Source: Schmidtea nova | Taxonomy: Eukaryota | Assembly: GCA_044892505.1 (NCBI GenBank) | Contig: CM097884.1 | Coordinates: 110,236,001 to 110,300,000, forward strand | Direction of reading: 5' to 3' | DNA length: 64,000 nucleotides | Shown: piece by piece, positions 1 to 64,000 of the stretch | Layout of the letters: each line of letters starts with the position of its first letter | Numbering within the stretch: the first letter of the stretch is position 1 | Program-made: the position numbers and the translations under genes | The notes under the pieces: model-generated | Seen by the model: only the letters and a program-made list of their open reading frames with translations | Databases searched by the model: none | Told to the model about the DNA's origin: nothing

Positions 1-1059
1 AAGAAATTTGAAACTTGCGCCCCAATTCATCTGTCGGAAATTGAAATGGTTCATTGAGTCCAGGTTGACATGGTCCGATTTCAAACAATTTTCGTATCAG
101 TTTCGAGCTTATGCTCGTATTAATGTAGAGTCCTGGATCTGTAGGAAAGTCGGATTGAGGAAGAAGTGGTTCTTGTAAAATATCTGAAGCAAGTTGTTTT
201 TCCACTGTATCAAATTCTGAACCACCCTGATTATGTTTCAAGCCCTGAGCAGGTAATGTTACCGTCTCAGTATTATATGCACATGAATGTATAGCTGGGT
301 GTTGATCATCAACTACAGATAGTACTTGCTCATCTTCAACAAGAACTTCAGATGATGTTTCTGTCTCAGCAGGCTCAGTACAGGAACTCGAATGCGTAGA
401 TGGGTGTTGATCATCAAATACATGCACATTTTTAGCAGAAACTTCAGCTGATTGAACTACTGGCAGTTTAGACTGTTTAGTAATAAATGATGTTAACTTA
501 ATACATTTGCTAGCATCTGCCTTGAGACTGGCTTCCTTTGCCAATTTACGCCTAGATGATCCACTTAATTTGGTAACTGATTTTCTTTTATTAGTGTCAC
601 CAGTTGACTCAGCCATGGCTCTAATTTAAATTTTATTTTAATTCAATATTGAATATTATTTTAATATTTCAATACTAACGCAATAATTTGTTTGTCATAA
701 AAGTCCAAATTGACAATAATTATTATGGTTAGATTTATGTACAAACACTATACAAGCTTAAAAAAGTCAAATTGTCGCTCTTCACAGGAGCTATGTAATA
801 TTATTAATATGATGCAGCATAACAGCTGGAGTTGCTTAAATCCAGTTGAACTTTGTACACAGACAAAACTGTAATAAGAGAAAGGCCAGGCCGTCTGGCT
901 AGTGGCAGTCTCAGCACTGCTGAGTAAGCTGTAATCTGCACTAATGAAGAATATGCCTGCTGCTGTGCTGCATCAACTATGTTTAACAACATAGCTGAGT
1001 AATAGGTACTATCAATAATAATAATAATAATATAAACGGTGACTCTGAGCAGCTGTATG
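1..1059 (-). mobile_element. Partial second copy of the hAT element, inverted; 5' part of transposase (ATG at 616, open to window edge)
   Basis: Reverse complement of 1299-2255 with a few substitutions, one fewer ATT unit and an extra in-frame 105-bp segment (between repeats at 296-312 and 401-417). Lacks the terminal ~200 bp and TIR. Confidence 0.9.
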
Positions 1060-1097
1060 ATGCTCATATCATTATCAATCATACAAGCTTTGAAAAG

Positions 1098-4000
1098 CAG
1101 TGGCGGATTCAACAGTGGCGTGGGGGCGGGTCGCCCCCCCCCCACGCCACTGTTGAATCCTAATTGGCGCCCCCCAAAGATAATTTTTATGAATGTGTAC
1201 AAGCATTAAGATTAATCCGATCACTGACACTGACAATTTAATATATCTTTGATTTGGAAGAGCTAAATGGATTGAAATGTATTCTACTTTCACTGCAGCA
1301 TACAGCTGCTCAGAGTCACCGTTTATATTATTATTATTATTATTATTGATAGTACCTATTACTTAGCTATGTTGTTAAACATAGTTGATGCAGCACAGCA
1401 GCAGGCATATTCTTCAGTAGTGCAGATTACAGCTTACTCAGCAGTGCTGAGACTGCCACTAGCCAGACGGCCTGGCCTTTCTCTTATTACAGTTTTGTCT
1501 GTGTACAAAGTTCAACTGGATTTAAGCAACTCCAGCTGTTATGCTGCATCATATTAATAATATTACATAGCTCCTGTGAAGAGCGACAGTTTGACTTTTT
1601 TAAGCTTGTATAGTGTTTGTACATAAATCTAACCATAATAATTATTGTCAATTTGGACTTTTATGACAAACAAATTATTGCGTTAGTATTGAAATATTAA
1701 AATAATATTCAATATTGAATTAAAATAAAATTTAAATTAGAGCCATGGCTGAGTCAACTGGTGACACTAATAAAAGAAAATCAGTTACCAAATTAAGTGG
1801 ATCATCTAGGCGTAAATTGGCAAAGGAAGCCAGTCTCAAGACAGATGCTAGCAAATGTATTAAGTTAACATCATTTATTACTAAACAGTCTAAACTGCCA
1901 GTAGTTCAATCAGCTGAAGTTTCTGCTAAAAATGTGCATGTATTTGATGATCAACACCCAGCTATACATTCATGTGCATATAATACTGAGACGGTAACAT
2001 TACCTGCTCAGGGCTTGAAACATAATCAGGGTGGTTCAGAATTTGATACAGTGGAAAAACAACTTGCTTCAGATATATTTCAAGAACCACTTCTTCCTCA
2101 ATCCGACTTTCCTACAGATCCAGGACTCTACATTAATACGAGCATAAGCTCGAAACTGATACGAAAATTGTTTGAAATCGGACCATGTCAACCTGGACTC
2201 AATGAACCATTTCAATTTCCGATAGATGAATTGGGGCGCAAGTTTCAAATTTCTTGGTTCACAAAATGTTTTGGAAAAGGTAGTATGAAGGAGGAAAGAA
2301 ATTGGCTTGTCTATTCACCAACAAATCAAAAAATGCATTGCCAAGCTTTCTGGTTATTCGCTGATTGTAAAACTGAAAATTATAGCAAGGAATGGTCCGA
2401 TCCAAATTTTGGAGTTTATAACTGGAAAAAAGGCATGGAAAAAATCGTTAAACATGAAGCTTCCAATCAACATCAAAGTGCAATATGCCAATATTTGCTG
2501 GCTAAATATCGCATTTCAAATGATAAAACTGTGATATCTGGTTTGATCAGTCTGGAGCGTTATCAAGTGGAAAAAAATAGAGAAGTTTTGAAACGCATGG
2601 TAGATGCAACGTTGTTTTTAGCAAAACAAGGTTTGCCATTCAGAGGACACAGAGAACATTCTGGCTCTGACAGTAGTAGTAATATTGGAAATTTTCGAGA
2701 ATTGCTATTTTTATTGGCTAAATATGATTCCACTTTGGACAATCATCTAAAGTTTGAAAAGAAAAATGAACTTTATTTATGTCATGATGTACAAAATGAC
2801 CTAATTCAATCACTTGCCTCTGAATTATCCGCAAATATTGATAATGAAGTTAGGTCTGCACAATTCTTTTCTCTAATTGTTGATTCAACAATTGATATAT
2901 CCAGAGTTGATCAGATGTCAGTTTCTTTAAGATTAGTGTTAAAATCAGGACAAGTTGTTGAACGATTTATAGGCTTCTACAAGTTGGAAAACAGTAATGC
3001 TGCAGCATTTTCTGATATAATATTAACGGAGTTACAAAAGCGAAACATTGACATTACACTTTGTAGAGGACAGGCATATGATGGTGCCTCTGTGAGGTCT
3101 GGGATTAAAAATGGTCTTCAAACTAAGATAAAGACACTTTCACCAAATGCCATCTTTGTTCACTGTTGTTCTCATGCATTGAATTTGGTGACTATTGAAG
3201 CAATGTCTCTTAACAGTGATGTTCAGTTGTTTTTTGGTACAACAGAAAAGTTGTATACTTTCCTTACATCAAGTTTACCACGACTACATATTCTCGAAGA
3301 ACATCAGAAGTCTCGATATGAATCGACAGTAGATACTCTAAAACGACTTTCTGATACAAGATGGGCAAGCCGAAAGCATGCAGTTGATGCAGTTGTTGGA
3401 TCATTCTCTGCTATTATATCTACTCTAGAAGATATAAATTTTGGGGAATCAAAAGAACACAAAGGAAGTGTCAGAGCAGAAGCTATGGGACTATCTATTT
3501 TGATAACAAAATATTCTTTTGTTTTTCTGATGCTATTTCTACAAAAGCTGTTAGATAATATCTTTGTGTTATCAAACTATTTGCAACGAAAGGACATAGA
3601 TATTGCGTTTGCAAAACAATTGATTTATGTTGCCAGAAATAAGTTTGCTGATATGAGAAGTGATAAAGCTTTTGAAAGTCTAAATGTTGCTGTAAAATCA
3701 TTTATTATCAAAAATTGTTCTTCACCAGATGTTGAAACAGAATTTTAAGAAAAGCGAGTTGCAAAAAAGAAACGCATGGCAGGTGAACTTAACAGAGATG
3801 AAAGGGTTGATGATCTAACTACACGTTTCAAATGTGAAACGTATTTCACTGTCTTGGATACACTTGTAACACAACTAGATGAACGTTTTAATGATTTTCA
3901 TAACACTGTTGCTTTATTCTCCTGTCTTGATCCATCACAAATATCAGAAGAAAATAAAGAATCTTTTCAAAATTTATGTGACATTTACAAAAACGATATT

Positions 4001-4549
4001 AATGTTGAAGAAGCAATCCTAGAATATGATACTGTCAAATACGTGTATGCATCAATACGCCCATTACTATCTTGTGAACTACAACTTAAAGAGGTGCTGC
4101 CTTTCTTGGTTGAAAAACAGATGGCGCCGGGACTTCCCAATTTGGCAATTCTGTATAAAATATACTTGACTCTTCCTGTTACATCTGCTACTGCTGAAAG
4201 AAGTTTCAGTAGACTGAAAATTATCAAAAATTATTTGCGATCAACAATGACAAACGAACGTCTGTCTGGATTAGCATTAATTTCAATAGAACGCGAACTG
4301 GCTGAGAACATTGACTTTGAATCGACTATAAATCGTTTTGCTTCAATGAAATCACGCAGGAAGCAATTTAATTAATAAATAAACTGGTATGTTTGTTACA
4401 TCAATAAATTTACTGAATCTAATGCTTTATAATGATATTAGTATTCACTCAATACTCGGGAAAATGAGTAGTACAATCTTCATAATTTGTGGCGCCCCCT
4501 GAAAATTTTCGTCGTCCAACCCACGTACCAAAATCTAAATCCTCCACTG
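1098..4549 (+). mobile_element. hAT DNA transposon (ZMYM1-like/DUF4371 group)
   Basis: TIRs CAGTGGCGGATTCA (1098) and reverse complement CAGTGGAGGATTTA (ending 4549) enclose a hAT transposase. The 8-bp flanks (ttgaaaag/ccacaaac) do not match, so no TSD. Confidence 0.9.
1745..4375 (+). pseudogene. hAT transposase, ~876 codons, one in-frame TAA at 3746-3748
   Basis: ORFs 1745-3748 and 3776-4375 are in the same frame, joined by 9 sense codons (EKRVAKKKR). Motifs: WLVYS..C (TTF-type Zn finger), LPFRGH, IVDSTID, QAYDGA, CCSH, TRW, C-terminal SATAERSFS dimerisation domain. Confidence 0.92.
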
Positions 4550-4609
4550 CCACAAACCATATTTTAAAAATAAATAGATTTATTATATATCTCTTAATCA
4601 TATAAAATA

Positions 4610-7330
4610 TGTTGACTTTTTAAGGTAGCGTGTATTTTTCATTGTGTGTTTTGCTTGTTTGTATAATTTATTTTCACATATGGCGCCATCAGGAAGATCT
4701 TGCAAAGAGCAGATACTTGGACTCAAAAGCCACTCTGGTAAAGGCTTTCGGGCTTAACCTGTTTGCTGCATTAGAAGCATTTAAATCGAGGAGATATAAA
4801 TCAGGAGAAATTGTAGACTCGGACTTTGGCTCTTTAAAACGCCTATGGAAGCTGGCAAGAATAGGCAATGAAGGAATCGTCATGGCTTTCGTTGTTAGTT
4901 TCCCAGCCGCCGTATCGAAGGCATAGCAAATTACGGGGATGGGCGGAAAGAAGTTTGTAATCGAAAAAGCTTGAATACTACTGGATTTTTAAATGCCCAG
5001 AAAAGCACAAAGCTGAAAAGCAGAAGCTATGAGTTTTATCGTGTCCAAAAATAAATTCAAATTCAAGTGTTTCGCATGTAGTGAAGAAGGCCATTTCGTC
5101 AGAGAATATCGACTGGAAAACTTCGTGGGGAAGCAGTAAGCGCAGGCAGTTTTTCTCAGAACAACAAGGTACCAAGCGTCAGGATAATTATTGTATGAAT
5201 CTAAGGAAAACACGGCATTGCTTTAATAGATTCAGGCAGTTCTCAGTTTTTTCTGCGAAAATATCGGTTCAATGGAAACTACTTATCTAGTAAATGGATC
5301 GTTACAGTTGATGATCGAAAATTAGAATGAATGTCGGGAATTTTTTTGAAGACAATTTTGATGGGGAAAATGTACAGTACATTGAAAGTGGTCTGGAGGG
5401 CTTAAACGCTAAGAAATCATCGCGGGATGAACCATTTAAAAGAACAGGTGAAAGAAACCTTTGACAAGGAAGCTCAGCAGTGGATTTCAGATGGTTGGTT
5501 ACAAGAATATCATAGGCCACATGACAGAATCAATCTTTTGTTAACAGTCAAGAAAGTCAATAAAGAAAGAATTTGACCGTTAATGGATTTTTGAGAGTTA
5601 AACAAGTGGTTTGAATGCCACACATGGGACAGCGACGTTTGCTTAGAGATGATACGTCATTGGCGTTGAATCGAAAAAGAAGTTGCTCTCCTTGATTTGC
5701 GTAAAATATAGCTTGCAAATTCATATTGAAAAGAACCTGTGGCGCTATCAAGTGGTTCGACACGCGGGAAAGACTTACTGTGTAACTCGTTTAGTAGTTA
5801 GTTTAAACTGGCTCTCAGGATAATGTCAAAGAGCTTGCGAAGGGTGCTTTCTTCTAATGTCGTCGTTCAAGATGCCACATTCAACTATGTCGACGAAATA
5901 GCAGTGGACTCATCAAAGGTGGATTCAGAGGCAGCCGTCGAAATACTCTACTGCTTTGTACTTAAGACCAAAGATCTGGTACCCATCGCAAACGCAAAAG
6001 CGTTCGGTCTCCCTATTTTTCACACAGAAAGCAACGAACTGAGGTTGTAGAGAGGAACTCAATTTTAAAACCTTAACATAAACGAGTCATGCTCCAGGCG
6101 AAAGTTATTTTCTATTTGTGGTCACATGCTTGGGCACTATCCAGTGGCAAAATGGCTGTCAGTAACCTGGTAAAATCAAAAGAATACTTAGCGAATATTC
6201 TGACTCGGATACCACAGGCGTGGATGAAATATTGCTCCCCATTCATTGATGGTGCTTCTCTATCTTTAGTGTCCAAAATGCATGAGAAGCATCACGTGTG
6301 CATCAATCAAATGCTTTACTTAGCCAAGAATTATGATTCAACAATAAGCTAAAATATAGTTAATGAAATTATCGATTCATGTCATAAGTGTAAGATTTTT
6401 GATCCGTCCCCAATAACCTGGAAGAAAGGTATATTGGATGTTAATGAAAAATGGATGCGAATTGTTTTTGACGTAACTCATGTGAACGCGGATCTTTTTC
6501 TTTCAGTTGTAGATTTCGGGCCTAGAAGAATTTGCACCTGGAAGAAGATCTCTAATGACGATTCGGTTTCTAATATCAATACGCTGTCCTTCTGAAAAAA
6601 GAGTTCAGTGGAAGAAATTCCGTCGTTACGGTGCGAACTTTTAATCTGCAGAGTTCAAACGTTTTGCAGATCTATGGAACGTAAATCAAAAATATAATTG
6701 CGTCTACAGACCCGAAAGAAATGGCATTGCAGTAAGAAACCACAGAACTATCAAGCGGATAGTGGCAAGATCAGGATGTGACCCACTAAGAGTGGTCTTC
6801 TTTTATAATATAACTCCTCATTCAGACTTAGACGATATTACAGTACCTGCAAAGATGCATTGGTCGAACACGGAAGTGCCTGACATTTTAGGGAGGTAAA
6901 GACGAATTTGATAGTCGCGATAATTATGGTTCAAATCAGAATGCTGTCTGGAATCTCGTATTCATCTAGCCGCCAAATGGAAAATGCAACATACCCTGTG
7001 CCGTTGGTATGGTCACTGGAATCAATTCCTCATCCAACGTGGAAGTCGATGACACTCCGAGACACGCCAGTTATCTTCGAAGGGTCTCAAACTGCGATGA
7101 TGTTATTGAACTAACAGAATTGATAAGCGACAGGGACCAAGATCATCCAGAATTCATTAGCTTAGCTTCGGCAAGAATGAGAAAAGAGCGCTGGTTACCA
7201 GAATGGATGAAAAAAAACTATGAAAAAAACTATGAAAAAACTATGAAAACTATGAAAAAAAAACTATGAAATTTATCCTAAGATCATGGAGTTGTAATTA
7301 TGCAAATTTTTGTGCGTCATGACCTTTTAC
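4610..7330 (+). mobile_element. Highly degenerate Ty3/Gypsy-like LTR retrotransposon
   Basis: PBS-like TGGCGCC at 4681 after ...CACA; CCHC relic (CFACSEEGHFVRE, ~5065); protease LIDSGS (~5222); RT relics (WRYQVV, YVDEI); integrase relic (NGIA.RNHRTIKR, ~6720). Many stops and frameshifts; boundaries approximate. Confidence 0.65.
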
Positions 7331-7948
7331 ATCTTAGGTCAATGAGAACGTAATATTTCATTAAATATTATGACGCAGTTCTTCTTTAAGCTCTAAATAA
7401 TTGAGCGTTAAATAAATCTTATCATTCAATTTATTTGTCTTTTGGCAATGGATGCACAGTATCACACTGCAAATTGATGGAAGTTTTGATTGCATATGAA
7501 GTGGTCCATTTCTATAACAAGTAGAAATGTGTTTTAATTTCATGATAAAAGTTGTAAGCTTTTTGCTGTCATTTTTCTGAACAGAAGGAGTAAAACTGAT
7601 TTTTTTAATATAAAGCTAAAAATGGAAAAATTAATTTGAATATAAAAGAAATTGACGCTAAAACTACATAATTAATAATATTTTCCGTTAAATTTACAGA
7701 TAGACGAGATTTTTTAAATAAATTAAATTTACCTAATTTTAAATAAAAATTTACACCAATGATTTTAAATGTATTCTTTTGAACATTTTGGAGTTTTTAT
7801 TGTAACTTTGAATTATTTTTTAAAATTAACTGAAATCAAAATCAGAGAAAATGTCAAATTTTTTCATAGTCCATGCAAATTTGTTTCTTTTGAAAAATTT
7901 TATATACAATTTAATATTTCATTATTTTTTAAATTCCATACTTACCTC

Positions 7949-8966
7949 GGTGTCAGGACGAAATTACACAAGACGAAATTACACTGAGACGAAATTACAC
8001 TGAGACGAAATTACACTAAAAAATAGTAAGTTTAAAAAATGATAACTCTTTGATTATATTATTAAGAAATATATTTTGGTAAAATTCGTTATTAACAATT
8101 ATATTCAGTATCAGAACTTATCTAATATAACCTTAGTATCAGAACCTTTCTAGCAGAACCTTTGGTAGCAGAACCTCTTTTGTGATGGTTTTTACCTGTA
8201 AAAGATTCATATTGTATATTCACTTATATACTATTATTGATACATTTTCATTAAATTTATCACGTAGCAGAACCTTTCTAGCAGAACCTTTGGTAGCAGA
8301 ACCTCTTTTGTGATGGTTTTTACCTGTAAAAGATTCATATTGTATATTCACTTATATACTATTATTGATACATTTTCATTAAATTTATCACGTAGCAGAA
8401 CCTTTCTAGCAGAACCTTTGGTAGCAGAACCTCTTTTGTGATGGTTTTTACCTGTAAAAGATTCATATTGTATATTCACTTATATATCAATATCGATACA
8501 TTTTCATCAAAATTATTCAGAATATATACAAAATTGTTCAAAACTAACTAACTTTTATTTTTAAGAGATAAAATTTTGGCAATATTAAATTAAAATATTT
8601 ATTAAAACTTTTTACTAATTTTTTTTAAACTTTTTATTAAAACTTTTTACTAATTTTTCTACTAATTTTTTTTTAAAAATTTTTTACATATTTTTTTATT
8701 AATTTTTTTTATTAAACTTTTTATTAAAACTTTTTATTAAACTTTTATTAAAATTTGAACTATTTTTTTAATTTTATTTTTTACTATTTTTTAGTGTAAT
8801 TTCGTCTTGTGTAATTTCATCCCGTGTAATTTTGTCTCAGTGTAATTTCGTCTCAGTGTAATTTCATCTTGTGTAATTTCGTCTCGTGTAATTTCATCTT
8901 GTGTAATTTCGTCTCGTGTAATTTCGTCTTGTGTAATTTCGTCTTGTGTAATTTCGTCATGTAACC
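7949..8966. mobile_element. Non-autonomous Mutator/Foldback-type element with modular TIRs
   Basis: Exact 9-bp TSD ACTTACCTC (7940-7948 and 8967-8975). Arms are built of 15-16-bp GACGAAATTACAC units: 4 on the left, about 11 inverted on the right. Confidence 0.88.
8141..8510. repeat. 128-bp tandem repeat, ~3 copies, inside the MITE
   Basis: agaacctttctagc recurs at 8141, 8269 and 8397. Confidence 0.92.
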
Positions 8967-9485
8967 ACTTACCTCCCCCTATATTTCCGCCCTGCACTGC
9001 CTTATCAGCGATATGGTCAACATAATCTAAAGTAATGTTAAACTGCTATAAATTGAAACATTCAATTATAAAAATTTATAAATTTTTATTAAATAATTAA
9101 ATTCTTTTAATTTTATTCTTTTTTATTTTTTAAAAATAAATCGACATAATTGTGAATGAAAAATGAAATTTCAAGTATTCAAGACTACAAAGGTAATATT
9201 CTCAGACTGTTTTCCCTTTCAAACACTGTTTATCATTAGGATCCAATAAATCATTTCCGTGTCTGCGTTTCTCGTGTCCGTGGGCAATTGTTCCCCATCA
9301 AACGGATCGAGGTTAAATTAATGGCACGTGAAATGATTGATTGTGATTATTCAAATTTTCCAATATTTCTTTGATATTTTACTTAAACAACATTTAAAAT
9401 CGATAATTATGAGTGTAATGATTTGGTTATATTAAAATTTTATATATTAAATAAAATATTAATCGAAATTCTAAAATAAAATTAT

Positions 9486-9620
9486 NNNNNNNNNNNNNNN
9501 NNNNNNNNNNNNNNNNNNNNNNNNNNNNNNNNNNNNNNNNNNNNNNNNNNNNNNNNNNNNNNNNNNNNNNNNNNNNNNNNNNNNNNNNNNNNNNNNNNNN
9601 NNNNNNNNNNNNNNNNNNNN
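9486..9620. other. Assembly gap (N-run)
   Basis: Run of N. Confidence 1.
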
Positions 9621-10008
9621 AAAATAATTGAAAACAAACGCCAATACAAATATATATTCTGCACAATATATTTTGAGAACTTAATTCTCATCATCGATCT
9701 TCTATTCGAATATAAATCAAGTAAATTGATTTTCAAACAATTTAATCATAATTTTTAAATAAAATGTATATTATAAATCTTATAAAATAGCCAAAAAATT
9801 TAAAACACTAAAATTTTATTTTAATTTAAATAAATTAATCTTAAAAATATAAAATTCTTTTTTTTATAAAAAATATTTTTTTAAGAATATTCTATAAGTA
9901 TTTTCATATTTATAAACAACAGAATAATTGAAAACAAAATCCATAATCATCAACTGAAAATGCTCTAAAACTCGAGTACAGAAAAGACGGTCAGTCTTCT
10001 CCAAAGTA

Positions 10009-11298
10009 CGTGGTGCGCCCAATAAGTCGTGAGACTAAAATAGAAAGACTTAAGATATCAACACAAAACTTTGTATTTAGAACAAGCATGGTAAATAGGC
10101 ATCATTTCTCAAAATTATTTCCTTCTGCACTGATACAATTTTCCCAGCGAATAACGAGGTTTTCGAAAGCGTTTTTGAAGAATTCTGGAAGCTTTTCTCC
10201 CAGAAAACTCTCCATGGCTGCTCTCAAATCATGTTTGTTGGCAAACACCTGGTCTCGCAGATGCTTCTTAAGATGGTTAAACAGGAAAAAATCGGAGGGA
10301 GCCAAATCGGGGCTGTATGGTGGATGGGGAAGCAAATTGAGCCCGCAACGATCAATCTTTGTCATGGAAACGCTGCTGGTGTGGATGGGAGCATTATCGT
10401 GTAAAAAAAAGAGATCACACACTCTGCTCTTGCGTCGTGCCTTCCTTGCTTGCTGCAGGATGTTGGAGTAGTAAGAACTATTGATCTTCACGCCGGATTC
10501 AGCAAAGTCAGTCAGAATAATGCCATTGGCGTCCGAAAACACCGTCAACATGAGAGCCTTTCGGTTGCAAGTTGAGGACCGCATTTTCAGTGAGCTGCTT
10601 TCTCCTGGCAGTTTCCATTCTTGAGACTCTCTTTTAGATTCGGGAACATAAAGGGACAACGGTGTCTCGTCGACAGTGATGATATTATCAATAAAAAGGT
10701 CTCCAACATTCGTCCTGATCTGCAGATTCTCCAAGCAGCATTCCAAGCGTCGTTGTCGCATTTCCACCGTTAAGAAGCGTGGCAAAAACGGGAACATAGT
10801 TTTCGAATACCACTTTCAGTGAGGAGAGTATGCACAGTTCCTTTGCTCACATTTAGACGGGTTGTGAGCTCTCTCGTCGTTATTTTTCTCTCGTTTTGCA
10901 CGATTGTCTGCAGCTTTTGCGTTATTTTTTCATCAATTTCTGAGGGTCTTCCAGATCTTTCTTCGTCTACCACGGGGGTTTTACCACTCTGAAAGTAATT
11001 GAAACAACGATAAATTGTTGCTGTGGATGGGCACTCTTGTTGGTAAACAGCTTTCAGTTCAGAAAAAACCTCTTCTCTATTTTTCCTTTCAGAAAGAGAA
11101 AGCGAATAACGCTACGGTATTAAATAGTTTCTAGAGGCATTTTTCGAATGTTCGCAAAAATATACTTAAACAATAATGGATTATTAAAACAAAATACATT
11201 TTCTTTACCTATATATGTTAAAGTTTAAATATGTCTGTATCAATTTTTTTACTATTATTATTTTTATAATAGTCTCACGATTTATTGGGCGCACCACG
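10009..11298 (-). mobile_element. Mariner transposon (1290 bp)
   Basis: 29-bp TIRs CGTGGTGCGCCCAATAAGTCGTGAGACTA, 28/29 identical. TA on the left, TT on the right (mutated TSD). Inserted at a TA within the Penelope-derived repeat. Confidence 0.95.
10102..11140 (-). pseudogene. Mariner DD34D transposase (1 nonsense, 1 frameshift)
   Basis: MPLETI*YRSVIRFLF...RSGRP, then a frameshift at ~10790. Catalytic motifs ITVDET, HDNAPIH, YSPDLAPSDFFLF. Confidence 0.93.
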
Positions 11299-12524
11299 TT
11301 TGTGGTATTTCGCCCATGACATATGAAAAATTAAACAATTATAGAACACACATCAAAAGAAACAATAAAACTCGTCAACAACCACATCAATTAATTTACT
11401 CTAATCGCAAAAATTAAGGTAAACACACGCACCCAAAGTTCTTACACTCTCATATTCACAAACATCAATATGATTGAAAACAAAGCTAAATCCCATTAAT
11501 TGACTATGCTCTGAAACTCGAATACAGAGAAGATGGGCAGTCTTTTCCAAGGTATATTGAATTTCACCAATGACGTTTGAAAAATTAAACGAGTATAGAA
11601 CACAAATCAAAAGAAGAAAATAAACATCGTCAACAATCAGACAAACTTTCAAAGAATACCGGAACAACTGACGGATAATTATCTTTCTTTAATACATAAC
11701 TCAACAACCATGGCACTAAAATAATTAAAAAGAAGAAATTTGTATTTAATTTTTATAATTCTAAATATATAGAGTTTTATATTGTCAAATTAATATTTCG
11801 ATTGAATGATGAGGTTTGTATTCGTGCTGATTTCTTCTCTTATTCTATTATTTATGAATTAATTGATGTGATTGTTGTCGATTCTAAGTTTTCTGTATTG
11901 TTCTTTGCTCTGTTCTCGTTTATATTTTCAAACGTCATGGGTGAAATACCACATACATTGGAAAAGACTGCCCGTCTTCTCTGTATTCGAGTTTCAGAGG
12001 GGAGTCAATTAATGGGATTTAGTGTTGTTTTCAGTCATGTCGATGTTTGTGAATATGTGAGTGTGAGAGTTTTGGGTGCGTTTGTTTGCCTCATTTTTTG
12101 CGGTTTAAGTAAATTAACTGATGTGATTGTTGATGATGTTTATTTTCTTCTTTTGATTTGTGTTCTATACTAGTTTAATTTTTCAAACGTCATGGGCGAA
12201 ATGCCACATACTTTGGATAAGTCTTTTCTGAACTCGAGTATTAGAGAATCTTCAATTGAGGATTATGGATTTTGTTTTCAGTCATTCTGTGGTTTATAAA
12301 TATGGAAATATTTAGAATATATTCTTAAAAAAATATTTTTTTTGTAATTAAAAGAATATTATATTTTAAGATTAATTAATTTAAATTAAAAATATTTTTA
12401 ATCGATTTAAAATTTTTTTCACTGATATATAAAATTTATAATATATATTTTATTTTAAAAATTAATATAATTTTGTTTGAAAAAATCGATTTATTTGATT
12501 CATAGTTGAATGTAAGATTGGGTA

Positions 12525-12565
12525 GCACCTGATGAAGAGAATTAAGTTCTCGAAATATATTGTGC
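12525..12565 (+). ncRNA. Minimal type-I hammerhead ribozyme (Penelope-type, palindromic stem III)
   Basis: GCAC-CTGATGA-A-GAGAA ttaag TTCTC-GAA-ATATAT-T-GTGC. Stem I GCAC/GTGC, intact core, 5-bp stem II, self-complementary ATATAT. Confidence 0.72.
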
Positions 12566-12595
12566 AAAATATATATTTGGATTGGCGTTTGCTTT

Positions 12596-12597
<2 letters not shown>

Positions 12598-12645
<48 letters not shown>
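12598..12645. repeat. (AAT)16 microsatellite
   Basis: Direct reading. Confidence 0.98.
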
Positions 12646-12647
<2 letters not shown>

Positions 12648-12786
12648 ATGAATGAAGATACCAGTTATTTTCCAAATTAGAGATTGACGAGAATTATTTT
12701 ATAATCGAAAATTTTCTCACTTAATAAAATTATTTTTGCAGGAAAGGCTTATTTTGTTTTTTATTTATTAATTAATTTAATACTTA

Positions 12787-15335
12787 ATGCCTCTACCAAG
12801 GAATCACCATTTTATACTCTCAAAAAGCCTGAGCCAGACTCAAACCTTGGATTTACGGAATCTAGCTGGAATCAATGAAAAGATGGCAAAGTTATACAGC
12901 CAATTATACTTCCTGCGTTGTTGTAAAGAATCAAACGTGTATCCAACGACTATTGACAACATCCATCTACCACTAATTCTAAAGCAAAATAAAAACAACA
13001 AGCTTAACAAAATCATAAAAGAACGTAGATTATCAAGTCTAATCAGAAGCCAGTATGGAGAAGTTCACCGAGAAAGAAAGAAACAAGAAACTGTAACTCT
13101 AGCATGTACACTAAAACATCCAAGAGACTTAGTATACGAAGTACAGAGACAAACGTTCGTCACAGCAAAGACACATCATTTTCTAAGACTAAAAAGTAGA
13201 TTCATGAACCTCTTAGAAAAGAATGAAGTAAAAACAGGCCCCAATACGTACATAAATAAATCAGACAAGAATATCTCCATTAATTATGATAAAGGTGAAC
13301 TAGTAACCGATCTCACAAATAGCCTAACCAACAGTGACAAAGGATTACTATCACTCGGTCCAAAATTAAGTTTAAACAGCAAAATCACTGATGAAATCCT
13401 ACTTAATATCAAAGCCGCCCTATGTCGATTAGCATACCAAATCAAATGGGACGATCACATATCTGAGACCGATAAGCAGAATAAGTTCCCTGTCTACACA
13501 AACACAGATAGACTGTACACTCCCTATCCTAATACAGAACTTGATTCGACTCTATCAAAGGTTTGCAACAAAATTGTATGCATTATAGAAAAGAGAAAAT
13601 GAAACCATACAATTCAAATTTATCGACCTATGAACAGGCTACTTTAAAATCCCTTAGACTCAAACCAAACATCTACCTACCAAGTGACAAATGAGGCGAA
13701 TTTTGCATAATTGAGAAAAGCCGTTATTGTGAAGCAGCCTACGAACACCTTAACGATACAAATACATATAAAGAGACGAAACGTATGTCAGCAAACACCA
13801 TTGAAGGAAAGATTAACAAAGTATTCAAAAGAATCAGCAGGAAAAGAAGTATCAAAGAAAGTTCTGTCAAAAGCTTTATAACAAAAAACTCAAACCGTCC
13901 AAAATTTTACTGTTTAATTAAAACCCACAAAACAGGTCCCGCGATCAAGATTAGACCAATTGTATCCAATACAAAAGGTCCAGCAACCAAAGTAAGTTGG
14001 TTTCTCTCCAAAATTCGGAAACCGTTGCTAGACAAAATACCACACCATCTTCAAAGCAGTGACTGTCTTATGTCAAAATTGAATAAAACAAATAAAAAAC
14101 CCATGCAAAATTCAATTATCCCTTTAGCCTCGATGTGGTATCCCTATACACCTCTATCCACCCTAAAGATGCTATAGATTGTTTAGAAAGAAAGTTATAA
14201 AAATGTAAACTTACAATAAATTAGATGCAGACAGAAGACATCATTGAACTTCTAACTGTAATTCTCGCAAACACCTACTTTACATTTGAACAGAAAGTAT
14301 ACCAACAAGTGAGAGGCCTGCCAATGGGCTCTAGTATTTCAGCCATACTAGCGATTATATTCATGGATTATCTCGAACAACAAACACTGATAACCATAAA
14401 TACCATTGGTATATACGCACGATATGTAGACGATATATTTATCACGACAAATAGCAAAATGGAAGCGGAAGAAATATTTCGTATCTTCAACGTGGCACAC
14501 AATGACATAAAATTCGAGATTGAATACCCGAAAGAAGACGGATCCCTCGAACTATTGGATCTGAGAATAAAAATCAACTCAGACACACCAGCATATGGGT
14601 TCTTCAGAAAATCAGCCCGCAAAGAAATTTTTTTGCACCAAAGATCAGCACTTCCTCATCTGCAGAAGGTAAATGTCATTAGAAATGAGAGACAAAGGAT
14701 AGCTAATCGATGCACAAATGAAGAGGACAATTCAGTACAACAAAGAATATTTACAGAAGTCCTGAATCGTAATGGATACCATAATATTAACGTGATCAAC
14801 AAAGTAAAATTCAACCAGAGAAGGCAGAAAGACCTACAAAAGGAAAAAAATATTTCTACCTTCGAATTCCTTTCATCGAAATTTCATGATCATCAAAGAA
14901 CTTAATCTCACTGGCCTTCCGATTCGTTTGGCACATAGATCTAAGACATTAGGGCAAGCTCTAGCTAACAACACGAGAAAGGAAATTACATGTAAGATGG
15001 AAAATTGCCAAACACCAAATAAAATATGCTTTCGCAAGAACATTGTCTATAGCATCATGTGTAATAAATGTGAAGAAATTTACATCGGAAGCACCCTTCG
15101 GACTTTCATCAGAGAATTAAAGAACATCTTGATCTTGGTGGTAAGTCATCTGTATATAGACATCTTCACCAATGTCAGACAGAAAATAAGGAAAAATTAA
15201 TATAAGTGAGAATATTGACAAACGAAAATGACGAAAATATCTCAGACTTAAAGAAGTTATTCTCATTAGAGGCAAACACCCAAAAATTAACTCTAAAGAG
15301 GAAGTAACCAAAATCGCCCACTTGTTATTTTGTTA
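12787..15335 (+). mobile_element. Penelope-like retroelement, fragmented ORF (RT + GIY-YIG endonuclease)
   Basis: ORFs 12787-13602, 13785-14177, 14225-14905, 14886-15200. RT motifs GLPMGSSIS and YARYVDDIF; GIY-YIG NIVYSIMCNKCEEIYIGST. Confidence 0.92.
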
Positions 15336-17884
15336 AAAAATGTGGTTCTACAAAGACGAAAGTATAAAAATAAAAGGAAGATATAAAAAAAGAAGAAAGA
15401 AAAGTGATAGTACAGAGAATTTATGGGCATTGCAAAGAGATATAATTAAATTTTAAAATTAAAAAAATAAAATTCAAATAAAAGGGTTGGAAAATTAAAA
15501 GTGTAGAATACAGACAATGAAAAATTTAAAATTTTCAATTTTTAAAAAAAAGGATATTTTATCAATAATTATTATCATTACAAAATTGATATAATAATAA
15601 TTGTAATATCATTATGATAATTATTAAAATAATTAAAATAATAATGACAATAATTATAATTATCAATAAAATATAAACAATTGATCGGTTATTATCATTA
15701 TATATTTTCTTAATAAATTTATATTATTTTCATTATAAATCAAAATTTTCATTCATTTGACACAAATCTTTGGTACTGACTTTTTTTAAGTGTTTTAATT
15801 TTATTGTTTAAATTATGTGAATTCTCGATCTAACTTAATTTTCAACTGAAAAATATTGAGTCGTTAGAGAAAAATATTATATAAATAAATAAAATAAAAT
15901 TGAAAAAATCTTTTCTGTCGTTGGCATTGCTATGGCAAAAAATCCATTAACATTAATTTAGAAATGCATATAATTACGTATCGATTTATTCTGTTGCAGT
16001 TTTTTTTTAAATATTTTTTTATTCATTTCATTCACAAATAAATAAAAGGAAACTGGTAAATTTTCTCCATTATTGCACTTGTAACAATCGAGTATTGATA
16101 ACTAGAAATGTTTTTTTGTTTTCTCTTATATTTTTCAATTAATTCATTAAAACAATTAAAATCAAAATGAGAATGAACTGCAAATGAATCTCAACACTTG
16201 ATATGGAGTTTTTGTATCATTTTTTATTTATGTTTGTGGTCAAATAATAATAATAATTGTTATAATGATAATTAGATAATTATAGTTTCCAATTTGATAT
16301 AATAACTTTCAATTATTATTATTAGTATTTTTATAAATAAATCAGTTTTAGAGTTCATTATAGAGTTCAATCAATTACAACTGCAATCTTAATGCAATCA
16401 AAATTAATTCAATAGTTATGAAATTAACTAAAACATCAAAACGGAGTGTGTTGACTGATACACACCTTACAAATACAATGCGATTGGCTCCGAGTAGCAT
16501 ACCTTCGAATAGAGCAGACATATTAATAAAGCACAAATTTTCAAAATCCCATTAAGTTCGAATTCGTTAAAAATTACCACATGATGTGGTCCATATCACA
16601 TTGCATACCAAGATTATAATATTATATATATTATAAATATTATATATTATATATATTACATAAACAATGTATTTTTCATATTCATAATCAAACTAAACTT
16701 TTAAATGTAGTCGATTTCTTACCATGTGACCCAGATTTTCATATTGTCAAATATATATTACAAGGGAAAATTGTTCTGTCAGTATGTGACCTTCCTCAGT
16801 GTTGCGTCACACTGAACCGAGTAAAGTGAGAGAAAAGGTATTTTTTTTTAATTTTAAGCCCCGTTTACAAAAAAACGAGTAAATATTTTCAAATATATAC
16901 AGGATTATAGCACAAAGATTCAGTCTTTTGCAAAATATTTTCATTGAAAAAAATAGTTACAACAATAACAGAAAAATTCAGATTTCACCTCGTAGATTTA
17001 TTTTTAGATATTATTTTATTCGCCAACGTTTTGGAAAATTAAAACAAAGATATTAAGTCAGAATATAAAAAGTCGGGAGTCGTTTGTTCTTTTGTCGACT
17101 CATCGTCTCTGGTTTAAAGTCTCCCCTTTCCTTCATCACATGACGCAATCAAGTATAATGATGTAATAAGAATAATATAAATAATTATAAAATAACGGCT
17201 AAATATAGAAAAAGAAAACAATTTCTTCCGCTGAATTCATGCTAGGAAGATTGACTAGAATTTCAATGTGTTTTTCAGAAAGTGACATGAGAAAAAGAAA
17301 AATCTGTTGTTCAATATTTATAAATATGAATAATTTATTTGCACAAGTAACGCAGCTTGGTAGTTGTCTGTAATTGGTGAAATTCACTCTATTCAAACAA
17401 TCTATTCAAACGGAACTGGCCAATGAAAACAAATAATTGTTATGGTTACTACTGACAAATTAATACGTTGTTTTCAGATTAGTAAATGTTTTCTCTTTTG
17501 AAAAAAAAACTCACTTTTTCCCATTAATTATTTTCTGAAAATATTTCAACTCGTCATAAATGACAGCTCGGTAATAATATACCATTTTATCGTGAGTTTC
17601 AGCGTCATTTTTTAAATTTTTGCAAACGATAAATTATTATGATTAATAAAATATTTTTATGATATACGATTGGTTGAAGTTATTCTTCCGATTTTCAATA
17701 ATTACTATTGCAAGTATTGTAAAATAATATTAAATATAATATAACATTTAATGTAATAATAAATTAATATGGGAGATTTATAAAAACTTTAACAATAAGT
17801 AGGAACGAATTTTGTGAGACATTGGTGATTAGATACCAATCCCATACAATTAACATTCAATCAGCAACGAATTTATTGATATTA

Positions 17885-19148
17885 TTAGGTTGTCCGGAAT
17901 GAAATGTCCGAATAATATATAATAATTTTAAATCGTCATAACTTTTTTTTATAAAAACGTATTTCTTTATTTTAAAGTTCATTAAAAAGTGATTATTTCA
18001 AATTCAAATATTAAGTAAAATAAATAATAATTTAATTAATGTAAATTTCATTTTCAAATAAAAATGTACAAGTTAGAAAATCATGATTTGAGACTTCTTT
18101 ATTTATACGAGTGGAAATCAAAGAACAATTGAGTTGAGGCGGAGAGGAATACTAATAATGCTTTTGGAAGCGATAAAATTAATGAAAGTACTATAAGGCG
18201 TTGGTTTAAAAAATTTGATGACGCAGAAATTAATCTCGAAAATATGTCTCGCTGTAGACCCAAAATCAAGCTGTCGGGGAAAGTTTACGTGAAGCTGTTC
18301 AAAATTCAACAAAATCTGTTTGAGAATTTTCTATAGATTTGTCTGTCTCTAAAACAACCGTTCATGACAATATAAAGACAATTGGTATGGTCAAAAGGCT
18401 TCAAAAATGAATTGCAGAAATTAAACAGATTACAAACTTACTTATCTTTTGAAACACGACATCGGAAGTCATCTTTTCTTAATAATAATATTTCCTACGA
18501 TAAAAGATATATTCAACATGATAATCGTAAGCGGTCAGGCGAATAGCTGGATGAACATCAATGCCCAAATCAGTTTTCAAAACCGGAACTTCGCCAAAAG
18601 AAAGTCATGCTCTCAGTCTGCTGGTCTAAGTATAGTGTAATGCTTTATTGTTTTCTGAAAATGGATACAACAATCAGTTCTGTACGATACTGTGTAGAAC
18701 TAGAAAAATGCATTAAAAACTCATAATTAGTCACCCTGGAATTGTTAATAGAAAAGGTCCAATTATACTACATGATAACGCCAGGCCTCACGTACCGAAA
18801 GTAACTGTAAAAAAATTACACGACTTAGGATTTGATGTTTTACCGCATCCACTTTACTTATCCGTTCTGTAACAAACTGATTTCCACTTATTTAGAGATT
18901 TAAGTCTTTATATCAAGGGCAGGAGGTTCAAAGATTTGGAGGAGATCAAATCAACAGTTATCACTTTCTTGGATTTCAGACATGGGACTTTTTTAAAGAA
19001 GGTATAGAAAAGCTCCCTCAACGATGGCAAGAGTGTATTAATGTTGATGTATCATATTTTGATTAAATAATAAATGTTAAAATATATATATTTGTACGTC
19101 TTTTGAATTATAATCCATTTAGCGGACATTTCATTCCAGACAACCTAA
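17885..19148 (+). mobile_element. Degenerate mariner transposon (1264 bp)
   Basis: 26-bp TIRs TTAGGTTGTCCGGAATGAAATGTCCG (25/26 identical) with TA on both sides. Decayed transposase motifs (DNARPH ~18775; HP.Y....TDFHLF ~18845). Confidence 0.9.
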
Positions 19149-20399
19149 TATTTAATTAACTCTTTAAATTTTATTTATTACATCATTATTGTTTCCATAT
19201 AAAACATGTGGCACAGATTATGATTATAGGCTGGTGATGAGTATCATTTCTTTAAAATATATTTCATTTGTTTACCGTTTTTGTTTTTTTTATTAAAAAT
19301 GTGCTATCATTTTTTTAATATTTCGATATATTTGGTTTATATTTAATATATATTGTGACAAATTCCTTCTGTATAAGTTAAAAATAGTTTTGATTATACA
19401 ATATGAAAAAATAAAGATAATCAAAAATATAATTGCACCTGGAACATACAATTGAAGCAATATTTATACTACTTAGCAATTACATTAGATAGAAAGAAAG
19501 TAACATTGGCTTAATTAGTCGGTAATGATACAGAATAATCAATTACATCATACTTAGTTCTGTTGGGTTATTATTATTAAGTTGGTATAGATCTCTGACT
19601 TCTCTTGCTCATTTTACAAAATAAGTCACCCAGAACAATAACTTGTATTTAATTTCAATACACAATGACAATATCCTTAACTTTTGTTAATAATCTGCAC
19701 TTTTCAGCAATAGAGGTAGGTCTTCCAATGGTAGATCCCCCTTTCTTGTACTCAATAATTGACTTGAATTAAGACTCTGTATCTAACCTTCTGAATAATT
19801 TCTATAACTATTTTCGACCAAATGGCAGGAACATTAAATTCGCTTCTCTTTTTATAGTGTTTTTTAATTGAATAAGTGGTCAACGTCTCTTGATTAATTA
19901 ATATAGAAAAACAATTATGTTATTTAGATTCAGGTTTCCTTAACCATTCAGGCATTTCCATCTTCCCCGAGTTTCCTGATAATTAATTTGTTCGGGGTAA
20001 TTGATTTTACCACTGTGCACCTGGGCTTCCTCTACATCATTCAATTACCCCTAGTAATGAAATAACTTTATTATTGACTCGGGTTTCGCATACAGCTCGG
20101 AATTCCGATTAGTTATTAATTATTTATTCCATTAGTTACTTATTTTCTTTAATTAATATATATTTTTTCTTAATATTTCTTTCTTGGAATCACTTTTTGA
20201 TTTTATATTACCATATTTTGATTAGTCTCATCATTTGGTAATTTCTCATATCAGTTTTCCTGCTAAATCTTTATTTTTTAATTTTCAAAATTTTAATTAA
20301 TTTTTGTACTTGAATCATTACTTTTAAAACTTTTATGTTTTAACATATTTGCACATGCTTTTTTGATTTTTTTTTTGCTGAATATTTTTTGCATACATA

Positions 20400-20534
20400 A
20401 AATAGTAATAACATGAAATAGTAATAAAATAGTAATAAAATAGTAATAGTAATAAATAATAATAAAATAGTAATAAAATAGTAATAACATAAAATAGTAA
20501 TACATAAAATAGTAATAACATATTAATAACATAA
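20400..20534. repeat. Degenerate TAAAATAGTAA-type tandem repeat running into a gap
   Basis: Direct reading. Confidence 0.85.
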
Positions 20535-21393
20535 NNNNNNNNNNNNNNNNNNNNNNNNNNNNNNNNNNNNNNNNNNNNNNNNNNNNNNNNNNNNNNNNNN
20601 NNNNNNNNNNNNNNNNNNNNNNNNNNNNNNNNNNNNNNNNNNNNNNNNNNNNNNNNNNNNNNNNNNNNNNNNNNNNNNNNNNNNNNNNNNNNNNNNNNNN
20701 NNNNNNNNNNNNNNNNNNNNNNNNNNNNNNNNNNNNNNNNNNNNNNNNNNNNNNNNNNNNNNNNNNNNNNNNNNNNNNNNNNNNNNNNNNNNNNNNNNNN
20801 NNNNNNNNNNNNNNNNNNNNNNNNNNNNNNNNNNNNNNNNNNNNNNNNNNNNNNNNNNNNNNNNNNNNNNNNNNNNNNNNNNNNNNNNNNNNNNNNNNNN
20901 NNNNNNNNNNNNNNNNNNNNNNNNNNNNNNNNNNNNNNNNNNNNNNNNNNNNNNNNNNNNNNNNNNNNNNNNNNNNNNNNNNNNNNNNNNNNNNNNNNNN
21001 NNNNNNNNNNNNNNNNNNNNNNNNNNNNNNNNNNNNNNNNNNNNNNNNNNNNNNNNNNNNNNNNNNNNNNNNNNNNNNNNNNNNNNNNNNNNNNNNNNNN
21101 NNNNNNNNNNNNNNNNNNNNNNNNNNNNNNNNNNNNNNNNNNNNNNNNNNNNNNNNNNNNNNNNNNNNNNNNNNNNNNNNNNNNNNNNNNNNNNNNNNNN
21201 NNNNNNNNNNNNNNNNNNNNNNNNNNNNNNNNNNNNNNNNNNNNNNNNNNNNNNNNNNNNNNNNNNNNNNNNNNNNNNNNNNNNNNNNNNNNNNNNNNNN
21301 NNNNNNNNNNNNNNNNNNNNNNNNNNNNNNNNNNNNNNNNNNNNNNNNNNNNNNNNNNNNNNNNNNNNNNNNNNNNNNNNNNNNNNNNNNNNN
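20535..21393. other. Assembly gap (N-run)
   Basis: Run of N. Confidence 1.
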
Positions 21394-22499
21394 AAATGAC
21401 GGAATTAAAATAAATCATAGTTTATTATTTTTCATAAGACTTTTTATTTCGAATGACAAAAAAACATACTTAAAAATGTAAAAAACAGTTTTATTTTGTC
21501 AAAAATTTATTATATGTACATTGAACTGAACTTGAATAGTAGAAAAAAATAATAACTTAAAATTAAATAAATTAAAAAACTATTTAGCGTTATATACAGA
21601 ACGACAGTAATTATATAATAATTATTATTTTACGAAAAACTATCAAAATCCGAAACTCAGAGTATTTCAGAAATGAGAGCTAAACATTATCGCCATCCAT
21701 TTCAATATAAATATATATTAAAATTAGAAAGATTCTATTTTTAATTTGAAAACTGATTCCGAAGAAAACCGAAATCTTTAACGAAGCAATTACATTGGAT
21801 AATCTCGCTAGATTTACACATCAGTTTAAAATTTCCCTGGGTCTCCAACTGGATTTATGAATGATGGAAAATTAGAGAAATTTTAAAAATAAATTTAATA
21901 CATTTCGTTAGTTGAAATTTTCTAGACAATGCTAATAATTAAGTTATTGTAAATAAATTATTAAAATAAATAAATTTATTTTAATTTCTTGTAGCAGTTT
22001 TTTTTCAATTTCAATTATTTTCATTTCAAATCAATAATTTTATATAATTTTTGTAATTAATTTTAATTTTATTTTTATAAATATTATTAATATAATATTT
22101 TTTTGTTAATTAATCATTATTATTAACTATTATTCATTATCATTTTTAATAAAGATAAATCATTTTTACAAGATAAAGATCATATAATTTTTAATATTGC
22201 CAGTACTAAAAATTCTAATGCCATGTGCCTAAAAGAGACACTAGGCAAAAATTATTTATTATATAGTTTTAAAAATGGTTCAAACATCGCAGAGGCCCCC
22301 CATTAAATTGACTTACAAAATTCTACCACTACATCGGCACGCTCCATAATTAAATTAAAGGATAAAGACTAAAAAGGATTAAAACAACAATTGATATTGT
22401 CTGGAATAAAATATTTGTTTGGAATAAAATGTCCAATTATTCATGTATTTTTCCTATAAATTTTGGTGCACACGGTCATTATCTAGAATAATCAAAAAG

Positions 22500-23010
22500 G
22501 CAAAATGATTCGTTATCATATTTAAATCATGTAATCAAATAATACAGTTTTTGGTACCTTTTCTGTTGTATTCAAGAAAACCATCCCAATTAAGTATGAA
22601 GAATCAATTAGAACAAAACCTGTTCAAATCAAGAATGATTTCAAAACACTACAAATTAAAAATAAGTTTCACCCAGTGCAAATGTTTATGACCATAAAAT
22701 GGTTTTCTTGGTTAATAAAACACTACTCATCAACATTTGTCATTATTTTGCTTGACTAGCCTTTACTTGTATAATGTAAAACCTTAAACAATTTTGAGAG
22801 TAAAGGGTTTTTGATTGTGGCCTAATGACTCAAACTTTTCCATTTCTCTGAATTGTGCACTTTATAATTTTATAGATAATTCACTTACCCATTTAATGTG
22901 GTTACCATGATTATGTGTCAAGAACATATTTTGGTTACTTATAAACTCCAAGGGCAATAAAAAATACTCAATCCGGACAATATCCCTTTAGATAAAATCA
23001 TCCCGTACAT
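22500..23010 (-). pseudogene. Possible highly decayed MULE transposase fragment
   Basis: Stop-ridden minus frame with THNH and PRKPFYG, loosely resembling MULE HNH and CPKPFYQ motifs. Confidence 0.3.
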
Positions 23011-23031
23011 CGTTCCCGTATAGTTTTAAAG

Positions 23032-23421
23032 CATGGCTTCTTAAACTATGGGTCACCACCCTAAATGGGGTCGCTTAGTAAAATCCTGGAATCGCGAGAC
23101 TTTAATGTAAAATATTTAAATACACGAATTTCTAAAATCTAGACGTGTTATTGCAAAATTATGCAATTTTGATGAAAAATATGGCATATAATCTTTGTAA
23201 CTATAAATAAATACAATTTTACAATTTTTGTGCAATTTTTAATTTTAAGTTTTTGCATATTTCTAAACCAATTCTAAAACAATATTTTTACAAATGTATG
23301 TATAGTGTTACCTAATCAATAAATCATCGCAAATATTTTTATATCTCTCTTTTATATTTATACGGGGTTACCAAAAAATGATAAATGAGGTCATGAACGA
23401 AAAAAAGTTTAAGAAGCCCTG
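23032..23421. mobile_element. hAT (Charlie-like) MITE, 390 bp
   Basis: 16-bp TIRs CA(T/G)GGCTTCTTAAACT (15/16). The 8-bp flanks ttttaaag/cgttaaag match at 6 of 8 (decayed TSD). Confidence 0.8.
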
Positions 23422-24431
23422 CGTTAAAGTAATAACAATATTTATAATTATACGTGGGGGCTGACAAACGGATTCACCCGTGCTCTTTTTTGTGATAAAT
23501 GTATAAATTATGGATTTCAGCACCTGCTACTAAATCGGCGGTTATGAGCATTTTAGTGAAATTGGATCCGAAAGTAGCATTAAAAGAGGCATTTTGTCTG
23601 AGTTACTTAAAAGGGAGACTTTGAAGATTAATAATTTATGGAAAGAATATATTTGCATTATTAACTGCCTTCTCAGCTGATTACAATTGCAATCTGCCAT
23701 ATTTCTCAGGTTTTTATTTAGAGCTTTCGAAAGACTATTCATATAGTAATTTCTGGCAGCGTTATCATTCAAGCACTGAAATATTTTGGGAGGGGCATTT
23801 ATATGGGAAAGTATAAATTTATTCATTCCAAATGTTTTTTTATTATTTTATTGACTCTAGTAAAATTTGTAGTTTATCTAAACTGGTACCGGACAACCAC
23901 CGAATATAAACTTGTAAGTATTTATATTATATGTAAAATATTTCTATGGCTAATCGTGAAAATATCACTAAAAATCTTAAAATTTTTTTTTACCATTGAT
24001 CATTTTTATTTTCAATTACCAATTTTTTTAAATTTAAATTTGCAGACTTAAGATCAAAATTTTTATTTATTTCATACGAATTTTCGGCACATTTAAATAA
24101 AAAAATACTTCAAAACAAGAGCAAAAAATTAAATAAATAATCAAACAAAAATTACCACCAGTTTAAGAAATTTCATAAAATAATTCATTGAAAATGTTAA
24201 TCTCGAAATTTTCTCTCAGAATTATAATTAAATAAAAAAAATAAAATTTTGCTGTTTACTGATTAAAATATTTTGAACTGAGTTAATTAATAATTTGATA
24301 TAATAATTATTAGAAATAGAATTAAATATTACTGAAAGTTTGTTTTCTCCCATCTTTTTGTTGATTTATTTGCAAGGTGTATTTACATGAAATTTTCAAT
24401 CTCAAACAATAAATTCACTCTGCGAAATATT

Positions 24432-24581
24432 NNNNNNNNNNNNNNNNNNNNNNNNNNNNNNNNNNNNNNNNNNNNNNNNNNNNNNNNNNNNNNNNNNNNN
24501 NNNNNNNNNNNNNNNNNNNNNNNNNNNNNNNNNNNNNNNNNNNNNNNNNNNNNNNNNNNNNNNNNNNNNNNNNNNNNNNNN
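24432..24581. other. Assembly gap (N-run)
   Basis: Run of N. Confidence 1.
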
Positions 24582-24804
24582 CAACTCTTCTTCCATAATA
24601 TTTATTAAATTTTTATCACACTTTCAAAAATGTCCCCGTTTACTTCTGAATGTTAAAACACTGAGGCATTTGTAATTCTAATATTAATGAGGATATTGGC
24701 CATATATATAAAAAATTATATTAATATAAATATCTAAAATGTTACTCGTTAAATTAATTAATTAAATTATTTTTAATTTAAAAGGAGTTTTGGAACAGCT
24801 TACA

Positions 24805-24879
<75 letters not shown>
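24805..24879. repeat. (ATT)25 microsatellite
   Basis: Direct reading. Confidence 0.98.
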
Positions 24880-24881
<2 letters not shown>

Positions 24882-26990
24882 ATAATCAAAAAAACATGAC
24901 AATGATTTGTTAAGAGATAAACGCCAACTAATTATATTTCATATAAACGTGATTAATTTCAACCGACTAACAATCATTATCAGGCAAACAATCAGTATAA
25001 TCAATAATAAATAGAAAATACTAAATATTTAAACAAATTAATAAATAATAATCATCACCAAATAATATTAAAATTCAATTTTTAAAATACATCTTTACAC
25101 ACAAAAAAAAATTTTTATCCAAATAGAAAATAACATTTTTTGGAGCACAAAATTTTAAAAATGAAAAATATTCTCAAAAGAAAACGTAATTATACCAAAA
25201 ACACGATTCACTACATGCAACACCCAGTTACTTTCAAAATATTCGTGGAACTGCAACTTGAACATTAATTTTTAGATTGCAATATCTGTTCAAAAGTTAC
25301 TTGTTCTAAAAATTTACTCAAACTTTTTGCAATTATTTTAAAATCAGAGATACCTATTTTTATTGACACATTTCCTAAATTATCAGTAATATTAGTCTGA
25401 CCATTTAGTCGGCAATGATCAAGAACTCGTGTGCAGAGATGAAGGGCAGTCTCTTCATTGTATGTGGCATTACACCCATTACATGAAAATTGATACACGA
25501 GCTCAGAACACAAATCAAATCGCGTTGGACATTTATTAGTGAACATACAGCTAAGCTTTCAAGACGTGGAAACAATCCTATATTGATTCTTGTCTAAATG
25601 TTTGATAATATTATGCTTAAATTTTCTGAAACTCTCAGAATAAGACAATACTAATACATATTTCGTCTCAGTGCGATTAGATCGATTTTTGTCACTTTCC
25701 GAAATTAAAAAAGTACATTTATCAGAATAAATAGGCACTTTAGATCCAGGCACACCCATACCAAGATCATTATAATAAAACATTAATTTATTCAGAGTCA
25801 TTTTTGTCATTTTCTCAAGAAAAGTAACCATTTTTAAATAACGACTCAACCAAAGCCACGATACATTTTACTGAATTAATAAACATAGAAAATTATGATC
25901 AAACACGAAACGCCAATTCTCTCACCATATTCCCCTTATATTTAAATTTACAAAACCTCTCAGGTGTAGTATACAGACCAGTATCAGTCGACTTTCTATA
26001 TATTTCAGTCTGATAATGCTTGTCTTGCGTTGAATGAGTAAATCTTAAAATGCAATCGATGACATTTTTTTTTCTGCACAAGTGAATATAATGTTTGTAT
26101 GCATACCATTCATATAATTCAAAAAGGCCTTATATGTTCTCGACTCTCAAAAACCAAAAGAATTATCATCCACGTAACATTTGTACACAGTTGATTTAAT
26201 AAGATGGTATGGAGAGATTTTCCTTACCAAACTAGACATATTAATTGAAGCAACTGTAGGAGCTAATAAAGAACACATAGAGACACCATCCACTTGTTTG
26301 TACGATTCATTGTTAAACAGAAAATTAATATTCGACGTTGCAAATTCTAGTAATTTACAAAAAGCCACATTCTCACACACAGACTCATTTTTATTTCATA
26401 TCTTGCAACACAAATCAATCGTCTCTACCAAGGGAACATTAGTGAAAAGACCTTAAACATCAAGAGAAACCATAATTTCATCCTAAGTATTTTTGTTCAA
26501 CTGAGCAATAAATGAAGCAAATTTAAAGCTATTCTTACATTCAAACTCAGAAATTATTAAAACTTTTAATATCCTATCCAATACTATGCCTATTTTGTAT
26601 TGAGCAGTTCATACAATCAATAACTCTGGTCTCATATGCATACCTTCTTTGTGCCCTTTTGAAAGTTCATAAAGTTTTGATGGTTAGATATATGGATCTC
26701 ACCAAATCTACATCAATATCTTTATTATCAGACAATTCTTTTAACAGTTTTTCAGATCTTTCAACAAATCTTTCAGATGAAGTAACATCCCATTTTTACG
26801 GCCAAATCCTATTTTCACAAACTGAGGAGGTCATAAAACATCATTCAATTTGTTCACATATGTTGAGGTTCCCAGAATCTCAATTTGGTATCTTATATAA
26901 ATAAATAAGATAACACTGGTTCAAAGATTTTATTCAATATATGACAACTATAACTACCTGATAAAAAGTTACAATTTCACAATGAATAAT
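24880..26990 (-). mobile_element. Degenerate Penelope-like retroelement
   Basis: RT relics YKQVDGVSM.S.LAP, YKCYVDD and YRKSTDTG; GIY-YIG LVYQFSCNGCNATY. The 3' end shares sequence with the foldback arms. Boundaries approximate. Confidence 0.85.
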
Positions 26991-27443
26991 GTATTTTTTA
27001 TATATATATGCGTGTTTGTGTGTTCAAATACGTCTCTGAGATCGATATACTGTATACTCGAGTTTAGTATTTCAAAGTCAATTACAACTGAGAAATTCTT
27101 CTTAAGTGAAGTTTTAATGGGAGCTTTGACTGAGGAAAACGTCGGCTTATATAGTGTAATTCTGTAAATTTTTACTTTGAGTGGTAATGGCTATCATAAT
27201 ATTTGTTTTCAATTAATAATTTTATATTTTTAAAATTACAGACGCCAGTTACTATTTTTTGGGTTATATTTTTTCTCAGCATCCCTGGGCTTTAAAATGC
27301 AAGGGTTGGTGCTTATATATCAGGGTTTGATGTCTGTGCATCATTTAACTCATCTTTTCTATGTTAAATCATGTTAATCGTATTTTTTGATTTTCTTGTT
27401 TAAATGACTGTTTTTATTATTATTATTTTATTTAGAACATTTG

Positions 27444-28574
27444 ATGATTATCTTTTCATCTATGTCTTTTTTATCTCCAGTTGGAAGCATAATTTGTCTC
27501 TACACTTCTTCCATTTTAATGCCAGCGTCAATTTTCGTTCTATCAAGCACAGTCCGACAAGTTTCTTTGGATCAACTGCGTGACGTAATGACGCTTTATG
27601 TTTTGGGAGTGAAAGTAGCTACGTCTTTTCTAGGTATCAGTACTTCTCTTCTAGCACACGTAACGGCAGTATTTTGGCCGAAAAAACTGGTCTGTTGGAT
27701 TTTGATGATAATGGGAATATTATCATCCTTTGGTGCCATGATGTCGATTTCGACAATATTTTTCAAATCGAACTGGAACAGTCACATTGAAGCCATGCGT
27801 CACATCATGTTTCTCGTGGCTGAAATTGTTATCATGATAACGGCAATGGTTTTAAGTATCAAAATTGCTCTCCGTTTCAAATCTCAAGACGAATATGAAA
27901 ATTACTACAGCGGAGAATCGTTTATTATCATTTCTGGGGTACTAATTTCCGCTCTGTTGCTATTGGCGAGTATTACGTCATTTGTTGGATTCATAATCGG
28001 AATATACGTCAACACGCAATTGTTGCGAGAATCTACGGTGGTTGGCGGCGGATTATATTCCGGTTTCATGGGAATTATCATTGGTATTTTGTATCTTAGC
28101 GGAGTTAAGCTTTGCAAACTGAAAGCCCAGTTGATTATGCATCCGATTATTATCATGCTGGGAGTACTAAATTTTGTTGGAGCGATTACGTCATTTTTCA
28201 CAGAAGAACTGGAACTAGCCGCAACGATAGAGTACATCAAAAACAATCAGCTACTGTCAAATGAATATATCCATTATAAAATTTTATTATTATGTAAATC
28301 AACATTAGTAATGTTATCCTCTCTATTCATGGCAGTTTTTATCTGCCCAATGATTGTCTCATGCTATCTGTTGACATATAAAATTAATTTGAATAACAAT
28401 TGCCCGTCGGTAGCCGCCAATGGTAATGATTCGGCGATCAGAAAGTATCAGAATAAGTGTGCTAATCTCTCACTTGATAGAGTGCTCAAACACCAGTATC
28501 ACATGGATTCATTGGAGATTTCCGCTATGACAGCCACAACAAGCGGGCTCAATGTAGACTTGGATGATAGATAA
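27444..28574 (+). CDS. Uncharacterised multi-pass membrane protein (~376 aa, ~8 TM segments)
   Basis: Uninterrupted ORF with higher GC than its flanks and long hydrophobic stretches throughout. Acceptor-like tttatttag ends at 27435, just upstream of the first ATG (27444). Confidence 0.75.
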   Translation: MIIFSSMSFLSPVGSIICLYTSSILMPASIFVLSSTVRQVSLDQLRDVMTLYVLGVKVATSFLGISTSLLAHVTAVFWPKKLVCWILMIMGILSSFGAMMSISTIFFKSNWNSHIEAMRHIMFLVAEIVIMITAMVLSIKIALRFKSQDEYENYYSGESFIIISGVLISALLLLASITSFVGFIIGIYVNTQLLRESTVVGGGLYSGFMGIIIGILYLSGVKLCKLKAQLIMHPIIIMLGVLNFVGAITSFFTEELELAATIEYIKNNQLLSNEYIHYKILLLCKSTLVMLSSLFMAVFICPMIVSCYLLTYKINLNNNCPSVAANGNDSAIRKYQNKCANLSLDRVLKHQYHMDSLEISAMTATTSGLNVDLDDR

Positions 28575-28717
28575 ATTTCCCAAATAATTCTCCAGCAATT
28601 AAATTTATTAATTTTTTTTCGTTGGAAAATTTTTATTGATCAATGGAAATAATTTATTGAAAAATTTATTATTATTTATTGTTATGAATTATTATTAATG
28701 ATTATTATTTATTATTA

Positions 28718-28758
<41 letters not shown>

Positions 28759-29099
28759 CGAAAAATTAAAATTTGATTTTAATTATAACTATTTGTTGAC
28801 TAATGCAGCATTTATTTTTTAAAAGTGTATTTATTATTATCATTATTATGCTTAAAGTATTTTCTGTTTGACTTTATTGTTTATTTGTAATTTATTGTTT
28901 CTTAAAAATGAACTTTCGATGAATTATTAAATTTTTCGCCTAATTTGTTTGTAGAAATCTTTTATTTAGTAAAAAATTATTTGTAAATTTTAGAAATATT
29001 TATCAAAACTTTTTATAATTTTTAATTATATTATATTATAATAATTATAATAATAATATTATTATCAATAATTCTCATAATGACTATAGATCAAATTTT

Positions 29100-30160
29100 T
29101 TTTATAAACAATAACACAATATTTCGGCACAGCCTTTATCAAGTGTGTATTTCAATCGTTATATTAACTTAATCCTAAATAGTAACCTTAATTATTTTTT
29201 TAATATTTTATAATGATTTTATTGGATGAAAAAATTTATTTTAATTTTTTTGTGCGAATTGAATGTTGATGGACGGTTTGTATTTTTTTATGAAAAAAGT
29301 CTCGGAAGCTAATCTTTGTAATGAATTTTTGAATCCCTCTTGTAGAATCTGGCATTTTGTTTCTTCTATAGATGGAGTTGTTTTATGTACTTTCTCCCAG
29401 TGTTCGTAATAATTACTGGTTTTGATTTTAGTGTGTTCATTAAGTCGGGTGCGAAAAGTTCTATGTGTTTCTCCTATGTAAGTAGCGTCACATTTTTGAC
29501 AAGAAAGTTTATATACTATATTTTTGGAAAAGCAAAAGCATCGGGTTGTGGAACGGCAAAGACATTTATGTTTGGAGATGTTGGAAATTGGTGGCTTTCG
29601 GAGTTGTGATTTTAACGGTGCGGAGGTTATGAACGTTGGACGGATGTGGATAGGCAAATCTGTTGGTGATTTTGTTGGCTGTAGTGTCATTTAGGAAAGG
29701 TAATCTTAGATATGTTGTGTGTTTGTTATTGTTATTGTGTTTTTGGCGTTTTCTATTGTTGCGTTTATTGTGGTATGGTTCGTTAAGGAAGTGTTTCTTT
29801 ACAAAGTCTTCAGGGTATCCATTTTGGAGGAATCGTATTTTGAAGTTTTCTAATGTTTCTTGTATTTTGTTTGCGTCTGAACAGTTTCTTATGGCTCTTT
29901 TTCTTTCTCCTATTAGTAATGCGATTTTGCGTTGAAGTGGAACGTGGCTTTTCCATGGGAGGATATGACCGCTATGTAAACTTTTAGAATATAGCTCGGT
30001 GTTTGCATTTAGTGTATCTTGGCCTTTTGTAAAACTTACCATGGTATCTAAAAACGGTATTTTATCTTCTGTGTTCGGTGTTTCAAAAGTGAATTGTATG
30101 TTGGTGTTAGTAGAATTTGCGTGTGATAATAATTTAATAATTATTATTATGATCAACAAA
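29100..30160 (-). mobile_element. 5'-truncated Penelope-like retroelement
   Basis: RT C-terminus (IPFLDTMV, SGHILPWKSH) and GIY-YIG (NIVYKLSCQKCDATYIGET..RLNEH) in ORFs 29566-30159 and 29241-29690. Confidence 0.9.
29114..29146 (-). ncRNA. Degenerate minimal hammerhead ribozyme relic
   Basis: ACAC-TTGATAA-A-GGC tgt GCC-GAA-ATAT-T-GTGT. Same architecture as 12525-12565 but with two core substitutions. Confidence 0.5.
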
Positions 30161-31065
30161 TTCGAATTTGTGAAAAAATATAGCTAATTTTTGAATGGTG
30201 TAACAATTTTTTATAATAATTTTTTATATTGGGGATTGTTTAAACATACACAAAATAAAATAAAATGTACACAAAATTGAGTGCAAATCGATGAAAATTT
30301 AAAATGTAACAAATAAAGGGCAAAATTATTTTAAAAAATTTAAATCAATATTTTTAGGGGGAAATGAGTATGAGCAAATGCCAAATGATAAGACGAATCC
30401 AAATATAGTAATATAAGATCAATAAGATTCCACAAATATATATTAAGAAATACAAACAGATAAAACTTAATTAACTAATGGGAAACCCGAGCAGTAGAGG
30501 AAACTCAAATTGAAAATAAAATAATTACATTTCTTAGAATAAATCAATCGTATGAAAATCTCAAGCAAAAGAAAAACTCGGGAGATAGAAAACCCAAATT
30601 ATGAATTTATTTAATGATTGTCGATGAAAGGCGGCTGCGGCTGTCAAGGTGAAATTACTAATTTAGAGGAATGATCGAAAGGTTGGATTGAAACAATTAT
30701 TAAATTCTATTGAAGGAAACTACTATAAAAGCGGAGAGCAAATTCTAAAAATTGCCAGTTTGTTGAAAATAGAAGTTTAAGCGATTCAGTCATAGAGTCT
30801 TTAAAAAGATAAAGTTAGTTATTCAGATTGATCAAAGATTGAAACAACAAGTGATAACTACAGTTTTGTAACTGAAACCTGAACCAACGACAAGAGAGGG
30901 AATACTTACCCCTATCGTAGCAAAAGTGTAGACATAAAGAATGTGTTGTAACGTCTAAACCTTGTAATAAATTGAATAAAGGTTTTAAAAGTATAGATAA
31001 ATGAGTGGAGCTATTAATAAAGAATGGTCATTCAAAACGATCTTTGATGATGATGATGAGAGAAC

Positions 31066-33195
31066 CAGGCCAGGATTTACGCATTGGCACAATTTACGGC
31101 GCCGTGGGCCTCATGACTGTAAGGGGCCTCTTGTTCATTAAAATAAATTTTAATAATAAGTATGTAAATCGTAGACTTTCTCTGTTTCCTTGTCAAACTT
31201 TCACGTCATATAGTGACTATGCTCCAAGCCTGCAACTAATATAAATATTTACTTTGTCTTCAATTTACGGCATAAATAAACCAAAAAGGGGGAAAAACAT
31301 GTAATATAAAAGTGAAATACATATTTTGTGAATACATATTTTGTTTATAAAAAGAAACGCTAATTGCGTAATTTTGATTTTCATTCAAATCGACATTATT
31401 CGATAATTTTTCCATAGCCTAACGTTTTCAGTGATTACTGTGAAGCTCCGAAAGTTAAAAGCTCTCTTAGTTGTCCTATAGATATATCTGGAAGGTAAGT
31501 AAATATGTTTAATTGTGTTGCTTTACATGACTATATTAAAATTATAAATATATACTGCAGAATAAAATAGGCAAAAATTTCGAAATTTTAATAAAACTCT
31601 ATGAAAGTTATTTTAATATCAAATACTCCTAATATTTTTGAGTTAAAGAAACAGCAACATAGAACTGCCTTGTAATATTCACCAAAAAAAAAGAATAAAA
31701 AGTTAAAGAGTCAGAAAAATGTCCTCCTGGTCATTCTAATATTAAAACAAGAGGTCCAATATTATTCATAAAGTATTTCGCATAGTATAGAGCTTTCTTT
31801 AGTTCCATTCTATTATAAAAATCAGAATATATAGTTTATATGGAATGTTCATAAGTTATTTTCTAAAAACATGGGCTTCACTCCCCATATGAACCTTATG
31901 GCTCGTGTTTCTATAAGGTCTGGTGCATGCCTTGTTATTTCTTTCACTAACCCACTATAGTATTCTGATTTTCTGAAAATAATTTCACTGCCTCATATCA
32001 CATCATCTCACATCATGTTTTCTTCTTTGAATATATTTAGCTGAGTGTAACTTAGGAATTTTCTTCTCTATATTCCTACGTTTTTCTTTCTTTCCAGAGC
32101 TTGGATACCTGGATTGTCAGCGAACCATCCAACCATGAGAAGTTTTCTTAGCAGTGCAGCTAAGAGGAAAAGAACAAAAGAGCAAGAAGAGAAAAGGAGT
32201 AAACTACCTAAAGTGACCTCATTCTTTACCGTAAATGTAATCAATAATCAGCCTCAGTCTACTTCGATGGAGTCAGGAAACCAACTTGATGATGTGATTG
32301 AAACTGAAAAATCTTTTTGTCAAAGTCAATTGAAATTTCAGTTGAAACTGAGCAGTGTTTGTCACCAAATTCTGAAAAGCTTCCATGCCTAAGCACCCAC
32401 AGCACAGATGATAATGAGCAAGTGAATGTAATCAAAGAATCTGTCCCTGGAGATGATCCAGTGTATGGATAATAACAGATAAACTGCGTGAGTGGTTTAC
32501 TGAACAGTTTCCTTAGAGAAACATTGGTGACTTCAGTGGGTCTCTTCGACTATACCCAAATGACAAAAAAACAAAAATGCGTTACTTGACTGAAGGGTTA
32601 TTTCAACGTAGAATGCCAAATGGTGAAATTGTGCAACGTGCATTCTTGGTATATTCACCAACAAGAGGAGCTGTCTTCTGCTAGGTTTTTCAGTTGTTTA
32701 CACAGAAACCTTCATCTTTTTCTTTGGATGGTTTTAATGATTGGAAACATGGCCACAAAAGTATCTCTGAACATGAAAATAGTATCTCTCATTGCAATGC
32801 TTTGATCACACTTGATAAGTGGAAGACTGAAAAATGTCGTGTAGGTCATGAAGTTATTCATCATTACCATCAACAGAAAAAGTATTTGTGTGATGTTTTA
32901 AAAAGAGTAACAGCAGTTGTACAATATCTTGCTGCTAGAGGTTTGCCTTTTCGAGGTAAAAAATAGGAATTTGGCTCCAATCAGAATGGTAATTTCCTTA
33001 GAGCGCTGGAACTCGTAGCTGAATTTGACCCATTCCTAGCTAGTCACATTGCATACTATGACAATGCTGGAAGTCGAAAAACATCTTATTTATCAAAAAC
33101 AACTTCTGAAGAATTGATCCTTATCATGGGAGAAGAGCTGAAAAACATTATCAAACAGGAAGCGAAGACTACCAAGTATTTTGCTCTTATTATTA
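31066..33195 (+). mobile_element. 3'-truncated degenerate hAT element (ZMYM1-like transposase)
   Basis: TIR-like CAGGCCAGGATTTA at 31066. Transposase relics from 32135: MRSFLSSAAKRKR, LVYSPT..AVFC, DGFNDWKH, LAARGLPFRG, GNFL..LEL.AEFD. Cut off by a Penelope fragment. Confidence 0.8.
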
Positions 33196-33199
33196 TCTC

Positions 33200-33655
33200 A
33201 GAGAACGGTTGATGTATGTATAAATAATCCTAAGGATTTTTGAAAACGTGAATATAATAATACTGATTACTGTATTGCCGTTTTGCCGTATTTGGAGGGG
33301 TGTAAAGAATGTAAAGGGAAGATAGGAAAGCAATTGAGCGGTTCAAACTTTCTTGCAAAGCGAGTAGTATGTTTGTTATTAAGTCGCAAACTCCGGTTGT
33401 ATTTTATTCAGATCTCGTATATCAATTTACATGTAATGGGTGTAATGCCACATAAATTGGAGAGACTGCCCATCATCTTTGTACTCGAGTTCTTGAACAT
33501 GGTCGACCGTAGGAAGTGTCCAATATTAGTGATCATAATAAAATCTGTAACAGAAAGATTGACATTTCTGATATTAAAATTTTATCAAAACATTTTAATA
33601 GTTATTATGAACGCATAAGTGAAGTATCGTTGATAAGATTGTTTTAACTGAAAGG
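33200..33655 (+). mobile_element. Penelope-like GIY-YIG fragment
   Basis: DLVYQFTCNGCNAT*IGETAHHLCTRVLEH at ~33410-33500, homologous to 25400-25510. Confidence 0.8.
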
Positions 33656-33684
33656 AAATCGGCGCCCTACCTGGAGGCGCCACA

Positions 33685-34235
33685 TTGGTCATATCATTCT
33701 TGCTCATGAAGGTATAAGCTTCCCCAGTTTGACCTGTTCTACCTACACGATGAACATATTCCTCGATATTTTTTGGGAAATCGTAATTGATAACTTTCGT
33801 TAAATCTGGAATATTGAGACCACGAGATGCTACATCCGTAGCAATCATAATATTCCTAGCGCCTGATCTCATCATTTTCAATGCCATTTCTCTTTCTTGT
33901 TGATCTAAATCTCCGTGAATTTCACATGCTCTTACTGCTCCTTTCGGACCCAATAAGCCTTTTGATCGTTTTAAGAATAATTCAAATGCCAGATCACTAC
34001 ATTGGGCCTTTCTTGCCACAAATATAATGATTTTATCTTCTGGTTTAATTTCTGAGAATAATTAAACTAATCATTGAGTTTTATCGTGATAATTGACATA
34101 TTCAACAAATTGCCTGACTGTGTAACAAGGGTTTAGATCCAAAGTTCTAACATTAACTTGATAACAAATTTTATCTGGATGATCTTCTCCGACAGATTCA
34201 GAGGTAATGAGAAAAATTTCATCGTTTTCGTTCAT
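33685..34235 (-). pseudogene. In-frame chimera: S-adenosylmethionine synthetase N-terminus (26 aa) fused to a DDX43-like DEAD-box helicase C-terminal domain
   Basis: MNENDEIFLITSESVGEDHPDKICYQ|VNVRTLDL...[24 protein letters not shown]...IHGD...ATDVASRGL...[18 protein letters not shown]. One frame, two stops. Confidence 0.85.
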
Positions 34236-35949
34236 TTATTTTAAATTTTCACAAACAATTAAAGTTTATTTATATCGTAATTTAAATCCAACAAAATTCA
34301 ATTCACATTTAAATCAATCCCATCAAATTCAAATATCCAACAAAAACAAATTTCCTTTTTTAAATTCCCTCACAAATTCGATTAATAAAACAACGATTTA
34401 GAGAAAATTGATTCAAAAAAATAAAAATAATTTACTATACTAATAATTCATTACAAGCCCCTTCCTCGCGGCTGTGTGTTAGAATCCATAACAACCAGTA
34501 CATCGCACACAAACGCGAGACATAAAACCAACATCGACCACGCGCACACAGACGCGAAAGAAAATTTATATATTGCCCACACAGACGCAGTAATAAATCA
34601 AAAGGCACAACGCGCATACAGACGCTTTTTAACTGTAAAAAACAACACTGCCAATTAATCGCGCACACACATGGCTCAACATTTGGGCCATGATTATCCA
34701 AAGATCTTTAAATTTTTAAATAATGTGCAGTATGTTGTGAATACGTGTATTTTGAATGTTTTTAAATAGTTTATGTGTTTTTTGTGTTTTGTTGTATTAT
34801 TTGAATTGAATGATGAAATTAAATTAAATTGAATTGAATAATGAAATTAGTTTTGGTAAAATTTAATAAATAGTAAATATTTTAAAAAGTATATTTCTTT
34901 AAAATATTTTAGAAATTTTAAATAAAATTTGTTAATAATTAATCATTTTAAAATTAATTTGTGGTTTGATTCTTTATAGATTAGAATTATATTTTAAAAT
35001 AATATTTAAAAAATTTAAAAAAGATAACTTCTTCATCTAATTATATTTTCTAATTTGTTTATTTAACTTGATCTTAGCATAATTTTTGTGGATACTTGAA
35101 GATGGTAGGGAGAATATTGAAATATATAGTTCGCATGTTGTATAAATAGAAATTTACATTAATTAAAGGTTATTGTGTTGGGTGACTTAAAATGATTTTA
35201 AAAAAGAGCATAAGGAGTCAGATAATAGTAACGACGTGAAAATAAATAAACCCATCAGTTAAAGTTGACAACCCTAAAGCGACAAAAACTAATGAAATTC
35301 AAAAATTATATATTCTAAGTCCTTCCTACCAATGCTGAAATTGTTGAGTATTTATCAATTAGTCAGTACTGTTTGTCTGACTCCTTGGTGTTTTTATAGA
35401 ATTGATTCAAGAAAAACCCATCATAGTAAGATTTATTCGAAAGTATGACACTCTTTACAACAACTATTTGACACAACCTTTGATAATAGTAAGTCTTTTC
35501 ACACAATTTTAACAACTTTTATTTTCACTGCTTTTTCGATTGAGCAAAGGAATAAGTCTCCAAAAAGAATCTCTCCTTTTCTAAATTAATTTGATTCTAA
35601 CTACTGCTGATTCTTGACCTCTCGTCTTGCAAATATTTACTAACTTTTGTTTTTGACTACTCTGGCAAACTTTGAAATATGCCTATCCTTTTCATACTGT
35701 CTAGCTTGTTGAATTTTTCTTATATGATTAGGTTGTCTGGCGGTTGCCTCTTAAGTTAATACTTCATAATCTAATTCATTATAATAAAATTGGTAATTAC
35801 ATTTCCATCAAATTGAGTTTTCATGTTTCGTTTAAAATCAATTTACACGGGTATAATTAACTTTCTCGCTGATCATCCGGGTTCCCACGCTAGTCGGGTT
35901 CTCCATTGGCTTGGGTTTCCCATGTATTAATTCTTAATTAATGTATTAA

Positions 35950-36608
35950 TCTTTATATATAATTACGCTCATCACTGATTCACTGACTGATTCACTGACT
36001 GATTCTATAACGCAAGTAAAGTGAAGGTGCTTATTGAATCGAGAAACATTTAGGATAAAAGGCGAAAGATTATATGGAAACATTTAGGATAAAAGGCGAA
36101 AGATTATATGGAAACATTTAGGATAAAAGGCGAAAGATTATATGGAAACATTTAGGATAAAAGGCGAAAGATTATATGGAAACATTTAGGATAAAAGGCG
36201 AAAGATTATATGGAAACATTTAGGATAAAAGGCGAAAGATTATAGGGCAACGTTTAGAATAATAGTAATTGTAAGGCGCATAAGGCGCCAGTTGACAAAT
36301 AATAAAATAAATGAACAATTTGATGTACGAAATTTTTATTAAAAATTAAATTTCTTTTATTCTTAAGCAATTGAAAATTATTTCTGTTATATATATATGG
36401 AATGGCAAAAAAAATTGTTTTTATTGAAGAACGTCTTGAAAAACTACATTCCGTGTGAATTGTCTTTGATCATTCAAAGATTTCCTTGCTGTGGATTCGA
36501 TTCAATAAGCATCTTCACTTGACTTGCAACTCTTGATTAATTTTTAATTTGCAAAATAAACTTTTATGATTTGTCAACGGGCGCCTTAGGCGCCTTAAAA
36601 TTACCTAG
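35950..36608 (+). mobile_element. Non-autonomous Helitron
   Basis: A|TC 5' end, CACTGACTGATT repeats, 3' hairpin GGCGCC-tta-GGCGCC (36580-36594), 10-nt spacer, CTAG|T. No TSD. Confidence 0.85.
36043..36246. repeat. 34-bp tandem repeat, 6 copies, inside the Helitron
   Basis: GAAACATTTAGGATAAAAGGCGAAAGATTATATG at 36043, 36077, 36111, 36145, 36179 and 36213. Confidence 0.97.
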
Positions 36609-39600
36609 TTCTTAATAAGTGTAATAATTCTTAATAATTCTTAATAATTCTTAACTCTCCGCTTCTTAAGAACTGTTCCACTTCTTCAGCCACTCGATTC
36701 TTCTTTCTTTCGTTACTTCTTGCGAATGTAGTTCAACTCGACGAGGTGATAGAAATCTGATGATTTTATATGGGCCATCGTACTGCATACCATTCTTGTG
36801 TCTGTTCTGCGGTTCTTTGCGTACGAGTACCTCCTCTCCCACCTCAAAAACACGAGTGCCTCTCTTTGCTTTATCCATAGCTCTCATAGTGTCTGCGGCT
36901 TTACTCGAGCTGTATTTTGTGTTTTCTATCCATTCGCTTCTTGAGATATCTGCTTGTTTCAGGTTTGAATGTAGGTTAACACTCCTTCCATAAATTATCT
37001 CGAATGGTGATAGACCTGTAGCACTCTTTTGGCTGCTATTTATACTGAACTCTATTCTAGGTAGAAGTTCATGCCAGTTTCTCTCTTTGTCGCTGTAAAA
37101 AGATCTCTTACCGTTCGTATGGCTCGTTCGGCTAATCCATTTGATTGGTGCTGGTAAGGCGAGCTGAATTCCTGTTTGATTCCAAGTTTCTGTAATCTCT
37201 GTCTTAGAAAATTCCCTTCGAAATTGCGTCATCTATCTGTTAAAATGCTCTTTGGTTTTCCGAATCGAAAGATCCAACTGTTAAGTATCGTTTTGAAAAT
37301 TGTTCCTTCGTTTTGCTTCGGAATTGCGGTCAAAGAAATCAATTTACTAAAACGGTCCACCATTACTAACATATATTTTTAATGGTGTTTTTCTCCATGT
37401 GGGCCATAATCCATAACAATCTGTTCTAGGAATTCAGAACTACATCTAGGGATAAACATTTCTTTGGTTCTTGTCTGATTGATCTTTCTCTTAGAGCAGA
37501 TATTGCAACATTGTAAACAGAGCTAAATTGTTTCTTGCATCTTCGGCCAAAAAAATATCTTTTCCATATAATGGAATAGTTTCTTAACTCCAATATGACC
37601 TAATTCTTCATGTAAGGTTGTTGTTAATAAGCCTGCAAAGGTTTCTGGAACTAACATCAAAATATATTCGTTATTTTCTACTGTTATTAATCCTCTATCA
37701 ATTCTTGTATTTTTTACGTTAAATGGGAAACAATTTTTTTCCCGTGCGCATCCATTTTCTAATTTCTCTCGTAACTCTTGAAACCTAATGTTCTTCTGCT
37801 GTTGCTCCAATACTTTTTCCATAGCTTCTGTTCTTTGGATAGTATATATCTGATTTTTGACTTTCCTTCCTTGGTATCTTCATGTCTTGTTTGACAGTGG
37901 GAACAAATCATACTTTTTAATCTTGATAGCCCATCTGCATTTGAATGTTCTTCACCTTTCCGATATTTTAATTCAAAATCATATTCAGACAAGTTTGCTA
38001 ACCATGTTTGAAACTGCGGACTGATTGGTGTTTTTGTAATGTTCATGAAAACCAATGCTTTGTGGTCGGTGCGAATTTTGAATTTCTTTCCGTAAAAATA
38101 TTCTCTAAAATGTATGACATACTCATGTACAGCGAGCAGTTCTTTCCTGGTTACACAGTAACCCTTTTCATGTGATGTCATATGTCTCGAACCATATGCT
38201 AGAACAGGATTCTTCTCCATCTTCTTTAAGTTGGCTCAAAACTGCTCCAATAGCTCCAAAGCTAGCATCTGTGTCTAAGATAAATGTCCTACTTTCTCTT
38301 GGATAATCAAGAATAGGTGCCTCGCACAACCGTTCCTTCAGTGTTTGGAAACTCTCATTGCATTCTTTAGTCCAAATTATATATTTATCGCATCCAGATG
38401 TTGCGGTATATAGTGGTTCTGCGATTCTGGCATAGTCTTTAATGAATCTTCTATAGTAGTTCGTTAATCCGAGAAACGATCTTAATTGCTTTGAACATTT
38501 TGGTATTTTTGCTTTCTCGATCTCTTCAACTTGCTTTCTGTTTGTCTGGATACCCTTCTCGTTAACTGTGTGCCCAAGGAAACACAATTCTGTTTATTGA
38601 ATTCGCATTTTTCTGGATTTATCTTCAGTTCTGCCATTTGAATTCTTCTAAATATTTCCCCTAGTAGCTCATCGTGGTCTTTTTGACTTTTCCCATAAAT
38701 CAAAATATCATCTAAATATACAACTACTCCTTTGAAAAGCATTCCTTCTAGTACTTTGTGCATCAGTCTCTGGAATGTCGCAGGAGCTGTTGCAAGGCCA
38801 AACGGTAGTCTGTTAAAGCAAAATTGTCCTTCTCTTGTACTGAATGCAGTCATTTCTTGAATTTCTGGGGCCAACTTTACTTGATAGTATGCCTGACCTA
38901 AATCAATTGAAGAAAATATTTTAGCATTTGCAAGACAGTCTAGTAAGAATTTGGTATTAGGCATCGGAAATGATTCCTTTTCTGTTATGGCATTCAATCC
39001 ACGATAGTCTACACACATCGTGATGGATCCATCTTTCTTCCCTACTATAACTAACGGGGCATTCCAAGGACTCTTGAAACACTGAATCACATTTGCTTTT
39101 ATTAATTCTTTTATCAGTTCTTCAATCTTTTTCTTTATGTACATTGGTTGACGCCGAGGATGTTGCAGTATAGGCCTCCTCTTATCCGCATCTCATGTCA
39201 AACTAAATTTTTAAATCCCAAATCAAATCTCGACGCCATAAAGATTCCGCCGTATTTCCTGATCATTCCTTCAATGTCTTTATTATCCTCACTTGCCATT
39301 GCCATCAGTGCTTTATTTATTCTTTCTTCATCAGTGTGGATTTTGTTTATGTATGAGGTTTCTATATTATTGATCTTCATTAACTTAACTCCAAACTCTT
39401 TCATTGTATCAATACCCCCTATAAATTCGGGTTTGATCTATTTTACAACCACTACTGTGATAATTTTGGTCTTCTGATTCCATGTGGCCGATATATTCAT
39501 ATATCCCATTGCTTCTTCACCTCCAGTTGAAAAAACGCCGCATAATAATATAGTACTATGTTGAAGGTCTGGTTTGTCTATTCTCACCCACAGATATTTG

Positions 39601-42380
39601 CTCATGACTGTTACTGACACTCCAGAGTCCCATAACATATCTACTTCTGTATTATTCAACACTATTTTACTCCAACTTCTTCCATCCTTCGTCTGATACA
39701 TATCTTCTTCTGCCTCGTCTCTGCTTCGTTCATTTCTTCTTTCATAATTTATTGTCTTGACTCCACCGACGAAATGAAACCCATGGAGTCGCTGATGTTT
39801 TTTCCGTCTTCTCTAATGTAGTATATTTTTCAGGAACATTGTATCTATCTTCCATATCGCTGTGAGCCATTCTGAAATCTTGGCTGTTTTCGGTGTAATC
39901 TCTTCTTTCAGATTTGGAATCTTCTTCTTCTATGCACGCAATTCTTTGATATCGACGGGGAACCTCTTTCCGTAACGAAAAACAATCTCGGAATCCGTGT
40001 CCCTCTTTACCACATATCAGGCATTTATTTCCCAGTGGGCACTCATATCTTTTGTGTCCCCTTTCGCCACAGCAAAAACAATCACCTACTGTCAATTTTG
40101 GAGCCGGTGCTTGTGGTAGTCCTCTACTTTCGTTATAAATCCTTCTTGCTATATTATTCATGGAAATTGTTGGCAGTTTCCTTTCTCAGCCATCTTGGAT
40201 TCTCACATTTCTCAAAAATTGTTCTTTTGAGAATTGTTCTCGTACACCGAGAATTATTGTATTAATTCTTAATTAATGTATTATTTCTCTCCTTCTGGGC
40301 ACTCCTCATTAATTTTATTTTACCATTTTTGGATTCGTCTCACTATTCGCACCCATACCAATTTCCCCCGATAAATCTATATTTTTAAATTTCCTAAATT
40401 TTAATTAATTTTCATTGTTTAATTATTACTTTTAAAATGTTAATTTTTATTGATTTTTATCAAATTTTTGTAATTTCTATTTTTGTATTTGAGCTTATTT
40501 TATTAAACCCCAACAAAATAGACATTAAAATTTCCGAAGTCATTCATGATTCTTATTTAAAAAAAGTTGTGAAATTCAAAAAGCAAGTCAAATTACATTT
40601 TCAAAGCTGAAACTGGAAAAAAATATTTTCAGACGAACTCAAAGCTTACCGAAAATCGAGTGATTGTGCCTCTGCCAAGGTAACCAAAGATAAAAGTGGC
40701 AATCCTAGTATTGCAAATATTATTATTTCTTTTTATGCGGTATTTCCTTAACATGTATACCAACAGTCTGAAATTAAGGGCCACAAAGACATTTATTACG
40801 GGCAGTTGGTGAGTAATAATTATTTATTGTTATTTTAAACATATTTTAAATCTACTGTTAAAAATTTTATTAATGATTCAACCGTTTAATGATTCCCAAA
40901 TAAATATTATAGACACTCCATGAGATAATAGGAAATTGTTGATATTTTTCAATTTCAATACATTAGTAAAAATTTATCCCAAGATTTTGTCTACCGAATT
41001 TGATGCCTATTCAATAATTTCTCTGAAATTGAAAAATCCCAAATAAAATCCTAAAACATGCTGGCAACATAAAATTCCCAGGCGCATGGGCCAGATATCC
41101 TATTTCCAATAATCAAATATTGATAATCGGGTTAAATATCTATTTGTCAGGATGCATAAGAAGTGCAATTGAGAATTCTTCCAAACACATTTCCAGCACA
41201 TGACTACCGAATTTTGAGAACAGGAACTCGATTATTTAAACAAGCAATATGGCAGATATTTTCAGTTTGTAAACTTATCATCAGTCTCCTGATGTTTTAC
41301 ATTAGAATTTTTCATCATTTTTTTCTTCTTCAAATTTATAAATGGCTCGTTCCAGAAATTTTCATTTTTTATAAAGACTAAATAATTTTTTTTCTTTTTA
41401 AAAAAGAATAAACATTTTCAGCCCAGCCGATTTTAAATGTATATTTGAAGTACACGCTTAAAAAAAAGATTTTGCTGAAAAATTTTGAAAATTGTTTTAA
41501 TTTTTTAAAAGATGAATAATTTTGAAATAGAGAAGTGAAGTTAAAAGATGAAAATAAGAAATGTTAATGATAAAGTGATCCGTTATTTCTAATTTCACCA
41601 ATTCATGAGGTTGTCTTGATAAAAGTTGGATTAACAAAATGTGCACAGGAAAAGGCGTGCAAAATATTTTAAAAAATCAAAATTGACAAAATTAAAATAA
41701 ATAAACTGAAATGTAAAAAACTAATTAATAATAATAAAAAAATTTTAAAAAATATAAACACGTGTAAGAGAATAGCAAATTAAAGGATACGAAAAATCGA
41801 GTTTAAGAATTTCAAAACGAATGGAGTGTCCTTTAATAAAGTTATGTTAAGATTACAAATTAATTAATTCACATAAAATAATCAATTTAATTAGTAAACA
41901 AAATATCCAAACTTGTCAGACGTGGTGTAAATAATCTAATTCCATTTCTTTGGATTTTCTGGCCGATTGAGGCCTGATAACCTAATTTGGAAAATTATTG
42001 ACGTGGGAAAAGTTTGATAAAAGAAGCGAAATAATTGATATTGAAAAATCTTTTAAAATTTAGAAACGACCATTTTTATGGCAAGTTTGCTTGATTTTTA
42101 TAGTGGTTGCAATATATGACGGAGGCACTATAATTCTTTTTTTATAGAAATTGTTGGGTATGCTTGTGGTGATACAATTAATATATAAATATATATAATA
42201 TTTATATTAAATATAAATTAAATATATATTAAGAATATATTAAATATATATTTTATAATATAAAAAAAGAAATCGTGTAAAAAAACTTTAGATAAAGAAA
42301 AACTTTTGTTTTAATTCTGTGAAAATTTGAAAATAATTTTTTTCTGCTGTTGATTTTATTTTTTATAATCCAGTTAAACT

Positions 42381-42890
42381 ATGAATATATCTGACTTTAA
42401 ACTTTTCATTAAATGGAGCACTGATGATGTTCACACTATCGATCTATCATTAACAGATTACATTATTTACAGTGGAAAATATGCAAAACTAATTCCCCAG
42501 TCTGCTGGTCGTTATCAAACAAAACGATTTAAAAAAGCACAATGTCCAATTGTTGGGCGATTAACATTCTCTCTAATGATGCAGGGTCCAAATAATGAGG
42601 AAAGGATCAAAGCAAACAATATTATAAAACATGCATTAGAACTGATTTTTTTGGTGACCCGAGAAAATTTAATCCAAATGATGGTTAACGCAAATGTTAC
42701 AATTTTGTTTAACAAAAAAATACCGCTTTGGTACTGTTTTCAATTCACCCACAAGCTATGACGGCAATTCGAAATATTGATGCCTGTTTCCTGCGGGGCA
42801 AACCAATGCATTTTCGTGTATCGAAAACCAATGTTATCCAATTACCAATGGAGGAGGCCAATCACGCAAATACCACAATGCTTAATTGTT
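42381..42890 (+). pseudogene. RPS5: Chimera: 40S ribosomal protein S5 (uS7) N-terminal 104 aa fused to a PTB/hnRNP-L-type RRM fragment
   Basis: KLF.KWSTDDV...SAGRY..KRF.KAQCPIV.RLT...EN..Q.MVNA is RPS5. Then VTILFNKK, a -1 slip in the A7 run (42714-42720), and TALV...QAMTAIR...LRGKPM.F.VSK...IQLP, matching PTB RRM3. Confidence 0.85.
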
Positions 42891-43859
42891 TTTTGGCTTA
42901 TTTGTCAACCACATACATAAACTATCTCTTATTACGTAAAAATTATTAAAACAAATTATTAATGTATTTTTAAAGATATTTTAATTTTATAATAATATCA
43001 TAATATGAAATTAAATATAAATTGAAGTATTTAAAATTTTTTTCAAGAAGTATTTATTTAAATAATAGTTTTAAACATAACTTACATATTTCGATTAATT
43101 TGGCAACTTGGAATAGTTGATTTTGAGGTAAGTTTAAGGTATCCAAATTTCTTTCAGATCAAACCAAGTCCCCACCCTTTCGAAAAAGTTAACAATATTA
43201 GACCTCTTCATTTCTTTCTCTCCTCAAGATTTCGACTCGCCTGGGCTGCCGTCAAGCTTCTATTTAATTTTTAATTTAGATTACATAAGAAAATAAAATT
43301 AAAAAATTTAATATTAATTATTTATTAATTGGAACAAGAACAGTCAAAAATATTTGCATTTGCTCACATCCGCACATCGACACCATGCACAAACTGTATG
43401 TACAATTGATGAAAAAGCTTGTAAAGTATTCATAATATAAACATTTGAAAACTGGAACTTTTGGTCATACCGAAAGGTTCGTTCGGGACACTTGGACACG
43501 AGATTTAAAACCGGTGACAATCTCTATTAATCGGACGTCTGGCAATCTTAGGTAAGTTGTGAGCTTTATCTAAAGTAATTTTTTTCTAGATTACGGAAAC
43601 CAGGATTAGCTATAGCAGGAAGCGGTTGGTGCAAAGCCTCTTGTAATTAAATTAATTAAATTAACCTTAAAATATATGTTATTTCTTATTTAAAAATTAG
43701 CCAGCATTTAAATCAACATCAGAATTAAAGAAGAATAGCCTTCAAGTTTTGTTTATATATTAGGAGAAAAGAGCGTAGTTTTCAAATTTAATAAATTTTG
43801 TAGTTGACTTTATTTATTTAATGGATAACGAAAATGATTTTGATATCGTTGCTGCTAAT

Positions 43860-44887
43860 ATGGCGACCACGCCAACAAACCTATTGATTAGCAGGATGTT
43901 ACCAGAAAGATTCCACAGAGACGATGACTTGGAAGAATTCATCAAAGAATGTCAAAAGTATTTTAATATTACGAAGATATCTGTCAAAATGCAGATGATT
44001 CTGGTTACCACACTGTTGGATAAACCATTATATGACGAATATGAAAAAGCAGAAGGAAAAACATTCAAGGAAAAGCTCAGAACAGCATTTTCGAGACCAA
44101 AATCATTATTTGACGACTTCAAAGGAAGCTCTTAATTATGAACAAGGATCCGATTCAGCAGACCGATTCATCGAAAAAGTGGAGAAATTAACCAAAAGGT
44201 TATTAAGACATGAGTGGAACGAAGAAGAAATTAAAAAATGCCTGCTTATGAATGGAACTCGAGAGAAAAAAATTAAAAAAGAAATAGAAATGCAAGAACT
44301 AAAGACGTCAGAAGAAATTAAAAGCACAATTAGAAAAGTTGAGAAAGTGAATAAAGCTATAAGCCATGTTAACACCATTCGACCTATAGCATATCCGAAA
44401 CCTGTCAAAAGCTTTAGAGATGCCGTTCAAAGACCTGCACAGACAAATGTGATTCCGATGTCAAAACCATTGGAAGTGACTAAAAACGTCGTATGCTGGA
44501 CATGCCAGAAACCAGGCCATATAAGCCGGGAATGTACTATAAAGAGGAAGATTCAGTGTTTTGGATGTGGATTATATGGACACGTACGCCGAGAATGTCC
44601 AAACATCCAGTGTAGGAGATGTCATCTACGAGGTCACAAAGAAACTGAATGCTATACAAACCTAGAAAGATTTAAGCCGAAAATGAGCCAACATGGAAGG
44701 AACAATGCAGCATATCAAAATAAAAGGGACCGATTTCAACAAAACAATCAGTATAATAGAAATTGGACATCAAGATGCAAACTATCAAGTAAATTATTCA
44801 AGTGAAGCCGAAGAGAAATACGAAGAAATGCAATACCCAAACGAGGAAGCTCCATCACAGGAGGCGATGATCGGAGCCATTTATTAG
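43860..44887 (+). pseudogene. Gypsy gag with three CCHC zinc knuckles (frameshifted)
   Basis: CWTCQKPGHISREC, CFGCGLYGHVRREC, CRRCHLRGHKETEC. Frameshifts near 44125 and ~44760. Confidence 0.88.
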
Positions 44888-47800
44888 GTAATTTTGATTT
44901 TGATGAAAATGCTGGTTATAATAATTTAAATAATTTGAATAATGTAAATAATTTGAATAATGTAAATAATTTAAATAATGTAAATAATTTTAATTTTGTT
45001 AGTAAAGATTTATGTAATAATATTGATAATAAAACTAATTTTAATGTTTATAAAAGTGGCAGTACAGATCAGAAAAATGAAAACAGAAAAATAACGTGTA
45101 GCGATGAAGGAACTGGAGAAAAAGTATATAGATTCCTAAAAAAGACATTTGATATGAATGAAGATAAGATTATGTGGATTAATGAACTTTCCGATAGTAT
45201 AAAGAATAAAGTGGAACAAAATATATTTATAAAAGACGAATGGAGAAGACCTCGTATGAATTATCATAAAATGCAAGGTAGACCAAGTATAACACTTGAA
45301 ATTCAGGGCCGCGGAATTGAGTGTCTGTTAGATACAGGAGCACGAATTAATGTTATGTCTAAAGCGGTACTGGATAAACTTGACAAAGTCGAGATAATAA
45401 AAACAGATAAAATGCTAAGGTGTGCAAATGACAGTAAATTGGAGACTATCGGTAAAATTCAAATTGATGTAAAGATAAGGAAACTAACAAAAATAGTGAC
45501 CTTTACTGTAGTCCAAAACATTGTCCCATATGTTATTGGAGGTGTAGAATTACAGAAACAATTCGGTATTGAATTAAGATGGATTCAAGAAGATGAAATA
45601 ATATTTAACGAACGTATATGTGAAATTGTTGCTAAATTTTGGAGGAATATTACAAATGAAGAAAGATTCCAATATGCAATAGAGAAGTTGAAAGTAAAAG
45701 AAGATAAATTTCTTTTAGAAATTATCAAGAGAAATAAATGTGTTTTCATGGCTGACAAGTGGGATATTGGATGCACTGATTTAATTGAGCATAAAATTGA
45801 AACAACTGGTGGACCAATAATGATAAAGCCAAGAAGGCAGCCTATAAACTTGGAAGAGAAAATAAACATGGCCAATAAAAATCTGGAGGATAATAATATT
45901 ATAAGGAAGTGTAATTCACCTTGGAACACCACGTTAGTGTGCGTTTGGAAAAAAGAAAAGAAGGATATCAGACTTTGTTTGGACTTTAGACAACTTAACA
46001 AAATTACTGAAAAGCAAGTGTTCCCGATGCCAAATGTCGACGAGATCTTAGATGCTTTGCATGGAACTAGATATTTTAGTACCATTGACCTTGGAAACGC
46101 ATACTATCAGGTAAAATTGGATAGATAATCACAGGAGAAAACAGCTTTTTCAACGATAGAGGGACAATTCTGTTTTAATCGAATGCCATTTGGCATCGCA
46201 GCAGCACCAGGCACTTTTCAAGAGCTCATGATGAAGATATTAAAGGATATATGGAAAGACGGAGTAATTGTTTATTTGGACAATATATTAATTTTTACGA
46301 ATACAATGGAAGAACACTATAAACTGCTGGAAAGAGTATTGCAGAAAATTGCGGATGCTAAACTAAGAATTAACCCAGAAAAATGTCAAATACTGAAAAG
46401 TGAAGTGAAATTCTTAGGCCATATTATAAATAAAGGTGGCATTCAAACTGATCAAAGCAAAATTGAAGCTATTCAATCATTCCAAAGGCCAAAATGTGTG
46501 AAAAATTTAAGAAGTTTCTTGGGCATCTGCAACTATTATCGAAGGTTTATTAAAGACTACGCAAAAAAGTCAAGATCTTTAGAGAGTATGTGGTAAAACT
46601 AGCGACAAAATAATATGGAATGAAAATTGTGAGCAGGCTTTCGAGAATATGAAGTTGGCATTGATAACCGCACCGATCTTGGTATTTTCGGATTTTAAGA
46701 AAGAATTCATATTGGATACGGACGCAAGTTTTGATACGATTGGCGCAGTGTTATCACAGAAGGATGACATGGGATATGAGCAAGTTATCGCATATGGATC
46801 ACATGCGATGAATGACCACGAAAGGGGTTATTGTATTACAAGAAAAGAACTTCTGGCTATATACTATTTTTGTCGACATTTCAACCACTATTTATATGGA
46901 AAAAGATTCACACTACGTACAGATCATAAGGCGATAACGTTTATGCTAACAACAAAGAAGCCAATTACAGTTGAATTCCAGACGTGGATAAACTATTTAA
47001 GCAGCCTTGATATAAAAATGGAATTTAGAAAAGGTACATTACATGCTAACGCAGACATGTTATCGAGAAAAACGTGTGGCACATGTGTACAATGCCTTAT
47101 GGATCACGATAATCCTAAAATGGGAAGAATGAAAACCAGATTGTTAAGTATAATGACTGAAGGGAAAGGAGAGGAATGGCAAAGAAATAGTGAAGAAATA
47201 GAGGACATTAAAAATAAAATAAGAACTCAACCAAGTAAAAGGTTTATAATAGAAGATAACAATATTTACACCAAAGAAAAAAGAATATGGATACCAGAAA
47301 GTAAAAGAAGAGAAATGATTAAGAAAACACATTTATTATTATGTCATGCCGGAGTTGATAAAGTTATCAAATACATACAAAACAATTTTGATATAAGAGA
47401 TTTAATAAATGAGGTAAAAACAGCAATATCAAACTGCGAATCGTGCCAAAAAGTTACAGTTGTAACTACAAAGATGAAAGAGAAATCAAATGTACTTGAA
47501 GCATCAGAACCTTTCGAGAAAATATATATGGATATCTGTGGCTCAATGAAAGAAACATTTAACAGGAAAAGATACATTTGCGCAATAATCGACCATTACA
47601 GTAAATACATTTCGCTAACAGCAATAAATAAACAAGATGAAGAGACAATTGGGAAGATATTGTTAAACAATTGGATTCTAAAATTTGGGGCACCCAAGGA
47701 ACTACATGTAGATTGCGGGAAAACATTCGAAGCGAATAGCATAAAGAATATAAGCAAGAAAGCAGGGATCGAAATAGTGTATTCGAGTTCATATCATCAT

Positions 47801-48268
47801 AATACGAATGGTATAATCGAAAGACAATTCCGGACAATAAGAGATTTTATTAATGCATCGCTGAAAGACGGAAATACAAAAGACTGGGCAGATCTTATTC
47901 CAGATATAGAATATACACTCAACGCGACAATCCAAAAAACAACGGGAGTAAGTCCAGCTGAAATTGTTTTTGGTAGGAGAATTGATAGATCGAAATGGTA
48001 TAGTGATAGTAGAATCAACAGAAAAGAAATAGCATTGAAAATTGAAAGTAAAAGACTAAATGACGAAACAACAACTGCAAGGAAGTTTGAAGTGGGAGAC
48101 AAAGTGTTAATCAAACGAGAAATACGAAACAAGGATCAAGATAGGTATGAAGGACCATACACGGTAACAAAACGAATACACGATCGTAGTTATATGCTGA
48201 GAGATAAATGTGGAAAGTATTTAATCAGGAATATTGAAAAGATTAAAGAATTTAAAGAAGGTGGATGA
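44806..48268 (+). pseudogene. Gypsy pol (PR-RT-RH-IN)
   Basis: LLDTGA; RT with YLDN (catalytic D to N); in-frame TAA at 46126-46128; frameshift at ~46590; RNase H DTDAS; HHCC, DDE and GPY integrase motifs. Confidence 0.92.
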
Positions 48269-48789
48269 AAGGGTAGAATTCACGTTTAAATTAAAATTGC
48301 TAATAAACATTTAAATTGTATTTGTCAGATATCATAAATTTTTATTTAAACATCTTAAATTAATTAATTAAATTAACCTTAAAATATATGTTATTTCTTA
48401 TTTAAAAATTAGCTAGCATTTAAATCAACATCAGAATTAAAGAAGAATAGCCTTCAACTTTTTGTTTATATATTAGGAGAAAAGAGCGTAGTTTTCAAAT
48501 TTAATAAATTTTGTAGTTGATTTTATTTATTTAATGGATACCGAAAATGATTTTGATATCGTTGCTGCTAATAATAGTTTTGTCTGTTTTTATACAAAAT
48601 TTTATTAGTTGTATGTTATGTTACAGAAAAATATATTGTTTCAAAAAAATACAAATATATATAAACAAAATAAAACTTGTATTTCAGTTGAAAAAGAATT
48701 ATTAAATTGTTTTTACTACAAATTTAAACATTGCCAATTGAATTAAGCTAGGTCCAAAACAACCAATAAAATAATACTTCTAGAAAATG

Positions 48790-48843
48790 GGCGTCTAAAA
48801 ATGAATTTTGCACCGGGCGCTACTAATGATAGAGCCGGCCCTG
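48790..48843. mobile_element. Orphan hAT-type terminus (reverse complement CAGGGCCGGCTC)
   Basis: Ends GAGCCGGCCCTG; no partner end identified. Confidence 0.45.
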
Positions 48844-49812
48844 ATGGAAACTCTTAAATTTTGGCATCGAGTGTGACTTAATGTCTATCTTTAATATAAT
48901 ACACGTACACATCATGATAAATACGTTTTATATTTATTATTGAGGATTTAATTTAATTTTACTTGGGCTATTACCAACTGTACTCTGATACTGTACGCTT
49001 TCTTTATAATGTTGCGAAACACTGGTTAATAATAAGTTACATCACCAGGCTGTTATTAACGTGTTTGTAATTTTAGCTTTATTTTATGCTTAATTATTAA
49101 GTTAATTTTTATTTAAATATTACAATTTTATTATTAGTTTCAATTATTTTTTCTGTACATAACGCAATATATTGAATAATAATGTATTATTGTATAATAA
49201 TTCATTGAAAACACCCAGATAAGTGAATTTCCGCGAAGTAGGATTCTTTGTTAATAAATTGAATATTTTCCTAGTAATTGCATAGAAAACTTATTTTCGA
49301 CACTTTAGATAAAGGAATTAACATTCTGGACATGGAATAAAACCCCTCTAGTAATTATTATTCTAGTATGTATTACCCATTATTACATACATATATAGAT
49401 TAGAAAACAAATGAAAATAAAAAAAACTCAATGAAAATATAACAAATCAATGATTTTATATATTTTTATGTAGTATGTATCTATGCTAAGGTGACCAGGC
49501 ATCCCACCTTTAGCGGGACACTCCAGAATTTTAACAATTTATCCCGTATCCCGCGAGGCTTTATGAAAGTTCATATTTTTAATACAGTAGTCGTATTATT
49601 TATATTTTATAGTGGCGGTAAAAGTCTAGCGCCGGCCTTGAGAGTGATAATTACGACTTACGCTACGGAAAACTCAAAGAAAAAATAATAAAAGTTAGTA
49701 TTGTTATTGTTTAGAAAGAAAGAGTATTAAATTAAAATAAATTTTAAAATATAGTTGCTTTATAACAATCAAATTAATTTAGATTTTTGAACTAACATAT
49801 TAAATATAAATT

Positions 49813-50936
49813 TGTTGGGTTCTGGGGTTGTTGGTGAAACGGTAAAAGTTACCAATCCAATATCTGACTCCAAGCGTGCCTTTAATTGACCCCAATAACA
49901 CTTTCAATAACACAAACTTTATTGATTATTACACTGATTTACACAATTAAAATTATCACAATCAATTCAATAAATCTTTCGACACTTATACGAGCTTATT
50001 ACGACACTTCATGAAGAATAGCTCACCTGTATAATATCTTGAAAACAACAACTACTAACCACTGATTTGGACTAAATACTGGTAATTGATTTCGATGGTT
50101 TCCGCGCTTTGACTTGATTCTTTCTCAATATTCTTTAGCTTTAACTTCTCGTCTGCTTAGCTTTCTCTGTCCTTTGCAACACAAAATCTTTTTCTGCAAC
50201 TAATTCAATTAACAAATTTCTTTTCGTATTTCACTTCGACTCTTAACTTCACTTCTGTTCAAGTTCCCAATTTTTCTCTTCCAACTTCAATTCAACAATT
50301 TGATTCCTGTTTCTCAATATTCCACCTAAATGTTCTGTCTAATATATTCTGCCAAAATTCAGGCCAAACTCCTGCCAAAATTCTGCCTGCTTCTGCAGTG
50401 CTTCCTCCTTTTATATTTCGTCACTTTGTGGCACTTTGTGGCACTTTGTGGCACTTTGTGGCAATTTGCCTTTGCAACTCCTGTCTCTGGCATTTTCCAT
50501 TTTTCGATGCAACTCCCATGTTGCGCCTGACAGTTCGGCACTCGTGACCACTTGCTTTTTTCCATTTCTACTTCTGGCATTTCCCATATTTTTGAACTCC
50601 CATGCTGCCTTTAGCAACTCGGCTACTTTGTAATTTCTTCTTGCCGCACAGGCCTGTTTTCTTTTCGTTTCCGTTATCTCTGACAAGCTGACGAGATAAG
50701 TTCATTGTTGTTATTTTTGTTATTCCCGATTTGAAATTCCTTTTCCCTATGTACTAATTAATTAGTACTGACCTTTGTTTTTGTTTTTTTGTCTGATTCC
50801 TCTTTCGCATTTCTCATTTCTTTTTATTTCTGTTTTCTTTTCTGACTTCCCATTAGCCATCTCATTCGTCATGACGATTTTCCCCCAGGTAATTTTATTT
50901 ATTTATTAGTAAATTGTTATTTAGGTATCCTCAACA
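49813..50936 (-). mobile_element. LTR-like segment (solo LTR, or the distal end of a much larger LTR)
   Basis: TGTTG...CAACA termini; flanks aatt/tatt (3 of 4). On the minus strand, AATAAA lies ~110 nt before the CCCAACA end and CAG|GTGAG is a donor-like site. Internal GTGGCACTTT x3 repeat. Confidence 0.55.
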
Positions 50937-53900
50937 TATTCATGTAATTATTGGTGGGTTGTTGACCGTCAATATGACCTTGACGTTTCCATGGCTCTCA
51001 TCAACAACTCAACACACAAAACATTGAAATTACCATCTTGTTACCCGTCACTATGTAACGTTGGTACTGTAACAAGTGGGTGGGTATTCGCAATCAGTGA
51101 GCGTCGTCAATACGAAACTATGATTGACCGAATATCTCCTGGGTCCAAGGGCTACCGATGGAAGGTTTCTTGCCCATTTTTGTCCCCCTTAATTTATATA
51201 CTCTATCACTGTGGATGTTTATTACGAAATTTTCATTTGAATATTTTCGCCAAACTGTGATTTATTTATTAATCAATTAATTTATTTGAGCGCTTTTACT
51301 CTATTCGCAAACATGCATTCGAAAATATTATCGCAACTCAATTAGGTGATCAATTATTCCTTCAGAAAATGCATATATTTGGGAATATACAAATTGCTCT
51401 TATTTAGACCCAAATTTTTATCATTATCGCAATTTCCTTAAATTGTTATGTTTTTTATATTTAAAATTTATGTAAACTTTATTTATATTCAAATCCTATT
51501 GTCTATCTTGCTTTAAATTTATAATAGAAAATTCATTAAAATTTCAACATTTTGATTTTAAAATTTTGCTGAGGCCTTAGTAACGAAATTGATCTAGTAA
51601 AACTTTGGCTTATAATTTATAATCATCAGCTTTCGGTCTTTTTAACTTATTTAAATTCTTAATTCAAATTTAAAATTTCCTGCGAAATTAGAGTGCACTT
51701 TTTTTTAAAAATTTTTACTAAAAATTTATTTAATCAAAAAATATTTAATCCTTGTTTAAAATAATTAACTAAAATCAACCTCAAACAAGCGCGGCTTGAT
51801 TGGTTGTTTTTATTATGGGTGTTATTTGTGATGGTAAAATTTATTGATTTTACCATACCCTTTTTATGATAATCAACTTATTTTAGAGTAATATCATGAT
51901 TCTTTAAACAAGCCAAAAATACTGGAAGGAATTTTATTTATATTAGCATTCGATTCGGCGTCAAACACGCATTTCAGAATGGCTCTACCGGTGTGAAATA
52001 TTCTTCCTTTATTTTTCCAATTTTTCAAGTATGGAATCTCGTCGGGGATTTAACTCAACTCGATACCATTATGATGGCGACGCCTCTGTGGAATTTTCCG
52101 TCCAGGCTCACATACTCTTGAAAATCTCATCTACTGGACATCTTAGGAATTTAATTTCTCCTGTCAGTTCAAATCTCCAATTCATCTCGATGATTTCATC
52201 TCTTATTATAAATCGACTCATTCCACGAATTGACAAATGATTCAACCTGCCATTTACTGTAATTTCCTATTTCTGATCCCTAATAAAATTTTAGTTTTTG
52301 TAAAAATATATATTTGGTTTTTTTTTTTTTGAATTTATGTTAATTAATTTAATAAATAATTTGAGAATTTTATATAAAATCTAATATTTGATATCCGATA
52401 TAATTGGATATAATAATATATAATAATATCTAAATAATATATAATTATATATAATATTTATAAAATATAAATTGAATTAGGAGAAGTTGTAGTTAATTAA
52501 GATCTGGTAGGCCGTATATCGGGTAACGAAAAACAGAAGGGGTTAGAATTAAAAAAAAAATATCCCTCTTGGTATACTATAAACTATGAATTTACAGGGG
52601 CATCCGAAATGTAAATGTAGATGTTTGTATGTGGTTGTAGTTGGATGAGATGAAGTATAATGACTGTATGTTCTATTGTTACTATTGAGTTTGTGTGTGA
52701 TTTGTGGATGGGTGATTGAAAAACAATTAAGTGCTCGTGAGTGTGGTCAGATGTACGATTCCAACTAGCATGTCTGTGTGGAATTTTTGGTATGGTTTGC
52801 TTGTGTGCATGTGATTGTTGAATGCTATTGAATGATACTGTGTATGTGTGTGTATTGTGTTTTATATGTATGTTGCTTGTGTATTAGTATGGATGATGCT
52901 ATTGAGTGAAAAGGGTGTGATTTTTTTGCAATGAGTGATGTATCATTATTTTTAAGATATCGTGGGGGTGGTTATATTATAAATTATATAAAATAATTTT
53001 AAAATAATAATAATAATTTTAAATTAAAATAATAATAATAATTTTTAAATCAAAATAATAATAATAATTTTTTCAATACTTTTTATGGATTTTTAATTTA
53101 CAATTTTACGAAAATTAACTAATGATGAAATTTATAAGTTTTGTAATATATATTTTTGAAGTTAAATTTTTATCTTTTTAGAATATATATATTAATCATA
53201 AAATTTTTCCTATAAAATTTCAAATTCAGATTTTTATAAAATGATAAGAATTTTTAGTATAATAATAAAATTTCGATCTATAATTTTTATGGGGTTTAAT
53301 ATATCTTTTGATTTGCAATTCTCTGGAATTTTATGAAAGAATAAAATCTTTTATATAATAACAATATTAGGAACCAATTTTGGTTTACAATTTTTTCCAT
53401 ATAAAATCTTTTCAACATAATAAAAAGCAAATTTTTATTTCTGATCCAAATGAAATGATAATAAATTTTTATCCATAAATTTCGAAATCCAAGTAAGCAT
53501 TTAATCTAAAAGGTTTTTATATGCTAAATAAAAATAAAATAAAATAAGTTATAAATTTTTCAACGAATATTTTTAATATCAAGTAAAGTAAATTTCGGTT
53601 TTGTTGAGCATGAATTTCCCAATCAAAATGCACGCGAATTTTTCGGGACACTTCACTTAGGAATTTCAGGCTCTCGAAAACGAGGTTCACAGGAAAAATT
53701 TATTTAGACAATAATGAGTGTAATTCAGATCAAATAAATACTTGTTTCACAATTCGTTTCATTTCGTGAGCATTATTCTAGGCTTGAGCATTATTTCGAA
53801 CAATTTTCTTTTCACCATTAGCTTTCATTTTTCTTGCGTTTTCTCATAAGATGATCGTTGTTGAGAGTGTGAAGGTGAAGGTGAGTACGAGTCGATTTTT

Positions 53901-55644
53901 TAATCAATAATATTTCCTATTTTAGATTTCAAGACATGAGTTAGAAATTGTTATGTTATATTACGAAATTGCTTATGTAGATAATAAAAATATGATACTC
54001 TATTATAATAAAAATCATTAGTATAACAAATCCTTGCTCTTGGCCATACCACGATTCCCCAGTTGGGATGACGAGATTATGGATGTATGAGCCTCACCTT
54101 AAAGTGGAAATATGGGCTGGCCGATTACCAATCAGACAACGATCCACCCAGGCTACTAACAGATCCGCACAACTAAGGCTGGACGGATCGTCAGAAGATA
54201 TGGGAGAAAAAAAAATTTCTTTACTTATTTTCGATAATTTTATTCGAATAACTGCTGGTAAACTAATCATTAGGTAGGGAATTTGTGTCTTATTATGATA
54301 ATAATAACAAGAAAAATTTTAATAAGAATTAATATTTTAATAATTTCATAATAGCAATATATAAATCCATAAAATAATACATAACAAATTATCAAAGAAC
54401 GAGGAGTGGAATGATCGTCAGGCATGATGGACGACCATTCCAATCCTCAATAAAAATAAATATAACATAAAAAAAAAACAATTACTGTTTACGTTTCCTC
54501 ACGAATTTTGGGAATTAATAAATTCTTCTAAATCGGATTGAAATTCTCTGGGATTCTAAAAATCTTCTCGGAAAATAATGAATTCTTCTTAGCTAGAAGC
54601 TTTTCAACAGAGTTTTTTCACAATTTCTCTTAAATTAAGATGTTGTAAATTAAATTCTAAATTCTTAATAGAAAAATTTTTTTCACAAATTCTGACTTCT
54701 GCCATTTTGATGGCGGTATATATACCATCAAATTTTCTCTATCTCCGGTAGTGCAATAAAACAAATTGTTCTAGAATTTTCTCTTAATTTTTTCTAAATT
54801 AATTCTAATGATTTTCCGAAAATTAATTCCATATTTTTGTATAATAATTTTTTATAAACTATAAATAATTTATTTTAATTCAAAATTTTTATGTTTGAAT
54901 CGAAATTTGTTCGATTTGATTTAATTTATGATATTCGATCCATATTAATTCTTTCTATTGTTATATGTGAAATTTTGTGATAAATTCACAATTTTCCTCT
55001 AGAATTGTGTTAATTTTTCTGCACTTGAAGGTTTATGACAAAATTCTGTTCTTTATGGGCATTCTTCATGGGTTTTTTGCCTATTCTAGCTTCCAAACAT
55101 TCTGCTTTTAATTTTTCTCCAGATTTCAGTAAAAAGACTTACAAACTCGCAGTTAGCGCGTACTCTACCGGTTGATGTGTTTTGATTCCACTTCACCTTT
55201 TGGTGTTTTCCACTTAATTGTTGGATTTTTAATGGAAGCTAAGGTTAAAAATGGAATCTTGCGCGTTCTCTACCTATGGGGTTATCGCTTTATTAAAACA
55301 AATTGCGTTTTGGCCCAACATAAAATACTCGGGGGCCCGCAAAAATTGCATCCCGCAATTTCTCAGAGGGGTTAAGAACCAAGACTAATCAAAGGTCAAA
55401 AGGTTGTACATTATACACGAGCTACTTGGTCGTGATCATGCCGTTCGCGACAATAAAAATAAAAAGTGATAAAAATTAATAAAAAGTTAATACGTATACA
55501 TTAATATGAGTCTACATCGACTCGCAAGCAAAATTAAATGTAATATATGTGCCTACAGCCTCTAATCAAAGTTCAATATGAGTCTACAACGACTCGGATA
55601 AAAGTTTTATCAAGTTTATTAAGTTTGTTAAATTATCAAATTTA

Positions 55645-56439
55645 TTATTGAATTGGTTGGATCTTCGACTGGAATAGTTTGAATGACTCGGTATTGATCA
55701 ACTGTTTCTTGTCATCTTCTCTTCGGGATTGTTCGGAGGTCATGTTGTTCATCATTCTTGTGGTGGTCAAGCCTAACCGTATTATACCACAAATTCCGAT
55801 TATTAGGAAAAAGTTAAGGATGATCAGGCAGATATCGAGAATTCGTTCGGATGATAGGAGGGATGCTCTGCACTTGTCTCTGTCTTGATTGTTATCCGGT
55901 TTCGATATCTCGTTTATGTGATCGTGGATTTTATTCTTAAATGCCAGGTTCTCGAAATAAGCCTTTCTTAGTTGTTGTGCCGTTTGGTTTCCTACTTCGG
56001 AAATCTGCTGGGACAGGTTATGATGAATTTGCTGGATTTGTTTCAGACATTTCGGACTTGATGAATTTATCGTTGGCTGATCGATTAACTTGACTATATT
56101 CATTTTAAGTTCTTTGGTGAGACTTTTTATTGCGTCACGGGTTTCTCGATCATTATCAAAAATATCCTCGAATGTATCTCTGATCGCTAAATCGGCTAAT
56201 ATTATCGTTGCTATTCTCTTTAGACCTGAAATTTCTTCATTTTGATTGAAAAGGGTATTTTGAATTTCGACTTTGGCTTGCTCAATCTTTTCGGATAGTT
56301 GTTTGTTGTTAGAGATTTCAAATGGTTCTTTATTACATTGTTGATTTGGGTTTAATTGGCTTGATTTCTGGGTTTCTTCGAGATGACAATAAATTGTTGT
56401 GATCATGGCGATAAGGAAAACCTCTCGGTACGATTTCAT
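55645..56439 (-). CDS. Type-I membrane protein (264 aa): signal peptide, coiled-coil ectodomain, C-terminal TM
   Basis: N-terminal VFLIAMITTIYC; Q/E/K-rich heptads; TM ILDICLIILNFFLIIGICGII; intact ORF. Confidence 0.8.
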   Translation of the reverse strand: MKSYREVFLIAMITTIYCHLEETQKSSQLNPNQQCNKEPFEISNNKQLSEKIEQAKVEIQNTLFNQNEEISGLKRIATIILADLAIRDTFEDIFDNDRETRDAIKSLTKELKMNIVKLIDQPTINSSSPKCLKQIQQIHHNLSQQISEVGNQTAQQLRKAYFENLAFKNKIHDHINEISKPDNNQDRDKCRASLLSSERILDICLIILNFFLIIGICGIIRLGLTTTRMMNNMTSEQSRREDDKKQLINTESFKLFQSKIQPIQ

Positions 56440-56642
56440 TGTTGATTTTTTGTGTTTCTAATAGAAAGAAATTGAATAATGACGATAAATAATTTTTGTT
56501 ATTTACAAGGGCGTTACGATTTTTACACAGGGTTATGATTTAATGATGATGAAATATTGTTCAAGCTGAGAATACAAATAGATAGATAGGTTAAATGAAT
56601 GGAAGAAAATACATGAGTTGTCAAAAGGGGGATCGAATCGTA

Positions 56643-57467
56643 TTATTGTTTATAGAAGTAATTCATCTGCACCGAGGTTGTAGATGTCTCAGGATTAGGC
56701 TGTTCTGGAACTGGATCTTCAAATATTGATCTTAAAAAATTCTCTGACGGGTTGTTGTCTTCATGGGTGATTCGTTTGATTGTATTCAACTGGATTTTAG
56801 CTTTCTCTAATTTCATTTTCTCTAATCCGATTGATGCAGCAATGCTAAGGATCATTATGACCGCGAAAAGACTGATGCCTTGTAGAACGACTGTGATGGC
56901 TGCTTCTCGGTCTCTGACGTTTTCGTTTGTTGATCCTTGTTTAGGGGTAATCTCCTTTTGCTTTTCGGGTAATATCAATTGTTTTATAATTCTCTCGGTC
57001 TGATGAAGTTGACTTTTCAGTTTTTGATTTAACTCTTCTGTAAAACTTGATCTTTCCTCATTAACTTCATCTTTATTATTTAAAGATTTTTCTATTAGCT
57101 TGCTCAATTTCTTTAGTTCGGTTGTTAACTGTTTGAAAAATGATTGGTTTTCGAGCTGTTTCTTTAGTTGAAGATTGTTTCTTTTGGTTAAGGAGATTTG
57201 TAGTTGGATTAATTGTTGAGTTTCATTTCTTAATTGTTTAAGGATGGTGATTGAATCTTCACTGGATTTAGGACATTGTTGACATTGTAATTGTATCTGT
57301 TGACACTCCTCATTTCTGGTGCTACAAATTTCTTGATAGCTTACGCAAATGCTATCGGATCTTCTAAATGGGTGGCTTGCTTGACATTGACTCAATGCTT
57401 CTTCGCTTCGGCAGTTTGTAATTATAAATATCATGATGGTGGTTGTGATCCTCCTTAGATTGCTCAT
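56643..57467 (-). CDS. Type-I membrane protein (274 aa): signal peptide, Cys-rich N-terminus, coiled coil, TM
   Basis: ITTTIMIFIITNC; 7 Cys in the first ~70 aa; heptads; TM AAITVVLQGISLFAVIMILSIAASIGL. Confidence 0.8.
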   Translation of the reverse strand: MSNLRRITTTIMIFIITNCRSEEALSQCQASHPFRRSDSICVSYQEICSTRNEECQQIQLQCQQCPKSSEDSITILKQLRNETQQLIQLQISLTKRNNLQLKKQLENQSFFKQLTTELKKLSKLIEKSLNNKDEVNEERSSFTEELNQKLKSQLHQTERIIKQLILPEKQKEITPKQGSTNENVRDREAAITVVLQGISLFAVIMILSIAASIGLEKMKLEKAKIQLNTIKRITHEDNNPSENFLRSIFEDPVPEQPNPETSTTSVQMNYFYKQ

Positions 57468-57562
57468 TTTCTATAGATTTATAGATTCAAATTTGTTTAA
57501 TGATTTGTCAAATTTTCTCTTTTATATTTTTACAGGGATATTTACATGAGTTTAGATATATT

Positions 57563-58138
57563 TTATTCTTTCGTCTCTTCATTTAGCTTTAACGGACTTT
57601 CTGGCTTCCAGTTACCCATTTTTGCAATCTCGTCTGCTTCTTTTCGCCTTTGTTCTTTGAGGACGTAATTTTCTGCCGTTTTAATTTCTACAACTTTCTT
57701 TGCTTTGAATGTATCAAATTTTGCTTCTATGATTTCACTTTTCAACTTTATTATCTGTTTTTCTCTTTTGATAATCTTTTTCTGTTTGCTCTTCAAGGAT
57801 CGTTGTAATGACTCGATCTTAATTCTCCTTTTATTATCAGTGTTCTGTTCACTGCTTATTTCCCTTTTGAGTCTGTCAATCTCTTGCTTCTGTCTGTCGC
57901 AATATTTTTGAGTAAGACCATTTTGTTGGCGAAATAGATAATTTTCTCGCTTGATTATTTCCATCGTCTCGCACTCTTGTTCCATTTGTGCGATATATTT
58001 TCTATCTTTGCTCATTACTTCCTTCAATTGGTCTATTTGGTCTTGAAAATATTGTTCTGTTGCTCTTTTCCATTTTTTGAATCTTTCTTTTGATATCGTT
58101 TGTTGTTCTGGTTCTGATCTTTGCTTCAATAATCTCAT
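57563..58138 (-). CDS. Coiled-coil protein (191 aa), function unknown
   Basis: Intact ORF, K/E/Q-rich heptads. Confidence 0.75.
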   Translation of the reverse strand: MRLLKQRSEPEQQTISKERFKKWKRATEQYFQDQIDQLKEVMSKDRKYIAQMEQECETMEIIKRENYLFRQQNGLTQKYCDRQKQEIDRLKREISSEQNTDNKRRIKIESLQRSLKSKQKKIIKREKQIIKLKSEIIEAKFDTFKAKKVVEIKTAENYVLKEQRRKEADEIAKMGNWKPESPLKLNEETKE

Positions 58139-58419
58139 TTTCTATAATTTGAATTTTCATAACTCTTTTCTACAGTTTTATTAATTTTGTTTTTGTTTTT
58201 ATCATTTTTATCATTTTTATCATTTTTATCATTTTTAACATTTTCTAATTTTTATTTGTTTTTCATTTTTTCTAATTTTTATTGAATTTTTATTTTTTCT
58301 GCTTTTTATTTAGTTTTTTGGATATATTTTACAACTTTTTCTTTTTACATTTCTTTACAACGTTTTCTTTTTACACTACATTTCAATTTCTTTTTACACT
58401 TTACATTCACTTTTATTAT

Positions 58420-58611
58420 TTATACAAACGTCTCTTCAATTTCTCCGAACCCTTCATCTTCGATTTGAGGATTTTCTTGCTCCAAATGTACAGGTTGTAT
58501 TGGTGTTGGATATAGTGGCCATAGAATGATTGGAGGTTGATTTTGTAGGCTCTGAACTCTTTCTCGCAAGGTTCTTGAGATTTCTATCTCTTCATCTAGC
58601 AAATATGTCAT
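58420..58611 (-). CDS. Small ORF (63 aa) overlapping the upstream stop via ATGA
   Basis: Same codon style as its neighbours. Could be a frameshifted tail of 58608-59966. Confidence 0.4.
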   Translation of the reverse strand: MTYLLDEEIEISRTLRERVQSLQNQPPIILWPLYPTPIQPVHLEQENPQIEDEGFGEIEETFV

Positions 58612-59966
58612 ATAATCGAGTTTTCACTCAGCTGTTCCTTTTCTATCTCGAGCTCTCTCGTATTTTCCATATTTTTTAACCTTTCAATCTCTCTTTCATA
58701 GTTTTGGCGGTTTTCTTCCAAACTTTGGATAGCCATTTCAATCTCATACTGCGATTGCTGGATCGCTTTCTCACATTCGGCCTTTGTTTCTTCTATCTGC
58801 CGTCGCTGGTGTTGAATGACAATGTCTTTATGAGTATTTGTTCCTCGATATCCGTTGACTTCACGGTTTGCAATAGTCAATTCGATTGTCAATTCTTCAA
58901 TACTTCTATCATCCATATTTTTCTGTTGATCATATTGCCTATTTTCAAATTCCAGATATTTGATACGAGCTTCTTGATTCCTGGTAAATTTCATTCTCCT
59001 TTGATTCCATTCAGTTTTTAATTGAACTTGTCGTTTTAATTCTTTGTTTTCTATCTCTTGCTTTTCTGCATTTTCCCACAATTCTGCTTCATTTATTGAC
59101 ATCAGCTTCTTTGGAAATTCTCGTAGTTCGTCTCGAGTTCTTTTCCAGGTCTTTTTCCATGTTCTGGCTTGTTCTTTCAGCCACTTTATTTGATGCCTTA
59201 TGCTTCGTTCCCTGAACTGTCCGCTCGTTTTCAACTGGAATATTTCTTTTCTGAGTTTCTCCGTTTCCTCATGACGTATGTCTGCATACCAATGACATTC
59301 CTCTTTCAGAGCCTCGATTTGAACGTCTCTTCGTCTTAGTAATTCTTCCTGTAGCATTTTCCTGTGTCGAGCCATTTCCAATAAATCTTGGTGTTCTTGT
59401 TTCCATTTCCTAGCCTCTGCTTTAACTTTTCTAATGATATTTTCTTGTTCGCTTTCAGGTTCAATGTTTCTTGTTCTGACTTTAAGCTTCTTTTGAGGTT
59501 GTCCTCTCAAAACAAATGCTTCATCTCGACACTTTTCCCATTTCTTTTTCATGGCTTCATATCTGTTTCTTTCACTTTCGAGTTGTTGCTGATAGAATCT
59601 TATGGAGTTGTCATACCTTGTTTCGGTATCTCTTTTATAGGTTTCGAGCTCCTCTTTTCTTAGTCTCGCTTGATTTTTCAATGGTACCGACTTTCGTTGT
59701 TCGTGCTCGAGTTTTCTCTCCATTTCTCTGTACTCTCGTTTATAATTGTCTAATTCAGCTTCGATATGCGCCTTGTCGTTTATTATCTTTCGCAGTTCCT
59801 CGTTTTCTTCTTTTATTTTGTTGATCTCTTGGGTTCGTTTTTCAATTATTCTGACGTTCTCTTGGATGGCTTCCATTCTTTGTTCATAGCTTTTCATTTG
59901 ATTTAGTTGCTCTTGTCTTTTTGCCATCTCCTGATTTAGGATGTCTATCAATTGTTGTATATTCAT
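58608..59966 (-). CDS. Long coiled-coil protein (452 aa), Trp-studded
   Basis: Intact 1.36-kb ORF, E/K/R/Q-rich heptads. Confidence 0.8.
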   Translation of the reverse strand: MNIQQLIDILNQEMAKRQEQLNQMKSYEQRMEAIQENVRIIEKRTQEINKIKEENEELRKIINDKAHIEAELDNYKREYREMERKLEHEQRKSVPLKNQARLRKEELETYKRDTETRYDNSIRFYQQQLESERNRYEAMKKKWEKCRDEAFVLRGQPQKKLKVRTRNIEPESEQENIIRKVKAEARKWKQEHQDLLEMARHRKMLQEELLRRRDVQIEALKEECHWYADIRHEETEKLRKEIFQLKTSGQFRERSIRHQIKWLKEQARTWKKTWKRTRDELREFPKKLMSINEAELWENAEKQEIENKELKRQVQLKTEWNQRRMKFTRNQEARIKYLEFENRQYDQQKNMDDRSIEELTIELTIANREVNGYRGTNTHKDIVIQHQRRQIEETKAECEKAIQQSQYEIEMAIQSLEENRQNYEREIERLKNMENTRELEIEKEQLSENSII

Positions 59967-60100
59967 TCTGAAATAATAATAACATGGGTAATTTCCTTTT
60001 GTTTATACATTTTTTGTTGCTCATGCTTATTAAATAATACTTGTATACATCAAGTGAAATTAAAATCTTTACAATTTATTTACAAAGTTGTTTGATTGGA

Positions 60101-61270
60101 TTATTGATCGGCATAACGGAATCCCTTGATCCGTTTGTCGACCGGTTTCCTGCACATTGAGCACAATCTCAATTTATTGCTACAATTTTCACATGCTAAC
60201 AGATGTCCACACGGTAAATGAATAACTTCTACTTTCTTTATCCAACAGATTGAACAGGGGTATTTATTTAATATAACTTTCTTGATACATGATTCTGGGT
60301 TGACAACTTGGGATTTTCTGGTGAACTGTATTATAGCTTTAAAGAATTCTAGGGTTGATCCAAATGTTTCTCCATTTCTTCTCAATCTCTCTCTGATGAC
60401 TTCTTTCATAAATATTTCGCTTTTGCCGGTGCGTTCCATTGCCTTTTGAGTTCGTGGTTCCTCTAATATCTTGTCTACTAATAATTCATTAACAGGCACC
60501 TCTGGGTTTTTATAATTGATCGGCTCTTCGTCTTCATATAATTCTTCTCTATATTTACAATATTCGTTGGGTTTCAGGTATTCTCCTTCCTCTTTTGGTA
60601 ATTGATATTGTATTCCACACTCTGAACATTCAGCGGTTGATTCATTTATTGCATAAAGACCTTCTATTGCTAATCTGATACCCATCTTTTTATCTGCAAA
60701 AGTGTTAGTTCTCCCATTAATCGTATATTTTGGATCAATTTCTATGAAACGTATCTTTGCTGGACCTGTTGAAGTTATCGTTACTATTTTGGGTTTTTCT
60801 TCTTCGTCGTTGTTCATTGTTGCTGGTTTTCTTGGTGTTTCGCATGCCTTTAACACAAACTGGCATGTGGGTGAAAGTTTTCTATGTTCTGTTAGTGGAT
60901 CATCGTTAATTCTCCAAGGTTCTATTTCAATTCTGCAAAATACACAGGTTACTTTATCGGGTTTCTCAATTGTCCCTGCAAAATACAAACCATCTTTGGC
61001 GAATTTTCTGTATTGCTTTTCATAGAAATTGTCTTGTTGTAAAAAGGTTATATATCTTCGGTTCTCATTTTTCAACGTTTCATCGATAATTTTGAATTTG
61101 CCATAATTCCTTTCCTTGGGAACATTCGATATTGTTCGTGTAAATTGGCAATAAATCAATTCTGAGGTAATTGGTTTTGACATCTTTTCTTTACCTCTTT
61201 TCATTAATTCGCATAAACTTTTGAATGATCTGTCATCTTCTCGTATTTTCACGATCTTCCTTTCAGTCAT
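60101..61270 (-). CDS. Inhibitor of apoptosis (IAP/BIRC family): BIR, degenerate BIR, UBA-like region, RING (389 aa)
   Basis: Exact BIR Zn signature C-x2-C-x16-H-x6-C (CVFC...EH...PTC). C-terminal IAP-type RING CSIC..PCGH..CENC..CSMC. Intronless. Confidence 0.93.
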   Translation of the reverse strand: MTERKIVKIREDDRSFKSLCELMKRGKEKMSKPITSELIYCQFTRTISNVPKERNYGKFKIIDETLKNENRRYITFLQQDNFYEKQYRKFAKDGLYFAGTIEKPDKVTCVFCRIEIEPWRINDDPLTEHRKLSPTCQFVLKACETPRKPATMNNDEEEKPKIVTITSTGPAKIRFIEIDPKYTINGRTNTFADKKMGIRLAIEGLYAINESTAECSECGIQYQLPKEEGEYLKPNEYCKYREELYEDEEPINYKNPEVPVNELLVDKILEEPRTQKAMERTGKSEIFMKEVIRERLRRNGETFGSTLEFFKAIIQFTRKSQVVNPESCIKKVILNKYPCSICWIKKVEVIHLPCGHLLACENCSNKLRLCSMCRKPVDKRIKGFRYADQ

Positions 61271-61490
61271 TGTATCTACAATATTTTCTCCGTTATATTT
61301 TCACAATTTTTGTTTTCTATATTTACAAAATTTTGATTTTTCTCATTTTTATATTTGATTTTTTGGTTTTTCTCATTTTTATATTTCTTTTTAATTTTTA
61401 TGTTTTTTGTGATTTTTTAATTTTATTTTGTACATTATGATACAGATACTTCATTATAATACAGACATATTTACACTTTTTCCATCTTCA

Positions 61491-62948
61491 CTACGGCTTC
61501 CTCACTTCGATAATCAGATACAGGATATTATTTACCAAATATAATGATTGTTCTGTGGTTAAATAATGTAATGCAATAAAACGTGGATTTCCTACAGCTA
61601 CGTTGTAGTTTTCGATCGGCTTCCTATAAGCTGCTTCTACCTTCTTCAAGTTTGGTCTGAATACTTCCCGAACGTTGTTTTCCTTTGTTCCGATCATCAT
61701 AGTTATATCGCAATCGTAGGGCCATTCTAACCAATCGTCATAATCTCCTTTACATATTTGAAAATATACAGATAAATGAGTTCCGGCTCCTAGTCCGTCT
61801 CCCGTTAGATATACTTTGAATCTGAGCTTGTAACCATGTTTCCAACTGTGACAAGGTGGACTTGTCCATACACGTTGACCTCCTTCTCTTGCTAGTCTCA
61901 ATTTCTCTGTAAATTCTGTGATTTTCCAATAGTAGGGTGTGACGGGTAGTTCTTCCATTGTTGGCAATATGCTTTCCAATCTTTGTTGGATTGTTGATAT
62001 TTCTGCTATTTTCTGGTCTAATAGTATCATTTTTTGGATCATTTGTTCTCTTATTCTTTCAAAATTTCCTCTCGTATCCAACATCTCTTGTATCATGATT
62101 TTGTGTGATTTTATTTCTGTGTTGGCTTCTCCAATTACCAGTGCGATTGCTCCAATAGCTTCCACAACGGTTCTCAAATGATTTACACTATTTTCATCTA
62201 CATGCTTTTGTATTTCCTCTTTTGGTAATCTCACTTTGCAATTGAATAATTTTAGTGGACATGCAGTAGGCTTCTTTTCGCATATTTCCCAATGTTCTTT
62301 TAGCTTCACGTTTTCTGTCATTCCACATTGATTACAATTTCCTTCGTACTCGTCACATATTTGCCCTTCTTCTATATTCCAATGCTCATCTTTTAACACT
62401 ATCCAAGCGTCTGTTTCGTTGCAAAACTCACAGATTTCCTGTCGTTGTTCACACATTTCCTCATGACTGTCTTTGACTTTCTTCAACATTTCTTCTTCAC
62501 ACCACTTGCATTTGGCTTTCGTATCATCACAATTATAAAGGTGTTTGGCGATCCATTTTATTGGCCCACTCTATACACATGGTTTATTTGGACAGGTTGT
62601 TGCTGCGTTCATTATTTTCCGATTCATTGCGATATCTGGTCTGGTTTGGTCAAATTGGTATATTATTGCTTCACCACATTCAGGACATAGCTTCTGTTTT
62701 GTTCGTATTATTTTCATCACGCAATTAGTGCATATTCGACATCCACATTCAGTTTGTCTGGGTTCTATCAATAAATTTCTACATACTTTGCATTTAAACC
62801 TTTCTTGAAATTCTGTTGGTTCTATCTGTTGTCTCTGTAGTATCTGATATAATTCGATCAATTCCTCTTGTTTCTGCTGATTCTCGGTCTGCATTCTAAA
62901 ATAATTTACAATTTTTTCGTTTTGCTCTTTATACCAAGTTTTATTCAT
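61491..62948 (-). pseudogene. TRAF: TRAF-family protein (RING, Zn fingers, coiled coil, MATH), one in-frame TAG at 62571-62573
   Basis: The two track ORFs are in frame, linked by 27 sense codons (CPNKPCV*SGPIKW...). MATH motif GYKLRFKVYLTGDG.GAGTHLSVYF..KGDYDDWLEWP is TRAF2/3/5-like. Symbol is family-level only. Confidence 0.93.
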
Positions 62949-62988
62949 ATTCACATTTTTACATTTTATTTACACTGGTTTTAAATTT

Positions 62989-63624
62989 TTATAATGGTTC
63001 ATCCCTTCCCGTCGAGTCAGGCTCTCGAACCGGTTCTGGAAAATTGTCTAACCAGTTATACCATGCTCTAACTTCTTCTCGCGTCTCATTCAATCTTCTA
63101 ATTTCGTTTGTTTGCCACTCCGTATGTCTTGTTAACCATTCAATTCTCTGGTCCTTTTGGATTATCATTTGTTGTTGTTCTTCCATTTTAGCAAGATATA
63201 ATAAATTTCTGTTTACACTTTCTGTTAACAAAGCTTGTTCGTTTTTCCATTGTGCATAGGCTTGATTCAACATCCTGCTTAATAATTCACATTGCGTTTT
63301 CCATGATAACTCTTGCGTCATTGTCTGCTGATAAACCATAGGAGCTGATATTGATTGAGTCTGGCTATTTGTTGGTTGTTGATTTAATACGAATGTCGTT
63401 TGAATTGGATTCATGGTTTCATCAAATAGTGGGATTTCGACTTGGTATATCAGGTTTCTATCATCAATTGTTGGATTTTGCGTTTCATTTTCGATTACTG
63501 GGGTTTGCAGTGACCCTTCTCTTTCTCGTATATTGGTATCTTCTGGAAATTGAGTTTGATTTGATGGTTCATTGATCGTTGGAACTGATGCTTGATAACT
63601 TTGATTCTCGTTGTTCGGATTCAT
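62989..63624 (-). CDS. N/Q/T-rich protein with C-terminal coiled coil (211 aa from first ATG)
   Basis: Intact ORF. The track start at 63633 is TTG; the first ATG is at 63624. Confidence 0.7.
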   Translation of the reverse strand: MNPNNENQSYQASVPTINEPSNQTQFPEDTNIREREGSLQTPVIENETQNPTIDDRNLIYQVEIPLFDETMNPIQTTFVLNQQPTNSQTQSISAPMVYQQTMTQELSWKTQCELLSRMLNQAYAQWKNEQALLTESVNRNLLYLAKMEEQQQMIIQKDQRIEWLTRHTEWQTNEIRRLNETREEVRAWYNWLDNFPEPVREPDSTGRDEPL

Positions 63625-63775
63625 TTCTGTCAATAATTACACAATATTATCATTTGTTTTTCCCAGTTTTGAGGTATTCATTTTTTTGGATTTTTAAATT
63701 TTTATTATACAAATATATTCTACTTTTATAATACAATATAATTTTATACACTATATTCACTGTTCCTTCCACTGG

Positions 63776-64000
63776 TTACTCTGACAACTTGCGTTTCGAC
63801 GACATTCTGATGTTCTCATCTGGCTCGACGGTTAATATGACTTTTACGTTTTCTTGGGTGACTTTTGAACCATTATGTGTTACTATCTGACATACGAGTG
63901 TTCTAAACATTTCTTGTGATGCTTTCTTTTTGTAAACACAGATTTTATATTTTGTTTCTCGTTTTAATCTATTTATTCGGATTTCTCCTTCTTCTGCTTG
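63776..64000 (-). CDS. 3' end of a further ORF entering from beyond the window
   Basis: 75 codons open from 64000 to TAA at 63776-63778 (QAEEGEIRINRLKRETKYKICVY...KRKLSE*). Not in the ORF track. Confidence 0.65.
   Translation of the reverse strand, partial: QAEEGEIRINRLKRETKYKICVYKKKASQEMFRTLVCQIVTHNGSKVTQENVKVILTVEPDENIRMSSKRKLSE

Follow-up and report, generated by a model that had tools for sequence, protein, structure and literature searches.

Burros are giant Gypsy-type LTR retrotransposons of planarians, represented by Burro1 (GYPSM1) and Burro2-4 in Schmidtea mediterranea and by a Burro-like element in Dugesia tigrina, in which a TRAF forms a separate accessory ORF (PMC6431247). Section 7 of this review already lists MATH/TRAF, BIR, ankyrin, Smc-like and SUMO-like cargo, and within that section no non-autonomous Burro is described. 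Canonical Burros are longer than ~30 kb and encode a single polyprotein of ~5,000 aa with the order Gag...Env-PR-RT-RH-IN. Here we describe an element of Schmidtea nova, in the following referred to as the satellite, which shares with Burros the multi-kb LTRs and the MATH/TRAF, BIR, ankyrin, SUMO-like and coiled-coil cargo. Unlike them, it measures only 25.6 kb in total despite its 4.37-kb LTRs, lacks the polyprotein, which is found instead in an autonomous family that we refer to as the helper, and carries nine separate ORFs, including a full-length TRAF and a BIR-UBA-RING IAP; moreover, it outnumbers its helper.

LTR elements that need an autonomous partner have been described as LARD, TRIM, TR-GAG, BARE-2 and Quinta/Cereba. 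In the passages that treat them (bioRxiv 10.64898/2026.03.01.708851), these elements resemble the satellite in that they retain LTRs, a primer site and TSDs and exchange LTRs by template switching, but they are non-coding, keep Gag (with or without the protease) or are decayed remnants. By contrast, the satellite has dropped Gag but not the protease, and its accessory genes, about 10 kb in total, are under purifying selection; it is therefore neither a LARD or TRIM, as its interior with nine ORFs is not non-coding, nor a TR-GAG, as Gag is not retained. A further parallel is found in non-autonomous grass pararetroviruses, whose partners have non-coding regulatory sequences in common and where, as in satellite and helper, recombination keeps the cis-sequences alike while the coding regions diverge; they belong to a different virus class, and the parts of the report concerned mention no captured cell-death regulators (PMC5491270).

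The window, i.e. the whole stretch of 64,000 nucleotides that was analysed (assembly GCA_044892505.1, contig CM097884.1, positions 110,236,001 to 110,300,000), contains the 3' half of the satellite copy, and positions in the following refer to this window unless contig positions are given. The 3' LTR (50952..55320, minus strand; 4,369 bp with TG...CA ends) is 99.6% identical to the 5' LTR at contig positions 110308205-110312564, outside the window, and is flanked by a 4-bp target-site duplication (50948..50951), whose partner copy lies past the 5' LTR and thus also outside. The cassette ORFs are all located on the minus strand with spacers of 40-280 nt, and the coding strand of the element contains 44% A versus 22% T, whereas the window left of it is balanced (35/34%). 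On these points the original prediction, made from the letters of the window, was borne out, as was its proposal that the cassette belongs to the cargo of a giant LTR element of the Burro type, for which we found the LTR pair and multiple copies with TSDs; it had placed the ORFs correctly, but its left edge omitted the 3' LTR. The gag-pol or viral core genes that it proposed to look for on the right were not found when the sequence was extended: the element is non-autonomous, and its likely autonomous partner resides elsewhere in the genome. With paired LTRs, a primer site, a TSD and many copies, and with neither RT nor integrase, the satellite is a non-autonomous LTR retrotransposon, and almost certainly a Burro derivative.

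Further copies confirm this architecture. TSDs of 4 bp and an LTR pair were identified in five of seven satellite copies examined, as well as in the helper copy, while the end motifs were not found in the other two. All six copies that were fetched are colinear from end to end, and the two LTRs within each copy are 99.3-100% identical in most blocks and 98.8% identical in two. The primer of the primer site is presumably tRNA-Pro; no tRNA gene was found within the 64-kb window. Likewise, no purine run or canonical polypurine tract was found before the 3' LTR of the element; at the site where the tract would be expected, the satellite, the helper and a second autonomous family (family B, see below) have a motif in common. 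The stretch preceding the LTR (55321..55634, minus strand) is 91-98% identical to the helper family.

The loss of the replication genes is best seen in ORF-A, of which the 3' end lies in the window (63776..64000, minus strand) and which runs on to contig position 110302885. It comprises ~1,045 aa in most copies, is split in two in the copy at the window, and contains a weakly matching SUMO-like domain (E=0.011), a retropepsin protease, ankyrins and a C-terminal domain, but no Gag, MATH, Env, RT, RNase H or integrase. It aligns to residues 441-~540, ~1300-1482, 2627-2762 and 3781-4336 of the helper polyprotein, with residues 1-440 (Gag and CCHC) missing, and by this alignment derives from a Burro polyprotein by in-frame deletion. 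The identity of only 34-66% argues that it was not derived recently from this particular helper. Consistently, matches to helper Gag, Env and RT-RH-IN were absent from the fetched tiles of all 17 position-sampled copies and of nine further tiles, while the DTG motif of the protease is kept in 17 of 17 sampled copies. Motifs resembling protease cleavage sites, a pattern drawn by eye that we regard as a lead, occur on either side of the retained protease.

The helper encodes a polyprotein of ~5,000 aa in canonical Burro order (Gag-MATH-Env-PR-RT-RH-IN-ankyrin). In the one copy that was read end to end (29.2 kb), tblastn and Pfam yielded the MATH domain but neither a BIR nor a full TRAF. Its primer site is identical to that of the satellite, the leaders are mostly 91-96% identical, and its DNA matches the satellite over ~9 kb of cis-sequence. 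Furthermore, LTRs of the two families interleave in each of four segment trees, and one satellite LTR resembles a helper LTR at 97-98% in its distal half, but other satellites at about 70% there. Judged by these sequences, the two draw on one recombining LTR pool, and the polyprotein remnant together with the homologous cis-sequences points to descent of the satellite from autonomous Burros. With primer site, leader and LTR pool in common, this family very probably acts as the helper.

Two other families of the genome were considered. Family B, which agrees with the satellite in its primer site, has a homologous, syntenic cassette within the autonomous element; in LTR and leader its DNA matches the satellite only in short motifs, and we disfavor it as helper on this ground. 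A third family, of 3,060 aa and with a weak Pfam match to a Bcl-2-like domain, has no DNA match within the element and a different primer site, and was rejected. Neither the satellite nor the helper copy gave a Pfam match to a BCL2-like motif.

Searches with diagnostic 30-mers gave 1,943 genome matches for the satellite and 263 for the helper, a ratio of ~7:1, as well as 1,193 for the IAP gene. At 21-25 kb per copy, the satellite may occupy 3-4% of the genome as an upper estimate. Among the best 140-150 candidates, to which scoring was confined, 140 of 140 matches to the satellite protease show 95-100% identity and lie in open frames of up to 1,070 codons, and 150 of 150 matches to the helper RT are 100% identical, about 74 of them (counted by hand) inside frames of 4,900-5,018 codons. 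The helper family is thus young, and so are the satellite copies, which are dispersed, differ in their TSDs and comprise several subtypes of LTR and cargo.

We compared copies as the original prediction had suggested, and the selection that it asked about is purifying: for eight of the nine ORFs, pN/pS amounts to 0.09-0.51 among 10 best-hit copies and to 0.12-0.39 among 17 position-sampled copies, values somewhat lowered by a simple count that does not consider transition bias. Variants common to several copies are more constrained than singletons (p=0.005). Few if any of the sampled copies lack ORF-A, CC515 or CC191. TRAF and IAP, by contrast, are jointly absent from 7 of 17, through three different deletions that all end at the IAP stop codon and leave the CC515 spacer intact. 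As two of these deletions are common to several copies, variants without TRAF and IAP must have kept spreading, and genome-wide the 1,193 IAP matches also fall short of the 1,943 matches for the satellite; the pair is dispensable in cis, and the importance initially attached to it was overstated, even though both genes are present as predicted.

The TRAF (61491..62948, minus strand; pN/pS 0.13-0.22) has the RING, zinc fingers, coiled coil and MATH domain of its family, with Pfam matches to RING, zf-TRAF and MATH across a premature stop at 62571-62573 that splits it in the window copy; it is 485 aa long in nine of nine best-hit copies. It is not the only broken ORF, as had been assumed, since CC515 has a one-base gap and ORF-A is split as well. 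In our tree it joins Burro-borne MATH domains (SH 0.98, long branches) outside the vertebrate TRAF2/3/5 clade, and is not a TRAF2 ortholog. Word-based protein searches with TRAF, TM274 and IAP gave no match, a result that reflects their sensitivity, as phmmer over all representatives found 4,784 TRAF relatives. Several putative host TRAF paralogs are also single open frames of 448-486 codons, so that the lack of introns, originally read as a sign of capture, indicates nothing of the kind.

The IAP (60101..61270, minus strand; 389 aa; pN/pS 0.21-0.22), which adjoins a TRAF wherever it occurs in the sampled copies, consists of one BIR with intact CCHC zinc ligands, a UBA-like stretch and the C-terminal RING that, with the BIR, marks the IAP family. 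Its closest solved relative is cIAP1 (3t6p), but having one BIR rather than three and no CARD match, it is not a cIAP1/2. For these reasons, and as the TRAF is not a TRAF2 ortholog, the logic of the vertebrate TRAF2-cIAP pair may not apply. A structure model of the TRAF coiled-coil trimer with the BIR scored 0.48 (best control 0.00), with contacts at least 85% alike between runs and a partner pLDDT of at least 76. In the calibration, 51 of 78 solved pairs and 2 of 108 mismatched pairs reached the mark, and scores of up to 0.60 comprised only 5 of the 78 solved pairs but all 4 passing mismatches; as a similar complex is already solved, the pass may stem from memorization by the model. The model thus lends weak support to a TRAF-IAP complex. 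The grouping of the TRAF with Burro MATH/TRAF domains speaks against a fresh capture of host TRAF2.

Of the remaining ORFs, all on the minus strand, CC515 (58419..59966; pN/pS 0.09-0.12) is the most constrained gene; it is coiled-coil-like, has a homolog in family B and comprises 515 aa in eight of nine other copies, while in the window copy a one-base gap near the 3' end leads to an early stop at 58608 (452 aa). CC191 (57563..58138; 191 aa; pN/pS 0.11-0.13) is also coiled-coil-like, and ORF211 (62989..63624; 211 aa; pN/pS 0.15-0.23) is homologous to the family B frame in the corresponding place (38% over 108 aa). TM264 (55645..56439; 264 aa; pN/pS 0.51) has a hydrophobic N-terminus, a helical ectodomain and a TM helix at 203-221; it weakly resembles the last ORF of family B, and its structure model (pLDDT 44.6) is too poor for a fold comparison. 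TM274 (56643..57467; 274 aa; pN/pS 0.17) has the layout of a type I membrane protein, with a hydrophobic N-terminus, a single N-terminal domain with six conserved cysteines, a coiled stalk, one TM helix (193-211) and a tail, in line with TNF receptors of the Grindelwald/BCMA/Fn14 type. The two are not paralogs by BLASTP, and by sequence neither is env-like, as had been proposed: neither matches a fusion-protein family, compared with E=2e-70 for the helper Env, which is the true Env and is deleted here. TM274 may be TNFR- or Grindelwald-like, which we regard as a lead: its Atlas score is 0.84 at low recognition, and a model of the cysteine domain (pLDDT 64.5) reaches a best Z of 3.6, to unrelated helical proteins. 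For this domain, we found no PDB sequence match, no Foldseek match, nothing in viral contigs and, in Pfam, Opy2 alone (E=0.84). A homolog of TM274, itself without an Atlas match, is present in a Polinton-like family of the same genome.

The cassette also carries predicted expression signals. Eight of nine ORFs have a YAG no more than 6 nt ahead of the ATG, compared with 18% of 369 coding-strand ATGs (p=9e-6), as have seven of eight (p=4e-5) without TRAF, whose start was chosen after the site was seen. These sites resemble splice acceptors, and acceptors are predicted at 56458, 57471, 58142, 59968, 61276, 62896 and 63627. In addition, TGTAAATA occurs six times in seven spacers versus 0.16 times in shuffles; AATAAA is not enriched there (10 versus 11.7). 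A scan for splice-donor motifs gave three candidates, among which we settled on no single donor. The cargo ORFs are probably read from spliced monocistronic messages.

With a probability of roughly 60%, we regard the element as a non-autonomous Burro satellite that is mobilized by the helper and carries a spliced anti-death cargo. Its full-length RNA would be packaged in particles made by the autonomous family, copied by the helper RT from the common primer site and inserted by the helper integrase, while the retained protease probably processes ORF-A itself. Separate cargo messages would be cis-spliced from a common leader or trans-spliced to a spliced leader. TRAF, IAP and a solo RING would form a ubiquitin-ligase module dampening the signaling of cell death or innate immunity, and cells with active elements would survive long enough for new insertions; towards such a role of TRAF and IAP we lean slightly. 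A stem-cell role is not favored, because BURRO1 de-repression in another planarian is described mainly in differentiated cells in the part of that study concerned (PMC8532177).

The cargo could instead serve the life cycle of the element, with three RING ligases and the SUMO-like domain targeting restriction or silencing factors, and with ORF-A, the coiled-coil and the membrane proteins guiding satellite RNA into helper particles. The wide retention of ORF-A, CC515 and CC191, unlike TRAF or IAP, the strong constraint on CC515 and the sparing of its spacer by all three deletions fit this doubtful reading, whereas the intact BIR ligands, the IAPs as closest solved relatives and the Bcl-2-like domain in the third family point to repeated use of death regulators. 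Alternatively, the helper would replicate and the satellite would supply host-modulating proteins absent from the helper, to the gain of both, with copies lacking TRAF and IAP as cheaters. Such a two-part retroelement, which we find unlikely, would suit the MATH-only helper copy, the cassette on family B itself, the common LTR pools and the spread of deletion variants, and has precedents as a mutualistic pair in the passages on Quinta/Cereba (bioRxiv 10.64898/2026.03.01.708851) and grass pararetroviruses (PMC5491270); however, the 7:1 excess is equally compatible with parasitism, and the helper gene content is known from a single complete copy. Its most elaborate version, in which a spliced satellite operon encodes a receptor-proximal TNF module (a TNFR-like TM274, TRAF, IAP and solo RING) that rewires death and immune signaling for the good of both partners, with cheater lineages lacking TRAF and IAP and the receptor-like gene also present in the Polinton-like family, is speculative and unlikely as a whole.

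The identity of the mobilizer could be questioned, too: it might be family B or a closer, unseen parent, the LTRs being shared through gene conversion between insertions. The low identity of ORF-A to the helper, the synteny of the cassette with family B rather than the helper, the common primer site and the restriction of genome searches to the best 140-150 candidates leave some room for this, but short DNA motifs in family B stand against ~9 kb of matching cis-sequence in the helper, and near-identical LTR pairs within each copy are more easily explained by exchange at the stage of reverse transcription than by conversion afterwards, which makes it quite improbable. Finally, the constraint might reflect selection at the level of the host on a small number of domesticated master copies, with the remainder as passive by-products, a thought prompted by planarian TRAFs, which are reported, in the part of the study concerned, to be greatly expanded and expressed (PMC6109357). 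We consider this highly improbable, given young, dispersed copies with different TSDs and several LTR and cargo subtypes, and a constraint that reaches even the protease remnant.

The suspicion in the original prediction that the system is partly known was justified, as the types of cargo are described in section 7 of the Burro review (PMC6431247). What is new, and sets the satellite apart from published Burros as that review describes them, is a helper-dependent, multi-gene satellite under selection. Unlike its retroviral counterparts, it is inherited, numbers about 1,900 copies and has a modular cassette of several genes. In replication-defective, helper-dependent retroviruses, captured host signaling genes replace replication genes and are spread by a helper, but such recombinants are somatic, do not last long and contain one or two genes; IAPs, too, are known from viruses.

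The common view of non-autonomous LTR elements is that of shrinking parasites. The satellite, however, has lost its replication genes while about 10 kb of other genes have stayed under selection, which makes it testable why a multicopy element retains accessory genes that are possibly public goods; subfamilies with and without TRAF and IAP provide a natural, built-in comparison. Gene exchange between element classes is suggested by the membrane gene that the satellite has in common with a Polinton-like family. For planarian biology at large, about 1,200 element-borne IAP genes could inflate TRAF and IAP counts as well as RNAi or RNA-seq read-outs.

The accessory genes at the right of the window are, on well-supported grounds, cargo under selection in a non-autonomous Burro satellite. 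The ORFs, spacers and A-skew described in the original prediction were borne out on re-reading, with corrections, and the giant LTR element it proposed was found through a 4,376-bp direct repeat (99.6% identity) that emerged on extending the sequence rightward. This element (G000:C3:110286952-110312564, minus strand) spans 25.6 kb, with TG...CA ends and a 4-bp target-site duplication (TSD), and its primer-binding site, presumably for tRNA-Pro, lies 10 nt downstream of the 5' LTR. From 5' to 3', it comprises an LTR, a leader (160-aa RING ORF and tandem repeat), the polyprotein remnant ORF-A, ORF211, TRAF, IAP, the coiled-coil-like CC515 and CC191, the membrane ORFs TM274 and TM264, and an LTR. 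Syntenic copies are present in the 1.25-Gb genome: six further copies, taken from the best hits, are all colinear over their full LTR-to-LTR length, and 4-bp TSDs flank five of the seven copies, the end motifs of the other two not being found. The two LTRs of a copy agree at 99.3-100% in most blocks (98.8% in two), and the insertions are therefore young. The leader repeat, a 21-bp tandem unit between RING ORF and ORF-A (L011:3674-4083), varies in length among copies and also occurs in the autonomous helper family. Head-to-tail copies spaced by ~17-21 kb (G000:C1:302118780-302188635 and G000:C3:74207402-74245970) suggest tandem arrays with shared LTRs. Left of the satellite, on the plus strand (window positions 43821-48268), lies an unrelated broken Gypsy-like gag-pol, judged from translations.

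The gag-pol genes that were to be sought rightward of the cassette did not appear: the satellite is without Gag, Env, RT, RNase H and integrase. Its likely helper, first seen as a 4,706-codon frame in a MATH search, is a 29.2-kb autonomous Burro encoding Gag, CCHC, MATH, a fusion-type Env, protease, RT, RNase H, integrase and ankyrins. Against the helper polyprotein, ORF-A matches residues 441-~540, ~1300-1482, 2627-2762 and 3781-4336 (34-66% identity), such that four in-frame losses have removed Gag, MATH, Env and RT-RH-IN. The domain search of ORF-A returned SUMO-like (weak), retropepsin and ankyrin matches and no further domains. The best genome matches to its protease region, 140 of which were scored, all show 95-100% identity and fall in frames no longer than 1,070 codons. 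To counter best-hit bias, we took the first 100 exact matches listed for a junction 30-mer and sampled every sixth one, giving 17 copies that all lie within the first 97 Mb of contig 1. Their 9.5-kb tiles contain no match to helper Gag, Env or RT-RH-IN, and the DTG motif is preserved in all 17.

Helper and satellite have in common the LTR ends (96-97%), the primer site, the pre-LTR stretch and most of the leader (9 of 13 blocks at 91-96% identity). The helper family is young: the best 150 scored RT matches are all identical, ~74 of them (hand count) in frames of 4,900-5,018 codons. In trees of four LTR segments from six satellite and eight helper LTRs (one satellite and three helper-type loci were dropped, their ends not being found), the two kinds interleave in every segment. 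In its distal half, one satellite LTR resembles a helper LTR at 97-98% and other satellites at ~70%, in an alignment left rough by internal repeats. The simplest reading of this shared LTR pool, we infer, is that satellite and helper RNAs would be co-packaged, with template switching between them. At a homologous 30-mer site, satellite-type matches number 1,943 genome-wide versus 263 of helper type (reversed controls, 0).

Comparison between copies, as originally advised, indicates purifying selection on the cargo (pN/pS 0.09-0.51). Pairwise values for ten best-hit copies are 0.15 for ORF211, 0.13 for TRAF, 0.21 for IAP, 0.09 for CC515, 0.11 for CC191, 0.17 for TM274 and 0.51 for TM264, the leader RING ORF being left out of the set; shared variants give 0.14 versus 0.25 for singletons (Fisher p=0.005). 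Across the 17 sampled copies, the ratio is 0.12-0.23 for cassette genes and 0.13-0.39 for parts of ORF-A (protease, 0.29). Transition bias is unlikely to produce values this low. The cassette is modular. TRAF and IAP are missing from 7 of the 17 copies through three different deletions, all with an end at the IAP stop, and matches to an IAP 30-mer number 1,193, or 61% as many as for the family as a whole; these losses count against a required TRAF/IAP role. In four of the 17, a further membrane ORF, up to 482 aa long, stands 3' of ORF-A (L080:4639-6087, L078:3341-4759, and in tiles L086 and L089), with no Pfam or PDB sequence match; by eye, it has an EGF-like cysteine pattern and a hydrophobic C-terminal segment.

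A YAG lies at most 6 nt from the ATG in eight of nine satellite ORFs (background, 18%), and family B, a second autonomous Burro family, shows a like pattern by eye. The motif TGTAAATA occurs six times in seven spacers, mostly 14-17 nt past a stop (expected, 0.16); AATAAA is not enriched in spacers. Spliced-leader trans-splicing exists in flatworms, and these signals would fit separate spliced messages for the cargo ORFs, made by cis-splicing or spliced-leader trans-splicing.

In family B, an ORF211-like gene, TRAF, CC and small membrane ORFs follow the polyprotein in satellite order (26-38% identity); neither IAP nor TM274 was seen in the two copies examined. Its tiles (L068-L071, L073-L076) also hold two ~210-230-aa ORFs within a 3.3-kb LTR. 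When set against putative host paralogues in a MATH tree (160 columns, 34 rows), the satellite TRAF did not group with them: it joins family B TRAF, helper MATH and one unnamed protein in a clade (SH 0.98, on long branches) from which the putative host TRAFs and those of vertebrates are separate. The capture of TRAF is therefore old and Burro-wide. The nearest named TRAF relatives are from Dendrocoelum and Dugesia, which together with the Burro architecture suggests a planarian, and several putative host TRAFs likewise lie in single open frames. A dense MATH/TRAF cluster towards the end of contig 2 (G000:C2:405000000-455000000), with many of its genes in tandem, is probably the host expansion of TRAFs. 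Protein P0009, with an integrase C-terminal-tail-like start (by eye) and then a host-type TRAF close to L095, is possibly a second, independent capture. A third high-copy Gypsy family (L045-L047, L051-L053, L057-L059) measures ~13-14 kb in copies with both LTRs located; besides a ~3,060-aa Gag-Bcl2-Env-PR-RT-RH-IN polyprotein, it encodes a second ORF of no assigned kind.

TM274 scores 0.84 against single-CRD TNF receptors in Atlas, a lead towards a receptor-like protein, and its topology is compatible with that of Grindelwald as outlined in PMC8024323; a structure model (pLDDT 64.5) gave no informative match in fold searches, the best being Z 3.6 to unrelated helical proteins. A homologue (51% over 61 aa, E=2e-21) ends a high-copy family that, by its protein-primed PolB and A32-type ATPase, is Polinton-like. 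In the Polinton/Maverick-like element at G000:C3:110328497-110338220 (L013:8497-10000 and L014:1-8220), which carries both genes, this terminal homologue has 193 aa and at least 150 near-identical genome matches.

The theme of Burro cargo is known: PMC6431247 (section 7) lists MATH/TRAF, BIR, ankyrin, Smc, SUMO-like, BCL2 and Env, and proposes that it meddles with apoptosis and ubiquitination. In the literature searched, we found no description of a non-autonomous Burro, although the Grohme 2018/Repbase Burro2-4 supplements may hold one, nor of helper dependence, abundance, selective removal of replication domains but not of the protease, operon-like signals or a gene (TM274) in common with a Polinton-like family. 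PMC11410931 states that, in larger planarian genomes, the transposon families that have expanded are still to be identified; further sources are PMC8532177, PMC6109357, PMC13238120, PMC7958881, bioRxiv 2026.03.01.708851 and PMC5491270.

The satellite IAP is collinear with cIAP1, consisting of a BIR, an insert of no assigned kind, a UBA-like stretch (alone below significance) and a RING, and a TRAF-IAP complex model (score 0.48 versus 0.00 for the control) hints weakly that the two may bind. It is established that TRAFs and IAPs regulate cell death and immune signalling, and the element-borne copies may do so as well.

Follow-up and report, generated by a model that had tools for sequence, protein, structure and literature searches.

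Splice acceptors beside the start codons of the accessory genes of a Burro-like LTR retroelement in Schmidtea nova

Gene content and anatomy of the element

The window analysed here is a stretch of 64,000 nt from Schmidtea nova. A row of ORFs on its minus strand (Table 1) makes up the accessory region of a Burro-like LTR element 25.6 kb long, of which the Schmidtea-type planarian host has about 1,300 candidate copies. The copy counts exclude L018 and L019, the two of 20 BIR loci without a match to the element. A preliminary description of the window had placed the cassette inside a mobile element, and this is supported. The element contains 4.4-kb LTRs, a protease, ankyrin repeats, a TRAF and an IAP, and carries a row of cell-death-signalling genes. 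The 274-aa ORF may encode a TNF-receptor/Grindelwald-like protein, a lead taken from its sequence features (feature score 0.84). For the extra ORF of the longer copy L017 the label “env-like” was dropped as unsupported, there being no Pfam match; a laminin-G/EGF-like lead took its place.

Table 1. Features of the element in and next to the window. On the minus strand the G of each acceptor is the lower coordinate; lengths in brackets are those of the fossil introns.
Feature	Position	Strand	Remarks
3' LTR	50952..55320	-	TG...CA ends; then 4-bp target duplication ATAA
Eight non-coding spacers	55322..63775	-	
264-aa ORF	55645..56439	-	hydrophobic at the N-terminus and in a C-terminal stretch; no Pfam family
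Acceptor TAG, used	56458..56460	-	18 nt before ATG 56439 (17 nt in most copies); donors 56506 (49 nt), 56612 (155 nt)
274-aa ORF	56643..57467	-	signal-like N-terminus, cysteine-rich motif, transmembrane stretch
Acceptor TAG, used	57471..57473	-	3 nt before ATG 57467; donors 57545 (75 nt), 61595 (4,125 nt)
191-aa ORF	57563..58138	-	coiled-coil-like
Acceptor TAG, probably used	58142..58144	-	3 nt before ATG 58138; one copy, GT donor 1.7 kb past window (7,536 nt), one mismatch at exon -1
452-aa ORF	58608..59966	-	coiled-coil-like; earlier stop than in longer copy L017 (515 aa)
Acceptor CAG (TTATTTCAG), used	59968..59970	-	1 nt before ATG 59966; donors 60008, 60048, 60072, 60083, 62786 and one past window (41 to 5,710 nt)
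IAP-like ORF, 389 aa	60101..61270	-	Pfam: BIR E 1e-15, RING E 6e-11
Candidate acceptor TAG	61276..61278	-	5 nt before ATG 61270 (IAP)
TRAF-like ORF	61491..62894	-	Pfam: RING, zf-TRAF, MATH; probable start 62894
Candidate acceptor TAG (TTATTTTAG)	62896..62898	-	1 nt before ATG 62894; missed in the preliminary description
211-aa ORF	62989..63624	-	no Pfam family
Acceptor CAG, used	63627..63629	-	2 nt before ATG 63624; donor 63749 (123 nt), 1 of 8 matches
851-aa ORF, 3' end	63776..64000	-	retroviral-type aspartyl protease and ankyrin repeats; runs past window
5' LTR	G000:C3 about 110308205-110312564		outside window; 99.6% identical to 3' LTR

Burro elements are giant Ty3/Gypsy LTR retroelements of Dugesiidae planarians whose accessory domains, according to the available text of PMC6431247, can occur as separate ORFs or as parts of a polyprotein; Burro1 is derepressed on PIWI knockdown (PMC8532177). 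Like Burro, the element has multi-kb LTRs (4.37 kb against about 5 kb in Burro, with TG...CA ends and a target-site duplication), an aspartyl protease, accessory apoptosis/ubiquitin domains (by Pfam ankyrin repeats, MATH/TRAF and a BIR+RING IAP, as well as coiled-coil ORFs) and a very high copy number; a BCL2-like domain was not found by Pfam in its ORFs. It differs in its length (25.6 kb versus >30 kb), in its about nine separate ORFs where Burro, as far as that text goes, has one 4,900-aa polyprotein, and in its coding capacity: a protease is present, but neither RT, RNase H nor integrase, and hence no gag-pol PR-RT-RH-IN polyprotein, was found in two copies read LTR to LTR. Five Gypsy gag/RT/RH/IN proteins taken from elsewhere in the window served as tblastn queries; at E 0.1 they matched neither the window copy nor the longer copy of the element, and the positive control was matched. 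The element is best explained as a non-autonomous Burro-like LTR retroelement. Rfam gave 0 matches at E 0.5 for the 5' region and LTR (L011, L012), and tRNA genes were likewise absent from these parts. The IAP protein had no homologue in the protein database at E 0.001, and in protein and BIR genome searches for divergent relatives the matches listed were taken up by the element's own family at 96–98% identity.

The ORFs lie on the same strand and are separated from stop to start by 94, 95, 134, 151, 203, 220 and 469 nt (the last being 267 nt in the longer copy), so that six of the seven spacers measure 94–220 nt. Across the eight non-coding spacers TGTA occurs 39 times against 8.2 expected and TGTAHATA 6 times against 0.4; AATAAA shows no enrichment (13 against 12.0) and GTRAG is absent (2.2 expected). 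In the 5' region the first two ORFs are preceded by 42 and 26 upstream ATGs, which makes scanning from an LTR cap unlikely. Donor-like sites upstream include a GTAAGT in the 5' LTR, about 180 nt from its beginning, and a GTAAGA about 470 nt after the LTR.

Splice-acceptor motifs at the start codons

The preliminary description had named six YAG motifs before start codons of the cassette, and all of them are present on the minus strand. Five of the seven start codons have a YAG within 5 nt. The impression that this is well above chance was confirmed when each spacer was shuffled 5,000 times: mononucleotide shuffles gave an expectation of 0.80 of 7 (P 3e-4) and dinucleotide shuffles one of 0.48 (P 2e-5), with n = 7 and a 5-nt cut-off set in the preliminary description after the data had been seen. 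As controls, a YAG within 5 nt was found at 11% of 91 non-start ATGs in the spacers and at 17% of 235 ATGs inside ORFs, and the neighbouring Polinton-like ORFs do not follow suit, 1 of 10 having the motif within 6 nt. Out of sample, TTTCAG stands 0 and 6 nt before the ATG in two of three upstream ORFs past the window (P about 0.08 taken alone); the two upstream acceptors lie at G000:C3 110302892 and 110305589. The third upstream ATG has no acceptor motif. Since its ORF is continuous with the preceding one in a longer copy, this ATG is probably no genuine start.

The TRAF-like ORF had been regarded as an exception with only a weak CAG. For its first ATG this holds: the CAG at 62975 lies 26 nt upstream in a 40-nt spacer. 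The second in-frame Met at 62894 is directly preceded by TTATTTTAG|A, with the AG at 62897-62896, and judged from the sequence TRAF is probably no exception, 62894 being the likely real start. Counted from this Met, 466–467 codons are open in 29 of 32 copies read, and 3 of the 29 either lack the first ATG or have it out of register; in the window copy the ORF is broken by a stop at 62571-62573. With a start at 62894, six of seven ATGs have a YAG within 5 nt and the spacer grows to 94 nt, so that the earlier argument from a 40-nt spacer falls away. As this correction was made after seeing the sequence, it was kept out of the P values.

Fossil splice junctions in sister copies

Sister copies of the element carry precise GT...AG deletions that end at the ATG-proximal AGs. 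We found 13 distinct junctions with 12 donors; their acceptors are five of those in the window, all among the six sites named before, and one upstream of it. Deletions of this kind demonstrate that these AGs are spliceosomal acceptors used in vivo and in cis. Exact bases are now known for nine acceptors of the element, six of which were shown to be used. At four junctions 2,819, 4,125, 5,710 and 7,536 nt were removed, which supports splicing at these acceptors of an RNA that spans several ORFs (skips of 2.8–7.5 kb). The IAP acceptor (61276) showed no GT-AG junction among 12 matches and the TRAF acceptor (62896) none among 3, their AGs being kept in 35/35 and 33/33 copies, respectively.

The donors, for the most part UGUA motifs in the spacers, are weak and lie scattered. 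All are GT, all 12 begin with GTA, 10 of 12 are TGTA motifs and none is a full GTAAGT; GT makes up 3.5% of the dinucleotides in the cassette region. A single acceptor was joined to six donors, and one of the donors is common to two acceptors. In genome-wide searches at the acceptors and at the first ORF, 0 of the 13 junctions had a donor in the LTR or the 5' leader, and hence none showed a dedicated donor; the first ORF's acceptor yielded only 3 point variants. Neither a common-leader nor an SL junction was found in these searches, a blank that weighs little because RNAs of either kind may not be able to retrotranspose. The RNAs that the element makes are sampled with a bias by its retrotransposed copies; in addition the searches at CAG acceptors are blind to a leader exon ending in C-N-N and the first-ORF search to an A at -2.

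Among unselected copies, about 3–6% had lost one local intron together with the AG (2/35 at 59968), and a subgroup of these has spread. Ten of 13 distinct deletions in unselected copies were rejected as splicing events, having 2–12 equivalent placements (microhomology) and not ending at an acceptor; one of these ten is L020, writable as GT...AG but with 12 placements. Rejected as well were L101, a 31-nt non-GT deletion at the IAP site, and the small local changes of L095, L186 and L187. Six copies (L051, L170, L144, L184, L185, L088) join at a known donor but differ from the window copy at exon -1, with G in place of its T or A; they were not tallied as separate junctions.

Spliced leader in the host

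The 21-mer of the SL1 3' end, taken from PMC10899757 (Fig. S6), has 915 exact copies in the host genome, mostly joined to mRNA-like sequence, which shows SL trans-splicing in the host. Counted by hand among the 100 of 915 matches listed, an ATG lies 0–6 nt from the junction in 16 of about 50 distinct cases, out-of-frame spacings included. No element exon occurs among these 100 matches. The preliminary description had proposed looking for the SL joined at the acceptors; no such junction was found among the genomic copies of the element, and no match with an ATG before the exon start appeared in the searches at the acceptors and the first ORF. Two further hints were discarded: an SL AUG in frame with the ORFs, since 4 of 9 spacings in their common form are multiples of three and do not exceed one third, and a likeness by eye to the SL 3' end before ATG 57467, as no SL end with up to one mismatch occurs in the window or its neighbours.

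Expression of the cassette

It had been proposed that the cassette is one transcription unit resolved by a common leader or by a spliced leader. The acceptors proved real and multi-ORF RNA is spliced at them; a leader or SL junction was not found among the genomic copies. We judge it slightly better than an even bet that the cassette is an operon-like unit resolved by SL trans-splicing. One LTR-driven transcript would then carry about nine head-to-tail ORFs, each downstream ORF with its own 3' acceptor 0–6 nt (once 17–18 nt) before the ATG and with no dedicated donor, and the host would handle it like its own operons: cleavage in a UGUA-rich spacer may form the 3' end of one mRNA, and SL1 may be trans-spliced onto the next acceptor to give a capped one-gene mRNA. 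The case for internal polyadenylation comes from TGTA, because AATAAA is not enriched in the spacers. An unprocessed fraction would serve as genomic RNA, presumably mobilised by an autonomous partner; its unpaired acceptors might sometimes take the nearest weak GT, and such spliced RNA, reverse-transcribed and integrated, would leave the fossil introns. Against SL addition stand the facts that all splicing seen directly is in cis, partly over 2.8–7.5 kb, and that the IAP and TRAF acceptors lack junctions. In the accessible part of PMC12582326, moreover, cis-splicing is lowest at operon-resolving acceptors, which counts against it too.

A single leader exon from the 5' LTR or 5' UTR could instead be joined in cis to each acceptor, with or without internal poly(A) sites. 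We regard this as possible but rather doubtful. Long-range cis-splicing to the acceptors does occur, and good donor-like sites are present upstream. A retroviral RNA needs its primer site, its packaging signal and the 3' LTR to be copied into the genome, so leader-spliced RNAs losing any of these would leave no genomic copy. On the other hand none of the 13 junctions uses an LTR or leader donor, the first ORF's acceptor gave only point variants, six donors at one acceptor resemble an unpaired site, and 8 of 9 ORFs have no more than 6 nt between acceptor and start codon, as in host SL junctions. Should a common leader be used, the splicing programme would still be unusually complex for a Ty3/Gypsy element.

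Internal promoters for every ORF, each followed by a short 5'-UTR intron now seen as a fossil deletion, are unlikely. Nine of the 13 fossil introns do have an ordinary short-intron size (41–155 nt) and lie wholly in a spacer, but there is no fixed donor (four local ones serve 59968 and two 56458), two spacers are only 94–95 nt long, and the donors are TGTA motifs just past the previous stop, which would put the promoter in upstream coding sequence. A shade less likely still is that the acceptors were inherited with captured host genes or arose as by-products of AT-rich 3' UTRs, and are spliced occasionally but not needed, with the ORFs read by reinitiation or internal entry. Occasional splicing is indeed no proof of need, and the unselected copies that lost an intron with its AG, some of which spread, fit this view. 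Chance placement beside the ATG is rejected by the shuffles, however, and the AG is kept in 32/32, 33/33, 35/35, 32/32, 33/33 and 33/33 copies at six sites, a test of low power at a background divergence of only 0.3–4%; the AG at 56458 is lost (TGG) only in 9 copies of one lineage, in which about 590 nt of the downstream ORF are missing as well. That the motif is a mere product of base composition can be practically dismissed in spite of the post hoc cut-off and n = 7, given the shuffle P values and the precise GT...AG deletions at the predicted bases, which refute it.

Relation to known systems

Flatworm operons resolved by SL trans-splicing share with the cassette same-strand genes, spacers of 100–300 nt, an acceptor near the start codon and acceptors also open to cis-splicing, as far as the available text of PMC12582326 and PMC8629364 goes. 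The spacers of the element are close to the operon spacing given there (up to 300 bp in PMC12582326, with a peak near 100 bp in PMC8629364). Unlike these operons, the unit lies inside a retroelement whose full-length RNA must survive unprocessed, and SL addition is here a proposed step. For parasitic flatworms, the accessible part of PMC12582326 also describes LTR and LINE loci with partial SL sequences.

The cassette can be set beside two further systems. In complex retroviruses and the adenovirus major late unit one transcript serves many accessory ORFs, each behind its own acceptor, and a strong 5' donor is shared. The element resembles them in its many ORFs with individual acceptors on one transcript, but there is no shared donor among its 13 junctions. 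Genomic copies of Ogre and of endogenous retroviruses that lack a precise GT-AG segment record splicing of genomic RNA. Our copies lack such segments too, although here it is not a single fixed intron that was removed: many weak donors were joined to ATG-proximal acceptors.

The accessible parts of PMC6431247 and PMC13465017 do not describe the expression of Burro accessory ORFs; Lee et al. 2026, cited in the latter for work on the B-IAP of Burro1, may give an account. Burro-type elements are reported to protect planarian stem cells by captured anti-apoptotic genes. The literature we found does not address the means by which a single LTR can serve the many accessory ORFs of a retroelement. With SL1 on the acceptors, the element would use host operon processing instead of a viral splice leader, of which we found no description in the literature searched; Lee et al. 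2026 and Rossi et al. 2014 may bear on its novelty. For the fuller picture of a nine-gene LTR-element operon that yields SL-capped TNF-receptor-like, TRAF and IAP mRNAs and keeps part of its RNA unprocessed for replication, we see the chances as evenly balanced. If it is correct, the element would choose between expression and packaging by trans-splicing or read-through of its RNA, a switch that could be under the control of SL availability in stem cells. Mapping splice sites from the junctions preserved in retrotransposed copies requires no RNA data, and the method is transferable.

Splice acceptors before the start codons

All six splice-acceptor-like motifs named in the preliminary description are present ahead of the start codons of the cassette, and their closeness to the ATG exceeds chance, as it had estimated. 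A YAG ends within 5 nt of the ATG in 5 of 7 cases, a cut-off set after the data were seen, where shuffling of each spacer gives an expectation of 0.80 (mononucleotide shuffles, p = 3e-4) or 0.48 (dinucleotide shuffles, p = 2e-5). A YAG lies this near to only 11% of the 91 spacer ATGs that are not starts, and to 17% of the 235 ATGs internal to ORFs. Chance is excluded as the source of the motif. TRAF had been described as an exception, which holds for its first ATG only: an in-frame Met at 62894 is directly preceded by TTATTTTAG and a single A. From this Met 466–467 codons are open in 29 of 32 copies, and 3 of those 29 have lost or shifted the first ATG. Farther upstream, beyond the window, TTTCAG lies 0 and 6 nt ahead of the ATG in two of three ORFs; the third ATG probably lies inside a longer ORF. 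If TRAF starts at 62894, an AG is located within 6 nt of 8 of 9 likely starts. At six sites the AG is retained in all alignable copies (32–35 copies each, giving low power). At 56458 TAG is replaced by TGG only in nine of 35 copies; these form a single lineage, in which about 590 nt of the downstream 264-aa ORF are missing too.

Spliced copies in the genome

RNA of LTR elements is copied into the genome, so that any splicing is recorded there as a precise deletion. In 35 copies chosen without regard to junctions we found 13 distinct deletions of at least 25 nt. Two have one possible placement each, start with GT and end exactly at 59968; a third reaches 56458 with a single mismatch. The other 10 were rejected as splicing for their microhomology and their ends elsewhere than at the acceptors. 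The genome was also scanned for each exon start preceded by an altered base, using patterns that miss some exon ends (see table; one of the junction loci at 59968, L155, was classed by eye). In addition, 41 nt bounded by GT...AG are missing from a longer copy, up to the upstream acceptor of the polyprotein. Since many loci descend from the same ancestral event, the figure that counts is 13 junctions, formed from 12 donors that are all GT, a dinucleotide accounting for 3.5% of the total. One non-GT deletion was seen at an acceptor (locus L101). In both joins from the donor outside the window, the single base at exon position -1 does not match the three unspliced copies observed, and these joins are for this reason graded as probable, not exact. 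The acceptors are real and functional, in a known kind of element. At loci L051, L170, L144, L184, L185 and L088, spliced copies with four different donors, exon position -1 is G instead of the T or A of the window copy; these could be stronger donor variants spliced more often, or a deletion shifted by one base.

Window coordinates of acceptors, junctions and other features
Feature	Position	Start codon	Junctions in genomic copies	Donors or remarks
Acceptor	63627	63624	1 of 8 matches	63749
TRAF acceptor	62896	62894	none among 3 matches	
IAP acceptor	61276	61270	none among 12 matches	
Acceptor	59968	59966	37 of 43 loci examined (46 matches)	60008, 60048, 60072, 60083, 62786, one outside window
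Acceptor	58142	58138	1 of 10 matches	7,536-nt splice; outside-window donor also serving 59968
Acceptor	57471	57467	8 of 13 loci classed (95 matches, mostly one-A length variant)	57545 or 61595
Acceptor	56458	56439	14 of 20 loci examined (76 matches)	56506 or 56612
First RING acceptor			none among 3 matches	
Minus-strand ORFs in order				RING 160 aa, 153 aa, protease-ankyrin 851 aa, 211 aa, TRAF, IAP (BIR + RING), 452 aa, 191 aa, 274 aa, 264 aa
TRAF	61491-62894			
Stop in TRAF	62571-62573			damage in window copy
IAP	60101-61270			
Earlier end of coiled-coil ORF	58608			damage in window copy
274-aa ORF	56643-57467			
Loss in 264-aa ORF	55731-56317			nine copies
Extra ~1.5 kb	63768			L016, L017, L041, L042; absent from window copy
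Putative other transposon remains	1-4375, 10102-10797, 13785-15200, 29241-30042, 36666-40161, 43644-48573			ORF reading
Short LTRs of a putative small Gypsy element	43644-43860, 48356-48573			

All 12 donors begin with GTA; 10 of them are TGTA motifs, none matches GTAAGT in full, and six serve the single acceptor at 59968. This pattern is the behaviour of partnerless acceptors. UGUA acts as the upstream element when 3' ends are formed, and PUF sites have it at their core. In the spacers (window 55322-63775) TGTA occurs 39 times versus 8.2 expected and PUF-type TGTAHATA 6 times versus 0.4; AATAAA is not enriched (13 versus 12.0). The donors therefore look borrowed from the 3' UTR of the preceding gene. 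The excess may also reflect signals placed behind each ORF for 3'-end formation or for translational control in stem cells.

Expression of the cassette

The cassette is probably expressed in an operon-like manner, an account we hold at somewhat better than even confidence: a single transcript from the LTR would span the ORFs and be cut within each spacer, SL1, the host spliced leader, would re-cap the RNA at the next acceptor, and the fraction left unprocessed would be the element genome. Stop-to-start spacers measure 94–220 nt, with one of 469 (267 in the longer copy), lengths that fit flatworm operons as presented in parts of PMC12582326 and PMC8629364. Because 42 and 26 ATGs precede the first and second ORF, simple scanning is unlikely. 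The SL1 3' end has 915 copies in the host genome, and its exact match there points to a Schmidtea-type planarian as host. Among the 100 matches listed it nearly always leads into mRNA-like sequence; about 50 of these junctions are distinct, and in 16 of them an ATG starts 0–6 nt further on (counted by hand, in and out of frame), a spacing much like that of the element's acceptors. The preliminary description had raised trans-splicing at these sites; the genomic copies do record splicing there, all of it in cis, and no genome search for exon-start joins returned an SL junction on the element. These results count against the operon-like account, as does the finding of PMC12582326 that cis-splicing is lowest at operon-resolving acceptors; the same study reports partial leaders at LTR loci and at LINE loci.

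Cis-splicing from a common leader, also proposed initially, is clearly less likely: none of the 13 junctions starts in the LTR or 5' leader, despite good donor-like sites in that region. This count is subject to selection, as leader-spliced or SL-capped mRNAs without primer site, packaging signal or 3' LTR would leave no copy. Internal promoters with short 5' introns are improbable, and acceptors that are mere relics, not needed by the element, slightly more so.

Neither Burro elements nor flatworm operons are new in themselves. In full-text literature searches we found no account of expression by SL resolution or from multiple acceptors, either in Burro or in other LTR elements; a 2026 Burro1 paper may describe its transcripts.

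SL1 3' ends are often paired, 4–8 kb apart (L188-L194, e.g. C1:45556400-45561330 of the host assembly). At six of six sampled SL1 loci, two being one pair, the same ~100-nt sequence abuts the SL 5' end, followed by differing host mRNA starts. One is HECTD1/TRIP12-like (weak Pfam match); others, from their translations, are presumably LEM-domain, PP2C and TRM13-like, and one unit also contains ubiquitin and Hsp90-like pieces. Judged by sequence, these loci look like a separate retroelement family capturing SL-trans-spliced host mRNAs; it has no similarity to the window element.

Anatomy of the element and its neighbors

That the cassette lies in a mobile element was borne out: it is flanked by two 4.37-kb LTRs, 99.6% identical and with TG...CA ends, and the 25.6-kb element has an ATAA target duplication (window and adjacent DNA). 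In the host assembly the window corresponds to C3:110236001-110300000. The sequence after the 5' LTR we take to be a putative tRNA-Pro-like primer site. Neither RT, RNase H nor integrase was found in the window copy or the longer copy, in a search in which the control matched. An initial pass gave 1,301 and 1,295 candidate copies genome-wide, and 104 of the 106 best IAP matches have no internal stop. Compared with other copies, the window copy is damaged in TRAF, in the coiled-coil ORF and, beyond the window, in the protease ORF, where a split separates the 851-aa ORF from the 153-aa one. The element shares the domain set of planarian Burro elements, as far as these are covered in parts of PMC6431247, and differs from them in pol and in the length criterion; it is therefore a Burro-like non-autonomous derivative and not filed as a Burro member. 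Copies recur on one strand at 14–22-kb intervals (C1:384824711/384846681/384868521, C1:554212179/554233451, C2:304099307/304113766), which fits tandem units with a common LTR (period 21.25 kb in the window copy). The extra ~1.5 kb of some copies, inserted at the same breakpoint, holds a 396-aa membrane-anchored ORF (L017:8383-9573, minus strand) without Pfam match; its features score high for a laminin-G/EGF-like protein, as a lead.

Language-model features give the 274-aa ORF a fairly high score, as a lead only, for a Grindelwald/TNF-receptor-like protein; if true, this ORF, TRAF and IAP would form a receptor-adaptor-ligase module in one element. A 193-aa homologue of the 274-aa ORF (L014:8639-9220, plus strand; local score 208) has the cysteine-rich motif and the membrane stretch in common with it. 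It is located 14 kb beyond the 5' LTR in a Polinton-like DNA element (about L013:7336 to L014:10000) that has inverted ends of 800 nt and carries an A32-type ATPase. On sequence similarity, the two elements share a gene. The acceptor pattern is absent from the neighbouring Polinton-like ORFs, with a motif within 6 nt at 1 of 10. The putative other transposon remains in the window include a hAT-like transposase with inverted duplication, a mariner-like transposase, two Penelope-like RT/GIY-YIG pieces and two small Gypsy elements.
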